Counted from the stretch's first letter, positions 1-64,000 are shown. The stretch is 64,000 bases of DNA from an uncultured Flavobacteriaceae bacterium (GCA_964386915.1 CAYLUQ010000005.1:25572-89571); one strand, 5' to 3'. A program made the numbers and translations. Notes: generated by a model from the sequence alone, not told the origin.

Positions 1-456
1 TTGTTCTTCCTCTTCTGTCTCCCCTTTTTAAACTGCGAAACAACGCCCAAAAAGGTAGCCACTCAACCCATCCAATTTAAAAAAGAAGCTGAATTGATAC
101 TCTACAATCAACAAAAGGACAGCATAGCCAAATTGGATATTGAATTAGCCACAACAGACTATGAACGTCAAACAGGCATGATGTATCGCAGAGAAATGCT
201 CCCCCAACAAGGCATGCTCTTTGTTTTTCAGTCGGCGGAACCCAGAGCCTTTTATATGAAAAATACCTATATCTCCTTGGATATCTTGTTTGTTAATGAA
301 GAACAAGAGATTTTTCAAATCGTAGAAAAAGCACCTCCTAAAAGTTTAACCAATATTAGCTCTACGGCTCCAGCAAAATATGTGCTTGAACTGTTAGGTG
401 GACAAGCTGAAAAACTTCAAATTCAAGAGGGATATTCAATTAAATGGACACCATGA
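1..456 (+). CDS. DUF192 domain protein (N-terminus probably cut by window edge)
   Basis: ORF is open to base 1. DUF192 core recognised by eye: GMMYR..GMLFVF..FYMKNTYISLDILFV..KYVLEL. Hydrophobic leader with lipobox-like FLNC. Confidence 0.75.
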   Translation: MFFLFCLPFLNCETTPKKVATQPIQFKKEAELILYNQQKDSIAKLDIELATTDYERQTGMMYRREMLPQQGMLFVFQSAEPRAFYMKNTYISLDILFVNEEQEIFQIVEKAPPKSLTNISSTAPAKYVLELLGGQAEKLQIQEGYSIKWTP

Positions 457-992
457 TGACAAACGAAAATACTCTACAATATCCCATTGGTCGCTTTGAA
501 TGGAAAACGCAACTTTCAGCAGAAGAAAGAAAACGTGCCTTGGAAACTTTGGCAAGCTTTCCTGCTAAACTAGAAGAATTTATGCAGGGTTTTCCTGCAA
601 GCCTATTAAGCAAACGCTATCGTCCAGAGGGATGGAATGTTATTCAGCTTATTCATCATTTAGCCGACAGCCACCTACACAGTTTTATGCGTTGCAAGCA
701 TGCACTTTTAGAAGATACCCCAAAGATTAAAGATTATCAAGAAAAGGACTGGGCCAATACCACAGATGCCTCTCAGGCTGACATAGCGATAAGCATTTCT
801 TTGCTGAAGGCTCTTCACCAACGGTGGGTTATTTTCTTTAAATCGCTCACAGAAGAGGAATTTCAAAGAGCCTATTTTCATCCAGAACGCCATAAAAATT
901 ATCCGCTAGATACGGTTTTAGCCCTCTATGCCTGGCATGGAGAACACCACTTAGCGCACCTTAAATTGGTGTTGGAAAATCCCTATGATTAA
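444..992 (+). CDS. DinB/YfiT-like putative metal-dependent hydrolase
   Basis: 182-aa ORF with DinB_2-type His motifs LIHHLADSHLHSF and AWHGEHHLAHL. ATG at 444 overlaps the upstream stop; alternative ATGs at 453 and 456. Confidence 0.75.
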   Translation: MDTMMTNENTLQYPIGRFEWKTQLSAEERKRALETLASFPAKLEEFMQGFPASLLSKRYRPEGWNVIQLIHHLADSHLHSFMRCKHALLEDTPKIKDYQEKDWANTTDASQADIAISISLLKALHQRWVIFFKSLTEEEFQRAYFHPERHKNYPLDTVLALYAWHGEHHLAHLKLVLENPYD

Positions 993-1009
993 TGGCTTTC
1001 GGCTGAACG

Positions 1010-3970
1010 TTATGTTGCGTCGCTTTCTTTATTCTTTTGGGTGTCATACATTACCGGAGTGGCAATAAAAACAGAAGAATAGGTTCCTACAACCACACCA
1101 ACAATTAGTGCAAACATAAATCCTCTAATAGAATCGCCTCCAAAGATAAAGATGGCTAACAGCACCAAGAGGGTTGTTAATGAGGTATTTAAGGTTCTAC
1201 TGAGTGTGCTGTTTAGGGCCGTATCTACTACTTTTCCTAGTTTCCACTGGCTTTGTTCGTTGATATATTCTCGAATACGATCAAAAACAACTACTGTATC
1301 GTTTAGTGAATATCCGATCACCGTTAAAATTGCTGCAATAAAAGCTTGGTTAATTTCCATGTTGAACGGCATAATTTTATAGGTCAAAGAAAAGATTCCT
1401 AATACAATAAGCACGTCGTGGAAAACGGCCGTAACTGCTCCTAAAGAAAATTGCCATTTTCTAAAACGGAAGAGGATATAGAGAAATACAACTACCAAAG
1501 AACCCAATACCGCTAAAAACGAATTTTTCTTAATATCGTCAGCAATCGTTGGACCTACTTTGATAGAAGACATGATGCCTACGGTTTTTTCAGCACTTCC
1601 ATTCACAAATTCGTCAAAGGAATAGCCATCTGGCAGATAAGGCAGTAAACTCGTATACATTTTATTCTGGATTTCGTTATCGACAGCAATGCCTTCGACA
1701 TCTACCTTATATTTAGTGGTGATTTTAAGCTGATTTTGTTGACCAAAAGTTTTTACCTCAGCACTACCGAAAGTGTTGTTTAGCACACTTCCAATTTCGT
1801 TGGCACTAACCGGGTTTTCAAATCGAACCACATAAGAACGTCCTCCTACAAAATCAACCCCTTGGTTAAGCCCTTGAAAAGTTAAGGAGGCTAAACTAAC
1901 CAAAATCATTACTGCCGAAAAGGCATAGGCAATTTTTCGTTTACCTAAAAACACAAGATTGAGTTTTGAAAATAAATTTTGTGTGAGGGAAGTAGAAAAT
2001 GTTAAGGAATTTGATTTTTTACTTCTTGCATCAACTAAAAGTCTTGTGATGAAAATGGCTGAAAACAAAGAAGTGGCAATACCAATTAACAATGTGGTGG
2101 CAAAACCTTTAATAGGTCCTGTACCGAAAATAAATAAGATGATAGCTGTTAAACCGGTAGTGATATTTGCATCTAAAATGGAGGAAAGAGCATTGTTAAA
2201 TCCGTCTGCAATAGACTTGCTTAAGCCTTTTCCTTTTTTAAGTTCTTCTCGAACGCGTTCAAAAATTAGCACATTGGCATCTACTGACATACCAATGGTG
2301 AGAACAATACCTGCAATTCCGGGTAGCGTTAACACTGCTCCTAACCCTGCTAGAATACCAAATATGAATAAAATGTTGAGCAACAGGGCAATGTCTGCAA
2401 AGAGACCTGAAAAACCATAATAAAACATCATCCATATTAAAACAATGAGCAAGGCGATGGCAAAGGAATAAATCCCTGCTTGAATGGCTTCTTTTCCGAG
2501 CGAAGGTCCCACAATTTCGGATTGAATAATTTCGGCAGAAGCAGGTAGTTTTCCGGCCCGTAAAACGTTGGCTAAGTCTATAGCCTCATTGAGGGTAAAA
2601 TCTCCTGTAATTTCAGAACGACCTCCGGCAATTGCGCCATTGGTAACACCGGGTGCTGAATAGACTACATCATCTAAAACAATGGCTATAAAACCACCTT
2701 CTCTAAAGGCTTTTCCTGTCATATTTTCCCAAGTGCGAGCCCCAGTAGCGTTCATTTGCATGGACACTGAGGGTAGTCCAACTTGATTGTAAGATTGAAC
2801 AGCATCAACCACTACTCCTCCACTTAAAGGAGCTTCATTGTTGCGGTTAGACTGAAGTGCATATAAATCGGCAATTTCACTATTGGCAGCAGGTTTGCCC
2901 CAAACAAAACGGGCATAGCGATATTTGGGAGGCAATAGTTTTCTAGCTTCTGGATTGTTGAGGTAGGCCATTACTGTTTCTTGATCCTTAACGGCAAATT
3001 GAGCCAAAACAGGTCCGCCTTGAAATCCATAGCCCCGAATTAAATCCAACACAGGATTTCGGTTTGCTAAGGCCGTAGAGTCTGGCGTTTCAATGTCGGC
3101 CAGTAAATCGTCAATTTCGGAGCTTTCAGTTTCTGTTTCCTCGGCTTGTGTGGGGTTTTCTTTTTCTAAGTTGTTTTTAGCAACTTCATTGGCTTGCATT
3201 AAATAGCCAGCAATTTCATCGCTTTTAAAAGTTTCCCAAAACTCTAACTGGGCAGTGCTTTGCAATAAGTTTTGAATACGCTCCACATCTTTAGCTCCAG
3301 GCAATTCAACCAATATTCGCCCTGAATTTCCTAATCGTTGAATATTGGGTTGAGTAACGCCAAATTTGTCAATACGTTTGCGCAATACTTCAAAAGCCGA
3401 AACGATAGACTCGTCAATTTTTCGACGCAAAACAACTTGAGTTTGTGCATCAGCCATATCAAAAGTAATGTCATCACTAAGGGTGCGATTGGCAAAAATA
3501 TCGGGAGAGGCTAAAGTGGTGGTTCCTTTAAGTGCGTCAAAGGCTGTGAAAAAAGATTCGATATAGGGAACATCACTTTCTTTTTGGAGTTTATCGGCTT
3601 CTTCCAATGCCTCATTAAAAATGGGATTTCTTGAGTTTTCAGCAAGTCCTTTTAAAATGTCTTTAATGGAAATTTGAAGGATAACATTTATCCCGCCTTT
3701 AAGATCCAATCCTTTATTTAATTCTTTTCCTTTGGCATCTACATAGGTAGTAAAGCCATAGAGCGAATTAGCTCCAAGAGAGTCTAAATAATTTAAAGCA
3801 ATACGTTCTCTTTCTTCCAAATAGTTGGGGGAGCTATCTGAAACACGTTGTGCCGCAAATTGAGCTGCCTTTTCCTCCTGTTGGTTGGTGATAAACGTAA
3901 ATGAAAGTTGATAAATACTGACAATGGCAAATAGAATTCCGAAAATTCTAACTAAGGCGTTGTTCTGCAT
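1010..3970 (-). CDS. secDF: protein translocase subunit SecDF (fused SecD-SecF)
   Basis: About 986 aa with two multi-TM blocks. Motifs LDLKGGINV, IAGIVLTIGMSVDANVLIFERVREE and GYSLNDTVVVFDRIRE. ATG at 3970 is preferred over the ORF-track TTG at 4003, which lies inside a candidate -7 box. Confidence 0.95.
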   Translation of the reverse strand: MQNNALVRIFGILFAIVSIYQLSFTFITNQQEEKAAQFAAQRVSDSSPNYLEERERIALNYLDSLGANSLYGFTTYVDAKGKELNKGLDLKGGINVILQISIKDILKGLAENSRNPIFNEALEEADKLQKESDVPYIESFFTAFDALKGTTTLASPDIFANRTLSDDITFDMADAQTQVVLRRKIDESIVSAFEVLRKRIDKFGVTQPNIQRLGNSGRILVELPGAKDVERIQNLLQSTAQLEFWETFKSDEIAGYLMQANEVAKNNLEKENPTQAEETETESSEIDDLLADIETPDSTALANRNPVLDLIRGYGFQGGPVLAQFAVKDQETVMAYLNNPEARKLLPPKYRYARFVWGKPAANSEIADLYALQSNRNNEAPLSGGVVVDAVQSYNQVGLPSVSMQMNATGARTWENMTGKAFREGGFIAIVLDDVVYSAPGVTNGAIAGGRSEITGDFTLNEAIDLANVLRAGKLPASAEIIQSEIVGPSLGKEAIQAGIYSFAIALLIVLIWMMFYYGFSGLFADIALLLNILFIFGILAGLGAVLTLPGIAGIVLTIGMSVDANVLIFERVREELKKGKGLSKSIADGFNNALSSILDANITTGLTAIILFIFGTGPIKGFATTLLIGIATSLFSAIFITRLLVDARSKKSNSLTFSTSLTQNLFSKLNLVFLGKRKIAYAFSAVMILVSLASLTFQGLNQGVDFVGGRSYVVRFENPVSANEIGSVLNNTFGSAEVKTFGQQNQLKITTKYKVDVEGIAVDNEIQNKMYTSLLPYLPDGYSFDEFVNGSAEKTVGIMSSIKVGPTIADDIKKNSFLAVLGSLVVVFLYILFRFRKWQFSLGAVTAVFHDVLIVLGIFSLTYKIMPFNMEINQAFIAAILTVIGYSLNDTVVVFDRIREYINEQSQWKLGKVVDTALNSTLSRTLNTSLTTLLVLLAIFIFGGDSIRGFMFALIVGVVVGTYSSVFIATPVMYDTQKNKESDAT

Positions 3971-4000
3971 AGTTTTAGTTTTAAGCACAATAAAGGCGTG

Positions 4001-4008
4001 CAAATATA
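4001..4008 (-). promoter_or_regulatory. candidate Bacteroidota sigma-A -7 box TATATTTG upstream of secDF
   Basis: Exact match to TAnnTTTG on the minus strand, 30 nt upstream of ATG 3970. Confidence 0.4.
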
Positions 4009-4058
4009 GGATTAAACCTATGATTTAACAACTCTCATTGTGATTTCATGGGATGGTG

Positions 4059-4991
4059 TTAGAGAACGGTTTGAAGTGCGTCATTCATGTTGCGAACGGC
4101 TGCAGCACTTTGGTTAAACTTTTCTTGTTCAACAGCATTGAGATCTAAAGACACTATAGAGGCTACTCCACTTGCATCGATAATACAGGGAACCCCAATA
4201 CAGATGTCATTTTGACCGTATTCACCATCTAAATAGACCGAACAAGGAATCATTCTTTTTTGGTCGTTTAAAATACTATCAACCAAATAGGCTACCGAGG
4301 CACCGGGTGCATACCATGCGGAAGTACCCAATAATTTGGTGAGGGTAGCACCACCCACCATAGTATCAGCAGCCACTTGCTCTAATGCTGTTTGAGATAA
4401 AAATTGTGAAACCGGAACACCGTTGTAGCTGGCCAATCGGGTGAGGGGAATCATAGTGGTGTCTCCATGTCCGCCAATAACCATACCGTGAATATCGTTA
4501 GCAGGCTTTTGTAAAGCTAAGGACAAATATGTTTTAAATCGAGAGCTATCTAACGCACCGCCCATACCAATGATTCTATTTTTGGGAAGACCAGTGGCTT
4601 TCAGTGCCAAATAGGTCATGGTATCCATAGGGTTGGAAACCACAACAATGATAGCCTCAGGAGAATGTTCGAGTATGTTTTCAGAAACGCTTTTTACAAT
4701 ACCGGCATTGATGCCAATGAGTTCTTCTCGGGTCATTCCGGGCTTTCTGGGAATCCCGGACGTAATGACCACCACATCGCTACCCGCTGTGGCTTTATAA
4801 TTGTTCGTTACCCCTTCAATGGAGGTATTAAATCCTAGCGTTGTTGCGGTTTGATAGAGGTCTAACGCTTTTCCTTCGGCGAAGCCTTCTTTAATATCTA
4901 GCAGTACAACTTTACTGGCAATTCGTTTTAAAGCAATATATTCTGCACATGAGGCACCTACGTTTCCAGCGCCCACAATTGTTACCTTCAT
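4059..4991 (-). CDS. mdh: malate dehydrogenase (LDH-like type)
   Basis: 310 aa with Rossmann start MKVTIVGAGNVGAS and IGGHGDTTMIPL. Length and motifs are typical of Bacteroidota Mdh. Confidence 0.93.
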   Translation of the reverse strand: MKVTIVGAGNVGASCAEYIALKRIASKVVLLDIKEGFAEGKALDLYQTATTLGFNTSIEGVTNNYKATAGSDVVVITSGIPRKPGMTREELIGINAGIVKSVSENILEHSPEAIIVVVSNPMDTMTYLALKATGLPKNRIIGMGGALDSSRFKTYLSLALQKPANDIHGMVIGGHGDTTMIPLTRLASYNGVPVSQFLSQTALEQVAADTMVGGATLTKLLGTSAWYAPGASVAYLVDSILNDQKRMIPCSVYLDGEYGQNDICIGVPCIIDASGVASIVSLDLNAVEQEKFNQSAAAVRNMNDALQTVL

Positions 4992-5035
4992 GATCTTTCT
5001 AATTTAAATAGTTGAAGTGGTTTCTAAAATCCCCG

Positions 5036-5043
5036 CAAAGTTA
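5036..5043 (-). promoter_or_regulatory. candidate -7 box TAACTTTG upstream of mdh
   Basis: Exact TAnnTTTG match on the minus strand, 44 nt upstream of ATG 4991. Confidence 0.35.
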
Positions 5044-5080
5044 AAAAATTCATTTTGGAGGGTTCGCAAATTTGGATGAA

Positions 5081-7036
<1,956 letters not shown>

Positions 7037-7058
7037 TTAAACCTTGTGGGGCACTACA

Positions 7059-7066
7059 CAAATATA
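7059..7066 (-). promoter_or_regulatory. candidate -7 box TATATTTG upstream of gyrB
   Basis: Exact TAnnTTTG match on the minus strand, 37 nt upstream of ATG 7021. Confidence 0.4.
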
Positions 7067-7136
7067 CGGATAACCCCAGTGGAATTAAGCCCTGCAACAG
7101 GGTTTTAGGAACGAAGTTATTAACACTAAATTGTAG

Positions 7137-7160
7137 AAAAAAAGCCTTCAAAAGAAGGCT
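7137..7160 (-). terminator. rho-independent terminator after asnB
   Basis: On the minus strand: stem AGCCTTC, loop TTTT, stem GAAGGCT, then a T7 run. It lies 27 nt downstream of the asnB stop. Confidence 0.7.
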
Positions 7161-7186
7161 TTAATTGGTTTAAAAATAGGATACTC

Positions 7187-8851
7187 TCAATAGGATTTTT
7201 GATGCACTTTGGCAACCGCTCTTCCACTGGGGTCATTTTGGTTTTTGAAGGCCTCATCCCAAGCCAAAGCCACAGGAGTGCTACAAGCCACTGAAGGCAC
7301 TGAGGGAACGCTCAAAGCGGCTGCTTCACTAGGGAAATGTTCTTCAAAAATTGTGCGATAATAAAACTCTTCTTTGTTTTGTGGCGTTTGCGTTGGAAAG
7401 CGATAGTGTGCATTTTCCATTTGTTCATCAGAAACTTTTTCGTTAACCAACTCCTTTAAGGTGTCAATCCAACTGTATCCAACTCCATCAGAAAATTGCT
7501 CTTTTTGACGCCAAGTCACGCTTTCGGGCAAATAGTCTTCAAAAGCTTTGCGAACGACCCATTTTTCCATGCGCTCGGGTGTAATCATTTTGTCTTGCGG
7601 GTTGACGCGCATTGCCACCTCAATAAATTCTTTGTCCAAAAAAGGCACTCTCCCTTCAATGCCCCAAGCAGCCAAGGATTTATTAGCGCGTAGGCAATCA
7701 TATTGGTGCAATTTTTCCAATTTACGAACGGTTTCTTCATGAAATTCTTTTGCATTGGGAGCCTTGTGGAAATAGAGATAACCACCAAAGAGCTCATCGG
7801 CCCCTTCGCCAGATAAAACCATTTTTATTCCCAAGGCTTTTATGGCACGAGCCATCAAATACATAGGCGTAGATGCTCTTACGGTTGTCACATCATAGGT
7901 CTCCAGATGGTAAATCACTTCTCTTATGGCATCTAAGCCTTCTTGAATGGTGAATTTAATTTCATGGTGAACGGTGCCAATATGTTGGGCTACTTTTTGG
8001 GCTGCTTCTAAATCGGGAGAACCTTCAAGGCCAACTGAAAAAGAGTGGAGTTGTGGCCACCAAGCCGGTTGTTGATCTTCAGACTCTACACGCATAGGGG
8101 CAAATTTCTTAGCCAAAGCCGAAGTGATTGAAGAATCTAATCCACCCGATAACAAAACCCCGTAGGGCACATCGCTCATTAACTGTCTGTGCACGGCGGC
8201 AGATAGGGCATCGTGTAAATCTTGAATAGAGGTGGTATTGTTTTTTACCTTGTCAAAAGATTTCCATTCGGGCGTATACCATTGCACGGGTTCTTTTTCG
8301 GCACTATGCCAATAGTGTCCGGGAGGGAATAACTCAATTTTAGTACAAACACCTTCTAATGCTTTTAATTCTGAGGCCACATAGAAAGTTCCGTGGATAT
8401 CCCAACCCATATAAAGGGGAATGATTCCCATATGATCTCGTGCAATAAAATATTCGTCCTTATCGGCGTCATAAATCGCAAAAGCAAAAATTCCGTTGAG
8501 TTTTGACACAAATTCTTTTCCGTGCTTTTCATAGAGTGCCAAAAGGACCTCACAATCGGATTCCGTTTGGAAGGGATAATTAGGCACCTCAGAAGATTTG
8601 AGTTCCTTATGGTTATAGATTTCTCCATTGGCGGCTAAAACCAGCGATTTAGTTGGGTTAAAAAGCGGTTGCTTTCCTGAGGTAGGATCTACAATAGCCA
8701 GACGCTCATGAGCCATAACAGCATTAGTTGCGCTGTATATTCCACTCCAATCGGGACCTCTATGGCGCAGGTGTTTAGACATCTCCAACAATTGAGGTCG
8801 CAATACTTCTGCATCTTGTTTCAAATCAAAGGCACAAACTATTCCACACAT
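7187..8851 (-). CDS. asnB: asparagine synthase B (glutamine-hydrolysing)
   Basis: 554 aa with N-terminal MCGI (Cys2 nucleophile) and PP-loop SGGLDSS. Confidence 0.95.
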   Translation of the reverse strand: MCGIVCAFDLKQDAEVLRPQLLEMSKHLRHRGPDWSGIYSATNAVMAHERLAIVDPTSGKQPLFNPTKSLVLAANGEIYNHKELKSSEVPNYPFQTESDCEVLLALYEKHGKEFVSKLNGIFAFAIYDADKDEYFIARDHMGIIPLYMGWDIHGTFYVASELKALEGVCTKIELFPPGHYWHSAEKEPVQWYTPEWKSFDKVKNNTTSIQDLHDALSAAVHRQLMSDVPYGVLLSGGLDSSITSALAKKFAPMRVESEDQQPAWWPQLHSFSVGLEGSPDLEAAQKVAQHIGTVHHEIKFTIQEGLDAIREVIYHLETYDVTTVRASTPMYLMARAIKALGIKMVLSGEGADELFGGYLYFHKAPNAKEFHEETVRKLEKLHQYDCLRANKSLAAWGIEGRVPFLDKEFIEVAMRVNPQDKMITPERMEKWVVRKAFEDYLPESVTWRQKEQFSDGVGYSWIDTLKELVNEKVSDEQMENAHYRFPTQTPQNKEEFYYRTIFEEHFPSEAAALSVPSVPSVACSTPVALAWDEAFKNQNDPSGRAVAKVHQKSY

Positions 8852-8867
8852 AATTAAATATTTTGAG

Positions 8868-8875
8868 CAAATATA
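8868..8875 (-). promoter_or_regulatory. candidate -7 box TATATTTG upstream of asnB
   Basis: Exact TAnnTTTG match on the minus strand, 16 nt upstream of ATG 8851. Confidence 0.4.
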
Positions 8876-9008
8876 AAAGTGTTGTGAATGATATTAAATG
8901 AAAAAAGGTAAAAAGTGAATATTTTTAACTTTAAAGATTAATTTAAATAAAAATATTCAGTTTTATCTTGAGTAAGCTAAACTTCGCTAAAAAGAATTAA
9001 GTTAAAAG

Positions 9009-10658
9009 CTATCGATAGCGACGACTATAGACCAATTCACCATTAATGAAAGTGGCCACAACTTTAGTGCTTTCAATTCTTCTGGGAGAAACATGGAGTA
9101 AGTCTCGGTCTAGGATAATAAGGTCTGCCTTTTTTCCAATTTTAAGACTTCCTTTTTCGTTTTCTTCAAAATTGGCTTCAGCAGCCCAAATGGTCATTCC
9201 TCTTAGGGCATCCAAACGGGTAAGGGCCTTATCAGAAACGCCTTCTTCTCCCTCTTCTTCTTGTGGAGGATAAACAGCGGCTTCAAACGTGAGCATTGGA
9301 TTGACGTCTTCTACAGGAAAATCGGTGCCTAAAGCAATTCTTTCTGCACTATTCAAAAGGGCTTGATAGGCATAGGCTCCTGGCATACGGGCTTCTCCTA
9401 AACGTGCTTTGACCCATTCAAAATCACTTGATGCATGAGTGGGTTGCACAGAGGGAATTATTTTTCGGTTGAATAAGGCAATATCTGCCGTATCTAAAAC
9501 TTGGGCGTGTTCAATACGCCATCTAGGATCTTCTTTAAACACCAAAGCCTTACGGTAGGCGTTGAGCACGGCGGCATTGGCAGCATCGCCAATGGCATGC
9601 GTATTGAGTTGAAAGGGAGTGGTGGCAATTCTGTAGGCTATTTTTTCTATGCTGTCAATAGGAGTAACAAATAGGCCTTGGGTATCTGAGGCATCACTAT
9701 AGGGCTCTTTAAGGGCTGCACCTCTAGAACCAAGTGCTCCATCAGCATATAACTTAATGGATCGAACATGTAGTCGATCTGTTTTAAGGGGACCGTTTTT
9801 AAGAAAATAATCTAACGTATTGGGGTCATTTTGCAACATGCCATAAATTTTGATTTGCAATAAATCATTTTGTTGCAAACTATCGATTAAGAAAATATCT
9901 TCTTTTGAAAGTCCGGCATCCGTAACGGTTGTTAAACCATATGAAAAACAAATTTCTTCTGCTTTTTGGAGGGCCTCAACCTTTTGTCTTGTAGTTGGCT
10001 TGGGAATAAAAGGGGTTAATAAATCCATTGCATTGTCTATCAAAACCCCTGTGAGTCCGGCTTTGTCTTGCATTAAAACACCTCCTGCAACAGTGGTTTT
10101 TGTATCGACTCCAGCTATTTCTAAAGCCTTTTGATTGACCCATAGGGCATGGCCGTCAATACGGAAGAGAAAAACAGGTATGTCTGAAAAATGTTCATCT
10201 AATGCTGCCTTATGCGGAAAGCTTTTGTCTTCCCAATTGTTTTGGTCCCAACCAAAACCAACAATATAGCTAAGGTTTTGAGACGCTTTAAATTCTTGTG
10301 CACGGGTTATAATTTCTTCAATACTTTGGGTTCCCTTAAGATCCAATTGATTTAAACGCAATCCATATCCTAAAAAATGGGAATGGGCATCAATAAACCC
10401 AGGATAAACAGCTAGTGATTTTGCATCCACCACACTTTTGGCCTCATAACGCTCAATCAAATCGTTTCCAATATCTTGAATAATACCATCCTTAATGACG
10501 ATAGAGTTCGCTTTTGGCTGGTTTTTTTCAAAGGTGTGGATAGTGGCGTTGTGAATGATCAAATCTGCCTTTTCTTGGCAGGCAAAATGTAAAAAGGCAA
10601 AAAGAGTTAGCGCAATTAATTTTGTATAACGAATTTCACTTTTTAAATTTTGCATCAT
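9009..10658 (-). CDS. amidohydrolase family protein (YtcJ-like, exported/lipoprotein)
   Basis: Metal-binding GFIDAHSH, later HAIGD and GTDFPVE. Leader LTLFAFLHFACQ. ATG-ATG at 10658/10655 is chosen because the longer ORF-track start (10811) overlaps the upstream gene. Confidence 0.85.
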   Translation of the reverse strand: MMQNLKSEIRYTKLIALTLFAFLHFACQEKADLIIHNATIHTFEKNQPKANSIVIKDGIIQDIGNDLIERYEAKSVVDAKSLAVYPGFIDAHSHFLGYGLRLNQLDLKGTQSIEEIITRAQEFKASQNLSYIVGFGWDQNNWEDKSFPHKAALDEHFSDIPVFLFRIDGHALWVNQKALEIAGVDTKTTVAGGVLMQDKAGLTGVLIDNAMDLLTPFIPKPTTRQKVEALQKAEEICFSYGLTTVTDAGLSKEDIFLIDSLQQNDLLQIKIYGMLQNDPNTLDYFLKNGPLKTDRLHVRSIKLYADGALGSRGAALKEPYSDASDTQGLFVTPIDSIEKIAYRIATTPFQLNTHAIGDAANAAVLNAYRKALVFKEDPRWRIEHAQVLDTADIALFNRKIIPSVQPTHASSDFEWVKARLGEARMPGAYAYQALLNSAERIALGTDFPVEDVNPMLTFEAAVYPPQEEEGEEGVSDKALTRLDALRGMTIWAAEANFEENEKGSLKIGKKADLIILDRDLLHVSPRRIESTKVVATFINGELVYSRRYR

Positions 10659-10744
10659 AGCTAAGCAATTTTTATTTGCGGCACAAAAATACATATTCTT
10701 TGAATTTCCAAAACCTTCTCTTAACTTTTTTATCACAAGATTCA

Positions 10745-12487
10745 CTACCGATTCATTTTGTATCGAATTCCAGCTAAAAACAAATAGCTTGGTTGTGGGT
10801 AGTAGCCCCATAAACCATGGGTAGCACTATTGGTGAATCGTCCTTTAACAAAAACATCAAAGGGTTCTTTTATTTTATAGTTTAACCCCAGGGTGGTTTG
10901 CATATATAGCGGTAGTTTTTCTTTATCACTAACTCTATTTGGATCAATTTCTAAGGTGTTAAAAACAGGCAAAAGCGCAGCGGTTCGTTCTCCTACTACT
11001 TCGGTGTTAAAAACAAAACTTAAGTTAGCCCAATTAAATTGTCCGTTGCTTCCCAATTTGAGTTGTGGGATATTCCACAAAACACTTTGGTCAGGAGTTT
11101 GATAGGACAAATATTGGATCTCAAAATCCAAATGATTTTGACGGGCAAAATCAAAACCTAATTGGGCTCTAAAATCATAACGAGTTGCATTCACATAACG
11201 AACTTCAAAAGCATTTGACAAACGATAAGCTCTATTATTATGCGCTGGATCATAGGGCAAACGCTTAAACAAAGAGAGGTTTTCTAGTTGGTCATAACCC
11301 AAACTAAAATTAAAGGACAACACATTGGCTTGGGAATGGCGAACTCCTACTCTAGCGTTGTATTTTTGCCATAAAGGTTGCAAGTCTACTACCGGAGCGA
11401 GAAAAGGATTTTGAATAGAAAAAGTGGTATAATTCCCAAGCGTTGTGGCGCCATTGGCATTTAGATAAGGAATTACTTTAGCCTTGTTGGCTTGATAGGA
11501 CAGTGCAATTTTAGGGTAATATTGCAAAGCTGTTCCTTGCAAATTGTCAACTAACACATAGGAAACGCCGGCACCAACTTTAATTTTTAATTCGTTTTCT
11601 ATTTGTTTCCAAGCCACCTCTAGGGACCCTTTTCCATTTTGATAGCTTTTGGCAGTGTTATCGAAATAGCTCTCCTTAAAACTGCTTGCCACCCCTGCTA
11701 CCTCTGCGCCAATTGCGAGCTCTCCTTCAAAAAGGGGCACGCCAGCTTTTACTAATAAGAGCAAGGTTTGCTCATTGGTTTGATAATTATCTGTCGTGAT
11801 ATCGGATTTAAAATCCATTTCTTGAAGCACTCCATCATACCATTGCCAGCGGCTGTTTATTTGCATGTAGTTTCGAATGATTTCAGGTTGAATTGAGTTG
11901 AGCAATAAAGCATCCCAATTGCGGTCATATAAACCAAAATAATTGTAGCCAGCCCTATTATAACTCAGCTTGCTATCTCCTCTGAAATTATTGTTTTTTA
12001 AGGCGTGTTGTACGCCCAAAAACAAATGACTTTGGTTGCTTTCCAACAACGTGTTGTTAACGTTTCCTCTAAATCCATCATGGTAGAGCATGGCCCCAAA
12101 TTGCTGTTCTCGGTCAATTGCAATGGTGGTAGATAGATCGAGATAAAGCTGCCCTTTTGAGCCATAACCAAACCCTAAAAGCGTGTTGTAGGGTTTTTCT
12201 GGAGCGGTTCTGATTAATTCAAGAGGATTGGCTTTGTTGGGTTCAAAGGTTTCCATCACCGGAATAGAAAGAATAGCATAGTTTAATGGGCGTTTTTGAG
12301 TGGCTATTGAATCGGGAATTTCAGGATTGGTTTTGATTTGAAATACATCTGACAGACTTGGGTTATAGGATTTTACCACGGTTACTTGTTGAGTAGCTAA
12401 ACTCGTTGAGTCGCGCTCTTGTCCCCATATACTGGTAACAGAAAAGAAACAAAAAATTCCAATAAGTACAATATTATTCTTCAACAT
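10745..12487 (-). CDS. hypothetical outer-membrane beta-barrel-like protein
   Basis: 580 aa with signal peptide MLKNNIVLIGIFCFFSVTSIWGQ. Aromatic/Gly-rich alternating pattern throughout. Start overlaps the TPR gene stop by 14 nt. No specific family recognised. Confidence 0.7.
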   Translation of the reverse strand: MLKNNIVLIGIFCFFSVTSIWGQERDSTSLATQQVTVVKSYNPSLSDVFQIKTNPEIPDSIATQKRPLNYAILSIPVMETFEPNKANPLELIRTAPEKPYNTLLGFGYGSKGQLYLDLSTTIAIDREQQFGAMLYHDGFRGNVNNTLLESNQSHLFLGVQHALKNNNFRGDSKLSYNRAGYNYFGLYDRNWDALLLNSIQPEIIRNYMQINSRWQWYDGVLQEMDFKSDITTDNYQTNEQTLLLLVKAGVPLFEGELAIGAEVAGVASSFKESYFDNTAKSYQNGKGSLEVAWKQIENELKIKVGAGVSYVLVDNLQGTALQYYPKIALSYQANKAKVIPYLNANGATTLGNYTTFSIQNPFLAPVVDLQPLWQKYNARVGVRHSQANVLSFNFSLGYDQLENLSLFKRLPYDPAHNNRAYRLSNAFEVRYVNATRYDFRAQLGFDFARQNHLDFEIQYLSYQTPDQSVLWNIPQLKLGSNGQFNWANLSFVFNTEVVGERTAALLPVFNTLEIDPNRVSDKEKLPLYMQTTLGLNYKIKEPFDVFVKGRFTNSATHGLWGYYPQPSYLFLAGIRYKMNR

Positions 12488-15400
12488 CTAAGGAAGCATT
12501 GTTTTTCGTTAATTCATTTTGCACCTTCTCGAGCAAAGTTTTGGCATGCGCAATAATTTCTTCTTGCTCTGGGTAGGTTTCAATTAGTGTTTCTAAAATA
12601 TAATTGGCTTGAAAAGAATCTTCGAGTAAATAAAAATTTTCAGCCAAAAGCAAGAGCGCCTTTGCATTCCAAACGCCCCCTTTTTGGGTTGAAGCAATTT
12701 TTATGATCGTTTCATTTGACTTTTCCAGTGTTCCTTGTTCATGTTCTTTAAGTGCCCTAAAATAGAGTGCCTCAGCAGCAATGAGCCCTTCTGGGTGGGT
12801 TTCCAACTGAGCATAGGAAGCACTGCTGGTAGGGGTGTCACCTAGCATTTTAGCTGAGCGTGCTTCAATGGTCAAAGCATCCCATCGCAAACGTTGGTCT
12901 AAGTCTTTTTTGCCTAATATTTCTTGAGCCATTTGTTTGGCCTTTTCATAGGCTTCTTGCGCATAATAAACCTGCATCAAATTAAGCTGTGCAAATTGCT
13001 TGTTTTCTTCAAAAGTGGCGAGTGCTAATAGTTTTTCTAATAGGGCAACATTAGAGGAAAGCGTTTCCATTTGTTGGGCAATGCTAATGAGTCTCACCAA
13101 AGCTTTTTCATGATATTCGTTGGGTGCATTTGCCACCAATTGTTCATAGGGTGCTATGGCTTGGGCGTAATTTTCCTCTTCATAAAAAATTTCAGCCCAA
13201 TAGAATTGTGCCGCCAATTGGTTGGCACCGCTAGGGTAACGTGTCAAATATTCTTCTAAAAGTTTGGCGGCCTGTTTTTTGTCGTTTTCTATAAAACGTT
13301 TTTCGGCAGCTGCAAAAGCGGTTCGTTCTAGCTCAGCATCTGAAAGGTTGTTGATTTTATTTTCGCGCAACCAAAGCGTAAAGGCATTCACCTCCCCCAA
13401 ATCTATAGCAATTTCTTTTAGCGTATTAACAGCTTGAAGGGCTACCACATCTTTAGGATATGATTTAACCAAACGCTTTAGAACCTCTTTAGCTGGGTTG
13501 TTTTGCGCTTGGTTGTAGAGAATTAAACCTTGATTTAAAATGGCTTTGGGCACATAAAGACTTTTCGGAAATTGCCGCTCAAGGGTTTTATAAGCTTCAA
13601 TGGCGGCCGTATAGTTTGCTGCAGCTGTATGTGCAACGCCAAGCTGAAACCATGCATCATCGGTTAGACCTGAAGAGGGAAATTGAGAAACTAACTCTTT
13701 TAAACTTTCAATTTTTTGATCATTGCGATCCACAAAACCATAGCTAATAGCTTTTTGATAGGAGGCATAAGCGGCTTCTTGTGGCTTTAATGCTAGCGCT
13801 TTGTTGTAATGCTCCATTGCTGGCCAATATTTTTTTAAGGCAAATTGACAGTCGCCCATTCGCAGTTGAACATCATAGCGATAAGAGCTAATTTGAGGAG
13901 TAGCTAAAGCGAGAAAGGATTCAAAAAAACGAAGTGAATAGGCATATTCTCCTAGTTTAAAATAGGTGTAGGCCATGTCATAGTCAATCCTAAAACCGGC
14001 AGCAATGGCTTTTGAAGCTTGGTCTTTTTTAAAATTTTTATAGGTATCTAAAGCATCGTCAAAGCGATTGAGTTCATATAGAGTTCGTCCCAACCAGTAG
14101 CGAGCGGCAGCAGTAAATTGGGGGCGTTCATCAACTTTAACAGCTTGTTCAAAAAAGGCAATCGCTCCTTTGTAGTTACCACTTTGATAGGTTTTTATAG
14201 CTTTTAAATAGGATATTTTTTGAAGTGCAGCCGGATTTTTATAGGTTTTGTTGTTCATCAAAATATCTAAAGCGGCGTCATAATTTCCACTGCTAGTGAA
14301 AGAATCAATTAACAATTCGGCCAAAATTTGCTTTTCTTCACTCTCCGGATAGCGTTCTAAAAAGGCTATGATTACGGCGGAAGTATCTTCATAAGGATTA
14401 CCAATCTCATAACTCAATTTTGCATATTGCAGCAATGCATCTTCTTTAATGGTATTGTCATATTCCATAGCAGCAGCGCTTCTAAAAGCGTTTAAAGCGG
14501 CTGCTTTTTGATCTGTTTTGAGATAAGCATCACCTAAATAATAATAAGCGCTTTGTGCCAAGGCAGATTGTTTGGCTATTATTTTATTGAATTGCCCAAT
14601 GGCTTCTTCATAGTCTTTGGTTTTATAGTAGGCAAAGCCCAATTGATAAAAATCAATATTTTTCCACTTCCCTTTTTTGCCTTCATATTGGGAAAGATAA
14701 GGCAGAGCCGCGGCATATTGTTCAAGATTGAAATAGCTCTCCCCCACAATTTTGGATACTTCAGAATTGAGTTCAGCTGACAAACCCTTGTTGCCTAATT
14801 CTTTTCCAAGAGCAATAGCCTCTTCAAAACGACCTAACCTAAAGTTCATGTCTACCTGAAAATATGCCAAATCTTCTTTTTGTTTCTCTTCAGAAACACG
14901 GTCAAATTGTTCAATGGCCTGGGTATAGTCTTCTAACTGATAGGCAATATGTCCCAAATAATAATAAGCGTTAGATTCATATTCGGGAATAGATTTTACC
15001 TTTTCAAATAATGGCTGGGCGGCTTTATAGCGTTTGGCCGAAAACAAGGTGTAGCCTTTATTAAAATAGAATTGGTTTCGATTCATTAAAGGAACCTGAT
15101 TGTCATTTACTTTAACAAACCATTTTAAGGCATATCGATATTTACCCTGATCAAAATAATAATTTGCAATTTCATAGGGGATACTTTGAATGGCATCGGT
15201 AGTAGGATATTCCATCAAAAATTTACCCAATAATTTTTCTGAACCAACATCATTCACACGAAGTGTATTCAACACTATATTAAAATCTATGGTCTCTAAA
15301 AATTCTGGTGGAAATATGGAATTACGCTGAAAAAGAAAGCTCTGTAAAGCTGTGGGATAATAAGAAGCGGTTTGCAGATCTAAACTACGGTTTAAAGTGA

Positions 15401-15491
15401 ATGGATCGTTATAAAGTTGAGCATCAACCCGTAAAAAGACGAAGGAGCTAACTATAAAAAGGAGTGCACTACGTTTTTTAATCCCGATCAT
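12474..15491 (-). CDS. large tetratricopeptide-repeat protein (secreted)
   Basis: 1005 aa with signal peptide ..FVFLRVDAQ. Many 34-residue A/Y/L repeats (for example AYYYLGDAYLK, AAARYWLGRTLYE). Confidence 0.85.
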   Translation of the reverse strand: MIGIKKRSALLFIVSSFVFLRVDAQLYNDPFTLNRSLDLQTASYYPTALQSFLFQRNSIFPPEFLETIDFNIVLNTLRVNDVGSEKLLGKFLMEYPTTDAIQSIPYEIANYYFDQGKYRYALKWFVKVNDNQVPLMNRNQFYFNKGYTLFSAKRYKAAQPLFEKVKSIPEYESNAYYYLGHIAYQLEDYTQAIEQFDRVSEEKQKEDLAYFQVDMNFRLGRFEEAIALGKELGNKGLSAELNSEVSKIVGESYFNLEQYAAALPYLSQYEGKKGKWKNIDFYQLGFAYYKTKDYEEAIGQFNKIIAKQSALAQSAYYYLGDAYLKTDQKAAALNAFRSAAAMEYDNTIKEDALLQYAKLSYEIGNPYEDTSAVIIAFLERYPESEEKQILAELLIDSFTSSGNYDAALDILMNNKTYKNPAALQKISYLKAIKTYQSGNYKGAIAFFEQAVKVDERPQFTAAARYWLGRTLYELNRFDDALDTYKNFKKDQASKAIAAGFRIDYDMAYTYFKLGEYAYSLRFFESFLALATPQISSYRYDVQLRMGDCQFALKKYWPAMEHYNKALALKPQEAAYASYQKAISYGFVDRNDQKIESLKELVSQFPSSGLTDDAWFQLGVAHTAAANYTAAIEAYKTLERQFPKSLYVPKAILNQGLILYNQAQNNPAKEVLKRLVKSYPKDVVALQAVNTLKEIAIDLGEVNAFTLWLRENKINNLSDAELERTAFAAAEKRFIENDKKQAAKLLEEYLTRYPSGANQLAAQFYWAEIFYEEENYAQAIAPYEQLVANAPNEYHEKALVRLISIAQQMETLSSNVALLEKLLALATFEENKQFAQLNLMQVYYAQEAYEKAKQMAQEILGKKDLDQRLRWDALTIEARSAKMLGDTPTSSASYAQLETHPEGLIAAEALYFRALKEHEQGTLEKSNETIIKIASTQKGGVWNAKALLLLAENFYLLEDSFQANYILETLIETYPEQEEIIAHAKTLLEKVQNELTKNNASLDVEE

Positions 15492-15497
15492 AACACC

Positions 15498-15524
15498 TAG
15501 TAAAAGTAGAAGAATCTTTTACTA
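15498..15524. repeat. inverted repeat TAGTAAAAG-N9-CTTTTACTA
   Basis: Perfect 9-bp arms, 7 nt upstream of the TPR gene ATG (15491). Confidence 0.6.
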
Positions 15525-15620
15525 ATAGGAACGAATAGAAAGGGGGAAAAGTATAATTTATCAACAAAATATCATCAAATCTCTAGAAACTTTTACATTT
15601 ACCCTTAAATCTGTTTCGCC

Positions 15621-16301
15621 TTGTCTAAATCATTAGTTTCCTTTGTAAATGCCACTATAAAAAACAGAGACAACACTGTTTTTGAAACGGTCAACCTAGA
15701 AGTGCTTCCGGGTGATTTTGTGTTTTTGATAGGCAAAACAGGATCCGGAAAAAGCAGTCTCATCAAGGTGCTCTATGGCGATTTAGAACTTGCAGCCGGT
15801 CAAGGACAATTGCTGGGCTTTGATCTCACCCTTTTAAAAGAAAATCAAATTCCCTTGCTACGCAGAAAACTTGGTGTGGTCTTTCAAGATTTTAAACTTC
15901 TACCCGATCGGTCTATTTTTGATAACCTTGCTTTTGTGTTAAAAGCAACGGGATGGAGCGAAAAAAGCAAAATTAAAGCACGTGTTGAAGAGGTGCTTCA
16001 AATGGTTAATGTTCAAGAGCCCACTGCCAAATATCCCTTTGAACTCTCTGGAGGAGAACAGCAACGAGTAGCTATAGCCAGAGCCCTTTTAAATGACCCT
16101 GAAATTATTTTAGCAGACGAACCCACAGGCAACTTAGATCCCGAAACCAGTCAAGAAATCATGCAGCTGTTCAAGCAATTGCACCAAAAAGGAATGACAA
16201 TCATTATGGCCACCCATGACTATAACATGATTCTTAAATTTCCGGGTAAAATTCTTAAATGTGAAAACGGTGCCCTCTTTGAGGTAGTCGCTAAAACCTA
16301 A
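15621..16301 (+). CDS. ftsE: FtsE-like cell-division ABC ATP-binding protein
   Basis: Walker [10 protein letters not shown], signature [15 protein letters not shown], Walker [13 protein letters not shown]-loop ATHD. TTG is the only canonical start downstream of the in-frame stop at 15606. Confidence 0.85.
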
Positions 16302-18097
16302 TTTGCTCTTCGTTTTCTTTCATTTTCATCCAAATATATTTTTCTAAGTCGAATGGACTTGGGGGTCACTTCCACCAACTCGTCTTTTTGAATATATTCT
16401 AAAGCCTCTTCTAAGGTGAATTTAATGGGTGGTGCCAATTTCACTTTATCATCAGAGCCGGCAGCTCTCACGTTTGACAATTTTTTGGTTTTGGTCACAT
16501 TAACTACCAAATCATCTTGTCTGCTGTTTTCACCAATAACCTGACCGCGATAGATGGGTTCGTTAGGGGCGATAAAAAACTTGCCCCGCTCTTGGAGTTT
16601 GTCTAAGGAATAGGGAATGGCTTGCCCATCTTCTAGAGCAATGAGAGAGCCGTTAATTCTGCCTGGAATCGTGCCTTTATAGGGCGTAAATTCTTTAAAA
16701 CGATGGTTCATAATCGCTTCTCCTGCTGTGGCGGTGAGCAACATATTGCGCAAACCTATCAATCCTCTAGAAGGAATCAAAAACGAACAGGTCATTCGAT
16801 CTCCTTTAGGATCCATAGATACCATTTCGCCTTTGCGTTGGGTGACCATTTCGATAGCCCTGCCCGACACCGTTTCGGGAAGATCAATTGTCAATTCTTC
16901 TAAGGGCTCCATTTTCTGCCCGTCAATTTCTTTGATAATAACTTGGGGTTGTCCTATTTGCAATTCATAGCCTTCACGTCGCATGGTTTCAATTAAAACT
17001 GAAAGGTGAAGCACGCCCCGTCCAAAAACTAAAAATCGATCGGCGCTATCAGTTGCTTCAAGGCGTAGGGCTAAATTGCGTTCCAACTCATTTTCAAGAC
17101 GCTCTTTGATGTGTCTTGAGGTTACAAATTTTCCCTCTTTACCAAAAAACGGAGAATCGTTAATGGTAAATAACATACTCATGGTGGGTTCGTCTATCTT
17201 GATAGAAGGCAAGGCTTCGGGTGCTTCAGCATCGGCAATTGTGTCCCCAATTTCGAAACCTTCTAGTCCCACCACAGCACAAATATCTCCTGCTTGCACA
17301 GCAGTAACCTTTTTTCTACCCAAACCTTCAAAAACAAACAACTCTTTAATTTTAGAGGTAATTTGTTCACCAGAGGCTTTGATCATGGTTACTTTTTGGG
17401 TAGCCTCTAGGGTGCCACGTTGCAGACGCCCAATGGCAATTCTACCCGTAAAAGAAGAATAGTCTAAAGAGGTGATGAGCATTTGGGTGTTGCCTGTTGC
17501 AACTTTTGGTGCTGGAATTGTTTCTACCACACAGTCCAATAGAGGTCCTATGGAGCTCGTGGGTTGTTCCCACTGCGTTGCACTCATCCAATTGTTTTTA
17601 GCGGAACCGTATAGGGTAGGAAAATCGAGTTGCCATTCTTCAGCACCTAAATCAAACATCAAATCAAAAACAGCTTCATGCACTGCTTCTGGTGTACAAT
17701 TTTCCTTATCTACCTTATTGATAACCAAAATGGGCTTTAACTTTAAATCCAATGCCTTTTGGAGCACAAAGCGAGTTTGAGGCATTGGTCCTTCAAAGGC
17801 ATCTACCAATAATAAAACGCCATCAGCCATATTCAATACACGCTCAACTTCTCCTCCAAAATCGGCGTGACCAGGGGTGTCAATTAAGTTTATTTTTATA
17901 TCCTTATAGGTAACCGCCACATTTTTAGACAAAATTGTAATGCCTCTTTCGCGTTCCAAATCGTTGTTGTCTAATATCAAATCTTGTGTTTTTTCATGCG
18001 ACTGAAAGAGTTCACAATGATGCAAGATTTTATCAACCAGAGTGGTTTTTCCATGGTCTACGTGGGCAATGATGGCAATGTTTCGAATGGCTTCCAT
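16298..18097 (-). CDS. typA: translational GTPase TypA/BipA
   Basis: AIIAHVDHGKTTLVD, DTPGHADFGGEVER, NKVD, about 600 aa. ATG at 18097 is preferred because a -7 box lies inside the longer ORF-track extension. Confidence 0.95.
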   Translation of the reverse strand: MEAIRNIAIIAHVDHGKTTLVDKILHHCELFQSHEKTQDLILDNNDLERERGITILSKNVAVTYKDIKINLIDTPGHADFGGEVERVLNMADGVLLLVDAFEGPMPQTRFVLQKALDLKLKPILVINKVDKENCTPEAVHEAVFDLMFDLGAEEWQLDFPTLYGSAKNNWMSATQWEQPTSSIGPLLDCVVETIPAPKVATGNTQMLITSLDYSSFTGRIAIGRLQRGTLEATQKVTMIKASGEQITSKIKELFVFEGLGRKKVTAVQAGDICAVVGLEGFEIGDTIADAEAPEALPSIKIDEPTMSMLFTINDSPFFGKEGKFVTSRHIKERLENELERNLALRLEATDSADRFLVFGRGVLHLSVLIETMRREGYELQIGQPQVIIKEIDGQKMEPLEELTIDLPETVSGRAIEMVTQRKGEMVSMDPKGDRMTCSFLIPSRGLIGLRNMLLTATAGEAIMNHRFKEFTPYKGTIPGRINGSLIALEDGQAIPYSLDKLQERGKFFIAPNEPIYRGQVIGENSRQDDLVVNVTKTKKLSNVRAAGSDDKVKLAPPIKFTLEEALEYIQKDELVEVTPKSIRLRKIYLDENERKRRAN

Positions 18098-18114
18098 AGC
18101 AATTTTTGAATGCG

Positions 18115-18122
18115 CAAAGATA
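18115..18122 (-). promoter_or_regulatory. candidate -7 box TATCTTTG upstream of typA
   Basis: Exact TAnnTTTG match on the minus strand, 17 nt upstream of ATG 18097. Confidence 0.4.
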
Positions 18123-18227
18123 TTATTATTTACCACAGTTGTATCAATTAACCAAAGGGAAATAAAACCTCTTGTCTCCGTGCTTGTTTTTTAGGGAATT
18201 GCTGGTATTAAATTGTATTTTTGCCCC

Positions 18228-19049
18228 ATGCTAGTAGCCATTGACAAACTAAAACATATTGCTTCTAAACAATTTCTTCTCATTGCAGGCCCTTGCGCCA
18301 TAGAGGGAGAAGCCATGGCCCTTGAGATTGCTAGTCATTTGGTTGCTCTATCGGAGCGCTATAAAATTCCATTGGTGTTTAAGGGAAGCTACAGAAAAGC
18401 CAACCGGAGTCGTTTAGATAGTTTTACTGGAATTGGTGATAAAAAGGCCCTCGCTATTTTGCAAAAAGTGGGAGAGCGCTTTACTATTCCTACCCTTACC
18501 GACATTCACCATCCGGAAGAAGCTGCCCTTGCCGCCTCCTATGTTGATGTATTACAAATTCCTGCCTTTTTGGTTCGTCAAACAGATTTGTTGGTAGCAG
18601 CTGCTAAAACAGGAAAAGTGGTGAATTTAAAAAAAGGGCAATTTATGAGTCCCGAAAGCATGGCGTTTGCTGCTCAAAAACTTATAGACAGTGGCAATGC
18701 AAATTTTTTATTGACCGACCGGGGCACACAATTTGGCTATACTGATTTGGTGGTCGATTTTAGAGGAATTAGCAGTTTGCAAAAAATAGGTCCTACCCTA
18801 TTAGACGTTACACACTCTTTGCAACAACCCAATCAGGCCTCTGGCGTGACTGGAGGAAGACCTGAAAAAATAGAAACCCTTGCTCGTGCAGCAATTGCCA
18901 CCGGGGCAGATGGCATTTTTATAGAAACACATCCCAATCCAAAAAAGGCTAAAAGCGATGGCGCTAATATGCTCGCTTTAGACAAGGTGGAGCCCTTGCT
19001 ACAAAAGTTAGTGGCCTTGAGAAACACGATTCTTTCCTTTAGCTCTTAG
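18228..19049 (+). CDS. kdsA: 3-deoxy-8-phosphooctulonate synthase (KDO8P synthase)
   Basis: LIAGPCAIEGE, FKGSYRKANRS, DVTHSLQQP. ATG at 18228 is preferred over the TTG at 18213. Confidence 0.93.
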   Translation: MLVAIDKLKHIASKQFLLIAGPCAIEGEAMALEIASHLVALSERYKIPLVFKGSYRKANRSRLDSFTGIGDKKALAILQKVGERFTIPTLTDIHHPEEAALAASYVDVLQIPAFLVRQTDLLVAAAKTGKVVNLKKGQFMSPESMAFAAQKLIDSGNANFLLTDRGTQFGYTDLVVDFRGISSLQKIGPTLLDVTHSLQQPNQASGVTGGRPEKIETLARAAIATGADGIFIETHPNPKKAKSDGANMLALDKVEPLLQKLVALRNTILSFSS

Positions 19050-19064
19050 TTGGTATAATATTTG

Positions 19065-19072
19065 TAGTTTTG
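19065..19072 (+). promoter_or_regulatory. candidate -7 box TAGTTTTG upstream of ssrA
   Basis: Exact TAnnTTTG match, 28 nt upstream of the mature tmRNA 5' end. No convincing -33 element seen. Confidence 0.3.
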
Positions 19073-19100
19073 CGCTTTGAACAACGTTCATTGATTTATT

Positions 19101-19497
19101 GGGGTCGACTGGTATTGACAGCAGGAAGATTACCAGTGTAAGCAAGTCGAGCGCTGAATGAAAGCTCGTAAATCTCATGATTCAACTTTTTAAATGGCGA
19201 GAATAACTACGCTCTAGCTGCATAATTAACTGAATTATAGTAAGTTTTTGCCAAGTCCCGGCTAGGCCGGGAAGCTGGATGTCTCTGGATAGCCCTTGTT
19301 GACGGCGATTCATATAGAGGCACCATAAAAGTCAACATCGAAATGCTTGAGTGTTGCAGGCGTTTTTCAATCTTAAACACTAAGAATGTTGTGGGCAGTT
19401 TTCGGTCAGCAACGTTTCGAAAATCAAACGAAAACTAAACTTGTAGAAAGCACTTGTGACACTTGTTTGGACGCGGGTTCGAATCCCGCCGACTCCA
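19101..19497 (+). ncRNA. ssrA: transfer-messenger RNA (tmRNA)
   Basis: 5' GGGGTCG pairs with 3' CGACTCC (one G-U pair). T-arm GGACGCGGGTTCGAATCCCGCC. Tag reading frame 19196-19225 is GGC GAG AAT AAC TAC GCT CTA GCT GCA TAA, giving GENNYALAA*. Confidence 0.95.
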
Positions 19498-19613
19498 CTA
19501 TTCTATACTATCAACTAGCCCTATTAGCAACATACCTTTAAACCTACACTGATTTTGTTTTCGGTTAAGAGTAGGCGTATTATGTAATCAGCACCTAAAC
19601 CTAATAGTTTTTT

Positions 19614-19943
19614 ATGCGTTATTTAATGATTTGTTTGTGGGTCCTTGCTTGTTCTACACAGGAGGAAAAAGACACCCCAACGCCCGTAACTTTTGAAGGG
19701 GTTGATTTTATTACACTCACCAATGAAAACACCAATGGCGGAAGTCAAATCGCCTATCACTTGTCCGGCATCAGTCCCGAGAGCCTTATTTTTTGTTTTT
19801 GCCAAGACAGTTGTTCTAGAGAATTTGTAGTAGTAGCTGCCTTAGAATTTAATGCAGATACAGCCAACTTCAGATATAAAATTAGTCTCAAAGACAACTT
19901 TCAAACGGCCTCCACTACAGATTGGTGTACACGATACAATTAG
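19614..19943 (+). CDS. hypothetical small Cys-rich lipoprotein
   Basis: 109 aa with lipobox WVLAC. No family recognised. Confidence 0.5.
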   Translation: MRYLMICLWVLACSTQEEKDTPTPVTFEGVDFITLTNENTNGGSQIAYHLSGISPESLIFCFCQDSCSREFVVVAALEFNADTANFRYKISLKDNFQTASTTDWCTRYN

Positions 19944-20000
19944 TCCCTACTCCCCCTCAAATTCTTAGGGTTCAACTTAAGGGGAAATAAGGATTTATTG

Positions 20001-21353
20001 CTAGAGGGTTAAAAACTTGCTTTCCCAAGATTTCTCATAGGGCTTAGACCAAAGTTTCATGGCTTCATTATTAAACATGGTTCCTTTAACAGGATCTATT
20101 TCAAAGTTTTGGTTAATTCGAGAGGAAACGTTTGCATAGTGCACCATAGCCATTGAAACATTAGCATCAGCAATAGGTGCATTGAGTTTTGCCTTGCCTC
20201 TAATGGCATCAAAGAAATTCATAACGTGAATAGTAGACATATCTCCTCCCCCTCCTAGGGCAAGTCCTCCTTCGTTACCGCCACTACTGACTTCTTCTAC
20301 TAGCTTTCCTCTTCTATTAAAAAGTTTGTAGTGTCCTCGATCCACAAAAACAGAACCTTCTGTGCCATAAATAATAACACCACGTCCTCCTCCATATGTA
20401 TTGTAGCCATTTCTACTTTTTCCGTCCCATTCAATTTCTTTGTCGCCGTCAAACGTAAATTTAGCCAACATGGTGTCATACATTTCCCATCCATCTTCAA
20501 CGAAGTGCTTTTTAGCCGCTTCTACTTCAACTCTATTGGGAAAATTGACCCCTAGTGCCCAACGGGCAACATCTAGTTCATGAGTGGCATTATTACCCAT
20601 TTCGGCAGTGCCATAGTTCCATCCATACCAATGCCAATTGTAGTCCCATGTTTCAGACGTATAATCACGATGCACAGCAGGGCCTTGCCAAAGCTCCCAA
20701 TCGAGACCTTCGGGAATAGAGGCCTTTTGCTGATGTGGCACTTCACCTCTTCCGTTGCTATAAAAGGCTACCGCTTTAAAGGCGTGTCCAATTGCACCTT
20801 CATGAATTTTTTTGACAACTTGTTGCGAATGTGAGGATGATCGTTGCTGGTTGCCCATTTGTACCACTTTATTGTATTTTTGAGTGGCTTCTACCAAGAG
20901 TTCATTTTCTTTCATGGTACAGCTACTGGGTTTTTCAACATAAACGTGTTTACCTGCTTTCATGGCCATAATGGCACCCGGTGTGTGCCAGTGATCTGGC
21001 ATTGCATTAATGAGAAGATCTACTTTATCGTCTTCTAGAACCTTAAAAATATTTTGTTCTAGTGTGGGTTTGTAGTTAATTTTTTTACTAAATCGTTCTG
21101 CCGCTCGTGTCATTTGACTTTCTTTGGCGTCGCAGAGATAGGCCAAGCGCACGTTGCTATCTTGATGCGCAATAGGCGATAAATAAGCACCCAACCTTCT
21201 TCCCAATCCGGCAATTGCCACCTGCAGGCGATCATTGGCTCCGATTATATTGCGGTAACTCTGAGCACTCATGCTCATGGAAGTGGCACTGGCCAAGCCC
21301 AATCCACCAAGTGCAGATTTTTTGATAAAGGCTCTTCTATTTTGATTTTTCAT
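20001..21353 (-). CDS. Gfo/Idh/MocA family oxidoreductase, Tat-exported
   Basis: Twin-arginine leader NRRAFIKKSALGG. Rossmann VAIAGLGRRLG and the VYVEKP motif. Confidence 0.88.
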   Translation of the reverse strand: MKNQNRRAFIKKSALGGLGLASATSMSMSAQSYRNIIGANDRLQVAIAGLGRRLGAYLSPIAHQDSNVRLAYLCDAKESQMTRAAERFSKKINYKPTLEQNIFKVLEDDKVDLLINAMPDHWHTPGAIMAMKAGKHVYVEKPSSCTMKENELLVEATQKYNKVVQMGNQQRSSSHSQQVVKKIHEGAIGHAFKAVAFYSNGRGEVPHQQKASIPEGLDWELWQGPAVHRDYTSETWDYNWHWYGWNYGTAEMGNNATHELDVARWALGVNFPNRVEVEAAKKHFVEDGWEMYDTMLAKFTFDGDKEIEWDGKSRNGYNTYGGGRGVIIYGTEGSVFVDRGHYKLFNRRGKLVEEVSSGGNEGGLALGGGGDMSTIHVMNFFDAIRGKAKLNAPIADANVSMAMVHYANVSSRINQNFEIDPVKGTMFNNEAMKLWSKPYEKSWESKFLTL

Positions 21354-21521
21354 GTGTATATATGTTTTAAAGATTTATCTAGAATAACATCTAAGATATT
21401 ATTTTTTCTAGGAAGCCCAAAATTGGATTGCAATTCAGAATCTTTTTTTTTGTTTGTGATTAAAACCAAACTACAGATCAAAATACTTTATTAAAATCCA
21501 TTACTTTTAGGGAGGTTTGAT

Positions 21522-22997
21522 ATGACAGCAAAATTTTTACAACTATTCGTTCTTTATTTTTTCCTTTTTGGAAATCAAAGTGTCTATGGGCAGCAAAAGA
21601 TACGTTCTTCTTTTCAGTTCCATTCGTCTAACAGCGAGCTAGAAAAGGCCATTAGTTGGGCCAAAGAAAAAGCGCTTTCCTATGCGCATGACAATTCAGA
21701 TCCTGTTGGATATTGGTATGAAGCCGCACTCCCCAACAGAGAAGCTTTTTGCATGCGAGATGTCTGCCATCAGTCTATTGGAGCTGAAGTTTTAGGGCTC
21801 AGCCAACACAACCTCAACATGCTGTTGAAGTTCAGCCAAAACATTAGTGAATCTAAAGACTATGCCTCCTTTTGGGAAATTAATCGCTACAATAAACCAG
21901 CGCCAGTAGATTATGAAAACGATACCGACTTTTGGTACAACCTCCCCGCTAATTTTGATTTGATTTACACTTATAAAAGGCTTTATGATTGGACAGGAAA
22001 CAAAACCTATTTAACGCATCAAGACTTTCAAAATTTCACAGCTTTAAGTTTAGATGAATATGTTGTGCGCTGGGCGTTGAGTAGTCAGCAAATCACCAAG
22101 CGAGATCGAGCCCTCCATGTGCAGCCTGCCCCAACTCGATTTGGAAAAAACAGGGGAATTCCAACCTATAATGAAGGAGGTCGAGGTGAAAGTCTACTAG
22201 GGATTGATATGACAGCTTCCTATATTGCCGCTCTCTCAGCTTCAATAGAATTGCTCAAAGCTGCGGGCAAAACAGCTAAAATTGATTTGCTGGCCCAAAA
22301 AAAATCCGAAGAACTAGCGTTTCTCAATTCCTTTTGGTGGGATGTTGAAAAAGAACAATACAAGTCCATCTATTATAAAGATCAAACTTTCGACTATTTT
22401 AGGGTGGGTAAAGACCAAGCTTATTTACACTATCTCCTCTATTTTGACGTCTTGGATAACCCGCAAAGAATTCAAAAAATTATCCATTGGTATGAACAAA
22501 ATCATACGCAACTTATTGTGGAGTTAAAATCGTATCTCCCCATTTTATTTTATCAAAACAATCTTTCAGATACCGCCACAGAGATGCTCATTGAATTGTG
22601 TAGTGAAAAAAATCTAAGAAGAGCGTATCCTGAAAACAGTTTCACTATTATAGAACACATCACCCGAGGCTTAATGGGTGTTGAAGCAAATGCTCAGGGT
22701 ATAGAAACGCGTTCTAGAATTACTCAAAAAAACGAGTGGGCACATGCAAAGGGCATAACAATCCGTTCTTCTCTAATTGATGTGAAGCACTTTGGCAAAC
22801 ATAAAACACAGTTTAGCAATAGAGGAGCAACCGACTTGTATTGGAAACCAAAATTTGAAGGCCACCATCCATTCATTTGGGTTAACAACCGAAAAATAAA
22901 AGCAATACAACAAATGGAAAATGGCCTTGAGCTCTCTTATACCTTGATATTGGTCCCAAAAAACGAATCGCTCACAGCTGAAGTTAAAGGGGATTAA
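21522..22997 (+). CDS. hypothetical secreted protein (possible six-hairpin glycosidase-like fold; function unknown)
   Basis: 491 aa with signal peptide ..FGNQSVYGQ. Helix-rich W/Y-rich body followed by a beta-rich C-terminus. No family motif recognised. Confidence 0.7.
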   Translation: MTAKFLQLFVLYFFLFGNQSVYGQQKIRSSFQFHSSNSELEKAISWAKEKALSYAHDNSDPVGYWYEAALPNREAFCMRDVCHQSIGAEVLGLSQHNLNMLLKFSQNISESKDYASFWEINRYNKPAPVDYENDTDFWYNLPANFDLIYTYKRLYDWTGNKTYLTHQDFQNFTALSLDEYVVRWALSSQQITKRDRALHVQPAPTRFGKNRGIPTYNEGGRGESLLGIDMTASYIAALSASIELLKAAGKTAKIDLLAQKKSEELAFLNSFWWDVEKEQYKSIYYKDQTFDYFRVGKDQAYLHYLLYFDVLDNPQRIQKIIHWYEQNHTQLIVELKSYLPILFYQNNLSDTATEMLIELCSEKNLRRAYPENSFTIIEHITRGLMGVEANAQGIETRSRITQKNEWAHAKGITIRSSLIDVKHFGKHKTQFSNRGATDLYWKPKFEGHHPFIWVNNRKIKAIQQMENGLELSYTLILVPKNESLTAEVKGD

Positions 22998-23040
22998 GCA
23001 CTCTCTTTTTTAGATAGTCTTAAATAGTGTGTTTTTTGTT

Positions 23041-23048
23041 TACATTTG
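23041..23048 (+). promoter_or_regulatory. candidate -7 box TACATTTG upstream of the PAP2/haloperoxidase-like gene
   Basis: Exact TAnnTTTG match, 40 nt upstream of ATG 23089. Confidence 0.3.
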
Positions 23049-23088
23049 ATTTTTTAAAAATTGATCCTAAACTTAATCGGCATTTCAA

Positions 23089-24552
23089 ATGATGAAGTCT
23101 ACCAATAAAAAGAACGTGGCCCTGCTTCTAGGGGTTTTACTTTTTATTCAATGCAACACCTCTCCAAAATCATTAACTGCTAAAGAAAATCCAACCGGAG
23201 CTGATAATGTGGCCTACTATTGGGCTAAAACAGCTCTAGAGGCCACGGCACGGGATACAGAACGATTTTCTCCTCGTCCTACAATTACCTCACGCTATTT
23301 AGGCCTCATTTTTATTGCTGTTTTTGATGCTTGGTCTGCCTATGATCAAAAAGCGACTCCCGTTTATTTGAAACAAAAGGAAAAACTAAAAGGAGGTTTG
23401 TTGGAAAAAGAAATTGCAATTTCGTATGCAGCCTACCACACCTTAAAAGAATATTATTTCAGCGATTCGCTCTACTACAAAGAGCAAATGCAAAAACTTG
23501 GTCTTGACCCTTCTCTTCGTTCTATGGATCTATCCACCCCCGAAGGCATTGGTTATGCTGCCGCTAAAGCTGTTATTGAGGCTCGAAAAGGTGATGGAGC
23601 AAATCAATATGGAGAAGAAATGGCTGGTGAACAACCCTATTTTGACTATACCCATTATGAACCTGTTAATCCACCCGATCAAAATAATGACATCAACAGA
23701 TGGCAACCCAAATATTTTATTAACGGCAAAGGCGAGCAATATGCACCAGGCTGTTTAACTCCCTATTGGCAAAATGTAAGGCCAATTGCGCTAACAACTG
23801 CTGCTCAATTTCGTTCCCCTCCCCCTCCCTATTATGGTTCTGAACAATTGCAAAAGGAAGTTGAAGAAGTTGTAGCCCTTCAAGCCAATATGACCACAGC
23901 AGAAAAAGGATTGGTAGAATTTATGCGAGATGGACCTAAATCAGTTCAGCAAGCAGGACATTGGTTGGTTTTTGCACAAGAAGTTTCTAAAAGAGACCAG
24001 CACAATTTAGATCAAGATGTAAAAATGTATTTTTTAAATCAGATTACGGCTATGGATGCTTTTATTGCCTCTTGGGATACTAAAATGTTTTATGATTATG
24101 CTCGTCCCTATGCCCTAGTGCATAAATATTTTGAAGGCAAAACCATTCAAGGTTGGGGTGGCTATGAAGTGGGGTGGACCAGTCTTCCCGGAGAGCAATG
24201 GAGACCCTATTCTCCCGCCTTGTTTTTGTGCCCTCCTTTTCCTAGCTATGTTTCTGGACACAGCACCGTGAGTGGCGCCTGTGCTGAAGCTTTAAAATTG
24301 TTTACCCAATCGGATGACTTTGATATTAAAGTGCCCTTCACAGCAGGATCCTATACTGAACCAGAAGACACTTGGCAAGAGATTACCCTGCATTTTCCAA
24401 CCTTTACCGAAGCTGCTGAAATGGCTGGAATATCACGTGTTTTAGGGGGCTATCACATACAAGCTGATAATATTGAAGGACTCAATTTAGGTAGAAAAGT
24501 AGCGCATCAGGCCTACGCCTTTTATCTTGAAAAAATAGGCGAAAAAGAATAA
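23089..24552 (+). CDS. PAP2 superfamily / vanadium-dependent haloperoxidase-like lipoprotein
   Basis: Lipobox LLFIQC. Three PAP2/vHPO motifs in order: K-x6-RP (KMFYDYARP), PSYVSGHS, SRVLGGYHIQAD. Confidence 0.8.
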   Translation: MMKSTNKKNVALLLGVLLFIQCNTSPKSLTAKENPTGADNVAYYWAKTALEATARDTERFSPRPTITSRYLGLIFIAVFDAWSAYDQKATPVYLKQKEKLKGGLLEKEIAISYAAYHTLKEYYFSDSLYYKEQMQKLGLDPSLRSMDLSTPEGIGYAAAKAVIEARKGDGANQYGEEMAGEQPYFDYTHYEPVNPPDQNNDINRWQPKYFINGKGEQYAPGCLTPYWQNVRPIALTTAAQFRSPPPPYYGSEQLQKEVEEVVALQANMTTAEKGLVEFMRDGPKSVQQAGHWLVFAQEVSKRDQHNLDQDVKMYFLNQITAMDAFIASWDTKMFYDYARPYALVHKYFEGKTIQGWGGYEVGWTSLPGEQWRPYSPALFLCPPFPSYVSGHSTVSGACAEALKLFTQSDDFDIKVPFTAGSYTEPEDTWQEITLHFPTFTEAAEMAGISRVLGGYHIQADNIEGLNLGRKVAHQAYAFYLEKIGEKE

Positions 24553-24579
24553 GAAAATAGATTGCTTTAGATTCTATCC

Positions 24580-25191
24580 TTAGTCCATTCTTACTACGAA
24601 AGGGTGTAAACAAGCCTTATGTATACCTCCAAAAATACGATTCACTGCTAATGGAGAAGGGTGTATGGGATGGCAACGTTGGGTGATGCCCATGCTATAA
24701 CAGGGCCAAGCTTGCTGTTTGGCAAGTTGAAAAAGAGCATCTCTGCTTTCCCTCAAATAGGGCAAATGATCTATAAAATTGCCCCAACAAAAAACAATTT
24801 TGGCAACACTTTTATTTTGGGTTAAAAACGAATTGATAAAGTGAAGGTTCTCTCTCATCAACACGCTATTGGGTTTGGTAGGTAAATTTTTGGGTTTGGG
24901 TGTTCGCTGCGGATAAAGTTTAAGCAGAAACCAGCCATCGCAATCATTTTGTAACGCAAGAGCCTTTATGTTTTTAGAAGTGGGGTCTAATTCTTGAGCA
25001 TCGGCAGAACTTGGGTTTAAACCAATCGCTATCAAATTTCGACTTCCGCGTTCCCCCAATAAAAACCGATTGTGAGAATCGCTTTTGGGGTAGCAAACAT
25101 ATCGCTTAGAAAAACTACGAGCGACTTTATTATTTATTGCTTTTGCTTCCACGGCCCGTGATCTAGTTCTCCCTCCGGTTGGTCTTTCCAA
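24580..25191 (-). CDS. DUF1643 domain protein (start uncertain)
   Basis: Core IAIGLNPSSADAQELDPTSKNI resembles the DUF1643 signature (NPS-AD..DPT). Only TTG (25191) or GTG (25152) starts are available, and both overlap the gnd 3' end. Confidence 0.6.
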   Translation of the reverse strand: MERPTGGRTRSRAVEAKAINNKVARSFSKRYVCYPKSDSHNRFLLGERGSRNLIAIGLNPSSADAQELDPTSKNIKALALQNDCDGWFLLKLYPQRTPKPKNLPTKPNSVLMRENLHFINSFLTQNKSVAKIVFCWGNFIDHLPYLRESRDALFQLAKQQAWPCYSMGITQRCHPIHPSPLAVNRIFGGIHKACLHPFVVRMD

Positions 25192-26552
25192 TGCAATCCG
25201 TGAGCTCCAAAATAATCCCGTTGCGCTTGAATTAGATTAGCGCTGCTCTCTTTTTGTATAAGGCCCAAAAAATAGTGCCATGCTGTTGCACTACAAGGCA
25301 TAGGCACTAAGGCAGTCAGCACCCTATTAAAAGCCTTCTCTAGATTTTCACGCTGATTTTGAAACCTTACAGCATATTGGGGTTGAGAAAGGATTTGATC
25401 AGCAGTTTGAAAAGCATCGGTCAATTCTTCCATTAGGGTAGAATTGATGATACAGCCTGCGGTCCACGCGCGCGCAACGTCCGAAAGCGACAACTCCCAA
25501 GAGTAGCTTTGAGCCGCTATGCGGAGTAATTCAAAACCTTGGTGATGGTTTATTAAGCGGCAAAAATCATATACTGCTTTAAGCTGCTCTATGACTTCAT
25601 TTTGGTCTCCATAGACCAATTTATTTACGTTATAAATCCGGCTAAAACTTTCTCGATCACCCTTAAAGGAAGATATGTAACGCGCTTCAAGGGCTGCGCT
25701 AATGAGTGGAACCGCCAACCCTAAGTCTATAGCAGCTTGGGTTGCCCATTTTCCGGTGCCTTTATTGGAGGCTTGGTCTAAAATTTGGTCTACTATTGCT
25801 CCTGCTGTATTGTTTTCTCTTAAAATAGAAGCTGATATTTGAAGTAAATAGCTTTTTGAAGAAGTCTTTTCCCAAACTTCAAAAACACTCCCTATAGCTG
25901 ATGCAGATAGACCCAAAGCAGATCGCATAAAATCATAGCATTCTGCTAACAGTTGCATTTCAGCATATTCAATACCATTGTGCACCATTTTAATAAAGTG
26001 CCCAGAGCCTGGTCCAACTGTAGAAACAAAACAGGCTTGACCCTTGCTGTTTTGTGCAGCAATTTTTGCAAGGTCTGCCTCAATTTTTGCCAAGGCTTTT
26101 GAGCTTCCGCTACCCATGAGTGAAGGACCTAAAAGTGCTCCTTCTTCTCCACCAGACACCCCTAGACTCACCAAATGAATTCCCTTTTCAGCACATAAAG
26201 CTGTGCGCTTAATCGATGCTAGATAATGTGAATTTCCCCCGTCAATCACTATATCATCAGCTTCAAGATGAGGCAATAGGACTTCTAAAAAAGAATCTAA
26301 TCCCCCTGCCGCAATCATAAGCATGATTTTTCTGGGGCGTGAAAGGGCATTCACAAAAGGAGCAAGTGCTTCAAAAGGAAAGGCGTTTTTCAACTCTTCA
26401 AATTGCACCACACGATTATGGGCCAACTGTTCTTCTTGCCCTTTTAGAAAGCGATTATAGAGGGCTAGCTGATAGCCTTGACGTGCAAAATTACGACTTA
26501 GGGCTGTGCCCATCACACCCATTCCAACTATACCCCAATCAGCTTTTGACAT
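25134..26552 (-). CDS. gnd: 6-phosphogluconate dehydrogenase (decarboxylating)
   Basis: GIVGMGVMGTALSRN, GSGHFIKMVHNGIEYAEMQ, NKGTGKW, RDYFGAHG; 472 aa. Confidence 0.93.
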   Translation of the reverse strand: MSKADWGIVGMGVMGTALSRNFARQGYQLALYNRFLKGQEEQLAHNRVVQFEELKNAFPFEALAPFVNALSRPRKIMLMIAAGGLDSFLEVLLPHLEADDIVIDGGNSHYLASIKRTALCAEKGIHLVSLGVSGGEEGALLGPSLMGSGSSKALAKIEADLAKIAAQNSKGQACFVSTVGPGSGHFIKMVHNGIEYAEMQLLAECYDFMRSALGLSASAIGSVFEVWEKTSSKSYLLQISASILRENNTAGAIVDQILDQASNKGTGKWATQAAIDLGLAVPLISAALEARYISSFKGDRESFSRIYNVNKLVYGDQNEVIEQLKAVYDFCRLINHHQGFELLRIAAQSYSWELSLSDVARAWTAGCIINSTLMEELTDAFQTADQILSQPQYAVRFQNQRENLEKAFNRVLTALVPMPCSATAWHYFLGLIQKESSANLIQAQRDYFGAHGLHWKDQPEGELDHGPWKQKQ

Positions 26553-27039
26553 ATGCTAATGTTTTTACTATTTCTTCTACTATGGATGTTGGTGTTTGCG
26601 CTATCGAAATGGCTGTTAAGGAACTCGTTTCTTCCAAAAGATCCATTTGACTTTGCAATAGGGAGCTTGGCATAAAATGCCCTTTTCGTGCCTGAAGACG
26701 TTCTAAAATAAGCGCATGTGAACCCTTCAAATAAATCCAATGAATCCTTTCGGGAGGTAAAAGTTCAGCGAGTATGTTCCGGTAAGAAATCTTAAGGGCA
26801 GAACAGGATACTACACAACCCGTGCTTAGTTTTTCTTTTACTGCAGCATTTATTTTTTGAAGCCAAGGCTTTCGATCGGCATCATTTAAGGCCTGACCTG
26901 AAGCCATTTTAGCTATATTTTTTTGAGGATGAAAGCTATCTCCTTCCAAAAAAGGAAGTTGCAATTCATGTGCTAAGGCTTTTCCGATAGTGGTTTTACC
27001 ACAACCGCTCACACCCATCATAAAAATTATATTGCCCAT
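26539..27039 (-). CDS. gntK: gluconokinase
   Basis: P-loop MGVSGCGKTTIG and FLEGDSFHP, about 166 aa from ATG 27039. Its 3' end overlaps the gnd start by 14 nt. Confidence 0.85.
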   Translation of the reverse strand: MGNIIFMMGVSGCGKTTIGKALAHELQLPFLEGDSFHPQKNIAKMASGQALNDADRKPWLQKINAAVKEKLSTGCVVSCSALKISYRNILAELLPPERIHWIYLKGSHALILERLQARKGHFMPSSLLQSQMDLLEETSSLTAISIAQTPTSIVEEIVKTLAYVKS

Positions 27040-27107
27040 GGGGCAAAGATAAGCATTTGAATGAGGGTTAGAAATGCGATTCAAATCAAAAGAAATGATT
27101 ACTTTGG

Positions 27108-27980
27108 GTGTCCATAAAAACAGCTGTCATGACAATAATTAACAACACAACTTTAAAGAGCTATTTTGGCATTTTCGCTCTTGTCTTTAGTTTACAATCT
27201 TATGAAATTCAGGCGCAAGAGGATATCGGCATACAACTCTATAGCTTACGAAATCAGTTGAAACAAGATCCCGATCACGCGCTACAATTAATTCATCAAT
27301 GGGGAATTAAAAATATTGAAGGGGGTGATAGCTACGGTTTACCAGAAGAAGAGTTTAGAGGTTTACTAAACAAACACAACCTTAAACCGGTTAGCATTGG
27401 AGCTTCTTATGAAGAATTGCGAGACCATCCAGAAGCCGTTTTGGCCAAAGCAAAACGCTATCAAGTTCAATTTGTTATGTGTGCCTGGATTCCTCATCCC
27501 GGAAACACTTTTGATCTAGAAATTACACAAGCAGCCGTTGAAACATTTAATAAGGCAGGGGCCATCCTTAAAAAAGAAGGTATCACCTTGGCCTATCATG
27601 CCCATGGCTACGAATTTAGACCGCATGAATATGGCACCTTGTTTGACTATATGGCTAAAAAAGCCACCGACTTTAAATTTGAAATGGATGTTTTCTGGAT
27701 TCAGCACGGTGGAGAAGATCCTTTAAGCTTAATGAATAAATATCCAGATTTTGTAGTGCTCATGCATTTAAAAGACATGGCACACGGGGTGAAGGGCAAC
27801 AACACTGGCAGTGAAGATGTAGAAACCAATGTGGTGCTCGGGCAAGGTCAAGTGGACATAGCTGGAGTGGTTAAAAGAGCTCGAGAATTGGGCGTACGCT
27901 ATATGTTTATTGAAGATGAGTCTTCAAGAGTAGTAGAACAAGTGCCACAAAGTTTATCGTTTTTACAGTCTTTAGAGTAG
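27108..27980 (+). CDS. sugar phosphate isomerase/epimerase (xylose-isomerase-like TIM barrel), exported
   Basis: Signal peptide ..FSLQSYEIQAQ, then IGIQLYSLR, YHAHGYEF, HLKD and FIEDE, typical of the AP_endonuc_2 fold. GTG start at 27108; alternative ATG at 27129. Confidence 0.82.
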   Translation: MSIKTAVMTIINNTTLKSYFGIFALVFSLQSYEIQAQEDIGIQLYSLRNQLKQDPDHALQLIHQWGIKNIEGGDSYGLPEEEFRGLLNKHNLKPVSIGASYEELRDHPEAVLAKAKRYQVQFVMCAWIPHPGNTFDLEITQAAVETFNKAGAILKKEGITLAYHAHGYEFRPHEYGTLFDYMAKKATDFKFEMDVFWIQHGGEDPLSLMNKYPDFVVLMHLKDMAHGVKGNNTGSEDVETNVVLGQGQVDIAGVVKRARELGVRYMFIEDESSRVVEQVPQSLSFLQSLE

Positions 27981-29351
27981 CTCGTTTTTAGGGTGCTCCC
28001 ATCCCTTTCGATAAGAACGAGCCAAAAGCTTTGTAGCCTCCATATCGTTTTCAATATGCCGCTTATTAGGGTTATACTGTAAAGGACGCTTAAGTTGCAA
28101 GGCAAGATTGCCTAAAATGCAACTGGCTGAAGAAATATGGCCTTGTACCAAATTGGCTTTAGGTAGCGTGGAAGCCGAAATAGCCGCTAAAAAATCAAGC
28201 ATATGCATTCGTGTTGCGGGAGCCACATGAAGTTCAATATCTTTTTCGGTTACATCTTCAGGATATTGCTCCCGTTCAAAGACCACGTCTTGGTGAATTG
28301 CTTTTTGATTTTTGTCATAGGGGATAAAATCAAATTGATTGACACTACCGGCCAACATTCCCTTCTCTCCATAAATTTTAAACGCCCAAGGATAGTTAGG
28401 GTCCACAGGATTTCCCCATGTGCGGTGTTGCCACACACAGTTTAATTCCGGATATTCAAACAAAACTGTTTGGGTATCGGTAATATTTGATTTGGCTTCT
28501 TTTTGCACATAAATTCCTCCGGTGGAAGAAACGCGCTTGGGCCAACCTAAATCCAACATCCACCGCACCGTATCAAACATATGCACGCACATATCTCCCA
28601 CTATACCATTGCCATATTCCATAAAAGCGCGCCACCATCCCCGGTGGGGCAATCCGTCATAGGGGCGCAAGGGAGCCGGGCCAGTCCATAAATCATAATT
28701 TAAAAAACTAGGGACCTCCATTAGAGGCGGATTTTTTTGGGAGCGCATATGATAATAACAACACATTTCCACATGCGAAATAGTGCCTAATAATCCAGCA
28801 TCGATAATCTCTTTTTTGGCTTGCATTAAATGGGGTGTACTACGTCGCTGCAAGCCTACTTGCACTACTTTGTTATAGTGTTCAGCAGCAGCCACAAGAG
28901 CTTCACCTTCTAAAACATCTACACTAATGGGCTTCTGCAAATAAACATGGGCTCCGGCTTTCATGGTGGCTATGCCTTGCAAAGCATGCCAATGATCTGG
29001 GGAGCCAATAAGCACAATATCTAATTCTTCTTGTGCCAACATATCTTCATAGTGTTCATAGGTTCTGGCAGGTTTAGGAGCTTGCAAACGCTCTTGAATT
29101 TTGACGGCAGCATCAGCGAGCATTTTAGCATCCACATCACATAGGGCAACAACCTCTATTTGGGTGACTTGAATGAGGCGATATAAATCATTTTTACCAT
29201 ACCACCCACAGCCTATTAAACCTACTCGATAGGGTTTTGTGGGATGAACCAAATCAAAGCCATAAACACCAAATTGCGAAAGCACTAAACTGGCAAAACT
29301 GCCTTTTAAAAAATGACGGCGATTGATATAAAATGTTTTTGGTGTTTTCAT
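27972..29351 (-). CDS. Gfo/Idh/MocA family oxidoreductase, Tat-exported
   Basis: Leader INRRHFLKGSFASL, Rossmann VGLIGCGWYGK, VYLQKP motif. Confidence 0.88.
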   Translation of the reverse strand: MKTPKTFYINRRHFLKGSFASLVLSQFGVYGFDLVHPTKPYRVGLIGCGWYGKNDLYRLIQVTQIEVVALCDVDAKMLADAAVKIQERLQAPKPARTYEHYEDMLAQEELDIVLIGSPDHWHALQGIATMKAGAHVYLQKPISVDVLEGEALVAAAEHYNKVVQVGLQRRSTPHLMQAKKEIIDAGLLGTISHVEMCCYYHMRSQKNPPLMEVPSFLNYDLWTGPAPLRPYDGLPHRGWWRAFMEYGNGIVGDMCVHMFDTVRWMLDLGWPKRVSSTGGIYVQKEAKSNITDTQTVLFEYPELNCVWQHRTWGNPVDPNYPWAFKIYGEKGMLAGSVNQFDFIPYDKNQKAIHQDVVFEREQYPEDVTEKDIELHVAPATRMHMLDFLAAISASTLPKANLVQGHISSASCILGNLALQLKRPLQYNPNKRHIENDMEATKLLARSYRKGWEHPKNELL

Positions 29352-29374
29352 GGTCTTTAATACTTTGTTTAAAT

Positions 29375-29406
29375 GTACTAAAATGAATTCATTTTTATTT
29401 TAGTAC
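29375..29406. repeat. inverted repeat GTACTAAAA-N14-TTTTAGTAC with a TGAATTCA palindrome in the spacer
   Basis: Perfect 9-bp arms in the 69-bp divergent region between the Tat-Gfo gene (ATG 29351) and the GH95 gene (ATG 29421). Confidence 0.6.
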
Positions 29407-29420
29407 CTTCCTAAAACAAA

Positions 29421-31796
29421 ATGACATTTTCTAAAATAGTAGCCATGAATAAGCCAAGTTTTTTGCTCCTCTTGTTGATCAGCTTTTTGAGCAGTTGTGA
29501 ATCTGAAACCGAAAAAAGACCCTATCAAAGCCTTTGGTTTGAATCGCCTGCAAAAGAGTGGGAAGAAGCACTCCCGCTAGGCAACGGACGTTTAGGCATG
29601 ATGGTTTTTGGAGATCCAATCAACGACCGCATACAACTCAACGACGATTCCCTTTGGCCAAAAGACTTAGATTGGGAACATCCTGAGGGAGGCCCCGAAG
29701 ATCTAAAGGCTATTCGAGCGGCTTTAGACCGCGGAGATGCTGCTACTGCAGATTCTCTCTTAGTGGAAAAGTTTTCCAATAAAACCATTGTTCGTTCTCA
29801 CCAAACCTTGGGTGATCTTTACCTTCAATGGAATCATAAAAACGTTGCCAATTATAAAAGAAGTTTAGATTTAGAAGAGGCCGTTGCCACCACCACCTAT
29901 ACTGTTGATGGCTATCAAGTGGAGCAAAAAGCCTTTGTCTCTCATCCGCATCAAATCATGCTCATAACGCTTCAGACTGCTCATCCTGATGGACTAGAAG
30001 GCACCCTATGGTTAGATCGACCAAAAGATGAGGGTCTTGCTACCGTACAAATTGAAACCCTAGAGCAAGGCCTCATCATGCGGGGAGAAATCACACAACA
30101 AAAAGGAGCCTTTAGAACCCAACCTGCCCCCATAAAAGAAGGCATTGCTTTTGAAACCCAACTACAGGCACAGGCGCAGGGAGGAAGTATAACTTCTGCC
30201 CATAATCAGTTAAAAGTTAAAGGAGCACAGTCTCTAACCCTTATGATAGCCACCAACTCTACTTATTATACTCCCCATCCCGACATGCAAAACAAAGCCC
30301 AACTAGAGGCTGTTCAAAATTTGGATAGCAAAACTCTTCAAGCGATTCATACTAAAGATCATCAAAGTCTTTTCAATAGGGTAACACTTCATTTGGAAGA
30401 GGAGCAACCCTTTGAACATTTGGCAACCGACAAGCGGTTGGCGCAAGTAAAAAATAAAACAGCCCAAGACAATGGTCTAAGTCAATTGCTGTTTGATTAT
30501 GGGCGCTATTTGCTCATTGCCTCTTCCCGTCCTGGGAGCCTTCCGGCCAATTTACAAGGTCTTTGGAATCAACACATTAATGCTCCATGGAATGCAGATT
30601 ATCACCTTAATATTAACTTACAAATGAACTATTGGCTGGCCAATCTTACCCAATTGCATGAACTCAATCAACCCCTCTTTGATTATGTAGATCGCTTGGT
30701 TACCAATGGAAAAGTAACAGCCCAACAAAATTTTGGTTGCAGAGGGTCTTTTCTTCCACATGCCACAGATCTATGGGCACCCACTTGGCTGCGTGCTCCT
30801 ACTGCCTACTGGGGAGCCTCTTTTGCTGCCGGAGGATGGCTCATGCAACACTATTGGGAACATTACCAATTTACGCAAGACCGAACCTTTTTAAAAGAAC
30901 GCGCTTTCCCAGCCTTGCATGAAGTAGCCCAGTTTTATAGCGATTGGTTGCAATTAGACCCTCGCGATGGGACTCTCATTGCCTATCCGTCCACTTCTCC
31001 CGAAAATCGTTACATTAATGCTACCGGAGCTCCAGTTGCAAGTTGCAAAGGCAGCGCCATGGATCAGCAAGTCATTTTTGAAGTTTTTACAAACTATTTG
31101 AAAACGTCTGAAGAATTAGGTCTTACGAATGAATTAACTCAAACTATTTCTAAGCAATTGCCACAGTTGCGTTCAGGTTTTGTACTCGGCAAAGACGGTC
31201 GCATTTTAGAATGGGACAGACCCTATACCGAACATGAACCGGGACATAGGCATATGTCACATCTATATGGTTTTCATCCAGGATCACAAGTAACGGCCTT
31301 AGAAACTCCCGAACTTTTTAAAGCCGTAAAAACTACCTTAGAGCATCGTTTGGCCAATGGAGGAGCTGGAACCGGTTGGAGTCGTGCCTGGTTAATCAAC
31401 TGTGCCGCGCGCCTTTTAGATGGTGCTATGGTAGAAGAACACATTCAATTGCTTTTTGAAAAATCCATTTACACCAACCTTTTTGATGCACACCCTCCCT
31501 TTCAAATTGATGGCAATTTTGGATTCACGGCTGGGGTGGCTGAAGCCTTATTGCAATCCCATGAAAAAAACACCCTACGACTCTTGCCGGGCCTTCCCCC
31601 TTTGTGGAAAAATGGGAGCGTTTCAGGCTTAGTGGCAAGAGGCAATATCGTAGTGAATTTGGAGTGGAAAGAAGGCAAAATCACCACTGTTGAACTCCAT
31701 AGTGCAACTTCTCAAACGGTTAATCTTATTTATAACAATACAACAGAAGAAGTGGAGTTAGCTAAAGGGAAAACCAAAATAATCCGAACCCTATAA
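29421..31796 (+). CDS. glycoside hydrolase family 95 (alpha-L-fucosidase/alpha-L-galactosidase type)
   Basis: N-terminal WFESPAKEWEEALPLGNGRLGMMVFG..IQLNDDSLW and central NADYHLNINLQMNYW are typical GH95 blocks. Lipoprotein leader from the alternative ATG at 29445 (..SFLSSC). Confidence 0.9.
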   Translation: MTFSKIVAMNKPSFLLLLLISFLSSCESETEKRPYQSLWFESPAKEWEEALPLGNGRLGMMVFGDPINDRIQLNDDSLWPKDLDWEHPEGGPEDLKAIRAALDRGDAATADSLLVEKFSNKTIVRSHQTLGDLYLQWNHKNVANYKRSLDLEEAVATTTYTVDGYQVEQKAFVSHPHQIMLITLQTAHPDGLEGTLWLDRPKDEGLATVQIETLEQGLIMRGEITQQKGAFRTQPAPIKEGIAFETQLQAQAQGGSITSAHNQLKVKGAQSLTLMIATNSTYYTPHPDMQNKAQLEAVQNLDSKTLQAIHTKDHQSLFNRVTLHLEEEQPFEHLATDKRLAQVKNKTAQDNGLSQLLFDYGRYLLIASSRPGSLPANLQGLWNQHINAPWNADYHLNINLQMNYWLANLTQLHELNQPLFDYVDRLVTNGKVTAQQNFGCRGSFLPHATDLWAPTWLRAPTAYWGASFAAGGWLMQHYWEHYQFTQDRTFLKERAFPALHEVAQFYSDWLQLDPRDGTLIAYPSTSPENRYINATGAPVASCKGSAMDQQVIFEVFTNYLKTSEELGLTNELTQTISKQLPQLRSGFVLGKDGRILEWDRPYTEHEPGHRHMSHLYGFHPGSQVTALETPELFKAVKTTLEHRLANGGAGTGWSRAWLINCAARLLDGAMVEEHIQLLFEKSIYTNLFDAHPPFQIDGNFGFTAGVAEALLQSHEKNTLRLLPGLPPLWKNGSVSGLVARGNIVVNLEWKEGKITTVELHSATSQTVNLIYNNTTEEVELAKGKTKIIRTL

Positions 31797-31872
31797 AAAC
31801 ATAAGCTAAAAGAAGCTTTTGCCTTAATTGTGAATTATATTTTATGATTATCTTTAACTACATTTTAGTGAT

Positions 31873-32730
31873 ATGAACGATAAGGAAAAAAACCCATTGC
31901 AAAACCTAGATCAATGGGAAGACCATTTGCTGGAGCGCTATCCAGAAAACCCCAAAGAAAAAGAAGATTTTAGGGATTATGAAAACTCCGATCGCGCCGA
32001 TGGTGTGAGTGCTTTTTATGAACTCAATCACCGCTATCAAACTTATGATTTTGTGGTGGAAAAAGAAAAGGAGTTTTTGCAGTTTAACAAAAGAGAAATG
32101 TCGCTATGGGAAGGGGTAGATTTTTTAAACACCTTGGTAGACGATAGCGATCCAGATATTGAGCTGGATCAACTCCAGCATTTGCTGCAAACCTCCGAGG
32201 CTATTCGTGCCGATGGTCATCCCGATTGGTTTGTTTTGACCGGATTTTTGCACGATATGGGTAAAGTGCTTTGCCTCTTTGGAGAACCCCAATGGGCCGT
32301 GGTAGGCGACACCTTTCCTGTGGGTTGCCAATTTTCAGATAAAATTGTATATCCAAACTTTTTTAATCAAAATCCAGATAGCACCAATCCTAATTTCAAC
32401 ACAAAATATGGTATTTATGAACCCCATTGTGGCTTAGAAAATGTAAAAATGAGTTGGGGTCATGATGAATATTTATACCAAATCATGAAACCCTATTTGC
32501 CACAAGAAGCGCTCTATATGATTCGCTATCACTCTTTTTATGCTCAACATAGAGAAGCTGCCTATGACCACTTATTGAATAAGGAAGATCAGGCCTTGTT
32601 TGAATGGGTGAAAAAATTCAATCCCTATGATTTGTATTCCAAAGCTCCTGTACCACCAGACAGCAAGGCCTTACGCCCCTATTATGAAGATCTAGTGGCT
32701 AAATTTTTACCCGAAACCCTTCGCTTTTAA
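31873..32730 (+). CDS. myo-inositol oxygenase (MIOX, HD-domain di-iron oxygenase)
   Basis: Collinear with animal MIOX as I remember it: DESDPD-like [68 protein letters not shown]. No signal peptide. Confidence 0.92.
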
Positions 32731-32744
32731 ACTTTTATAGAATT

Positions 32745-33503
32745 ATGCAAACCCTTAAAAGAATTGCCCTCCTTGGAATTTTTCTTTGCAGCAGCCTGTT
32801 GCTTGGTCAAGAAGGAGAAAAAAAATTATTGATTTACACCAAAAACGGTAAAGGCTATGTCCACAAAAATATTGCTGCTAGTGTGGCCACCCTTCAAAAA
32901 ATTTGTACCGATTTGGGTGTTGCTGCAACAGTGTCTGAAGATCCGGCTATTTTCACCTCATCCGAATTAGCTTCCTTTGACGCCATATTTTTTTCGAACA
33001 CCAACAATGAGGCTTTTGATACCCAAGCTCAAAAGGACGCTTTTCAAACTTTTTGCCGAAATGGGAAAGGGTTTGGTGGTTTTCACTCGGCCAGTGGCTC
33101 AGAAAGACAATGGCCATGGTATTGGAACTTATTGGGCGGTAAATTTATTCGCCATGCTCCCTTTCAAGAGTTTACGGTTAAGGTGATTGATGCTAACCAC
33201 CCTTCCACCAAGAATTTGCCCACAGAATTTACCGTTCGTGATGAATGCTATTATAGCATTGAAATGAATCCCGACATTCATGTGCTGTTGGCTGCTGATA
33301 TGACTACCGTTGAAGACCCTAAAAAAGGAGAATATCCTGGAAACATTTTCAACGATAGTTTTCCTCTTGCGTGGTGCCACGAATTTGACGGAGGAAAACA
33401 ATGGTATTCCTCTCTTGGCCATTCTATAGAGGCTTATGCATTGCCTTTATATCAAGAACACCTAAAAGGTGGGCTGCAATACATTCTCTCTATAGCAGAA
33501 TAA
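32745..33503 (+). CDS. ThuA domain protein, exported
   Basis: Signal peptide, then LLIYTKNGKGYVH, FDAIFFSNT, GKGFGGFHSAS and DECY, consistent with ThuA-like class-I glutamine-amidotransferase-like proteins. Confidence 0.8.
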   Translation: MQTLKRIALLGIFLCSSLLLGQEGEKKLLIYTKNGKGYVHKNIAASVATLQKICTDLGVAATVSEDPAIFTSSELASFDAIFFSNTNNEAFDTQAQKDAFQTFCRNGKGFGGFHSASGSERQWPWYWNLLGGKFIRHAPFQEFTVKVIDANHPSTKNLPTEFTVRDECYYSIEMNPDIHVLLAADMTTVEDPKKGEYPGNIFNDSFPLAWCHEFDGGKQWYSSLGHSIEAYALPLYQEHLKGGLQYILSIAE

Positions 33504-33504
33504 A

Positions 33505-34245
33505 TTATAACTGCGAGTAGGGCAAGCGCTTAATAAATTCCAATTGTATATTGGAAACGGAATTGTCAAATTCTTCTAATTGAGAAACGCGTTTCCACTC
33601 TGGATGCACTCTAAAAGCGTCCCATGCTTTATTTCTAGCTTCCATAGACGCATGAGAAGTAATATAAGTTAAAGCCGGCATGTTTGGTCCTGCCACTTGC
33701 TCTCCAAAGAAGACGGAATGCAAGCCTGCATCATCAAAAATGTCAAACTCATATTGGTTAAACATTTTGCGCTTTCTGTCGGCTGCATTTTCACTGTAGC
33801 TTTCATAGGTGCGCAATTCAAAAAGTTCATCGCCTTCTTTGGGCGCCACCAAGTTAGGAAAGCTATCAAAGCCAAAATAAAACGAGGTTGTTATTCTCTT
33901 ATAAGGAGATTCATTTGGACCTATAGCATCATAGGCTTGTTTGGCTGCTCTATATTGTTCGTCACTTTTTAATGCTTCGTGTACCGCTGCAAAATGAACC
34001 ACATCTTGATATGTAATTAGGAGGTATATTTTTTTGGGAAGTTGCTCCGCTATCGGTTCAAAAGCACCAACATGGGCAACACCATTTTTGTTTAAGGCAG
34101 GAATCAAAACAGTTGACAAATAATCATGCAAGGGTTGGGCGTTATGGCCCCACTGCAATTCATAACTACGCCATTCAAAATAAGACTTTTGGGCACTTAA
34201 GGTTCCTCCAATAAGTAAAATAAAAAGGGTTAATTTCTTGAACAT
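33505..34245 (-). CDS. NIPSNAP family protein (two domains), exported
   Basis: Signal peptide ..GGTLSAQ. Two repeats beginning YFEWRSYEL and LFELRTYESY. Confidence 0.78.
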   Translation of the reverse strand: MFKKLTLFILLIGGTLSAQKSYFEWRSYELQWGHNAQPLHDYLSTVLIPALNKNGVAHVGAFEPIAEQLPKKIYLLITYQDVVHFAAVHEALKSDEQYRAAKQAYDAIGPNESPYKRITTSFYFGFDSFPNLVAPKEGDELFELRTYESYSENAADRKRKMFNQYEFDIFDDAGLHSVFFGEQVAGPNMPALTYITSHASMEARNKAWDAFRVHPEWKRVSQLEEFDNSVSNIQLEFIKRLPYSQL

Positions 34246-34304
34246 GTTAAAAGATTAGATTAGTTTGTGAGCAGTAAATATAAACAACCTTATTGAAAAC
34301 AACC

Positions 34305-34754
34305 ATGAAAAAAATAAACATTATTGCCCTACTCCTTTTTACCGGATTCCTAAGTGCGCAAGAAGCACATCCTTTTAGTTTTACCTTTAATCATCAGGCT
34401 TTACCCGTTGCCAAGTTACAAGAGACAGGAGATTTCTATGTTCACATTTTAGGCTTTAAAGAAATTGAAGTCACCGCGAGCCAAACCAACCCAAAGCGAT
34501 GGGTTCAAAATCATGAGGGCAAACAACTGCATTTAATCACCAGTAAAGATGGAGCCCCTAATACCATGATTAATCACATGGCCTTTTCTACTTCAAATTT
34601 TGATGCTTTTGTGGCTCATTTAAGAAAAAACAACATTACCTTTTGGACGGATGAAGGAAAGAAAAATGAGGTGCGTATAAGAGCAGATGGCGTGCGACAA
34701 GTAAAATTTCAAGATCCAGAAGGGCATTGGATTGAAATTAACGAAACACATTAA
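34305..34754 (+). CDS. VOC (glyoxalase/bleomycin-resistance) family protein, exported
   Basis: Signal peptide ..GFLSAQ. FNHQALPV..FYVHILGF and INHMAFST..FQDPEGHWIEI. ATG at 34305 is preferred over the TTG at 34293. Confidence 0.78.
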   Translation: MKKINIIALLLFTGFLSAQEAHPFSFTFNHQALPVAKLQETGDFYVHILGFKEIEVTASQTNPKRWVQNHEGKQLHLITSKDGAPNTMINHMAFSTSNFDAFVAHLRKNNITFWTDEGKKNEVRIRADGVRQVKFQDPEGHWIEINETH

Positions 34755-35932
34755 GCAAGTCCACTGCGCAAAATACCAAGAGCTAAGCCTCTGAGCTCGG
34801 CTAATCCTCTCAATCGGCCAATAGCGGAATAACCCGGATTGGTTTTTTTATGTAAATCGTCTAACATTTGATGACCGTGGTCAGGGCGCATTGGAATTTG
34901 GAAATCTTTTCTTCCTACTTCTTTTCTTCTGCTTTCTTCCGTTAGGGCTAATTTCACTAGAGCATACATATCGACATCTCCCGTGAGATGGTCGGCTTCG
35001 TGAAAGTTGCCTTCTGCGTCTCGTTGAGTGCTTCTAAAATGCAAAAAATGAACGCGTTCAGCATGGGCGGCAAACATTTCCATTAAATCATTATCCGGTC
35101 GTACCCCAAATGAACCGGTGCAAAACGTCAAGCCATTGTGCAGGGATGGCACCGCTTCAAAAAGTAATTTTAAATCGTTAGCTGTACTAACAATACGAGG
35201 AATGCCAAACAATGAAAACGGCGGATCATCAGGATGAATGCACATAAAACTATTTACAGCCTCAGCGGTTGGCATAATGGCTTTTAAAAAAGAAACTAAT
35301 GCTGCTCGCAAATGAGAAGGTGAAATGTTTTTATAGCTAGCCACCTGTTTGTTGAATGCTTTGAGATCATAGCCTTCTTCAGCTCCGGGAAGACCGGCAA
35401 TAATGCTGTTGGTTAAGGTTTGGCGTTCAGTTTCTTCTAATGCATCAAAATAGCGTTTAGCTTTTTCAATGGCTTGTGGCGAATAGTCTTTTTCAGCTCC
35501 TTCTCTTTTGGTTATAAAAAGATCGAAAGCTCGGAGAGCATCTATTTCTAGGGCCAATGCTTTAGAACCATCTGGCATGGTTTTGTCTAGATGGGTTCTG
35601 GTCCAATCGAGCACCGGCATAAAATTGTAACAAATAATATGAATGCCGCATTGAGCAAGATTTTCAATGCTTTGTTTATAGTTTTCAATGTAGGTTTCAT
35701 GTCCTGGCAATTGTTGTTTAATGGCCTCATGCACGGGAATTGACTCTACCACAGTCCATTTTAGTCCTGCTGCTTCAATACGGTCTTTGTGCGCTTGAAT
35801 TTGATCTACAGGCCATACAGTTCCATTGGGAATGTGGTGTAAGGCCGAGACTATATCGGTAGCACCGGCTTGTTTGATATCGGTTAAACTCACTGGGTCA
35901 TTAGGCCCATACCATCGAAACGATTCTTTCAT
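34751..35932 (-). CDS. uxuA: mannonate dehydratase
   Basis: N-terminal MKESFRWYGPNDPVSL..IKQAGATDIVSALHHIP; 393 aa. Confidence 0.93.
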   Translation of the reverse strand: MKESFRWYGPNDPVSLTDIKQAGATDIVSALHHIPNGTVWPVDQIQAHKDRIEAAGLKWTVVESIPVHEAIKQQLPGHETYIENYKQSIENLAQCGIHIICYNFMPVLDWTRTHLDKTMPDGSKALALEIDALRAFDLFITKREGAEKDYSPQAIEKAKRYFDALEETERQTLTNSIIAGLPGAEEGYDLKAFNKQVASYKNISPSHLRAALVSFLKAIMPTAEAVNSFMCIHPDDPPFSLFGIPRIVSTANDLKLLFEAVPSLHNGLTFCTGSFGVRPDNDLMEMFAAHAERVHFLHFRSTQRDAEGNFHEADHLTGDVDMYALVKLALTEESRRKEVGRKDFQIPMRPDHGHQMLDDLHKKTNPGYSAIGRLRGLAELRGLALGILRSGLA

Positions 35933-35934
35933 AG

Positions 35935-36741
35935 TTAAACTCCACTAAAAGCGTTAAAACCACCGTCAATGGGCAGAACAGCTCCGGTAATAAAACTAGC
36001 GCTTTCACTACACAAAAACTGAATGGCCCCATTAAGTTCTTCCGGTTTACCAAACCGACGCATGGGCGTGTTGTTGATTATTTTTTGCCCTCTTTCTGTG
36101 AGGCTGCCATCTTCGTTGGTTAACAGTCGTTGGTTTTGCTTGGCAATAAAAAAACCAGGGGCAATGGCATTAACCCGTAGGCCATCACCAAATTTTAAAG
36201 CCATTTCAACGGCCATCCATCGGGTGAAATTTTCCATAGCTGCCTTGGCTGCCGAATAGCCCACTACGCGTGTTATGGCCCGATCTACCGCCATAGAAGA
36301 ATAGTTTACTATGGCTCCTTTGCCGTTTTGACTCATCACTTTGCCAAAAACAATTGAAGGTAAAATGGTGCCCTTTAAGTTTAAATTCAATACCGTGTCA
36401 AAATCATTTTCTGATAAATCAAAAATAGTTTTGTCGTCGGGAATTGTTGCTCCTTGAAGGTTTCCACCAACCGCATTAATCAAAGCGTCTATGGTACCAA
36501 AGCGAGCCACAATTTTGGAAGCAGTTGCTTCTAATTCGGCCTTATTTAACACATCAACTTGATAGGCTTCTACCTCAGTATGATATTGCCTTAGGGTATC
36601 TACTTGTTCTGAAAGCAAGTTTTGATTTCTGCCTAACAAGGCTAGTTTTGCCCCTGCTTTTGCTAAACCTTCCGCTTGAACACTTCCTAATGTTCCGGTT
36701 ACGCCCGTAAAAACAAAGACTTTATTTTTAATGTCAATCAA
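35935..36741 (-). CDS. uxuB: SDR family oxidoreductase, probable D-mannonate/fructuronate oxidoreductase
   Basis: TGVTGTLG cofactor motif and catalytic YSAAK. Sits 2 nt upstream of uxuA, as for SDR-type UxuB in Bacteroidota and Bacillus. Confidence 0.75.
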   Translation of the reverse strand: MIDIKNKVFVFTGVTGTLGSVQAEGLAKAGAKLALLGRNQNLLSEQVDTLRQYHTEVEAYQVDVLNKAELEATASKIVARFGTIDALINAVGGNLQGATIPDDKTIFDLSENDFDTVLNLNLKGTILPSIVFGKVMSQNGKGAIVNYSSMAVDRAITRVVGYSAAKAAMENFTRWMAVEMALKFGDGLRVNAIAPGFFIAKQNQRLLTNEDGSLTERGQKIINNTPMRRFGKPEELNGAIQFLCSESASFITGAVLPIDGGFNAFSGV

Positions 36742-36754
36742 AATGTAAAAAAAA

Positions 36755-37948
36755 TTATAGGGTTATATTTTTATCCCAGTAAATGGTTTTGTTCTGATCC
36801 ATAGCCCGTATGCCCATGTCTATGGCAACTGCAGTTTTGGCTCCAGTGGTGATATCGGACAGAGGTGGTGTGTTGTTGACAATGGCATCTCGGAAATCTT
36901 CCAAGGCTTGTCGAGTAGGATCAAGGTGCGTATATTGAATGGGAACACCTTTTCCAGGCTCCCAATTGGCAGTAGCACCGGTAACGCCATCCACATCTCC
37001 GTATTCTTTTTCATAACTGCCCTCAGGATATTCCCACGCTTTGGTGTAGTCTAACACTATGGTACCTTTATCTCCAAATACGCGAATTTTATAATCGTCT
37101 TTTGCATTGGCCGTGAGGCAGGTAAAGGTGGCTTTCAATCCGTTAGGATAGCCATAAATCACATGAATGTTATCATATGTTTCGCGCCCATCTTTCCAGT
37201 AGTCAATACCCCCCAAACCGGTAACTTTTTCGGGATGAAGCTGGGTTATCCAATTGACAAAATCAATTTGATGCGAACTTAATTCGGCTAATAGACCATA
37301 AGAAAAAGCTCTATACATACGCCAATTGACTTGTCTTTCAAATTTTGGATCGGGTACTGGACGTCTCCAATTGCCATTTCGGTTCCATTGGGCACTCACA
37401 GCGGTCACGTTACCAATTTTGCCACCTTGAATCATCTCAACAACATGCGAATAAAGTCGAGAACTGTGATATTGATGTCCAGTTTGAAATATTTTGTTGT
37501 GGTCTTTAGCAACTTTAGCTACTAGATCCAATGTAGCTTGCTGCCCCTTAACCATAGTTTTTTCACAATAAATATGCACATCAGCATCTACTGCAGCAGT
37601 GGCAATAGTGGCATGAGTACTTAAAGGACTGCTTATGATAACACCATCCAAATCTTTGTGCTCTAATAAATCAATAAATGAGGTATAGGCTTTAGCCTTG
37701 GGTGCAATTGTTTGAGCCTCCGAAAGCCTAAAAGGAAGGAGGTCGCAGATGGCCACAATACGCACATTGTCAATTTGGTTTAATATTTTCATTAGCCCCA
37801 TGCCTCTACTTCCTGTGCCAATCACACCAATATGGACTGTTTTGCTTGGCGTACCTGAAAAAATGGAAAAAGGAGAGATGCTTGGAGTCAAAACGCCCAC
37901 TGATAATGCAGCAGAACTTTTACTTATAAATTTTCTTCTGGAATTCAT
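36755..37948 (-). CDS. Gfo/Idh/MocA family oxidoreductase, Tat-exported
   Basis: Leader NSRRKFISKSSAAL, Rossmann IGVIGTGSRGMG, IYCEKT motif. Confidence 0.88.
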   Translation of the reverse strand: MNSRRKFISKSSAALSVGVLTPSISPFSIFSGTPSKTVHIGVIGTGSRGMGLMKILNQIDNVRIVAICDLLPFRLSEAQTIAPKAKAYTSFIDLLEHKDLDGVIISSPLSTHATIATAAVDADVHIYCEKTMVKGQQATLDLVAKVAKDHNKIFQTGHQYHSSRLYSHVVEMIQGGKIGNVTAVSAQWNRNGNWRRPVPDPKFERQVNWRMYRAFSYGLLAELSSHQIDFVNWITQLHPEKVTGLGGIDYWKDGRETYDNIHVIYGYPNGLKATFTCLTANAKDDYKIRVFGDKGTIVLDYTKAWEYPEGSYEKEYGDVDGVTGATANWEPGKGVPIQYTHLDPTRQALEDFRDAIVNNTPPLSDITTGAKTAVAIDMGIRAMDQNKTIYWDKNITL

Positions 37949-38032
37949 GAAATTATGTTTGACCTAAAATTAAAAATAAACAGGAAAAGTGTCCTATTGA
38001 TTTACTGCAATATTAAAAAACTTTTACTTATA

Positions 38033-38050
38033 TTCGTTAACGTTAACGAA
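38033..38050. promoter_or_regulatory. candidate LacI-family operator, perfect palindrome TTCGTTAACGTTAACGAA
   Basis: Perfect 18-bp dyad with a central CG in the 131-bp divergent region. A 17/18 identical copy lies at 48410-48427. Confidence 0.6.
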
Positions 38051-38079
38051 AAAATGTATAATCTTAAATTAAAAGCAAA

Positions 38080-39474
38080 TTGAAACCTAATTTTCTAACC
38101 AAGCGCAGCACTATGGCTGCTTTTATTTTCTTACTGCTAAATGTTTTTGCCTATGGGCAGGAGGCACAGTGGGAAACTCTTTTTGACGGATCAAACTTCG
38201 ATAATTTCAAGCAACTCAATGGAACAGCAGAATATCGCATTGAAGATGGTGCTATGGTTGGGATTTCTAAATTGAAAACCCCCAATAGCTTTATGGCTAC
38301 CAAAAAACTGTATACCGATTTTATATTGGAATTTGAAGTGAAAGTGGACAATGGACTCAATTCTGGCGTACAATTTAGAAGCAACAGTTTTCCTGAATAT
38401 AACAATGGAAGAGTGCATGGCTACCAATGTGAAATTGAAACCAGCCCTAGAAAATGGGCAGGAGGAGTCTATGATGAAGCACGAAACGGTTGGCTCTATC
38501 CCCTTACTTTAAATCCAACAGGGCAAAAAGCCTTTATCACCGGACAGTGGAATCACTATCGTATAGAAGCTATTGGAAACTCCATTAGAACCTATATCAA
38601 CGGCATTCAATGTGCCAATTTGGTAGATCCAACAACGGCCAAAGGATTTATTGCCTTCCAAGTACACAGCATTGGTAATGCCGAAGATGAAGGCAAAAAA
38701 GTACGTTGGAAAAACATCAAAATTTTAACTACTGATCTGGCAGCTCATCGCAATCCTGTTTATGATTATGCACCCGAAGTGAGCAACCTCACCAATATGC
38801 TGACCGAAAATGAAATTCGAAAAGGATGGCGTTTGTTATGGGATGGTCAATCCACTAAGGGGTGGCGTGGTGCCAAGCTAGATGGTTTTCCTCAAAAAGG
38901 GTGGAAAATTGAAGAAGGTGTCTTAACGGTTTTAGCAGCCGACGGTGCTGAATCTGGCAACGGTGGTGATATTGTAACTACAGATGAATTTTCAAATTTT
39001 GAATTGAGTGTTGATTTTAAAATGACTGACGGAGCCAATTCTGGAATTAAATATTTTGTAGATACTGAATTGAACAAAGGAAACGGTTCTGCTATAGGAC
39101 TCGAATTTCAAATTTTAGACGACAGAAGACACCCTGATGCCAAGCAAGGAAAAAATGGCAACCGCACAGTGGGATCACTCTATGACCTTATTCGTGCCGA
39201 AAACCTAACAACCGGTGCTAGAAGAAAAAACTTTAAAGGCACCAACAATTGGAACAATGCGCGCATTGTGGTTAAAGATGGAAAAGTTGAACATTGGTTA
39301 AACCATGTAAAAGTGGTCGAATTTGATCGTTTTAGCCAAACGTTTAAAGCCCTAGTAGAAAAGAGTAAATATGAAAAATGGGAGAACTTTGGCCGTTTGC
39401 CGGCTGGATTGATTTTATTGCAAGATCATGGAAACGAAGTAGCTTTCAAAAACATCAAAATAAGAGAATTTTAA
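38080..39474 (+). CDS. tandem DUF1080 (3-keto-disaccharide hydrolase family) protein, exported
   Basis: Two repeats: [30 protein letters not shown] and [29 protein letters not shown]. Signal peptide present. TTG at 38080; alternative ATG at 38113. Confidence 0.85.
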
Positions 39475-39487
39475 ATTGAAAACTAAA

Positions 39488-40849
39488 ATGGACAAGACTA
39501 GACGAAACTTTATTAAAAAAACATCAATTGCCACAGGGGGTCTAACCTTCGGTATGGCTAGTGGCCTCAGCGCGAAAAGCTATAGAAAAGTGCTAGGTGC
39601 CAACGACCGCGTTCGCGTGGGTATTGTGGGCTTTTCCAACCGAGCCAAGGGAGCCCTTATACCCGCTTTTGTTGGCAACCAAAAAAATATGAACTTCGAA
39701 ATTGTGGGGGTTTCAGACATTTGGAACCGCAGACGTGATGAAGGAGCAGCCTATATTCAAGAAAAAGCAGGCAACAAGGTTACCACCTGGCGCAACAACG
39801 AAGAAATGTATGACAAAAACGAAATTGATGCCGTTATTATTTCAACGGCTGATTTTCAACATGCCTTACACACCGTTCAAGCTGCCAATGCTAAAAAAGA
39901 TGCTTATGTAGAAAAGCCTTTTGCGGAAACGATGGAAGATGCCAGACTGGGTAGAAAAGCCGTTGAGGAATCGGGAATTGTTTTCCAAATTGGATCGCAA
40001 AGAAGAAGTGGTGCCAACTACCATGCCGCCAACAAGTTTATTAAAGACGGAAAATTTGGAGACATTGTGATGGTGGAAATGAGCTGGAACGTGAACCAAC
40101 CCGGGCGATGGAGATTGCCTCAACTCACCAAAGAAATTAAAGAGTCTGATACGGATTGGAAACGCTATTTGATGAATCGTCCTTATGAAGCATGGGACCC
40201 TAGAAAATATTTAGAATATCGTCTTTTTTGGCCCTACTCCTCAGGTATTCCAGGACAGTGGATGTCGCACCAAATTGACACGGTGCATTGGTTCTCTGGC
40301 CTAGACCACCCAAGAAGTGTAGCCGCTAACGGAGGTATTTATTTATGGAAAGACGGACGAAAAAACTTTGACACTATGACCGCCGTTTTTGATTATGGTG
40401 AAGCGAATGATCCTGAAAATGGTTTCCAAGTAGTTTATTCTTCTCGCTTTACGAACTCTGCTGGAGGAACTAAAGAGATTTATTATTCAAATGGTGGAGA
40501 GCTTAATTTGCAAAACAATAAAGTCTCCTCCAATGGAGGGCTCTCAAGAGGTCAAGCACGCCGCATGGGTATGGAATCTAATTTGCTAGAAGACTACAAC
40601 CTCACGGATGCTGCCGTGAAAGTGGTTACTTCTGCCAATACAGGTGCCGATAACATGACTTCCATGCACATGCTCAATTGGATGGAATGTGTGCGTAGCA
40701 GACAGAAAACCAATGGTCCTATAGAAGCTGGATACAACCATTCTATTGCCAACATTATGACCACAGCTGCCTTGAGAACAGGACTTAAAGCAACCTTTGA
40801 CGAAGCGACTCAAGACGTATTGGCGGGTGGTAAAGTATTTAAATATTAA
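39488..40849 (+). CDS. Gfo/Idh/MocA family oxidoreductase, Tat-exported
   Basis: Leader KTRRNFIKKTSIATGG, Rossmann VGIVGFSNRAKG, AYVEKP motif. ATG at 39488 is preferred over the TTG at 39476. Confidence 0.88.
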   Translation: MDKTRRNFIKKTSIATGGLTFGMASGLSAKSYRKVLGANDRVRVGIVGFSNRAKGALIPAFVGNQKNMNFEIVGVSDIWNRRRDEGAAYIQEKAGNKVTTWRNNEEMYDKNEIDAVIISTADFQHALHTVQAANAKKDAYVEKPFAETMEDARLGRKAVEESGIVFQIGSQRRSGANYHAANKFIKDGKFGDIVMVEMSWNVNQPGRWRLPQLTKEIKESDTDWKRYLMNRPYEAWDPRKYLEYRLFWPYSSGIPGQWMSHQIDTVHWFSGLDHPRSVAANGGIYLWKDGRKNFDTMTAVFDYGEANDPENGFQVVYSSRFTNSAGGTKEIYYSNGGELNLQNNKVSSNGGLSRGQARRMGMESNLLEDYNLTDAAVKVVTSANTGADNMTSMHMLNWMECVRSRQKTNGPIEAGYNHSIANIMTTAALRTGLKATFDEATQDVLAGGKVFKY

Positions 40850-40859
40850 TTTATACGCT

Positions 40860-41915
40860 ATGCATTTAAAACCTTTTACACTATTGATGCTCATACTCAC
40901 AGTTAGTTTAGGATGCAATCAATCCAATGCTAAAAAACAGGAAGAAAAATCAGATCAAAAAGCGCCTTCATCGGTTCGCTTAGTTCAAGATGAAGCCAAC
41001 CTCAAAGTAGATGTCTTTTTTGGTTCTGAACTGTTTACTAGTTATCGTTATACCGATGCTTATTACAAACCTGTTTTGTATCCACTCATAACGGCTAGTG
41101 GAAAATCTCTAACACGTGGTTATCCTATAGATCCTATGCCAGGTGAACGAGTAGATCATCCGCATCACGTGGGACATTGGCTCAACTATGGGGATGTTAA
41201 TGGACTTGACTTTTGGAACCATTCAGATGCCATACCCGCGGATAAAAAAGAGGGCTATGGTACCGTTTTTCACAAATCGGTGCGTCTAGACGAAGCTAAT
41301 GCTACACTTGCTGTAGTAGCAGAATGGAAAGCGCCCGATGGCACTGTGCTCATTGAGGAGCACACAGCGTTCACGTTTTCTGAAGAGGGAAACAATAGGA
41401 TTATAGATAGAACCACTACCCTACATGCTAAAACAGAGGTTGCCCTAACCGACAACAAAGAAGGATTTGTTGCGGTACGCGTTACACGTGCCTTGGAACA
41501 TCCCAGTAAAAAACCTGAAATTTTTACCGATGCTAATGGCATTCCGAGTGAAGTTAAAGTGTTGAATAATGAAGGGGTGACTGGCAACTATTTAAGCTCT
41601 GAGGGAATCACCGGAGACGCTGTTTGGGGAACCCGTGCTGAATGGGTAGCCCTCAACGGAACCATTGCTGATGAAGCCGTGGCTATCACCATCTATGATC
41701 ATCCCGATAATTTGGGCTATCCTACCTATTGGCATGCCAGAGGCTATGGCCTCTTTGCTGCTAATCCCTTAGGGCAAAAAATATTTTCTAAGGGTGCAGA
41801 AGAATTAAATGCTTCTATTGCTACTGGTAAGGCCCTAACCTTTAAATATAGAATAGTGGTCAGCAACGGTGCTGCTGTTGATGCAGCAGCTGCGGCTCAA
41901 TTCAAAAACTTTTAG
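40860..41915 (+). CDS. DUF6807 / PmoA-family lipoprotein
   Basis: Lipobox TVSLGC from ATG 40860. Signature RVDHPHHVGHWLNYGDVNGLDFWN. Confidence 0.82.
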   Translation: MHLKPFTLLMLILTVSLGCNQSNAKKQEEKSDQKAPSSVRLVQDEANLKVDVFFGSELFTSYRYTDAYYKPVLYPLITASGKSLTRGYPIDPMPGERVDHPHHVGHWLNYGDVNGLDFWNHSDAIPADKKEGYGTVFHKSVRLDEANATLAVVAEWKAPDGTVLIEEHTAFTFSEEGNNRIIDRTTTLHAKTEVALTDNKEGFVAVRVTRALEHPSKKPEIFTDANGIPSEVKVLNNEGVTGNYLSSEGITGDAVWGTRAEWVALNGTIADEAVAITIYDHPDNLGYPTYWHARGYGLFAANPLGQKIFSKGAEELNASIATGKALTFKYRIVVSNGAAVDAAAAAQFKNF

Positions 41916-41917
41916 TT

Positions 41918-42532
41918 ATGAAAATTAAATCCTTTATAGTGGTTCTTGGCCTGTGCTTAGGCTTGGGACTTTCTGCTCAAGAAAAATTTAAAAAGAAAGA
42001 CCTTTTTTTTAATGGTAAAAATTTTGAAAACTGGGCTGAACCCGAAAATAATATTTGGTGGTCTATTACCGAAGAGGGACATTTAGTAGCAAAGAGTGAT
42101 CCTGACAAAAAGGGATCTACGCTTTGGAGTCAAGAAGCGTTTGAAGACTTTGCTATTCGACTTGAATTTAAAATGGGCGAAGGGACCGTTGATTCTGGAA
42201 TTTTTATGCGGGGAGAAAATCCTCAAAATCCGCAAATTCAGATCGGAATTTCTGGTTCACTAAAAAGAGATATGACAGGCTCTCCCTATGTGCCCAAACA
42301 AGGCTATCCAGTAGATGCGCTAAAAGATCACCCCAATGTGCTGAAAGACGGAGCTTGGAATACGTTAGAAGCCAAGGCGGTGGGCAATAACTATCAAGTT
42401 TGGCTCAACAACGTTAAAGTATTAGATTATCAGTTAGAGAATGCTAATTTAAAAGGGCCTACAGGGCTTCAATTGCATCCCGGTAGGGATATGGATATAG
42501 CGTTTAAAAACATCTATTTAAAGCGTTTATAA
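41918..42532 (+). CDS. DUF1080 (3-keto-disaccharide hydrolase family) protein, exported
   Basis: Signal peptide, then FNGKNFENW, DSGIFMRG and the C-terminal IAFKNIYLK. Confidence 0.85.
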   Translation: MKIKSFIVVLGLCLGLGLSAQEKFKKKDLFFNGKNFENWAEPENNIWWSITEEGHLVAKSDPDKKGSTLWSQEAFEDFAIRLEFKMGEGTVDSGIFMRGENPQNPQIQIGISGSLKRDMTGSPYVPKQGYPVDALKDHPNVLKDGAWNTLEAKAVGNNYQVWLNNVKVLDYQLENANLKGPTGLQLHPGRDMDIAFKNIYLKRL

Positions 42533-42538
42533 GATCTC

Positions 42539-42560
42539 GTTTAAAGGAGGTTTAAAGGAG
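42539..42560 (+). repeat. tandem direct repeat (GTTTAAAGGAG)x2
   Basis: Two perfect adjacent 11-nt copies, 24 nt upstream of the LacI-family gene ATG. Confidence 0.7.
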
Positions 42561-42583
42561 GGCTGTTAGAAGAAATACCCAAA

Positions 42584-43633
42584 ATGAACAAAGAAATTGG
42601 TATCAAGGAGATTGCAGAATTGGCTGGAGTCTCCATTGGTACCGTTGATCGGGTGATTCATGGCAGACCTGGGGTCTCCGAAAAAACAGCAGCTTTAATC
42701 CATACTGTAATTAAAAAGACGGGCTATAAAAAAAACAATGCCGCAAGTCGTTTAAAATTAGCCCGCAGTAAAACCATTCGCATTGCGGTCATACTTCCCT
42801 TTGAATCTAAAGTGCAAGACAATTATTGGAATCTCCCCTTCTCTGGCATTCACAGGGCTGTTGAGGAGCTAAAAGATTATGGGATTACCTATACGCTTTT
42901 AACCTTTAAGATGTCTGAAGAAAAAACCTTTTTGGAACAGACACGCTTTCTTTTTGAAAATAATTATGATGCCCTCATAACCGTTCCATATTTTTATTCA
43001 CACTGTCAGGAACTCCTAAAAAAAGCTGCTGAACGCAAAATGAAAGTGGTTTTTATTGATACGTTTCAAGAATTTGGAGAACCGCATTATGCCATTCATC
43101 AAGATTCACTAAAAAGTGGCGCTGTAGCTGCGCGACTTTTAAACGGGGTGGTTGGCGATCAAGGCAACTATCTTGTGGTTAACATCATGAATAATGTCTA
43201 TACGCCTCAAAACAACCTTGAAAAAAGAGAAGCCGGTTTTCGTTCTTTTTTTGATACCCGAGCTGTTGCCAATAGCAACATCCATAATGTTGCTTCTACT
43301 GCTAAAAATCTAATTAAGGTGCGTCACAAATTAATTCAAATTTTGGAGATGAGTGAAAAGGTAGGCATCTTTGTGACCAATTCCAGAGCCTATTTATTAC
43401 CCGAAATTTTAAAGGAAATTGACACTAATCGTGTTACCATTATTGGGTATGATTTAAACGAAAAAAACAAGACGTTACTGGAAGAAGAAAAAATTCATTT
43501 CTTACTTAATCAACAGCCTGAATGGCAAGGCTACAATGCTGCTAAAGGGATTTTTAAAGTACTTACTGAAGGCGATAGCAGTGCCTTGGAATTGGAAATT
43601 CCTATCGAAATATTCGTAAAAGAAAATCTTTAA
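42584..43633 (+). CDS. LacI family transcriptional regulator
   Basis: N-terminal HTH IKEIAELAGVSIGTVDRVIHGRPGVSEKT, followed by a periplasmic-binding-protein-like body; 349 aa. Confidence 0.92.
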   Translation: MNKEIGIKEIAELAGVSIGTVDRVIHGRPGVSEKTAALIHTVIKKTGYKKNNAASRLKLARSKTIRIAVILPFESKVQDNYWNLPFSGIHRAVEELKDYGITYTLLTFKMSEEKTFLEQTRFLFENNYDALITVPYFYSHCQELLKKAAERKMKVVFIDTFQEFGEPHYAIHQDSLKSGAVAARLLNGVVGDQGNYLVVNIMNNVYTPQNNLEKREAGFRSFFDTRAVANSNIHNVASTAKNLIKVRHKLIQILEMSEKVGIFVTNSRAYLLPEILKEIDTNRVTIIGYDLNEKNKTLLEEEKIHFLLNQQPEWQGYNAAKGIFKVLTEGDSSALELEIPIEIFVKENL

Positions 43634-43650
43634 TATTTTTTTGTTTTGTC

Positions 43651-43682
43651 CCAAAAAAAAGACCGCCCGAAGGCGGTCTTTT
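43651..43682. terminator. bidirectional rho-independent terminator
   Basis: An A8 run, then stem GACCGCC, loop CGAA, stem GGCGGTC, then TTTT. Lies between the convergent LacI and susD 3' ends. Confidence 0.8.
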
Positions 43683-43708
43683 CAGAATGAAAAATGTGCT
43701 ATATAGGT

Positions 43709-45337
43709 TTATTGAGTATAGCCAGGATTCTGTCCGTATCCTCCTTCAGTTCTATCAATTTGATCTAAAGGAATGGGTCGTAAAACGTGGTGTGCTTGAA
43801 TATTCTGAGTAGCATCAATATTGTGTGCTTTCACTAATTCAACCAATTTACCATTTCGTACGAGATCGAACCAACGGTGTCCTTCACCCACCAATTCACG
43901 AGCACGTTCTTCTAAAATGAAGTCAATGTCTACATCGGCGGCTGTAATTTCCATAGCATCTTCTTGACCTTCCCACGCTCCTCTTCTTCTAATAATATTG
44001 AGGTCATCGGCGGCGGCCTGGTTATTTCCTAACTTGTGATTAGCTTCTGCACGAATTAAATAGGCATCGGCTAAACGCATTAAGATATAATCACGTTGTC
44101 CTTGTGTATGCTGACGGTTTGGTCTTGTATTATCAATCCATTTATTCAAAGAGGGAAAAATACGTTGGTTGTATTGATCTGTGGTATAAACTTGATAAAT
44201 AACAGCATCTTTAGCTGCTTGCGTCCATTTTCCGTCTTGATCAACACCATTTTTGTCAACGCCAGGACCAGGAATATAAAGTGCTGTATCACCAACGCTT
44301 TGTCCAGCAACAGGGTTGTTGGCATACCAAACGTGCTTATATCCTTTGTCATAACGTGCATCTTTGGTTCTATCCCAAAGACTCAAAAGGTGATTGGTAG
44401 GACGAAAACGTTTCCAAGGACGCCCGTTTTCAGTATCACGAGTCATTCCAGGTTGCTTGTCATATTCAAACAAGAAATAGAGGTGACCACGGTGTCCATA
44501 ACCATCTAAGCCTTCATCAACTTGTTGCTTGGAGTTTATAATAGTCCAAACAACTTCAGAATTTTCTTCATTGTTAATATCCCAAAGATCAGACCATTCA
44601 TCCAATAATGAGAAACCGTAATTATTGATTACGCTTGTCATTAAAGAAACGGCTTCAGCAGCACTTCCTTGCGGAGCGGTTAGGTGAACCTTAGCAAATA
44701 GAAACTCTGCAGCAGGCTTAGTTACGCGACCATAATCCGACTGAGTAGTAGGAAGATTGCTAATAGCAAACTGTAAATCTGGAATAATAGCTTGGCTATA
44801 TACTTCAGAAGCTGAAACTCTGTTAGCTTCTGTTTCCACTCCTTCTGTTTCCTCTAGCGAAAGGTGAATATCGCCATAGTAACGCACAAGGTTAAAATAG
44901 TATAGAGCTCTTAGAAAACGAACTTCGGCCAAACGTGCATTTTTAACCGCAGGATCCATTCCTTCAATAGATTCTGCTCGGTTAAGAACTGCATTAGCTT
45001 GGTTAATTCCACGATAGAAAATTCTCCATGTGTCTCTAAAATAAGCTGCAGAAGAGTTATGTTGGTTGTTATACCAGTTTAGGTATTTGTGACTACCATC
45101 TGCACCATTGGTATAGGTATCTGTTCCAAATACATTCATGGAGAAACCTAATTCTGTACCATAAAATTCTTTCATGATACCATAAGTAGCTTTAACAGCA
45201 TCTTCCAGTCCTTGAGCGGTGGTATAATAAGATGCTGCAGAAACATCTGCGATGTTATTTTCATTGAGGTAATCCTCACAAGAAACAATTGAAACTGCTC
45301 CTAGAATGAATAAGCTTTTAAAAATAAATTTTTTCAT
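43709..45337 (-). CDS. susD: RagB/SusD family nutrient-uptake outer-membrane lipoprotein
   Basis: Lipobox VSIVSCED, TPR-like body, and position immediately downstream of susC. ATG at 45337; alternative ATG at 45349. Confidence 0.9.
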   Translation of the reverse strand: MKKFIFKSLFILGAVSIVSCEDYLNENNIADVSAASYYTTAQGLEDAVKATYGIMKEFYGTELGFSMNVFGTDTYTNGADGSHKYLNWYNNQHNSSAAYFRDTWRIFYRGINQANAVLNRAESIEGMDPAVKNARLAEVRFLRALYYFNLVRYYGDIHLSLEETEGVETEANRVSASEVYSQAIIPDLQFAISNLPTTQSDYGRVTKPAAEFLFAKVHLTAPQGSAAEAVSLMTSVINNYGFSLLDEWSDLWDINNEENSEVVWTIINSKQQVDEGLDGYGHRGHLYFLFEYDKQPGMTRDTENGRPWKRFRPTNHLLSLWDRTKDARYDKGYKHVWYANNPVAGQSVGDTALYIPGPGVDKNGVDQDGKWTQAAKDAVIYQVYTTDQYNQRIFPSLNKWIDNTRPNRQHTQGQRDYILMRLADAYLIRAEANHKLGNNQAAADDLNIIRRRGAWEGQEDAMEITAADVDIDFILEERARELVGEGHRWFDLVRNGKLVELVKAHNIDATQNIQAHHVLRPIPLDQIDRTEGGYGQNPGYTQ

Positions 45338-45362
45338 TTCTTTTATCATTTATTGATTCAAA

Positions 45363-48300
45363 TTAAAATCCAGCTTTGATTCCAAAGGCTAGCAATTTTG
45401 AGCTAGGGGTTGTCCCACCGCCAATATTTGCTTCACCAATTTCTGGATCAAATGTATCATAGTCAGAACTAAACCAAAGGTTTTGTCCTTGCACATAGGC
45501 TCTTAGGCTTGATAAGCCCATTTTTGAAGCCACATCATTGTCAAAGTTATATCCTAAAGTAACGTTACGCAATTTTAAGTAGCTACCATCAAAATAAGTT
45601 AGCGTTGAACCATTTTCAGGTCTTTCTTGCGTAAAGTTTGGACGAGGATAATCATTTGTTGGATTGTTGGGTGTCCAATAGTCAACATCCAAGTGGTTGT
45701 ATCTAAACTGACCATTTGCATTTCCAACGTGGAAATCACTTCTAATCATATGACCTTGACGGAAATATAAGAAGGCGCTTAAATCAAAGTTACCAAACGT
45801 AAAGGTGTTTGTGATACCACCAAAATAATCTGGCACATCAGAACCAAGAACGCTTCTATCATTAGGCGTGATTTTGCCATCACCGTCTAAATCGGCCAAT
45901 TTGATTTGTCCAGGATCAGTTCCTTGAACAGCAGCAGCTTGAGCCGCTTCGTTTAATTGCCAAATTCCTGCTTTTGTATAGTCAAAGAAAACTCGGATAG
46001 GTTGTCCAATAAACCAGCCGTTTCCAGCGTCGTCAAGAGGATTACCATTAGCGTCTTTTAAGGCTAATTCAACAATTTCTTCGTTATATCCAGAAATGTT
46101 AAAGTCTACATTCCAAGAGAAGTTATCTGTTTCTACAACAGCAGCATTAACATTAAATTCAATACCATTTGTTCTAGTAGCTCCAATGTTTTGGAAAACG
46201 CTCGTATATCCTGAAGTATAAGGTAAGTTACGGGCCAAAAGAAGATCAGTTGTGTTGGTGATATAGTAATCAAAAGCACCAGAAATTCTTCCGTCCAAAA
46301 TACTGTAGTCAAAACCAAAGTCTAAGGTTTTAGAAATTTCCCAACCTAATTCAGGATTTGGAATATCATTTAAACGATATCCAAATGCGGGAGTTTCATC
46401 CCATGCATAGGTAGTTCTAGCCAAAGCCCCTTGTGTTTGATAAGGAGCAATTGCAGTGTTACCTACCTCTCCGTAAGATACTCTCAATTTAAATTCTTCG
46501 AAAGTGGCGCTATCAGGTGCAATGTCTTCTAACATTCTCCATCCAGCAGAAACCCCTGGGAAATAAGCCCATTTGTTTCCTTCAGCCAAACGAGATGAAC
46601 CATCCGCACGAAGGGAAGCTTGGAATAAGTATTTACCATCAATATCATAGTTCAAACGACCCATGTATGATTGTAGTTGCCATTCTTGAAGTCCAGAAGA
46701 TAAATTTCCTTTTACTTCAGCAGTACCAATGTTGTAGAACAACTGAGATGAATAAGGCAAATTCTGTACTTCAGCTTTTGCAAATTCTACTCTAGACTCC
46801 TGAACAGATTGTAATAAGGTAACTTTTAAATTACCTGGGCCAATCTCTTTGTTATAGGTAAGTAAGTTTTCTAAAGTAAAACCAAATTCTCTTTTGTGTT
46901 CTACTTCAGCGTCAGCGGGTCCACCGCGGTTGTCATTGGTAAAACGATCGCGGAATTCACCACGTCTTCTAAAGCGCATGTCTGGACCAAAAGTAGACGT
47001 GAACTGAAGTCCCTCCATTAAGCTAATTTGCAAGTAAACAGGTGCAAACAAACGAGTTGATAAGCGCTCATCTACATAGGCACCAGGAACTAATTCACTC
47101 AAAGGGTTGGTTCTAATACCGTCATTAAAAGCGAAAAAGCGAAGCTCTCCATTTTCATCATAAGGCTTAGCTAAAGGAATGTTCCCTAAAGCTTCTCCCA
47201 TAACAGCTGAAGACCCCCAGTTGTTTACTGAGTTACTTAATAAAAGAGAAATACCAAATTTAAAACGATCATTAATTCTATGATCTAAATTTAAACGACC
47301 TGTGATTCTTTCAAAATCCATCAAGTCAATAATACCATCTTCCTTAAAGTAGCCTAAAGACACGTTATATTGTGTGTCTTCTGAACCACCATTAGCAGAA
47401 ATTTGGTGACTATTTTGGAATCCTTGTTTTAAAACAGCGTCTAAAAAGTCAAAAGAACGGCCTTGTGCAATTGCTTCCAATTGAATTGGATCACCATCAA
47501 AAGTGATTTGATCGTTCTGAATCGTACCAGCATAGGTATATCTGTTGTTTGCATCTTGACGGACAGCCTCTCTTCGTCCATTGGCCCACTCCTCACCGTT
47601 CATCATATCTGGAACGTTAGTAACGGAGGTAACACCATAATAACCTGAATAGTTAATTTGAGTTTTTCCTGTACGACCTCTTTTAGTTGTGATTAAGATT
47701 ACACCGTTCGCACCACGAGAACCGTAGATGGCAGTTGCGGCAGCATCTTTCAATATTTCCATAGACTTGATGTCTTGTGGGTTAATATCGAAGATAGCAC
47801 CGTCACCTGTACTACTGGTTTGTGGGATACCGTCTATAACATATAGAGGATCGTTAGAAGCCGAAAGAGATCGACGACCACGAACACGTACCACAGGATT
47901 TTGACCAGGACGACCACCACTTGAAGTGATATCAACCCCAGCAACCTGACCTTTGATGGCGTCTACACCACTACCAGTTGCAATTCTCTCAATGTTTTCT
48001 GCGTTTACGGTGGCAATAGAAGCGGTAACTTCTCTTCTACTTTGCGTACCGTATCCTGTTACTACAATTTCATCTAAGTAATTGGCAGCAGGTAGTAACG
48101 CTACATTGAGTTGATCTCCACTCACTGAAATAGCTTGTGATTCAAACCCTAAATAGGAAAATACCAATACTTGGCCATTTGCGGCACTGATCGAATAATT
48201 TCCATCAAAGTCTGTGGAAACTCCTGTGGTTGTGCCTTGAATAAGAACATTCACCCCGGGAAGCGGAGTGCCTGTTTCCCCATCAGTAACAACACCACTC

Positions 48301-48377
48301 ACTGTACCTTGCCCATAGAGCAGTGCTGCTCCCAAGAAAAGACACAAGTGAAAAGTCTTTAAGAATAAATTTTTCAT
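45363..48377 (-). CDS. susC: SusC/RagA family TonB-dependent receptor
   Basis: 1004 aa. Carboxypeptidase-regulatory-like N-domain (GVVTD..G.PLPGVNVLIQGTTTGVSTDFDGNYSI), TonB-box region DEIVVTGYG, plug and barrel, C-terminal F. Confidence 0.93.
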   Translation of the reverse strand: MKNLFLKTFHLCLFLGAALLYGQGTVSGVVTDGETGTPLPGVNVLIQGTTTGVSTDFDGNYSISAANGQVLVFSYLGFESQAISVSGDQLNVALLPAANYLDEIVVTGYGTQSRREVTASIATVNAENIERIATGSGVDAIKGQVAGVDITSSGGRPGQNPVVRVRGRRSLSASNDPLYVIDGIPQTSSTGDGAIFDINPQDIKSMEILKDAAATAIYGSRGANGVILITTKRGRTGKTQINYSGYYGVTSVTNVPDMMNGEEWANGRREAVRQDANNRYTYAGTIQNDQITFDGDPIQLEAIAQGRSFDFLDAVLKQGFQNSHQISANGGSEDTQYNVSLGYFKEDGIIDLMDFERITGRLNLDHRINDRFKFGISLLLSNSVNNWGSSAVMGEALGNIPLAKPYDENGELRFFAFNDGIRTNPLSELVPGAYVDERLSTRLFAPVYLQISLMEGLQFTSTFGPDMRFRRRGEFRDRFTNDNRGGPADAEVEHKREFGFTLENLLTYNKEIGPGNLKVTLLQSVQESRVEFAKAEVQNLPYSSQLFYNIGTAEVKGNLSSGLQEWQLQSYMGRLNYDIDGKYLFQASLRADGSSRLAEGNKWAYFPGVSAGWRMLEDIAPDSATFEEFKLRVSYGEVGNTAIAPYQTQGALARTTYAWDETPAFGYRLNDIPNPELGWEISKTLDFGFDYSILDGRISGAFDYYITNTTDLLLARNLPYTSGYTSVFQNIGATRTNGIEFNVNAAVVETDNFSWNVDFNISGYNEEIVELALKDANGNPLDDAGNGWFIGQPIRVFFDYTKAGIWQLNEAAQAAAVQGTDPGQIKLADLDGDGKITPNDRSVLGSDVPDYFGGITNTFTFGNFDLSAFLYFRQGHMIRSDFHVGNANGQFRYNHLDVDYWTPNNPTNDYPRPNFTQERPENGSTLTYFDGSYLKLRNVTLGYNFDNDVASKMGLSSLRAYVQGQNLWFSSDYDTFDPEIGEANIGGGTTPSSKLLAFGIKAGF

Positions 48378-48409
48378 TTGTTTGTTAGTTTAAGTTTATT
48401 TTAATTATT

Positions 48410-48427
48410 TTCGTTAACGTTCACGAA
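48410..48427. promoter_or_regulatory. candidate LacI-family operator TTCGTTAACGTTCACGAA
   Basis: 17/18 identical to the perfect palindrome at 38033. Lies 32 nt upstream of the susC ATG in the 205-bp susC/uxaC divergent region. Confidence 0.55.
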
Positions 48428-48582
48428 TTAATAAAATTAGTTATTGAGCCTAAAATTATATTAATTATTTAGAAAACAAAAAAAAATGTTAAAATTTCGG
48501 TGAAATAAATTTTAAAACGGTTCAAAACTAGATTTACTAAACCTATTATATAGCATTAAAAAAATTAGACTTAAAAGTTTTA

Positions 48583-49980
48583 ATGAAAAATTTTATACAT
48601 GACCATTTCTTGCTCCAAAACAAAACGGCAGAAATGCTCTATCACGATTTTGTATCCCAACTTCCTATAATAGATTATCACAACCACTTGCCCCCCCAAG
48701 CTATTGCAGAAAACAAACAATTTGAAAACATAACAGCCCTTTGGCTAGATGGGGATCATTATAAGTGGCGTGCCATGCGAACACTGGGAGTGAATGAGAA
48801 ATTCATCACAGGAAATGCCTCCGATGCCGAAAAGTTTAGTGCCTTTGCAGCAGCTACACCAAGCATGATTTGCAATCCACTTTATCATTGGACACATTTA
48901 GAATTAGCACGCTATTTTAATCATTTCGAATTGCTCTCTGAAAAAAATGCACAAGCAGTGTATGAGCATACCACCCATTTGGTGCAACAACCCGAATATA
49001 GCACTCAAAATTTATTGACTCGCATGCAGGTTGAATCACTCTGCACAACAGAAGACCCTATTGATAGTTTAGTATACCACCAACAAATAGCTGCCTCTGA
49101 TTTTTCGGTCAAAGTGAGTACGGCTTTTCGACCAGACAAATCGGTGTTGATTGATGCCCCAAACTACAATGACTATTTGGATCAACTAGCGGAAGTGGCA
49201 CAACAAGAAATTAACTCTTATGATGCGCTTTGTGAGGCACTCCTAAAGCGAATGCAATTTTTTCATGATAAGGGGTGTCGACTGTCAGACCACGGGTTGA
49301 ATTATATACCCTTTAGAACGGCCTCCGCTCAAGAAATCAATTCTATTTTTGCGAAAAGAAGAAAAGGAGCTAACCTTAGTTTAGAAGAATCAGAACAGTT
49401 TCAAACCGCGCTTTTGGTCTTTTTAGGCAAAGCCTATCATCAAAAGGGCTGGGTACAACAATATCACCTTGGTGCTATGCGCAATAACAATAAAAGAATG
49501 TTCCATAAACTTGGTCCCGATACGGGATGGGATTCTATTGGAACCTATCCCATAACCGAAACGCTTTCGCGCTTTTTGGATGAACTCGACCAAAATGATC
49601 AACTAGCCAAAACCATTCTTTATAACCTCAACCCAGCAGACAATGCCATGATGGCCTCCATGATTGGCAATTTTAACGATGGTTCTACCATAGGAAAAGT
49701 ACAATGGGGATCTGGCTGGTGGTTCTTAGATCAACTAGACGGCATGACCGAACAGATGAAGACCCTTTCCAACATGGGCATCATTAGTTGTTTTGTGGGA
49801 ATGTTAACCGATTCGAGAAGTTTTTTATCGTATCCAAGACATGAATATTTCAGACGATTGGTATGTCATCTCTTTGGAACCGATATGGAAAATGGTCTGT
49901 TGCCCAACGACCCAGAATGGATTGGAAAAATTGCGGCAGACATTTGTTATCATAACGCAAAAAATTACTTTAGTTTTTAA
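48583..49980 (+). CDS. uxaC: glucuronate isomerase
   Basis: FLLQNKTAEMLYHDFV..PIIDYHNHL and DGDHYKWRAMR; 465 aa. Confidence 0.94.
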   Translation: MKNFIHDHFLLQNKTAEMLYHDFVSQLPIIDYHNHLPPQAIAENKQFENITALWLDGDHYKWRAMRTLGVNEKFITGNASDAEKFSAFAAATPSMICNPLYHWTHLELARYFNHFELLSEKNAQAVYEHTTHLVQQPEYSTQNLLTRMQVESLCTTEDPIDSLVYHQQIAASDFSVKVSTAFRPDKSVLIDAPNYNDYLDQLAEVAQQEINSYDALCEALLKRMQFFHDKGCRLSDHGLNYIPFRTASAQEINSIFAKRRKGANLSLEESEQFQTALLVFLGKAYHQKGWVQQYHLGAMRNNNKRMFHKLGPDTGWDSIGTYPITETLSRFLDELDQNDQLAKTILYNLNPADNAMMASMIGNFNDGSTIGKVQWGSGWWFLDQLDGMTEQMKTLSNMGIISCFVGMLTDSRSFLSYPRHEYFRRLVCHLFGTDMENGLLPNDPEWIGKIAADICYHNAKNYFSF

Positions 49981-50010
49981 ATTAATAGCACAACCAAATT
50001 TGAATTAAAC

Positions 50011-51051
50011 ATGCAACAAGTAGTAACTTTCGGTGAAATTATGCTCCGATTAGCCCCTGAAGGATTTCTTCGTTTTTCACAAGCCCAATCTTTTGACGTA
50101 GTTTATGGTGGAGGAGAATCTAACGTAGCTGTGTCCCTAGCCAACTATGGAATTCCGGTGAGCTTTGTGACCCGTTTACCCCAAAATGATATTGGCGAAT
50201 GTGCCCTAATGGAAATGCGCAAACGCGGTGTGAACACCGAACATATTGCACGTGGGGGCGACCGATTAGGCATCTATTTTCTAGAAACCGGAGCCGTGAG
50301 CCGAGGCAGTAAAGTAGTGTATGACAGAGCCCACTCGGCTATGGCAACCATAGAAACCGGCATGATTGATTGGAAAAAAGTTTTTGCCAACACCCAATGG
50401 TTTCATTGGACAGGTATTACACCTGCCATCTCACAAGGTGCCGCTGATGCTTGTTTAGAAGCCGTTAAGGTAGCTAGCGAAATGGGAATTACCATTTCTA
50501 CCGACTTGAATTATCGGGCTAAGCTTTGGAAATACGGTGGTGATCGCGAAGCTATCATGACCGAATTGACCTCCTATTGTGATATAATTTTAGGTAATGA
50601 AGAAGATGCTGAAATGCATTTTGGCATTAAACCCGAAGGATTAGACGTCACCAAACACGGAGACCAAGTTAAGGCAGAAGCCTTTTTATCGGTTTGCCAG
50701 CAAATGATGAAAAAATTTCCTAAAGCCAAAAAAGTTATTACCACCCTTAGAGGTTCAATTTCGGCCTCACACAACACATGGGCCGGAGTGCTTTATGACG
50801 GTTCAACCATGTTTGAAAGCAAACAATATCAAATCACCCACATAGTAGATCGTGTGGGGGGAGGCGATTCTTTTATGGGTGGACTGATTTATGGGCTTCT
50901 CACCTATCCGAATGACGATCAAAATGCACTTGACTTTGCCGTGGCAGCCTCGTGTCTAAAGCACACTATTAAAGGTGACGCTAATTTGGTAACAGTTGAT
51001 GAAGTTGCAAAATTAATGGGTGGCGATGCCTCTGGGCGTGTGGCTCGATAA
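50011..51051 (+). CDS. kdgK: 2-dehydro-3-deoxygluconokinase (PfkB family)
   Basis: VVTFGEIMLRL, GGGESNVAVSLA and the C-terminal DRVGGGDSF anion hole. Confidence 0.88.
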   Translation: MQQVVTFGEIMLRLAPEGFLRFSQAQSFDVVYGGGESNVAVSLANYGIPVSFVTRLPQNDIGECALMEMRKRGVNTEHIARGGDRLGIYFLETGAVSRGSKVVYDRAHSAMATIETGMIDWKKVFANTQWFHWTGITPAISQGAADACLEAVKVASEMGITISTDLNYRAKLWKYGGDREAIMTELTSYCDIILGNEEDAEMHFGIKPEGLDVTKHGDQVKAEAFLSVCQQMMKKFPKAKKVITTLRGSISASHNTWAGVLYDGSTMFESKQYQITHIVDRVGGGDSFMGGLIYGLLTYPNDDQNALDFAVAASCLKHTIKGDANLVTVDEVAKLMGGDASGRVAR

Positions 51052-51061
51052 ATTCTAAGTT

Positions 51062-51736
51062 ATGGCACAATATTCAAGACATCAAGTAATTAGTGAAATG
51101 CAAGAGAGCAGTTTAGTGCCCTTGTTCTATCACAAAGACGCAGCTTTAGCTAAAAAAGTTTTGGCTGCCTGCTACAAAGGCGGAGCTCGCCTATTAGAAT
51201 TTACGCATAGAGGAGATTTTGCCCATGAAGTATTTCGTGAACTTATAGACTATGCCATAGCAGAGCTTCCCGGAATGATACTCGGCGTGGGCTCTGTGAC
51301 TGATGCTGCTTCAGCTAGTTATTACATGCAAATTGGTGCTAATTTTATTGTAACACCGGTCTACAGAGAAGATATTGCCGTGGTTTGTAACAGAAGAAAA
51401 GTATTGTGGTCTCCCGGTTGTGGCACCTTAACTGAGATTGCTAAAGCCGAAGAAATGGGAGCAGAAATTGTAAAGCTTTTCCCTGGTAATATTTACGGGC
51501 CCAATTTTGTGAAAGCCATTAAAGGCCCTCAACCTTGGACAAGCATTATGCCCACTGGGGGCGTTAGCACTGACCCAGAAAATTTAAAACAGTGGTTTGA
51601 AGCAGGGGTGACCTGCGTTGGCATGGGGTCTCAATTGATTTCAAAAACGGTCTTAGCTGAGCAAGATTTTCAAAGCCTTGAGCAAACGGTTGCAAAAACC
51701 CTTGCTACCATTCAACAACTCAAAAAGAACTTATGA
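51062..51736 (+). CDS. eda: KDPG / 4-hydroxy-2-oxoglutarate aldolase
   Basis: 224 aa with LEFTHRG, VGSVTD, KLFPG and PTGGV, typical of Eda. Confidence 0.88.
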   Translation: MAQYSRHQVISEMQESSLVPLFYHKDAALAKKVLAACYKGGARLLEFTHRGDFAHEVFRELIDYAIAELPGMILGVGSVTDAASASYYMQIGANFIVTPVYREDIAVVCNRRKVLWSPGCGTLTEIAKAEEMGAEIVKLFPGNIYGPNFVKAIKGPQPWTSIMPTGGVSTDPENLKQWFEAGVTCVGMGSQLISKTVLAEQDFQSLEQTVAKTLATIQQLKKNL

Positions 51737-52707
51737 GGCGCTTACATTATCTCTTCACGCTTTTTGCCATAACCCTCCTAATGGGGTGTAGCACTGTGCA
51801 AAACAAAAGGATTATTAGACTAGGGCACGGATTAGATGTGACCCACTCTGTGCATCAAGCCATGCTTAAGGCCGCAGGATATTTAGATGAAATTTCCGGA
51901 GGCAAAATGCAACTGCAAATCTATCCCAACCAACAACTGGGTAGTGAACGCGAATGTTTAGAGTTGCTTCAAATAGGAAGCTTAGATATGACGAAAGTGT
52001 CAGGCGCCGTAATGGAAAATTTTGCCCCCAAACTGCGTATTTTTGGTTTACCCTTTTTGTTTGATAGCAAAGAACATCTTTTTAGAGTGCTTGATGGCCC
52101 CATTGGTAAAGAACTTTTGAACGAAGGAGAAAATTTCTGGCTCAAAGGACTGGGCTATTACGACTCAGGAAGCAGAAGTTTTTACACCCGCGAGCGGCCG
52201 GTACAAACCCCTGAAGACTTAAGTGGATTGAAAATTAGAGTGCAAGAAAGTGTCTCTGCTCTCGAAATGGTAAAACAACTTGGAGGCTCCCCTACTCCAA
52301 TTTCTTGGGGAGAACTCTATACTGCTATCCAACAAGGTGTGGTTGATGGTGCCGAAAACAATCCTCCTAGCTTTTACTTGTCACGACATTATGAAGTTTG
52401 TAAATATTATATCATAGACGAACACACCATGATTCCAGATTTTATTTTGGTGAGTACGCATCTTTGGAATCGACTTGAACCACAAGAACAAAAATGGCTG
52501 CAAGAAGCCGTAACTCGCTCTATACCAGATCAAAGAGAACTGTGGATTCAATCCGAAAACGAATCTCTTCAAGCGGTGATTGAAGCCGGTGTAGAAGTGA
52601 GTTATCCTGATAAAAAGCCTTTTCAAGAGGCCACCCTACAAATGTACGAGGCCTTTAAGGAAGATCCTGAAATGGCCAAATTAATTGAACGCATACGCAA
52701 TGAATAA
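51733..52707 (+). CDS. dctP: TRAP transporter substrate-binding protein (DctP family, lipoprotein)
   Basis: Lipobox LLMGCS and the DctP-like body. ATGA overlap with the eda stop. Confidence 0.88.
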   Translation: MRRLHYLFTLFAITLLMGCSTVQNKRIIRLGHGLDVTHSVHQAMLKAAGYLDEISGGKMQLQIYPNQQLGSERECLELLQIGSLDMTKVSGAVMENFAPKLRIFGLPFLFDSKEHLFRVLDGPIGKELLNEGENFWLKGLGYYDSGSRSFYTRERPVQTPEDLSGLKIRVQESVSALEMVKQLGGSPTPISWGELYTAIQQGVVDGAENNPPSFYLSRHYEVCKYYIIDEHTMIPDFILVSTHLWNRLEPQEQKWLQEAVTRSIPDQRELWIQSENESLQAVIEAGVEVSYPDKKPFQEATLQMYEAFKEDPEMAKLIERIRNE

Positions 52708-53158
52708 CTTGAGAAACACAATTGATAAAGGCGTAGAAAAAGCACTCGTTTTTATCCTATCGGCTATGGTATTAAACGTGCTCTGGCAGGTTTTTACCCG
52801 CTTTTTTACCGATTCGCCAAGTTCTTTTACCGATGAATTAGCGCGCTATTTAATGATTTGGCTTGGCATTTTAGGTGCTGCTTATGTGGCTGGACGCAAC
52901 GAACATGTAGCCATAGATGTTTTGCTGAAAAAAGCCAGTCCTACTATACAAGGGCTGCTCAACCAATTTATACGGTTTAGCATTCTAGCCTTTGCCTTTT
53001 TTGGAATGGTATTAGGAGGAGGACGTTTGGTCTATATTACCTCTAAATTAGAACAATATTCTCCTGCACTCCAAATACCCCTTGCCATGGTCTATGCGGT
53101 GATTCCCCTAAGCGGACTACTCATTGTTTTTTATAAATTAAGCCAACCAAAATCCTAA
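52700..53158 (+). CDS. dctQ: TRAP transporter small permease (DctQ family)
   Basis: About 150 aa with 4 TM segments. ATG at 52700 overlaps the dctP stop (ATGAATAA). Confidence 0.85.
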   Translation: MNNLRNTIDKGVEKALVFILSAMVLNVLWQVFTRFFTDSPSSFTDELARYLMIWLGILGAAYVAGRNEHVAIDVLLKKASPTIQGLLNQFIRFSILAFAFFGMVLGGGRLVYITSKLEQYSPALQIPLAMVYAVIPLSGLLIVFYKLSQPKS

Positions 53159-53163
53159 TTGAA

Positions 53164-54459
53164 ATGGACATACTTCCACTACTCATACTTGTTTTAAGCT
53201 TTATCTTTTTTATTGGTATTGGGACTCCTGTTGCTTGGAGCATTGCCATTTCAGCCCTGCTGACTATTATTGTTTCCCTACCCGGAATGGCTGCCGTAAC
53301 CACTATTGCGCAACGAATGGGCACGGGTCTTGACAGTTTTGCCTTATTGGCTATTCCCTTTTTTATTCTATCGGGGCAACTCATGACTCATGGCGGAATT
53401 GCTGATCGATTAATTGGCTTTGCCAAAACCATGGTGGGAGCTTTGCCCGGAGGCTTGGCACTCATCAATATTATTGCTGCTATGCTCATGGGAGCCATTG
53501 CAGGATCAGCCATGGCCTCTGCCTCTGCAATGGGTAGTATTTTGGGACCAAAAATGGAGAAAGAAGGTTACTCCAAAGAATATGGAGCAGCCGTAAATAT
53601 TACTTCTGCCACCATCGGTTTGGTTATTCCTCCCAGTAACGTACTGATTGTTTATTCTCTTGCAAGTGGAGGGGTTTCTATTGCTGCACTCTTTTTAGCA
53701 GGTTATATACCGGGAATATTAACAGGTCTCTTTTTAATGATAGTTGCCGCTATTTGGGCCAAAAGAAAAGGCTATAAAACAGCTGAAACCAGCAGTTTTG
53801 GTGAAATATTTAAAACCTTTATCGTGGCTTTTCCCAGTTTGCTTTTGCTCATCATTGTAATTGGGGGTATTGTCGCCGGGTTTTTTACTGCTACAGAAGC
53901 TTCTGCCATTGCCGTACTATATACACTAGTGTTGGGGTTTGTCTACAAAGAAATTAAACTGAAAGATCTTCCCAATATTCTTTTGGAATCTTCTAAAACA
54001 AGTGCCATTGTAATGCTGCTCATTGCAGCCTCCATGAGCATGTCTTGGATCATGTCTTATGAAAATATTCCACAAAACTTAAGTGACTTACTTTTAAGTA
54101 TCAGTGATAATAAAATTGTCATCTTACTCATTATTAATCTCCTACTCCTTTTTGTAGGTATTTTTATGGATATGACTCCTGCTGTTTTAATTTTCACTCC
54201 CATATTTTTACCCGTCGTTAAATCTATAGGCATTGATCCTATTCAATTTGGAATTATAATGGTGCTAAACCTTTGTATAGGGCTCTGTACTCCACCAGTA
54301 GGCTCTGTTTTATTTGTGGGTATTGGTATTGCCAAAACCTCCATTGAAAAAGTAATCAAGCCCTTACTTCCCCTCTTTTTTGCTATGATTCTGGCTTTGA
54401 TATTAATCACATTTTTTCCTCAATTAACCCTTTGGTTGCCTAGTGTATTTGGGTTATAA
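53164..54459 (+). CDS. dctM: TRAP transporter large permease (DctM family)
   Basis: 431 aa, polytopic, follows dctQ by 5 nt. Confidence 0.9.
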   Translation: MDILPLLILVLSFIFFIGIGTPVAWSIAISALLTIIVSLPGMAAVTTIAQRMGTGLDSFALLAIPFFILSGQLMTHGGIADRLIGFAKTMVGALPGGLALINIIAAMLMGAIAGSAMASASAMGSILGPKMEKEGYSKEYGAAVNITSATIGLVIPPSNVLIVYSLASGGVSIAALFLAGYIPGILTGLFLMIVAAIWAKRKGYKTAETSSFGEIFKTFIVAFPSLLLLIIVIGGIVAGFFTATEASAIAVLYTLVLGFVYKEIKLKDLPNILLESSKTSAIVMLLIAASMSMSWIMSYENIPQNLSDLLLSISDNKIVILLIINLLLLFVGIFMDMTPAVLIFTPIFLPVVKSIGIDPIQFGIIMVLNLCIGLCTPPVGSVLFVGIGIAKTSIEKVIKPLLPLFFAMILALILITFFPQLTLWLPSVFGL

Positions 54460-54472
54460 CGAATTTGGTGAG

Positions 54473-55939
54473 ATGAAACAACATACTGAAACAAAGCAAA
54501 AACTCTTTAAAAAAAATGATGCCCCGCTAAAAGTTATCCAATTTGGAGAAGGTAATTTTTTAAGGGCTTTTGTTGGTCACACTATTGACAAACTTAATGC
54601 ACTTGATGGAATTGATATGGGCATTGCCGTGGTGCAACCTATAGAACATGGTATGATAGATGTTCTAGAGGAACAAGGTGGGGCTTACACACTCTTTTTA
54701 AATGGAATAGTAGAGGGACAAGAAAAACAAGAAACACACCTGATTCACAATATCGTATCTACTCATAACCCTTATAAAGATTATGCAAACTATTTGGCTT
54801 TAGCCAGAAATGAGGACCTCCAATTTGTTATTTCCAATACGACAGAAGCTGGAATTGTTTTTCAGCAAGAAGATGGGTTTGAAGACACCCCTCAAAAGAG
54901 CTTTCCTGGCAAACTAACCCGCTTTTTGTGGGAACGGTTTCAGCATTTTAAGGGAGCTCCTAACAGCGGGTTACATTTTCTGCCCTGCGAATTGATTAAC
55001 TACAATGCAGATGAACTTAAGCGTTGCATTTTAGCCTATTGTAAACATTGGCAACTCGAAGATGCTTTTGTACAATGGGTAGAAAAGAGCAACTATTTTC
55101 ACAATACCCTAGTAGACCGAATTGTGCCTGGCTATCCTAAAGACAATGCCGACGCCTATCAAAAGCAACTGCCCTATGAAGATCAACTCATGGTGACCGC
55201 AGAACCCTTTTATTTATGGGTGATAGAAGGTGATGACCGCTTGGCTCAAAAATTTCCTGTGCATTTAATTGACCTCAATGTGCAATTGGTTGCAGACATG
55301 CAGCCCTATCGCACCCGAAAAGTTCGAATTTTAAATGGTGCCCATACAGCATTGGTGCCCCTCTCCATCCTTTTTGGCCATAAAACAGTAAGTGACATTT
55401 TTTCTAATTCCTTTACCCACCAATTCCTAATGGATAGTGTATTGAAAGAAATTGTTCCTACCCTAGCCATGGAAAAGGAAGAATTGATCGCCTTTGCCAA
55501 AGCTGTTTTTGACCGTTTTAAAAATCCGTTTATAAAACATTATTTGTCTAGCATTGCCTTAAATTCTATTTCAAAGTTTAAAGTAAGAGTGTTGCCTAGC
55601 TTGTTGGCCTATCAGGAGAAACACAACCAGTTGCCTGTCCATCTCACTTTTGCAATGGCTTGCTTATTGCGTTTTTATAAGGGTCAGTGGAAAGGAGAAT
55701 CATTACCCGTTCAAGACGATGCTAGTCTTGTTGCAGCCCTACAAAAAGCTTGGGAAGCACCCACAGTAGAACAATTTCTCCAAACTGTACTTGCTAATGA
55801 AACCTATTGGGGTGCTAATTTAAGTGCCAACAAACCCCTTATGCAGCAACTCAATCTTATTTTAGGACAAATAGATACTATGCCGTTAGACCAACTGTTT
55901 TCTGAGTTTAAAACCCAATTAGAAGACCAAAACGTATGA
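54473..55939 (+). CDS. uxaB: tagaturonate reductase (altronate oxidoreductase)
   Basis: N-terminal LKVIQFGEGNFLRAFVGHTID, typical of the mannitol-dehydrogenase-family UxaB. ATG at 54473 is preferred over the GTG at 54443, which overlaps dctM. Confidence 0.88.
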   Translation: MKQHTETKQKLFKKNDAPLKVIQFGEGNFLRAFVGHTIDKLNALDGIDMGIAVVQPIEHGMIDVLEEQGGAYTLFLNGIVEGQEKQETHLIHNIVSTHNPYKDYANYLALARNEDLQFVISNTTEAGIVFQQEDGFEDTPQKSFPGKLTRFLWERFQHFKGAPNSGLHFLPCELINYNADELKRCILAYCKHWQLEDAFVQWVEKSNYFHNTLVDRIVPGYPKDNADAYQKQLPYEDQLMVTAEPFYLWVIEGDDRLAQKFPVHLIDLNVQLVADMQPYRTRKVRILNGAHTALVPLSILFGHKTVSDIFSNSFTHQFLMDSVLKEIVPTLAMEKEELIAFAKAVFDRFKNPFIKHYLSSIALNSISKFKVRVLPSLLAYQEKHNQLPVHLTFAMACLLRFYKGQWKGESLPVQDDASLVAALQKAWEAPTVEQFLQTVLANETYWGANLSANKPLMQQLNLILGQIDTMPLDQLFSEFKTQLEDQNV

Positions 55940-57534
55940 GTGCCTTTTTAAAAATTAATGAATCGGATAATGTTGCGGTTGCCCTCGAAAATTTAGCGCC
56001 AGGAACTCCTTTAGACATAGCGGGTTCTAAACTTGAAATTAAAGAAACCATTCCGCTAAAACACAAATTTGCCCTGCAAGACTTTGAACCAGGAGCGCCA
56101 CTACATATGTATGGGGTATTGGTAGGTGAGGCCACAGAAAAAATCAATCAAGGAGCTTTAATATCTTTAAAAAACACCAAGCATAAAACCCAAAAAGTGA
56201 CGGGTAAAACAGCCGCCTGGGAGTGGACACCACCAAATGTTGAATCTCTAAAACAGCGGAGTTTTATGGGCTATCACAGAAAAGATGGCCAAGTGGGCAC
56301 AGCCAATATTTGGCTCTTTTTTCCTTTGGTGTTTTGTGAGAATAGAAACATTCAAAGCTTAAAAAATATTTTTGAGAAAATTTTTCACCCCACTCCACCT
56401 GATCCTTTAGAGGAATTATTGCATCATATGGTGTATCAGAAAAAAGCAAAAAGCCAAAATGAGTCTGTAAAAGCGCCTTTGGACAATATAGAGGTTCGCT
56501 TTTTGACACACCAGGGAGGCTGTGGAGGCACACGTGAAGACGCACAATCTTTAGCAGCCCTCTTAGCCGGATATGTAAACAATCCAAATGTGGCAGGAGC
56601 CACGGTATTGAGTTTGGGATGTCAAAACCTTGAGATTACTGTTTTTAAAGAGGCCTTAGCCAAAAACAAAACCGACAAACCCGTTCTAATTTTTGATCAA
56701 CAAACCGAAGGAACAACAGAACAGTTCTTAAAGAAAGTAATAGCGTCTTCGGTGCCTGAAATTATAAAAGCTAATGCCTTAGAACGCAAACCAGCTCCCC
56801 TTAGCAAACTAACCATTGGTTTAGAATGTGGTGGATCTGATGGATTTTCGGGCATCACGGCCAATCCGGCTTTAGGTTATGTTTCAGATCAACTTGCCGC
56901 TTTGGGGGGAAAAGCCATTTTAGCTGAATTTCCAGAACTTTCAGGCGTAGAGCAAGAATTGGTTAATCGTTGTGCCAATGAAGAAGCTGGGAAAAAATTT
57001 CTTCATTTAATGAAAAATTATGAAAAGGCGGCCATAGAAGCCGGATCGGGATTTGACATGAATCCCTCTCCAGGCAATATCAAAGACGGTTTAATTACAG
57101 ATGCTATGAAATCGGCTGGAGCCGCAAAAAAAGCAGGCAATGCCCCTATTCAATCCGTATTAGATTATACTGAATTTGCAAATGCTGCAGGCGTGTCTTT
57201 GTTATGCACCCCTGGCAACGATGTGGAAAGCACGACCGCCCTAGCCGGCTCGGGAGCCAATATCATCTTATTTACCACAGGTCTGGGAACTCCAACAGGA
57301 AACCCTATTACACCCGTCATTAAAGTGGCTTCTAATTCGGCGCTCATGGAACGAATGCCCGATATTATCGATTTTGATTGTGGCACCATGATTACTAAAA
57401 AAGAATCACTTGAAACCATTGGAAAGGCCCTTTTGGAATATATTATTGACGTGGCCAGTGGAACTATCAAAACAAAGGCCACCGCACTCAATCAACACGA
57501 TTTTATCCCTTGGAAAAGGGGGGTCTCTTTATAA
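55936..57534 (+). CDS. uxaA: altronate dehydratase
   Basis: SAF domain start INESDNVAVALENL, GGCGGTRED and a GD_AH_C-like C-terminus. ATGA overlap with uxaB. Confidence 0.88.
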   Translation: MSAFLKINESDNVAVALENLAPGTPLDIAGSKLEIKETIPLKHKFALQDFEPGAPLHMYGVLVGEATEKINQGALISLKNTKHKTQKVTGKTAAWEWTPPNVESLKQRSFMGYHRKDGQVGTANIWLFFPLVFCENRNIQSLKNIFEKIFHPTPPDPLEELLHHMVYQKKAKSQNESVKAPLDNIEVRFLTHQGGCGGTREDAQSLAALLAGYVNNPNVAGATVLSLGCQNLEITVFKEALAKNKTDKPVLIFDQQTEGTTEQFLKKVIASSVPEIIKANALERKPAPLSKLTIGLECGGSDGFSGITANPALGYVSDQLAALGGKAILAEFPELSGVEQELVNRCANEEAGKKFLHLMKNYEKAAIEAGSGFDMNPSPGNIKDGLITDAMKSAGAAKKAGNAPIQSVLDYTEFANAAGVSLLCTPGNDVESTTALAGSGANIILFTTGLGTPTGNPITPVIKVASNSALMERMPDIIDFDCGTMITKKESLETIGKALLEYIIDVASGTIKTKATALNQHDFIPWKRGVSL

Positions 57535-57536
57535 AA

Positions 57537-58547
57537 ATGACACATCTAAAAGTTGGCATTATCGGAAGTGGAGCAATTGCTAAAGTGCATGCAAGCTGTG
57601 TTCAAAACTACCACCAAACCCAACTTGCTGGAATGGTTTGCACAAATGCAGAACGAAAAAAAGAGTTAAAAAATGAATTTAGTTGTCCCCTCTACTCCAC
57701 TGAAGAAGAACTCTTAGCGCAACCTCTAGATGCGGTTGTTGTTTGCAACGAAAGCGGCAAACATGGTGCGAGCATCATCAAAGCAGCAAAAGCCAAAAAA
57801 CACATTCTCTGTGAAAAACCTTTGGAGGTGACACCACAAAAAATTGATACCCTATTGGCTACTGTAGCTGCTCAAGGAGTGACCCTTGGTGTGGTTTTTC
57901 AAAACCGAACGCATCCTGAGTATTTAAAATTTAAAAAGGCTTTAAAGGAGGGCGTAATTGGCACTCCCCTTTTAGCCCAAACCCAAATTAATTGGTATAG
58001 ACCTCCTAGCTATTATGAAAGTAACCCCTGGCGCGGTACACTCCAATGGGATGGAGGTGCTGCATTAATGAATCAAGGCATTCATACACTAGATTTACTC
58101 CTTGACCTTTTAGGTGATGTAGATACAGTGGGCGGCATGATAGCTACCAAACTGCATCAAATAGAAGGGGAAGATCTTGCTGTGGCACATTTAACCTTTA
58201 AAAATGGTGTTTTGGGAACCCTAAGTGGTGGCACTGCACTTTATCCGGGCTATCCCGAACAAATTGCCCTTTATGGAACCCAAGGAAGAATGATTTATGA
58301 AGCCGGAAAAATAATTGAAGCGCCTTTGGAAAGTCTAATCACCACGGCAACTTCAACTGAAAATAATAGCAATGCTACTGCTAAAATTGAAAATGAAAGC
58401 TTACATTTAAATATCCTTTCAAATTTTATTGAAGCTGTAATGGAACAGAAAGAACCTTTAGTCAATGGCTATTCAGCAAAAAAATCAGTGGTACTGATAA
58501 ATGCCCTTTATCAAGCAAGCAATACAGCAACTATAATTAAAATATAA
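57537..58547 (+). CDS. Gfo/Idh/MocA family oxidoreductase (no signal peptide, cytoplasmic)
   Basis: LKVGIIGSGAIAKVHA and ILCEKP. ATG lies 2 nt after the uxaA stop. Confidence 0.88.
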   Translation: MTHLKVGIIGSGAIAKVHASCVQNYHQTQLAGMVCTNAERKKELKNEFSCPLYSTEEELLAQPLDAVVVCNESGKHGASIIKAAKAKKHILCEKPLEVTPQKIDTLLATVAAQGVTLGVVFQNRTHPEYLKFKKALKEGVIGTPLLAQTQINWYRPPSYYESNPWRGTLQWDGGAALMNQGIHTLDLLLDLLGDVDTVGGMIATKLHQIEGEDLAVAHLTFKNGVLGTLSGGTALYPGYPEQIALYGTQGRMIYEAGKIIEAPLESLITTATSTENNSNATAKIENESLHLNILSNFIEAVMEQKEPLVNGYSAKKSVVLINALYQASNTATIIKI

Positions 58548-58553
58548 AAATAT

Positions 58554-59756
58554 ATGAAACCAACTTTTTTCCCTCTGCTAGCGCTATCCTTGGTGTTTAC
58601 TGCCTGTCAGCAAAACACTCAATTAATTCCTGCTGAAACAGAAATTGTAGTAGAAGAGCAAGTTCTAGCTAGTGCAACGCTTCCTAAAGACAAACTAGGG
58701 CAACAATTTAAACTGGTGCATCAAAGTGCGCCCTCAGTGGCGGTGCCCTATCAAATAGTAGGCGATCAAATTTTTTGGACCGTAACGCCTGAAACTCAGA
58801 ATGGTAACTTTGAGCTACAAACTGTTACTGAAAAAACAGAGCCAACTTCTAGTGTAGTGGCCAAAGAAGAAGACGGGCAATGGGCCATATATATTGACGA
58901 TACTAAAGTGGTGGGCTATCAAATGGCCATAACGGAGGCCCCTGAGGGTGTAAATCCTGCCTACAGACGCAGTGGGTATATTCACCCACTCAACACTCCA
59001 TCTGGCAAAAGATTAACCCGTATTCAGCCTAAAGATCATTATCATCATTACGGCTTATGGAATCCTTGGACACATACCCTATATGAAGGAGATACTCTTG
59101 ACTTTTGGAACCTCTATAAAGAACAGGGCACTGTTCGCTTTGCCAAAATGCTATCACAGCAAACGGGACCACTATTTAGCGAATATGAAGTATTGCATGA
59201 GCACGTGGTCTTAAAAGACAATAAAAATGAAGTGGCGCTTAATGAAATACAAAAAGTACGTGTAACGCCCTTAACCGAAAACAGCTATCAACTCGATTTT
59301 GAAATTCGCTATAGCTGCAATACGGAGAGTCCGTTTAAGATTATTGAATATCGCTATGGAGGTTTTGGATGGCGAACAACTGAAGAGTGGGACAACCAAA
59401 ACAGTAGAACAATTAGCTCTGAAGGAAATACACGTAAAAATGCAGATGGTAGCACGGCACGTTGGTGCATTGTAGATGGGAAATTAGGAGATGGAAAAGG
59501 GGGAGCCCTAATGCTATCGCATCCCGATAATTTCAATCACCCAGAACCTTTGCGTATTTGGCCAGAAAATCAATATGGCAGAGGAGATCTATTTGTGAAT
59601 TTTGCCACGACCAAAAATACAGATTGGGTTTTTGAACCCGGAAAGAACTATGTCCTCAAATATCGCCTATTAGTCTATGATGGTGAAATGGATTTTAACA
59701 GCGCCAATAAAGCTTGGGATGCCTTTGCATCTCCCCTAACCTATAGAATTAAATAA
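58554..59756 (+). CDS. DUF6807 / PmoA-family lipoprotein
   Basis: Lipobox LVFTACQ. Signature PKDHYHHYGLWNPW and, later, WRTTEEWD. Confidence 0.82.
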   Translation: MKPTFFPLLALSLVFTACQQNTQLIPAETEIVVEEQVLASATLPKDKLGQQFKLVHQSAPSVAVPYQIVGDQIFWTVTPETQNGNFELQTVTEKTEPTSSVVAKEEDGQWAIYIDDTKVVGYQMAITEAPEGVNPAYRRSGYIHPLNTPSGKRLTRIQPKDHYHHYGLWNPWTHTLYEGDTLDFWNLYKEQGTVRFAKMLSQQTGPLFSEYEVLHEHVVLKDNKNEVALNEIQKVRVTPLTENSYQLDFEIRYSCNTESPFKIIEYRYGGFGWRTTEEWDNQNSRTISSEGNTRKNADGSTARWCIVDGKLGDGKGGALMLSHPDNFNHPEPLRIWPENQYGRGDLFVNFATTKNTDWVFEPGKNYVLKYRLLVYDGEMDFNSANKAWDAFASPLTYRIK

Positions 59757-59765
59757 TCAGAAAGC

Positions 59766-61148
59766 ATGAAAAAATCAAATCTAAACCGAAGAAATTTTAT
59801 CAAAAAAACAACCGCTACGACCTTTGCTGCGGTAGCACTACCCTCTATTGTGCCAGCCTCTGTTTTAGGCAAAAATGCACCGAGCAACAAAATACAAATC
59901 GGTCAAATTGGATGCGGGCGAATTGCACGCGTACACGATATGCCTGGCACCATGCAACACGAAGTGGCACAAATGGTGGCGGTATGTGACCTAGACCGTA
60001 ATAGAATGAAAGACGGCAAACAATTGGTAGATGATTTTTATGGTGAAAAAGGGAAAAAGGTAGACACCCAAATGTATGATCACTATCAAGAAATGCTAGC
60101 CAGCAAAGAAATTGATGCTGTCATTATCAGTACACCAGACCATTGGCATGCTCAACCGGCTCTAGAAGCAGCGTTGGCCAAAAAACACGTCTACTTGCAA
60201 AAACCAACCTCCCTCACTGTGGAAGAAGGACGTTTGTTGAGTAATATAGTGCAGCAACAAAATGTGATTCTCCAAGTGGGTACACAACAACGTTCCTCCA
60301 AGCAATTTAAGGATGCAGCTGAGTTGGTGCGCAACGGGAGAATAGGCAAAATACATACGGTTAAGGTTGGCTTGCCTGGAGATCCAGGAGGACCAACTGC
60401 TGTTACAGAAGCTGTGCCTGAAAATTTAAACTTTGATGCCTGGTTAGGCTCCACCCCCGATATGGACTATTCGGAAATGCTCGTACATCCCAAAACAGGC
60501 TATAGCCGTCCGGGTTGGTTGCGCGTAGAGCAATTTGGTGCAGGTATGATTACCGGCTGGGGTCAACACCATTTTGACTCTGCTGCTTGGGGTATGAACA
60601 CCGAATATACTGGACCTATTAGCGTTGAAGCAGTAGCTGAATTTCCCAAATCAGGAAGTTGGAATGTACACGGCGATTTTATGGTAAAAGCCGAATATAA
60701 AAACGGCATTACCATGCTCACTAGTGGAGGCTTCCTCAACGGCATTCGATATGAAGGTGAAGACGGCTGGATTTTTGTTACTCGAGGAGCTTATCGTGCC
60801 ACCCCTTCTGATCCAATACCAGAACGAAATGGCGTTAAATCTTTAGATGCTAGTGATCCAAAAATTTTAGAAAGTGTGATTGGCGAAAATGAAATTCACC
60901 TCTATGAAAGTAAAGAACAACACGGCAATTGGCTAGATTGTATTCAAAGCGGCAAGCAACCCATTTCTCCTGTTGAAATTGGTCACCGAGCCTGTACGGT
61001 TTGTTTGATTAGTCATATAGCCATGAAATTACCTAGAAAATTAAATTGGGATCCTGTTGCTGAGCGTTTCTTAAACGACGTTGAAGCCAACGCCATGCTG
61101 CGCAGACCCCAACGTGCTCCCTATGGTACCGATCATATTAAATATTAA
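59766..61148 (+). CDS. Gfo/Idh/MocA family oxidoreductase, Tat-exported
   Basis: Leader LNRRNFIKKTTATTFA, IGQIGCGRIARVH, VYLQKP. Confidence 0.88.
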   Translation: MKKSNLNRRNFIKKTTATTFAAVALPSIVPASVLGKNAPSNKIQIGQIGCGRIARVHDMPGTMQHEVAQMVAVCDLDRNRMKDGKQLVDDFYGEKGKKVDTQMYDHYQEMLASKEIDAVIISTPDHWHAQPALEAALAKKHVYLQKPTSLTVEEGRLLSNIVQQQNVILQVGTQQRSSKQFKDAAELVRNGRIGKIHTVKVGLPGDPGGPTAVTEAVPENLNFDAWLGSTPDMDYSEMLVHPKTGYSRPGWLRVEQFGAGMITGWGQHHFDSAAWGMNTEYTGPISVEAVAEFPKSGSWNVHGDFMVKAEYKNGITMLTSGGFLNGIRYEGEDGWIFVTRGAYRATPSDPIPERNGVKSLDASDPKILESVIGENEIHLYESKEQHGNWLDCIQSGKQPISPVEIGHRACTVCLISHIAMKLPRKLNWDPVAERFLNDVEANAMLRRPQRAPYGTDHIKY

Positions 61149-61159
61149 ATTTTAAAAAA

Positions 61160-62506
61160 ATGAGACGCTTCTTATGGCTCAGTTGTTGTTTGGGTTTTGT
61201 TTTTTGTGAAACTACTCAACAGCCATCATCAAAAATGCAGTGGATTACATTAGACCCAGGGCATTTTCACGCAGCTTTGGTGCAAAAGGAAATGTATGCA
61301 GAGATAGATCAAAAAGTACATGTTTATGGACCAGATGGCAGTGATATGGATATGCATTTGCAACGTATTGAAGCCTATAATAATAGAGCAGAAAATCCCA
61401 CTAACTGGGAATCTGTGGTCTATAAAGGAGCTGATTTTCTCACGCAAATGCTTGCAGAACGCAAAGGAAACGTGGTGATGCTTTCGGGTAATAACAAAAA
61501 GAAAGCCGATTATATTCTTTCAGCTATCGAAAATGATTTTCATGTTTATGCTGACAAACCTATGGCCATAAATGCTAACGATTATGAAGCCCTTCAAAAG
61601 GCTTTTGCTTTGGCCTCCGAAAAGGGACTTTTGCTTTATGATATCATGACAGAGCGCTCGGAAATTACCACGGTTTTGCAAAAAGAACTTTCGCAACATA
61701 AAGACCTTTTTGGCACGCTCATCATTGGAACACCCGAAGAACCGGCAATTGTAAAAGAATCTGTGCATCACTATTTTAAATATGTATCGGGAAGCCCCTT
61801 GATACGTCCGGCTTGGTTTTTTGACACCCAACAACAAGGAGAAGGCGTTGCCGATGTGAGTGTGCATTTGGTTGACCTCACCTTTTGGGAGTGTTTTCCA
61901 CAACAAGCCATCACCAAAGATGATGTGGCACTTGTAGCCGCTAAACGTTGGCCTACTCTTTTGAGTCGATCCGATTTTAAAGCCGTTACCAACGAAGAAG
62001 ATTTTCCCAACTATCTAGCACCAAATGTGCAAAATGATACCCTTTCTGTCTATGCTAATGGAAGTATTTCCTACACGCTCAAAGGGCACCACGCCAAGGT
62101 GGCGGTACTTTGGAATTATGTGGCTCCAGCAGGAACGGGAGATACGCACTATTCTATTATGAGAGGTTCAAAGGCCCATTTGGAAATTCTCCAGGGAGAA
62201 GCGCAAAACTATATCCCTACCCTGTATATAAAACCGCAAGAAGCTCTAGAGGAATCTGTTTTAAAGCAAGTCTTTGAATCGTTAGCTCAAAACTATCCCG
62301 GTATTGGATTTGAAAAAGAAGACAACAACTGGAAAGTGCTTATACCTGAAGCTCTCCGAGAAGGACATGAAGCCCATTTTGCTGATGTAACCAGAAGGTT
62401 TATAGCTTTTTATCAAGACAAAAAAATACCTGATTGGGAAATCACCAATATGCTCACCAAATATCATTTAACCACAAACGCACTAACCCAAGCACAAGAA
62501 AAATAG
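61160..62506 (+). CDS. putative oxidoreductase with Gfo-like N-domain and 'oxidoreductase C-terminal' domain, lipoprotein
   Basis: Lipobox GFVFCE. WITLDPGHFHAALVQ and VYADKPMA resemble the family Pfam calls Oxidoreduct_C (assignment from memory). Confidence 0.65.
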   Translation: MRRFLWLSCCLGFVFCETTQQPSSKMQWITLDPGHFHAALVQKEMYAEIDQKVHVYGPDGSDMDMHLQRIEAYNNRAENPTNWESVVYKGADFLTQMLAERKGNVVMLSGNNKKKADYILSAIENDFHVYADKPMAINANDYEALQKAFALASEKGLLLYDIMTERSEITTVLQKELSQHKDLFGTLIIGTPEEPAIVKESVHHYFKYVSGSPLIRPAWFFDTQQQGEGVADVSVHLVDLTFWECFPQQAITKDDVALVAAKRWPTLLSRSDFKAVTNEEDFPNYLAPNVQNDTLSVYANGSISYTLKGHHAKVAVLWNYVAPAGTGDTHYSIMRGSKAHLEILQGEAQNYIPTLYIKPQEALEESVLKQVFESLAQNYPGIGFEKEDNNWKVLIPEALREGHEAHFADVTRRFIAFYQDKKIPDWEITNMLTKYHLTTNALTQAQEK

Positions 62507-62511
62507 CGTAA

Positions 62512-62892
62512 ATGTATTCTAAACTGATCAGTATTCTCAGCTTAAAATGCCCCCAATGTAGAAAGGGAAACATGTTGAAAGGGCATCCCTATGCCTTAAA
62601 GAAATTCAACCAAGTGCATCAGCATTGCCCACATTGCCACTTAAACTTAAAAATTGAGCCTAGCTTTTATTATGGTTCTATGTATGTGTCTTATGGTCTT
62701 GGCGTGGGACTTAGCGTGGCCACTTTTTTGCTTTTAAGAATTTTATTGGGCTCGCTTTCTCTCGCTCAAAACTTTGGTGCTATCTGTTTTGCATTAGTGA
62801 TAGCCATGCCCTATCTCAATGCGGTTTCTAAAGTGATTTGGGCCTCGTTCTTTTTCCCATATAAAAAAGAATACGCCTCCAAAAAAGAATAG
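62512..62892 (+). CDS. DUF983 domain membrane protein
   Basis: Zinc-ribbon pairs CPQC..CPHC followed by two TM helices; 126 aa. Confidence 0.72.
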   Translation: MYSKLISILSLKCPQCRKGNMLKGHPYALKKFNQVHQHCPHCHLNLKIEPSFYYGSMYVSYGLGVGLSVATFLLLRILLGSLSLAQNFGAICFALVIAMPYLNAVSKVIWASFFFPYKKEYASKKE

Positions 62893-63190
62893 GGATGCTG
62901 CTTTTTGTTGGGTTCGCTTTTAAAAAGTAGTTTTTTTTATCTTTAAGCATCATTAATCCTTAATCGAACACTTTATCCATGCAAAACCTACCCTTAAAAA
63001 CTTGATTTTATTGGCAAAATGCTAGCCCGAAAGTTTTTGGAAGGGAGTGCTGTTAACTGTGTTTGAAGTATGGTGTATGAACCCATTTAGTGAGCTCCTT
63101 AGGCCCTAAACAGTTTGACTAAAAACAATAAAAGAGTGTTATAAATATGCCCCTTTTACCATCAAAAAAAATACTGAAAAACACCCACTT

Positions 63191-64000
63191 ATGTCTACCC
63201 AAAAAAAGGTTCGAATATTATCGATAGATGGTGGAGGTATTAGAGGAATTATTCCGGCCACCATACTCCAATATGTAGAAGCGTATCTTCAAAAGAAGGT
63301 GCCAGACACTACTATTTCAGATCACTTTGATATGGTGGCAGGAACCAGTACCGGAGGCATACTCACCGGTATTTATTTAACCCCTCAAAAAGAAAACTAC
63401 AAAAAAGCCAAATACACGGCCTCAGAGGCATTAGATTTTTATATAAAAGAAGGATATACCGTTTTTAATGCTGCTAAAAATAGACTCTGGAAACGATTTT
63501 GGGGATTGGGAAACGCGACCGAGTATTGTCCTCAAAATTTTGAAAAAGCACTCCAAGAGAAATTTGGAAATTTACGCATGAGTGAACTGCTGGAACCTTG
63601 CCTCATCACGGCCTATGACATGAAAACAAAAGCACCTTACTTTTTTACCAGCACAGAAGACACCACCAAAAGAGAATTCTTAGTGCGAGACGTTATCAGG
63701 TCTACTTGTGCTGCACCCACATATTTTCCTCCGGCCAAGATTAAAAATAGAGCTGCTCACTTTCAAAAAGGGTCTAAGGCTGCTTATATGCTCAATATAG
63801 ACGGCGGGGTATTTGCCAACAACCCCGTGATGTGTGCCTATGCTGAAGCCCGAAACACAAACTTTAAAGAAAGACACAACAACGAGCCCGCAGCAAACGA
63901 AATGCAAATTTTGTCTATCGGTACAGGAGGCGGTGGCTTTACTATTAACAGAATAGAAAAAAGTAGTTCGTGGAGTTTATTGAAATGGGCTAAATTAATT
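63191..64000 (+). CDS. patatin-like phospholipase (3' end beyond window)
   Basis: Not in the ORF track because no stop is reached; hand translation is open from ATG 63191 to 64000. Motifs ILSIDGGGIRGI (oxyanion hole), AGTSTGG (GxSxG) and IDGGVFANNP (catalytic Asp). Confidence 0.88.
   Translation, partial: MSTQKKVRILSIDGGGIRGIIPATILQYVEAYLQKKVPDTTISDHFDMVAGTSTGGILTGIYLTPQKENYKKAKYTASEALDFYIKEGYTVFNAAKNRLWKRFWGLGNATEYCPQNFEKALQEKFGNLRMSELLEPCLITAYDMKTKAPYFFTSTEDTTKREFLVRDVIRSTCAAPTYFPPAKIKNRAAHFQKGSKAAYMLNIDGGVFANNPVMCAYAEARNTNFKERHNNEPAANEMQILSIGTGGGGFTINRIEKSSSWSLLKWAKLI

Follow-up and report, generated by a model that had tools for sequence, protein, structure and literature searches.

Genetics of BT2156-BT2160 in B. 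thetaiotaomicron described a route in which a Tat-exported Gfo/Idh/MocA oxidoreductase (Tat-Gfo) converts a glycoside to its 3-keto form in the periplasm, where it is cleaved non-hydrolytically (PMC8121099; Liu 2021). Biochemical and structural work on the AL/BT enzymes, AL1-AL5 being those of Alistipes, showed the same route (Nasseri 2024, bioRxiv 10.1101/2024.03.25.586180). The published parts are a Tat-Gfo, DUF1080 and a TIM-barrel lyase (Liu 2021; Nasseri 2024). DUF1080 acts as a 3-keto-alpha-glucoside 1,2-lyase and a 3-keto-2-hydroxyglucal hydratase (bioRxiv 10.1101/2024.03.25.586180), and not as the hydrolase assumed in the initial annotation of the locus described here. In a Gram-positive gut bacterium, the P2B11 cluster (Oxido1, Iso1, Iso2, Oxido2; PDB 8tdi; Nasseri et al. 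2024) specifically cleaves glucuronides and other 6-anionic glycosides by an oxidative, non-Koshland mechanism. ThuAB and LacABC, with DUF1080 'hydrolases' (Caulobacter CCNA_01705; PMC9007349), form a periplasmic 3-keto-glycoside for processing by DUF1080, and no DUF6807 is reported from these clusters. Zymomonas GFOR and the Caulobacter aldose-aldose oxidoreductase are Tat-exported Gfo enzymes with non-dissociable NADP and periplasmic ping-pong redox.

We analyzed a 64,000-nucleotide stretch of DNA from an uncultured Flavobacteriaceae bacterium (the window; the source setting is a marine Flavobacterium operon). Its Module A (38080-42532) consists of four co-directional exported genes (Table 1). 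ORF and junction checks gave gaps of 1 or 13, 10 and 2 nt, the first set by the choice of gene 2 start, the second measured from the Gfo stop to the plausible ATG of gene 3, whose longest ORF begins at 40797. The layout and families first assigned to these genes hold, the latter by Pfam profile matches, as do the export signals (Sec, Tat, lipobox and Sec, read by eye from sequence motifs), and Pfam assigns none of the four proteins to a family of glycoside hydrolases or lyases.

Module A resembles BT2156-BT2160/AL1-AL5 in having a Tat-signal Gfo of about 450 aa, exported DUF1080 and a second Gfo nearby, all periplasmic and without a Koshland glycosidase; its Gfo and the C-domain of gene 1 also find their best sequence matches among these proteins. 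It differs in that its operon has no TIM-barrel (AL1/BT2156) gene (an exported TIM-barrel gene lies at 27108, 10 kb from the operon), in its three DUF1080 domains (one tandem and one short divergent protein), and in an extra DUF6807, which neither the BT nor the AL cluster has. It is also coupled to SusCD and hexuronate genes, and its regulator is a LacI protein with a palindromic operator rather than of the SusR/DUF6377 type. The context of Module A points to uronates, as does the specificity of P2B11, but P2B11 is cytoplasmic, contains two TIM-barrel proteins and lacks both DUF1080 and DUF6807, and its glucuronide-3-dehydrogenase shares about 16-17% identity with the Module A Gfo. LacABC, unlike that Gfo, is a flavin/cytochrome enzyme, and ThuB is not Tat-exported with DUF6807. 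GFOR and aldose-aldose oxidoreductase provide a precedent for cofactor handling, but they oxidize free aldoses at C1 without glycoside-cleavage partners, and no DUF6807 partner has been described for them. The parts fit the keto-sugar cleavage that was initially suggested, while the chemistry itself is not new, having been published for BT2156-BT2160 and AL/BT. What DUF6807 adds to this otherwise published oxidize-then-cut chemistry is an uncharacterized component.

Table 1. Features of Module A and its surroundings in the window.
Feature	Coordinates	Strand	Remarks
Divergent operon: Tat-Gfo, SDR, UxuA	34751-37948	-	Shares operator-bearing intergenic region
UxuA mannonate dehydratase	34751-35932	-	Divergent operon
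SDR	35935-36741	-	Divergent operon
Tat-Gfo	36755-37948	-	Divergent operon; SRRKFIS
-7 box TATGTTTG	37954-37961	+	Bacteroidetes-type; possible Module A promoter; weak
Perfect 18-bp palindrome TTCGTTAACGTTAACGAA	38033-38050		Putative operator of the LacI family; gene 1 starts 30 nt downstream
Gene 1, tandem exported DUF1080 (2 x PF06439)	38080-39474	+	Start TTG 38080 or ATG 38113
Gene 2, Tat-signal Gfo/Idh/MocA oxidoreductase	39476-40849	+	Start TTG 39476 or ATG 39488
Gene 3, DUF6807 (PF14100) lipoprotein	40860-41915	+	Plausible start ATG 40860
Gene 4, short exported DUF1080 protein	41918-42532	+	2-nt gap after gene 3
LacI-family regulator	42584-43633	+	LacI 1.4e-12; Peripla_BP_4 5.3e-23
SusD-family lipoprotein	43709-45349	-	SusD_RagB 5.1e-35
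SusC-type TonB-dependent transporter	45363-48377	-	Plug; CarbopepD_reg_2
Second operator copy TTCGTTAACGTTCACGAA	48410-48427		1 mismatch; 33 nt upstream of SusC start
UxaC, KdgK, Eda, TRAP DctPQM, UxaB-like, UxaA	48583-57534	+	Hexuronate catabolism and uptake
Second module: Gfo, DUF6807, Tat-Gfo, Gfo	57510-62506	+	
Cytoplasmic Gfo	57510	+	Second module
Second DUF6807 lipoprotein	58554-59756	+	Second module; lipobox VFTAC
Tat-Gfo	59766-61148	+	Second module; NRRNFIK
Gfo with Oxidoreduct_C domain	61160-62506	+	Second module

DUF1080 proteins and the Gfo of Module A

The two PF06439 domains of gene 1 (E 7.8e-87, Pfam) follow a Sec-type signal of 26 residues that ends before QE, and the crystallized homologue 4jqt aligns from residue 30 (E 2e-172, PDB sequence search). 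Residues 248-462 match BT2157 (8tda/8tde; E 4.8e-32); by this match the C-terminal domain is BT2157-like. Gene 4 (PF06439, E 5.6e-30) begins with the Sec-type signal MKIKSFIVVLGLCLGLGLSA, again followed by QE. The PDB sequence search matched it to the 4jqt N-domain at 1.9e-7 and to 3imm, and returned no BT2157 structure. Judged from these alignments, gene 4 is a divergent DUF1080 subtype resembling the gene 1 N-domain and 4jqt. Q-x-H motifs can be read in gene 1 (FQVHS, LQDHG), and gene 4 has LQLHP.

Gene 2 matches PF01408 (1e-13) and GFO C3 (1.4e-7), and contains a twin-arginine motif within MDKTRRNFIKK (TRRNFIK) and an EKP motif (VEKPF). Its orthologues are 74-91% identical. The best sequence matches are AL3 (8tdf/8tdh, 5e-13) and the NCBIfam model BT_2158_fam, where its 88 bits fall far under the equivalog cut-off of 750. 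Foldseek placed 2glx, 8tdf and 8tdi in a tie at about 4e-19; the AL3 glucoside-3-dehydrogenase thus ranks level with 1,5-anhydrofructose reductase, the P2B11 glucuronide-3-dehydrogenase is also among the top matches, and GFOR follows closely. GFOR (1ofg, 1h6d) and aldose-aldose oxidoreductase (5a02) appear among its matches by sequence and structure. By sequence, gene 2 is only distantly related to characterized 3-dehydrogenases, and we regard its product as a putative glycoside dehydrogenase/keto-sugar reductase that would keep its nicotinamide cofactor bound. Because of the low bit score and the tied structural matches, we only infer oxidation at C3; for a protein below the BT2158 cut-off and structurally as near to 1,5-anhydrofructose reductase, C1 or another position is possible.

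DUF6807 and its linkage to Gfo genes

As the initial annotation stated, no function of DUF6807 has been demonstrated in the literature that we searched. The family is large (about 4,800 clusters at 50% identity). Gene 3 belongs to it by Pfam (PF14100, E 1.6e-74), has the lipobox LILTVSLGC and finds no sequence relative in the PDB at E<1. Its AF2 model (pLDDT 85, pTM 0.83) is predicted to be a galactose-mutarotase-like beta-sandwich, an assignment at fold level only: Foldseek matched GalM-like proteins, OpgD and GH36 N-domains (E 2e-6 to 1e-4, TM 0.3-0.42). Aldose 1-epimerases (GalM, YeaD/HI1317, YphB; PF01263) and OpgD/OpgG (GH186 beta-1,2-glucanases) share a beta-supersandwich with the model at a Foldseek probability of about 1. 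They are stand-alone sugar enzymes, and OpgD/OpgG are periplasmic. We rejected membership of DUF6807 in either PF01263 or GH186, given about 10% identity, no profile similarity (hhalign probability 0.1 against aldose 1-epimerases, and no PF01263 match) and different conserved residues. Across 101 DUF6807 sequences with identities of only 24-49%, 17 polar or aromatic positions are kept in at least 85% (R86, D99, H100, H102, D117, W119, W156, D198, K200, R207, W262, D280, N284, W291, R294, Y296 and N302), and for this reason the protein looks catalytic. Natural fusions join DUF6807 to DUF1080 (in both orders), to Gfo and to lactonase-type domains of three kinds (SGL gluconolactonase, 7-bladed lactonase and MBL).

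Two DUF6807 lineages, only 26% identical, occur beside Gfo genes in reversed order. In lineage 1, Gfo adjoins DUF6807 in 55/80 loci (within 600 bp), or 53/80 when restricted to 300 bp and the same strand; in 48 it directly precedes DUF6807 on the same strand, with an RR motif in 45 of these. By comparison, flanks more than 3 kb away hold only five Gfo genes in 862 kb (about 0.006 Gfo/kb). In lineage 2, where the Tat-Gfo comes after DUF6807, Gfo is adjacent in 49/58 metagenomic loci, and the full triad is found in 31/49. Within the window, the second DUF6807 is paired with a Tat-Gfo that starts 9 nt later, as had been noted, and the second-module triad is kept in three other loci. The pair spans at least five phyla. 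The earlier view of Gfo-DUF6807 as the core is borne out, its conservation being shown by two lineages with opposite gene order, this phylum range and the natural fusions.

TIM-barrel lyase homologues or DUF1080 lie within 4 kb of DUF6807 in 44/80 lineage-1 loci and beside the pair in 36/55 Gfo-adjacent loci, where they are nearly mutually exclusive (14, 20 and 2 loci with TIM, DUF1080 and both). In 19/80 lineage-1 loci DUF6807 is the sole candidate for C-O cleavage, and in 17/80 neither Gfo, TIM nor DUF1080 is nearby. Among lineage-2 triad loci, DUF1080 is found in 5/80 and TIM in 0/80.

Shared operators and hexuronate genes

Module A and SusC carry the same 18-bp palindrome, which occurs twice in the window where 0.02 occurrences would be expected. 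The first keeps its position, with 0-2 mismatches, in eight related loci, all with the LacI gene syntenic with the operon; the second, in the region between SusC and the divergent UxaC, is kept upstream of SusC in six of them. The LacI protein probably binds these palindromes, and the conserved site suggests that Module A and the adjacent SusCD form one putative LacI regulon. Since each operator sits about 30 nt from the start of either Module A or SusC, UxaC is only a candidate for co-regulation. The -7 box is the sole plus-strand match within the 37949-38079 intergenic region and, because the motif is not enriched across the window (63 found versus 81 expected), a mere lead. The operon, LacI and SusD/SusC are syntenic in at least eight other Flavobacteriaceae genomes; this and the Gfo adjacency against sparse flanking Gfo put the Module A gene arrangement far beyond chance.

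The divergent Tat-Gfo/SDR/UxuA arrangement recurs in two loci, and UxuA, SDR and UxaC are repeatedly adjacent (seven loci). Hexuronate genes are present in only 14/80 lineage-1 loci. Lineage 2 occurs within TRAP-UxaB-UxaA operons (DctM in 21/80 and UxaA in 20/80 loci), including one of the three loci that keep the second-module triad. A MIOX gene beside DUF6807 was not conserved among 160 related loci. The operator tie and this context point to uronic-acid rather than inositol glycosides, and the hexuronate genes at 48583-57534 are the probable sink for sugar released in the periplasm. The LacI/SusCD tie and the recurrent hexuronate context had been missed initially. A ThuA homologue also lies in the island (32745-33503), and another stands beside lineage-2 DUF6807 in two loci.

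Candidate roles for DUF6807

We consider it about an even chance that Module A, under LacI control and supplied by SusCD, cleaves glycosides in the periplasm by the non-Koshland route of BT2156-2159/AL1-4. The Tat-exported Gfo, with tightly bound NAD(P), would oxidize a hydroxyl of the imported glycoside, probably at C3. 1,2-Elimination would then free the aglycone from the keto-glycoside and leave a glycal to be hydrated, with the DUF1080 domains and DUF6807 as agents, before the same Gfo re-reduces the keto-sugar and so regenerates its own cofactor. The freed monosaccharide, most likely a hexuronate (glucuronate), would be imported by TRAP and enter the UxaC/UxuA/KdgK/Eda pathway, whose genes surround the module. 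The predicted export of the Tat-Gfo, all three DUF1080 domains and DUF6807 supports this scheme, and a uronate substrate is favored by the SusCD-shared operator, UxuA/SDR/UxaC adjacency and the lineage-2 TRAP-UxaB-UxaA operons. The loci without Gfo, TIM or DUF1080, and the scarcity of hexuronate genes in lineage 1, count against it.

DUF6807 is probably an undescribed enzyme of the oxidize-then-cut route, and we propose that it is a dedicated catalytic partner of the Tat-Gfo, located in the periplasm and with a mutarotase fold. The reaction of this new element would be either that of a lyase/hydratase or that of a ring-form isomerase. Our leading, tentative assignment, somewhat short of an even chance, is a third and structurally new class of keto-glycoside lyase/hydratase. 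It is favored because the lineage-2 triad has no TIM and rarely DUF1080, and because 19 lineage-1 loci have no other cleaver; the exclusivity of TIM and DUF1080 would fit DUF6807 supplying one of the two lyase/hydratase activities of every characterized system. Against it, stand-alone mutarotase-fold enzymes are mostly 1-epimerases, and an extra lyase is unnecessary in Module A, since three DUF1080 domains could handle elimination and hydration.

Those domains would perform all of both steps if DUF6807 were instead a periplasmic mutarotase or ring-form isomerase for the free (keto-)sugar bound by the Tat-Gfo, its anomer or furanose/pyranose interconversion speeding the recycling of a non-exchangeable cofactor. 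This is possible but rather unlikely. The predicted fold agrees with it, as does the isomerization of 3-ketoglucose to a furanose, which depletes the active form required for cofactor recycling; moreover, reconstitution gave a very slow system, 'suggesting a missing component' (Nasseri et al.; bioRxiv 10.1101/2024.03.25.586180). DUF6807 is also tied more tightly to Gfo (55/80; 49/58) than to DUF1080/TIM (44/80; 5/80), and the lactonase fusions recall the classical mutarotase-dehydrogenase-lactonase order. However, TM-scores are low, profile similarity to aldose 1-epimerases is lacking, and D-H-x-H, several Asp, three Arg and a Lys have no obvious match to the GalM His/His/Glu/Asp site. An isomerase would also leave the lineage-2 triad and 19 lineage-1 loci without any lyase, and the BT and AL operons function without DUF6807.

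The lactonase fusions fit a ring or anomer role beside C1 oxidation better than a lyase role. The pair might not cleave glycosides at all, the Gfo oxidizing free sugars (possibly uronates) to lactones in the manner of GFOR or aldose-aldose oxidoreductase while a second sugar is reduced, with DUF6807 as mutarotase or lactone handler. The GFOR-type matches of gene 2, the lactonase fusions and the placing of lineage 2 in hexuronate monosaccharide operons with TRAP, usually without lyase or GH, agree with such a role. We find it improbable given that by sequence the Gfo best matches the glycoside 3-dehydrogenases AL3 and BT_2158_fam and that DUF1080/TIM homologues, whose sole known substrates are 3-keto-glycosides and glycals, stand beside most pairs. 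The DUF1080-DUF6807 fusion also opposes it, as does the isomerase-type, not oxidative, hexuronate pathway of the island, and a SusCD importer that shares the operator of Module A speaks for import of an oligosaccharide or glycoside as the substrate.

Least probable, and very unlikely, is a non-catalytic carbohydrate-binding or membrane-anchoring lipoprotein that tethers the soluble Tat-Gfo or presents substrate to it. The lipobox cysteine C19 is kept in at least 90% of A1 (the window protein and close relatives), but a crude scan detected the lipobox in only about one-third of the more remote members. The mutarotase-like PDB matches are mostly non-catalytic domains of GH36, GH2 and YidC and the genes are tightly coupled (9-10 nt gaps); yet 17 conserved residues, including D-H-x-H and three Arg, are more than a binding module usually keeps, and the fusion partners are enzymes of successive steps, not anchors.

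Module A as a probable variant of the oxidative glycoside cleavage pathway

Open reading frames and junctions, read directly, show that the four-gene arrangement described for Module A in the initial annotation is real (see table). The family assigned there to each gene was upheld by HMM search against Pfam: gene 1 has two PF06439 (DUF1080) domains (E = 7.8e-87, 290.6 bits over two stretches; threshold 26.8), gene 4 matches PF06439 (E = 5.6e-30, 105.2 bits; same threshold), gene 2 matches PF01408 (52.5 bits versus a threshold of 24) together with Gfo C-terminal domains, and gene 3 matches PF14100 (DUF6807) over profile positions 2 to 268 of 270 (E = 1.6e-74, 251.4 bits versus a threshold of 27). 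None of the four proteins matched a glycoside hydrolase or lyase family in Pfam, as the initial annotation had also proposed. The export signals it listed (Sec, Tat, lipobox, Sec) are all present in the sequence. All four were recognized by eye; those of genes 1 and 4 are Sec-type, and that of gene 2 is a twin-arginine signal (TRRNFIK, within MDKTRRNFIKKTSIATGGLTFGMASGLSA). R5, R6, and F8 of the Tat signal are invariant in an alignment of Module A Gfo orthologues, as is K143 of the EKP catalytic-lysine motif (AYVEKPFA). The longest open reading frame of gene 3 begins at 40797, within gene 2; from ATG 40860, its N terminus reads MHLKPFTLLMLILTVSLGC, a lipoprotein signal with a lipobox.

Features of the window in and around Module A
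Feature	Position	Strand	Remarks
Unmatched ORF	10745–12487		580 aa; no Pfam match
Unmatched ORF	21522–22997		491 aa; no Pfam match; signal peptide
DUF6851 protein	23089–24552		Exported; vanadium-chloroperoxidase-like/PAP2
TIM barrel and Tat-Gfo	27108–29351		Convergent, 9-nt overlap; TIM barrel (27108–27980) with Sec signal; Gfo motif INRRHFLK
MIOX, then ThuA-family protein	31873–33503		MIOX E = 3e-108
Palindrome	38033–38050		TTCGTTAACGTTAACGAA; perfect, 18 bp; 30 nt upstream of gene 1
Gene 1 (tandem DUF1080)	TTG 38080 (or ATG 38113) to stop 39474	+	Junctions read directly
Gene 2 (Tat-Gfo)	TTG 39476 or ATG 39488 to stop 40849	+	Junctions read directly
Gene 3 (DUF6807)	ATG 40860 to stop 41915	+	Starts 10 nt past Gfo stop; junctions read directly
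Gene 4 (short DUF1080)	ATG 41918 to stop 42532	+	2-nt gap; junctions read directly
Direct repeat	42543–42562		AAAGGAGG-TTT-AAAGGAGGG; short; within the 51 nt that separate gene 4 from the LacI gene
LacI gene	42584–43633		
SusD	43709–45349		
SusC	45363–48377		
Palindrome copy	48410–48427		One mismatch; 33 nt upstream of SusC
Second module	57510–62506		Cytoplasmic Gfo, DUF6807 lipoprotein, Tat-Gfo, Gfo with Oxidoreduct_C (PF16490); end of hexuronate operon

The keto-sugar chemistry that the initial annotation envisaged is already published. Liu et al. (PMC8121099) proposed that the Tat-signal Gfo BT2158 forms a 3-keto-disaccharide in the periplasm. According to Nasseri et al. (bioRxiv 10.1101/2024.03.25.586180), who characterized such systems from Alistipes (AL) and Bacteroides thetaiotaomicron (BT), AL3/BT3 binds NAD tightly and acts as a glycoside 3-dehydrogenase, AL1/BT1, a TIM-barrel protein, acts as a 3-keto-beta-glucoside 1,2-lyase, and the DUF1080 member AL2/BT2 combines 3-keto-alpha-glucoside lyase with 3-keto-2-hydroxyglucal hydratase activity; the hydrolase label given to DUF1080 is thus wrong. 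The same study reports that 3-ketoglucose is re-reduced by the Gfo and that the Gram-positive cluster P2B11 is specific for glucuronides. It also describes in vitro rates as 'extremely low ... suggesting a missing component'. Two lyase/hydratase-type proteins are present in each characterized system (AL1 and AL2, or Iso1 and Iso2). Nasseri et al. further find that isomerization of 3-ketoglucose to a furanose drains the form needed for cofactor recycling.

Module A is a variant of this known pathway, the concept of which is itself not new. The best PDB sequence matches of its Gfo are to AL3 (8tdf/8tdh, E = 5e-13). Its best NCBIfam model is NF058561 (BT_2158_fam), matched over model positions 1 to 269 of 487 at 88.2 bits, below the 750-bit cut-off for membership of this glycoside 3-dehydrogenase equivalog. 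Foldseek of an AF2 model (pLDDT 76, pTM 0.79) returned 1,5-anhydrofructose reductase, the AL3 glucoside-3-dehydrogenase, and the P2B11 glucuronide-3-dehydrogenase as equals (E ~4e-19, TM 0.57 to 0.59), with GFOR just below, a ranking that does not separate C3 from C1 oxidation. On these matches, the Gfo has the right architecture for this pathway; given the tied structural hits and the sub-cut-off family score, we merely infer oxidation at C3.

The DUF1080 proteins differ in their closeness to known structures. Gene 1 as a whole has an architecture near-identical to that of structural-genomics entry 4jqt (E = 2e-172), and its C-terminal domain is BT2157-like (8tda, E = 4.8e-32). Gene 4 encodes a short, divergent DUF1080 that resembles the N-terminal domain of gene 1; a PDB sequence search with it picked up none of the BT2157 structures. 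The BT2157/AL2 type is defined by active-site residues E103, N134, E164, Q166, Y190, K245, Q273, and H275 (BT2157 numbering); the C-terminal Q-x-H motif was seen in all three Module A DUF1080 domains by eye. Whereas the AL and BT2156–2159 systems co-encode a TIM-barrel lyase, Module A has the Gfo and DUF1080 components with no TIM-barrel gene in or next to the operon, and the nearest exported TIM barrel, which is xylose-isomerase-like, is at 27108–27980.

Regulation, sugar island, and candidate substrate

Palindromes upstream of gene 1 and of SusC (see table) occur twice in the window, against 0.02 expected by chance. Both positions are kept in orthologous Flavobacteriaceae loci that retain the LacI gene, and the site is often duplicated upstream of SusC. 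These palindromes are probably the operator of the LacI gene. Because the palindrome stands at both starts and is conserved in the LacI-retaining loci, we infer joint control of Module A and SusCD by the LacI protein. Thus, with SusD and SusC adjoining and the palindrome common to Module A and SusC, the locus has the makeup of a PUL, its co-regulation being presumptive. UxaC is divergent from SusC in the window and in one related locus (L001), and from Module A in three others (L009, L024, and L026); a UxuA-SDR-Tat-Gfo set diverges from Module A in the window as well as in L016 and L025. As the operators adjoin the starts of Module A and SusC, the hexuronate genes can be called no more than plausibly co-regulated. 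Scanning for sigma-70 promoters and terminators inside the operon gave nothing above shuffle expectation, and the Bacteroidetes -7 motif is unenriched across the window, which makes any promoter assignment for Module A weak. No terminator-like structure separates gene 4 from the LacI gene, so the latter may be co-transcribed with the operon. The interval also holds a short direct repeat.

Housekeeping genes occupy 1 to 19 kb of the window, and a sugar island extends from ~20 to 62.5 kb. The island carries seven Gfo/Idh/MocA genes in 43 kb (20001–62506), five of them with twin-arginine motifs (20001, 27972, 36755, 39476, and 59766). Such a concentration is unusual, and the five exported proteins are presumably cofactor-retaining. 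Also present are two DUF6807 genes, three DUF1080 domains (all within Module A), ThuA, MIOX, GH95, one SusC/SusD pair, a TRAP transporter, and a complete hexuronate pathway (UxaC, UxuA, SDR, UxaB-like, UxaA, KdgK, and Eda). An identical protein occurs on marine or estuarine metagenome contigs, and the closest genomes in a DUF6807 profile search are Flavobacteriaceae.

Hexuronate genes also lie beside the Gfo-DUF6807 pair in Pontibacter (L048) and Parapedobacter (L066). Relatives of the window's second DUF6807 (lineage 2) are set within TRAP-UxaB-UxaA operons on many marine contigs and in the annotated genome L084. We put the chance that the substrate is a uronic-acid glycoside at about even. 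On the simplest reading, a small uronic-acid-containing glycoside would enter via SusCD and be cut in the periplasm with no glycoside hydrolase involved; the TRAP transporter would then take up the free uronate, which the isomerase pathway would catabolize. Inositol glycosides, which the initial annotation had listed as candidates and which the MIOX gene at 31873 brought to mind, were set aside because MIOX was found in none of 160 related loci.

Other parts of the island merit mention. Myo-inositol oxygenase is uncommon in bacteria; here, MIOX would supply glucuronate to the hexuronate pathway. ThuA genes also adjoin lineage-2 DUF6807 in two annotated genomes (L082 and L083). The TIM barrel and convergent Tat-Gfo at 27108–29351 look like a lyase–dehydrogenase pair of AL1/AL3 type in their own right. 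Of the two long unmatched ORFs in the window, the one with a signal peptide lies within the island, as does the DUF6851 protein.

Linkage of DUF6807 to an exported oxidoreductase

The proposal that Gfo and DUF6807 form a conserved core is strongly supported by linkage in two DUF6807 lineages and by natural fusions. A DUF6807 profile search yielded 80 genomic loci, spread over many families of Bacteroidota and over Acidobacteriota, Calditrichota, Ignavibacteria, and Balneolales. In 48 of the 80, a Gfo on the same strand directly precedes DUF6807 (45 of these 48 with an RR motif), and in five a Gfo directly follows it; with a slightly wider interval, 55 of 80 have an adjacent Gfo. Background in the same loci was five Gfo genes in 862 kb located more than 3 kb from DUF6807. 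An independent test used the window's second DUF6807 (58554; PF14100, 220.2 bits), which is 26% identical to the first, as a query against metagenome contigs. Here, the order is opposite to that of Module A: a Gfo follows immediately downstream in 49 of the 58 loci with enough downstream sequence (RR in 46 of 49), with an Oxidoreduct_C Gfo next in line in 31 of 49. Adjacency of DUF6807 and a Gfo is therefore far above this background in both the 80 genomic and the 58 metagenomic loci. The lineage-2 triad also occurs in three annotated genomes (L082 to L084) and is widely kept in marine metagenomes.

Natural fusions join DUF6807 to DUF1080 in either order (in numerous clusters, several of which exceed 100 member sequences), to a Gfo with Oxidoreduct_C, and to lactonase-type domains (SMP-30/gluconolactonase, 7-bladed lactonase, and metallo-beta-lactamase). 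Gene contexts of the lactonase fusions were uninformative (one 2-kb contig and one contig ending at the gene). The hexuronate lactonases UxuL and UxuF may belong to the SGL and PF10282 families. A review confirms that both enzymes exist, without giving their families. Further fusions are to cupredoxin, Peptidase_S51, and a JmjC-like region (with the metallo-beta-lactamase fusion, proteins P0352, P0328, P0263, and P0384); the cupredoxin fusion could relate to re-oxidizing a periplasmic redox partner.

The companions of the pair nearly exclude one another. Tat-signal TIM barrels of the AL1 family are near DUF6807 in 20 of 80 loci (beside the Gfo-DUF6807 pair in 16) and DUF1080 in 26 of 80; beside the pair, there is TIM only in 14 loci, DUF1080 only in 20, both in 2, and neither in 19. 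Lineage 2 has DUF1080 nearby in 5 of 80 loci and TIM in 0 of 80. Sulfatases (PF00884 with SGSH_C, formylglycine-type) within 6 kb of DUF6807 in 13 of the 80 loci (L002, L003, L005, L011, L013, L014, L019, L032, L033, L035, L037, L059, and L067) hint that some Gfo-DUF6807 systems act on sulfated glycans; L032, the sulfatase cluster representative, has a Tat signal on its sulfatase. In five Marinilabiliales-type loci (L033, L047, L055, L064, and L080), DUF6807 has no Gfo neighbor and instead adjoins a conserved 'Gate' protein (nucleoside-recognition, PF07670) and another membrane protein, a different context.

Possible reaction of DUF6807

In the literature searched, we found no functional study of DUF6807, PF14100, or 'PmoA family protein', in agreement with the initial annotation; the sole biological mention found was an unassigned ORF in a beta-galactosidase-positive soil cosmid. 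The old Pfam name of PF14100, PmoA, is a misnomer, and the family has long been mislabeled as a methane monooxygenase subunit. At 50% identity it forms 4830 clusters (E ≤ 1e-3), 2861 of them with E ≤ 1e-10, and it has no PDB sequence match at E < 1. A confident AF2 model from 40 homologues (pLDDT 85, pTM 0.83) is nearly all beta-strand, and Foldseek matched it to galactose mutarotases, glucose-6-phosphate 1-epimerase-like proteins, OpgD, and GH36 N-domains, a likeness confined to the fold (E = 2e-6 to 1e-4, TM 0.3 to 0.42, ~10% identity). Assignment as an aldose 1-epimerase (PF01263, GalM) was rejected because DUF6807 lacks a profile relationship to this family (no PF01263 match; hhalign probability of 0.1 between our DUF6807 alignment and Escherichia coli GalM). 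Across 101 full-length representatives that share only 24 to 49% identity with the Module A protein, at least 85% of sequences keep each of 17 polar or aromatic positions (R86, D99, H100, H102, D117, W119, W156, D198, K200, R207, W262, D280, N284, W291, R294, Y296, and N302). This set looks like a sugar-binding catalytic site rather than a passive scaffold, with D-H-x-H possibly a metal site and the Arg/Lys set possibly binding an anion. For distant homologues, a crude scan for lipoboxes gave ambiguous results, as ORF starts are uncertain.

Judged from this conservation, DUF6807 is probably catalytic, and the conserved site makes a non-catalytic role highly improbable. What it catalyzes can be read in two ways. 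DUF6807 may be a third class of keto-glycoside lyase/hydratase, a reading that we hold tentatively, at somewhat less than an even chance: it is the sole candidate for C-O cleavage both in the triad of lineage 2 and where only the pair occurs (19 loci), and, where characterized systems have two lyase/hydratase-type proteins, DUF6807 pairs with TIM or DUF1080 and rarely with both. Alternatively, DUF6807 may be an isomerase of ring form or anomer serving the Gfo, a reading to which we give a slightly lower chance: it shares its fold with mutarotases, its fusions to lactonases bring to mind mutarotase-dehydrogenase-lactonase pathways, and Module A already has three DUF1080 domains; keto-sugar ring isomerization is, moreover, a kinetic problem in the account of Nasseri et al. 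(bioRxiv 10.1101/2024.03.25.586180). The two readings are close, and we rank the lyase/hydratase slightly higher because it gives a complete, physiologically sensible system in every genomic configuration. A GFOR-like system oxidizing C1 is improbable in view of the DUF1080/TIM association and the coupling to SusCD.

We give a little under an even chance to DUF6807 being a new enzyme class on a mutarotase-like scaffold, the dedicated partner of a Tat-exported, cofactor-retaining Gfo in Bacteroidota, Acidobacteriota, Calditrichota, Ignavibacteria, and Balneolales. Its role would be that of a third keto-glycoside lyase/hydratase type, forming a two-protein Gfo and DUF6807 'glycosidase', or else of a keto-sugar ring isomerase relieving the kinetic bottleneck of the reconstituted BT/AL pathway; in this locus, it would give marine Flavobacteriaceae a PUL for uronic-acid glycosides that is free of glycoside hydrolases.

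Oxidative, anomer-blind glycoside cleavage was recognized as recently as 2021 to 2024. The new part is DUF6807, a large family that can now be connected with periplasmic oxidative sugar processing and whose genes are tightly linked to that of the exported oxidoreductase in these systems. Once assigned, its reaction would annotate thousands of genes (~4800 clusters at 50% identity), could reveal the mutarotase fold in a new catalytic role, and would account for PULs that have SusCD and sugar catabolism without a glycoside hydrolase. Such PULs are now invisible to CAZyme-based predictions of glycan turnover, marine and soil.

Sequence divergence is much slower in the Tat-Gfo than in its DUF6807 partner: in the orthologue sets of 39488–40849 and 40860–41915, the 120 best Gfo homologues are 74 to 91% identical, versus 54 to 84% for DUF6807, and, in Arenibacter and Maribacter, identity is ~80% for the Gfo versus 54 to 58% for DUF6807.
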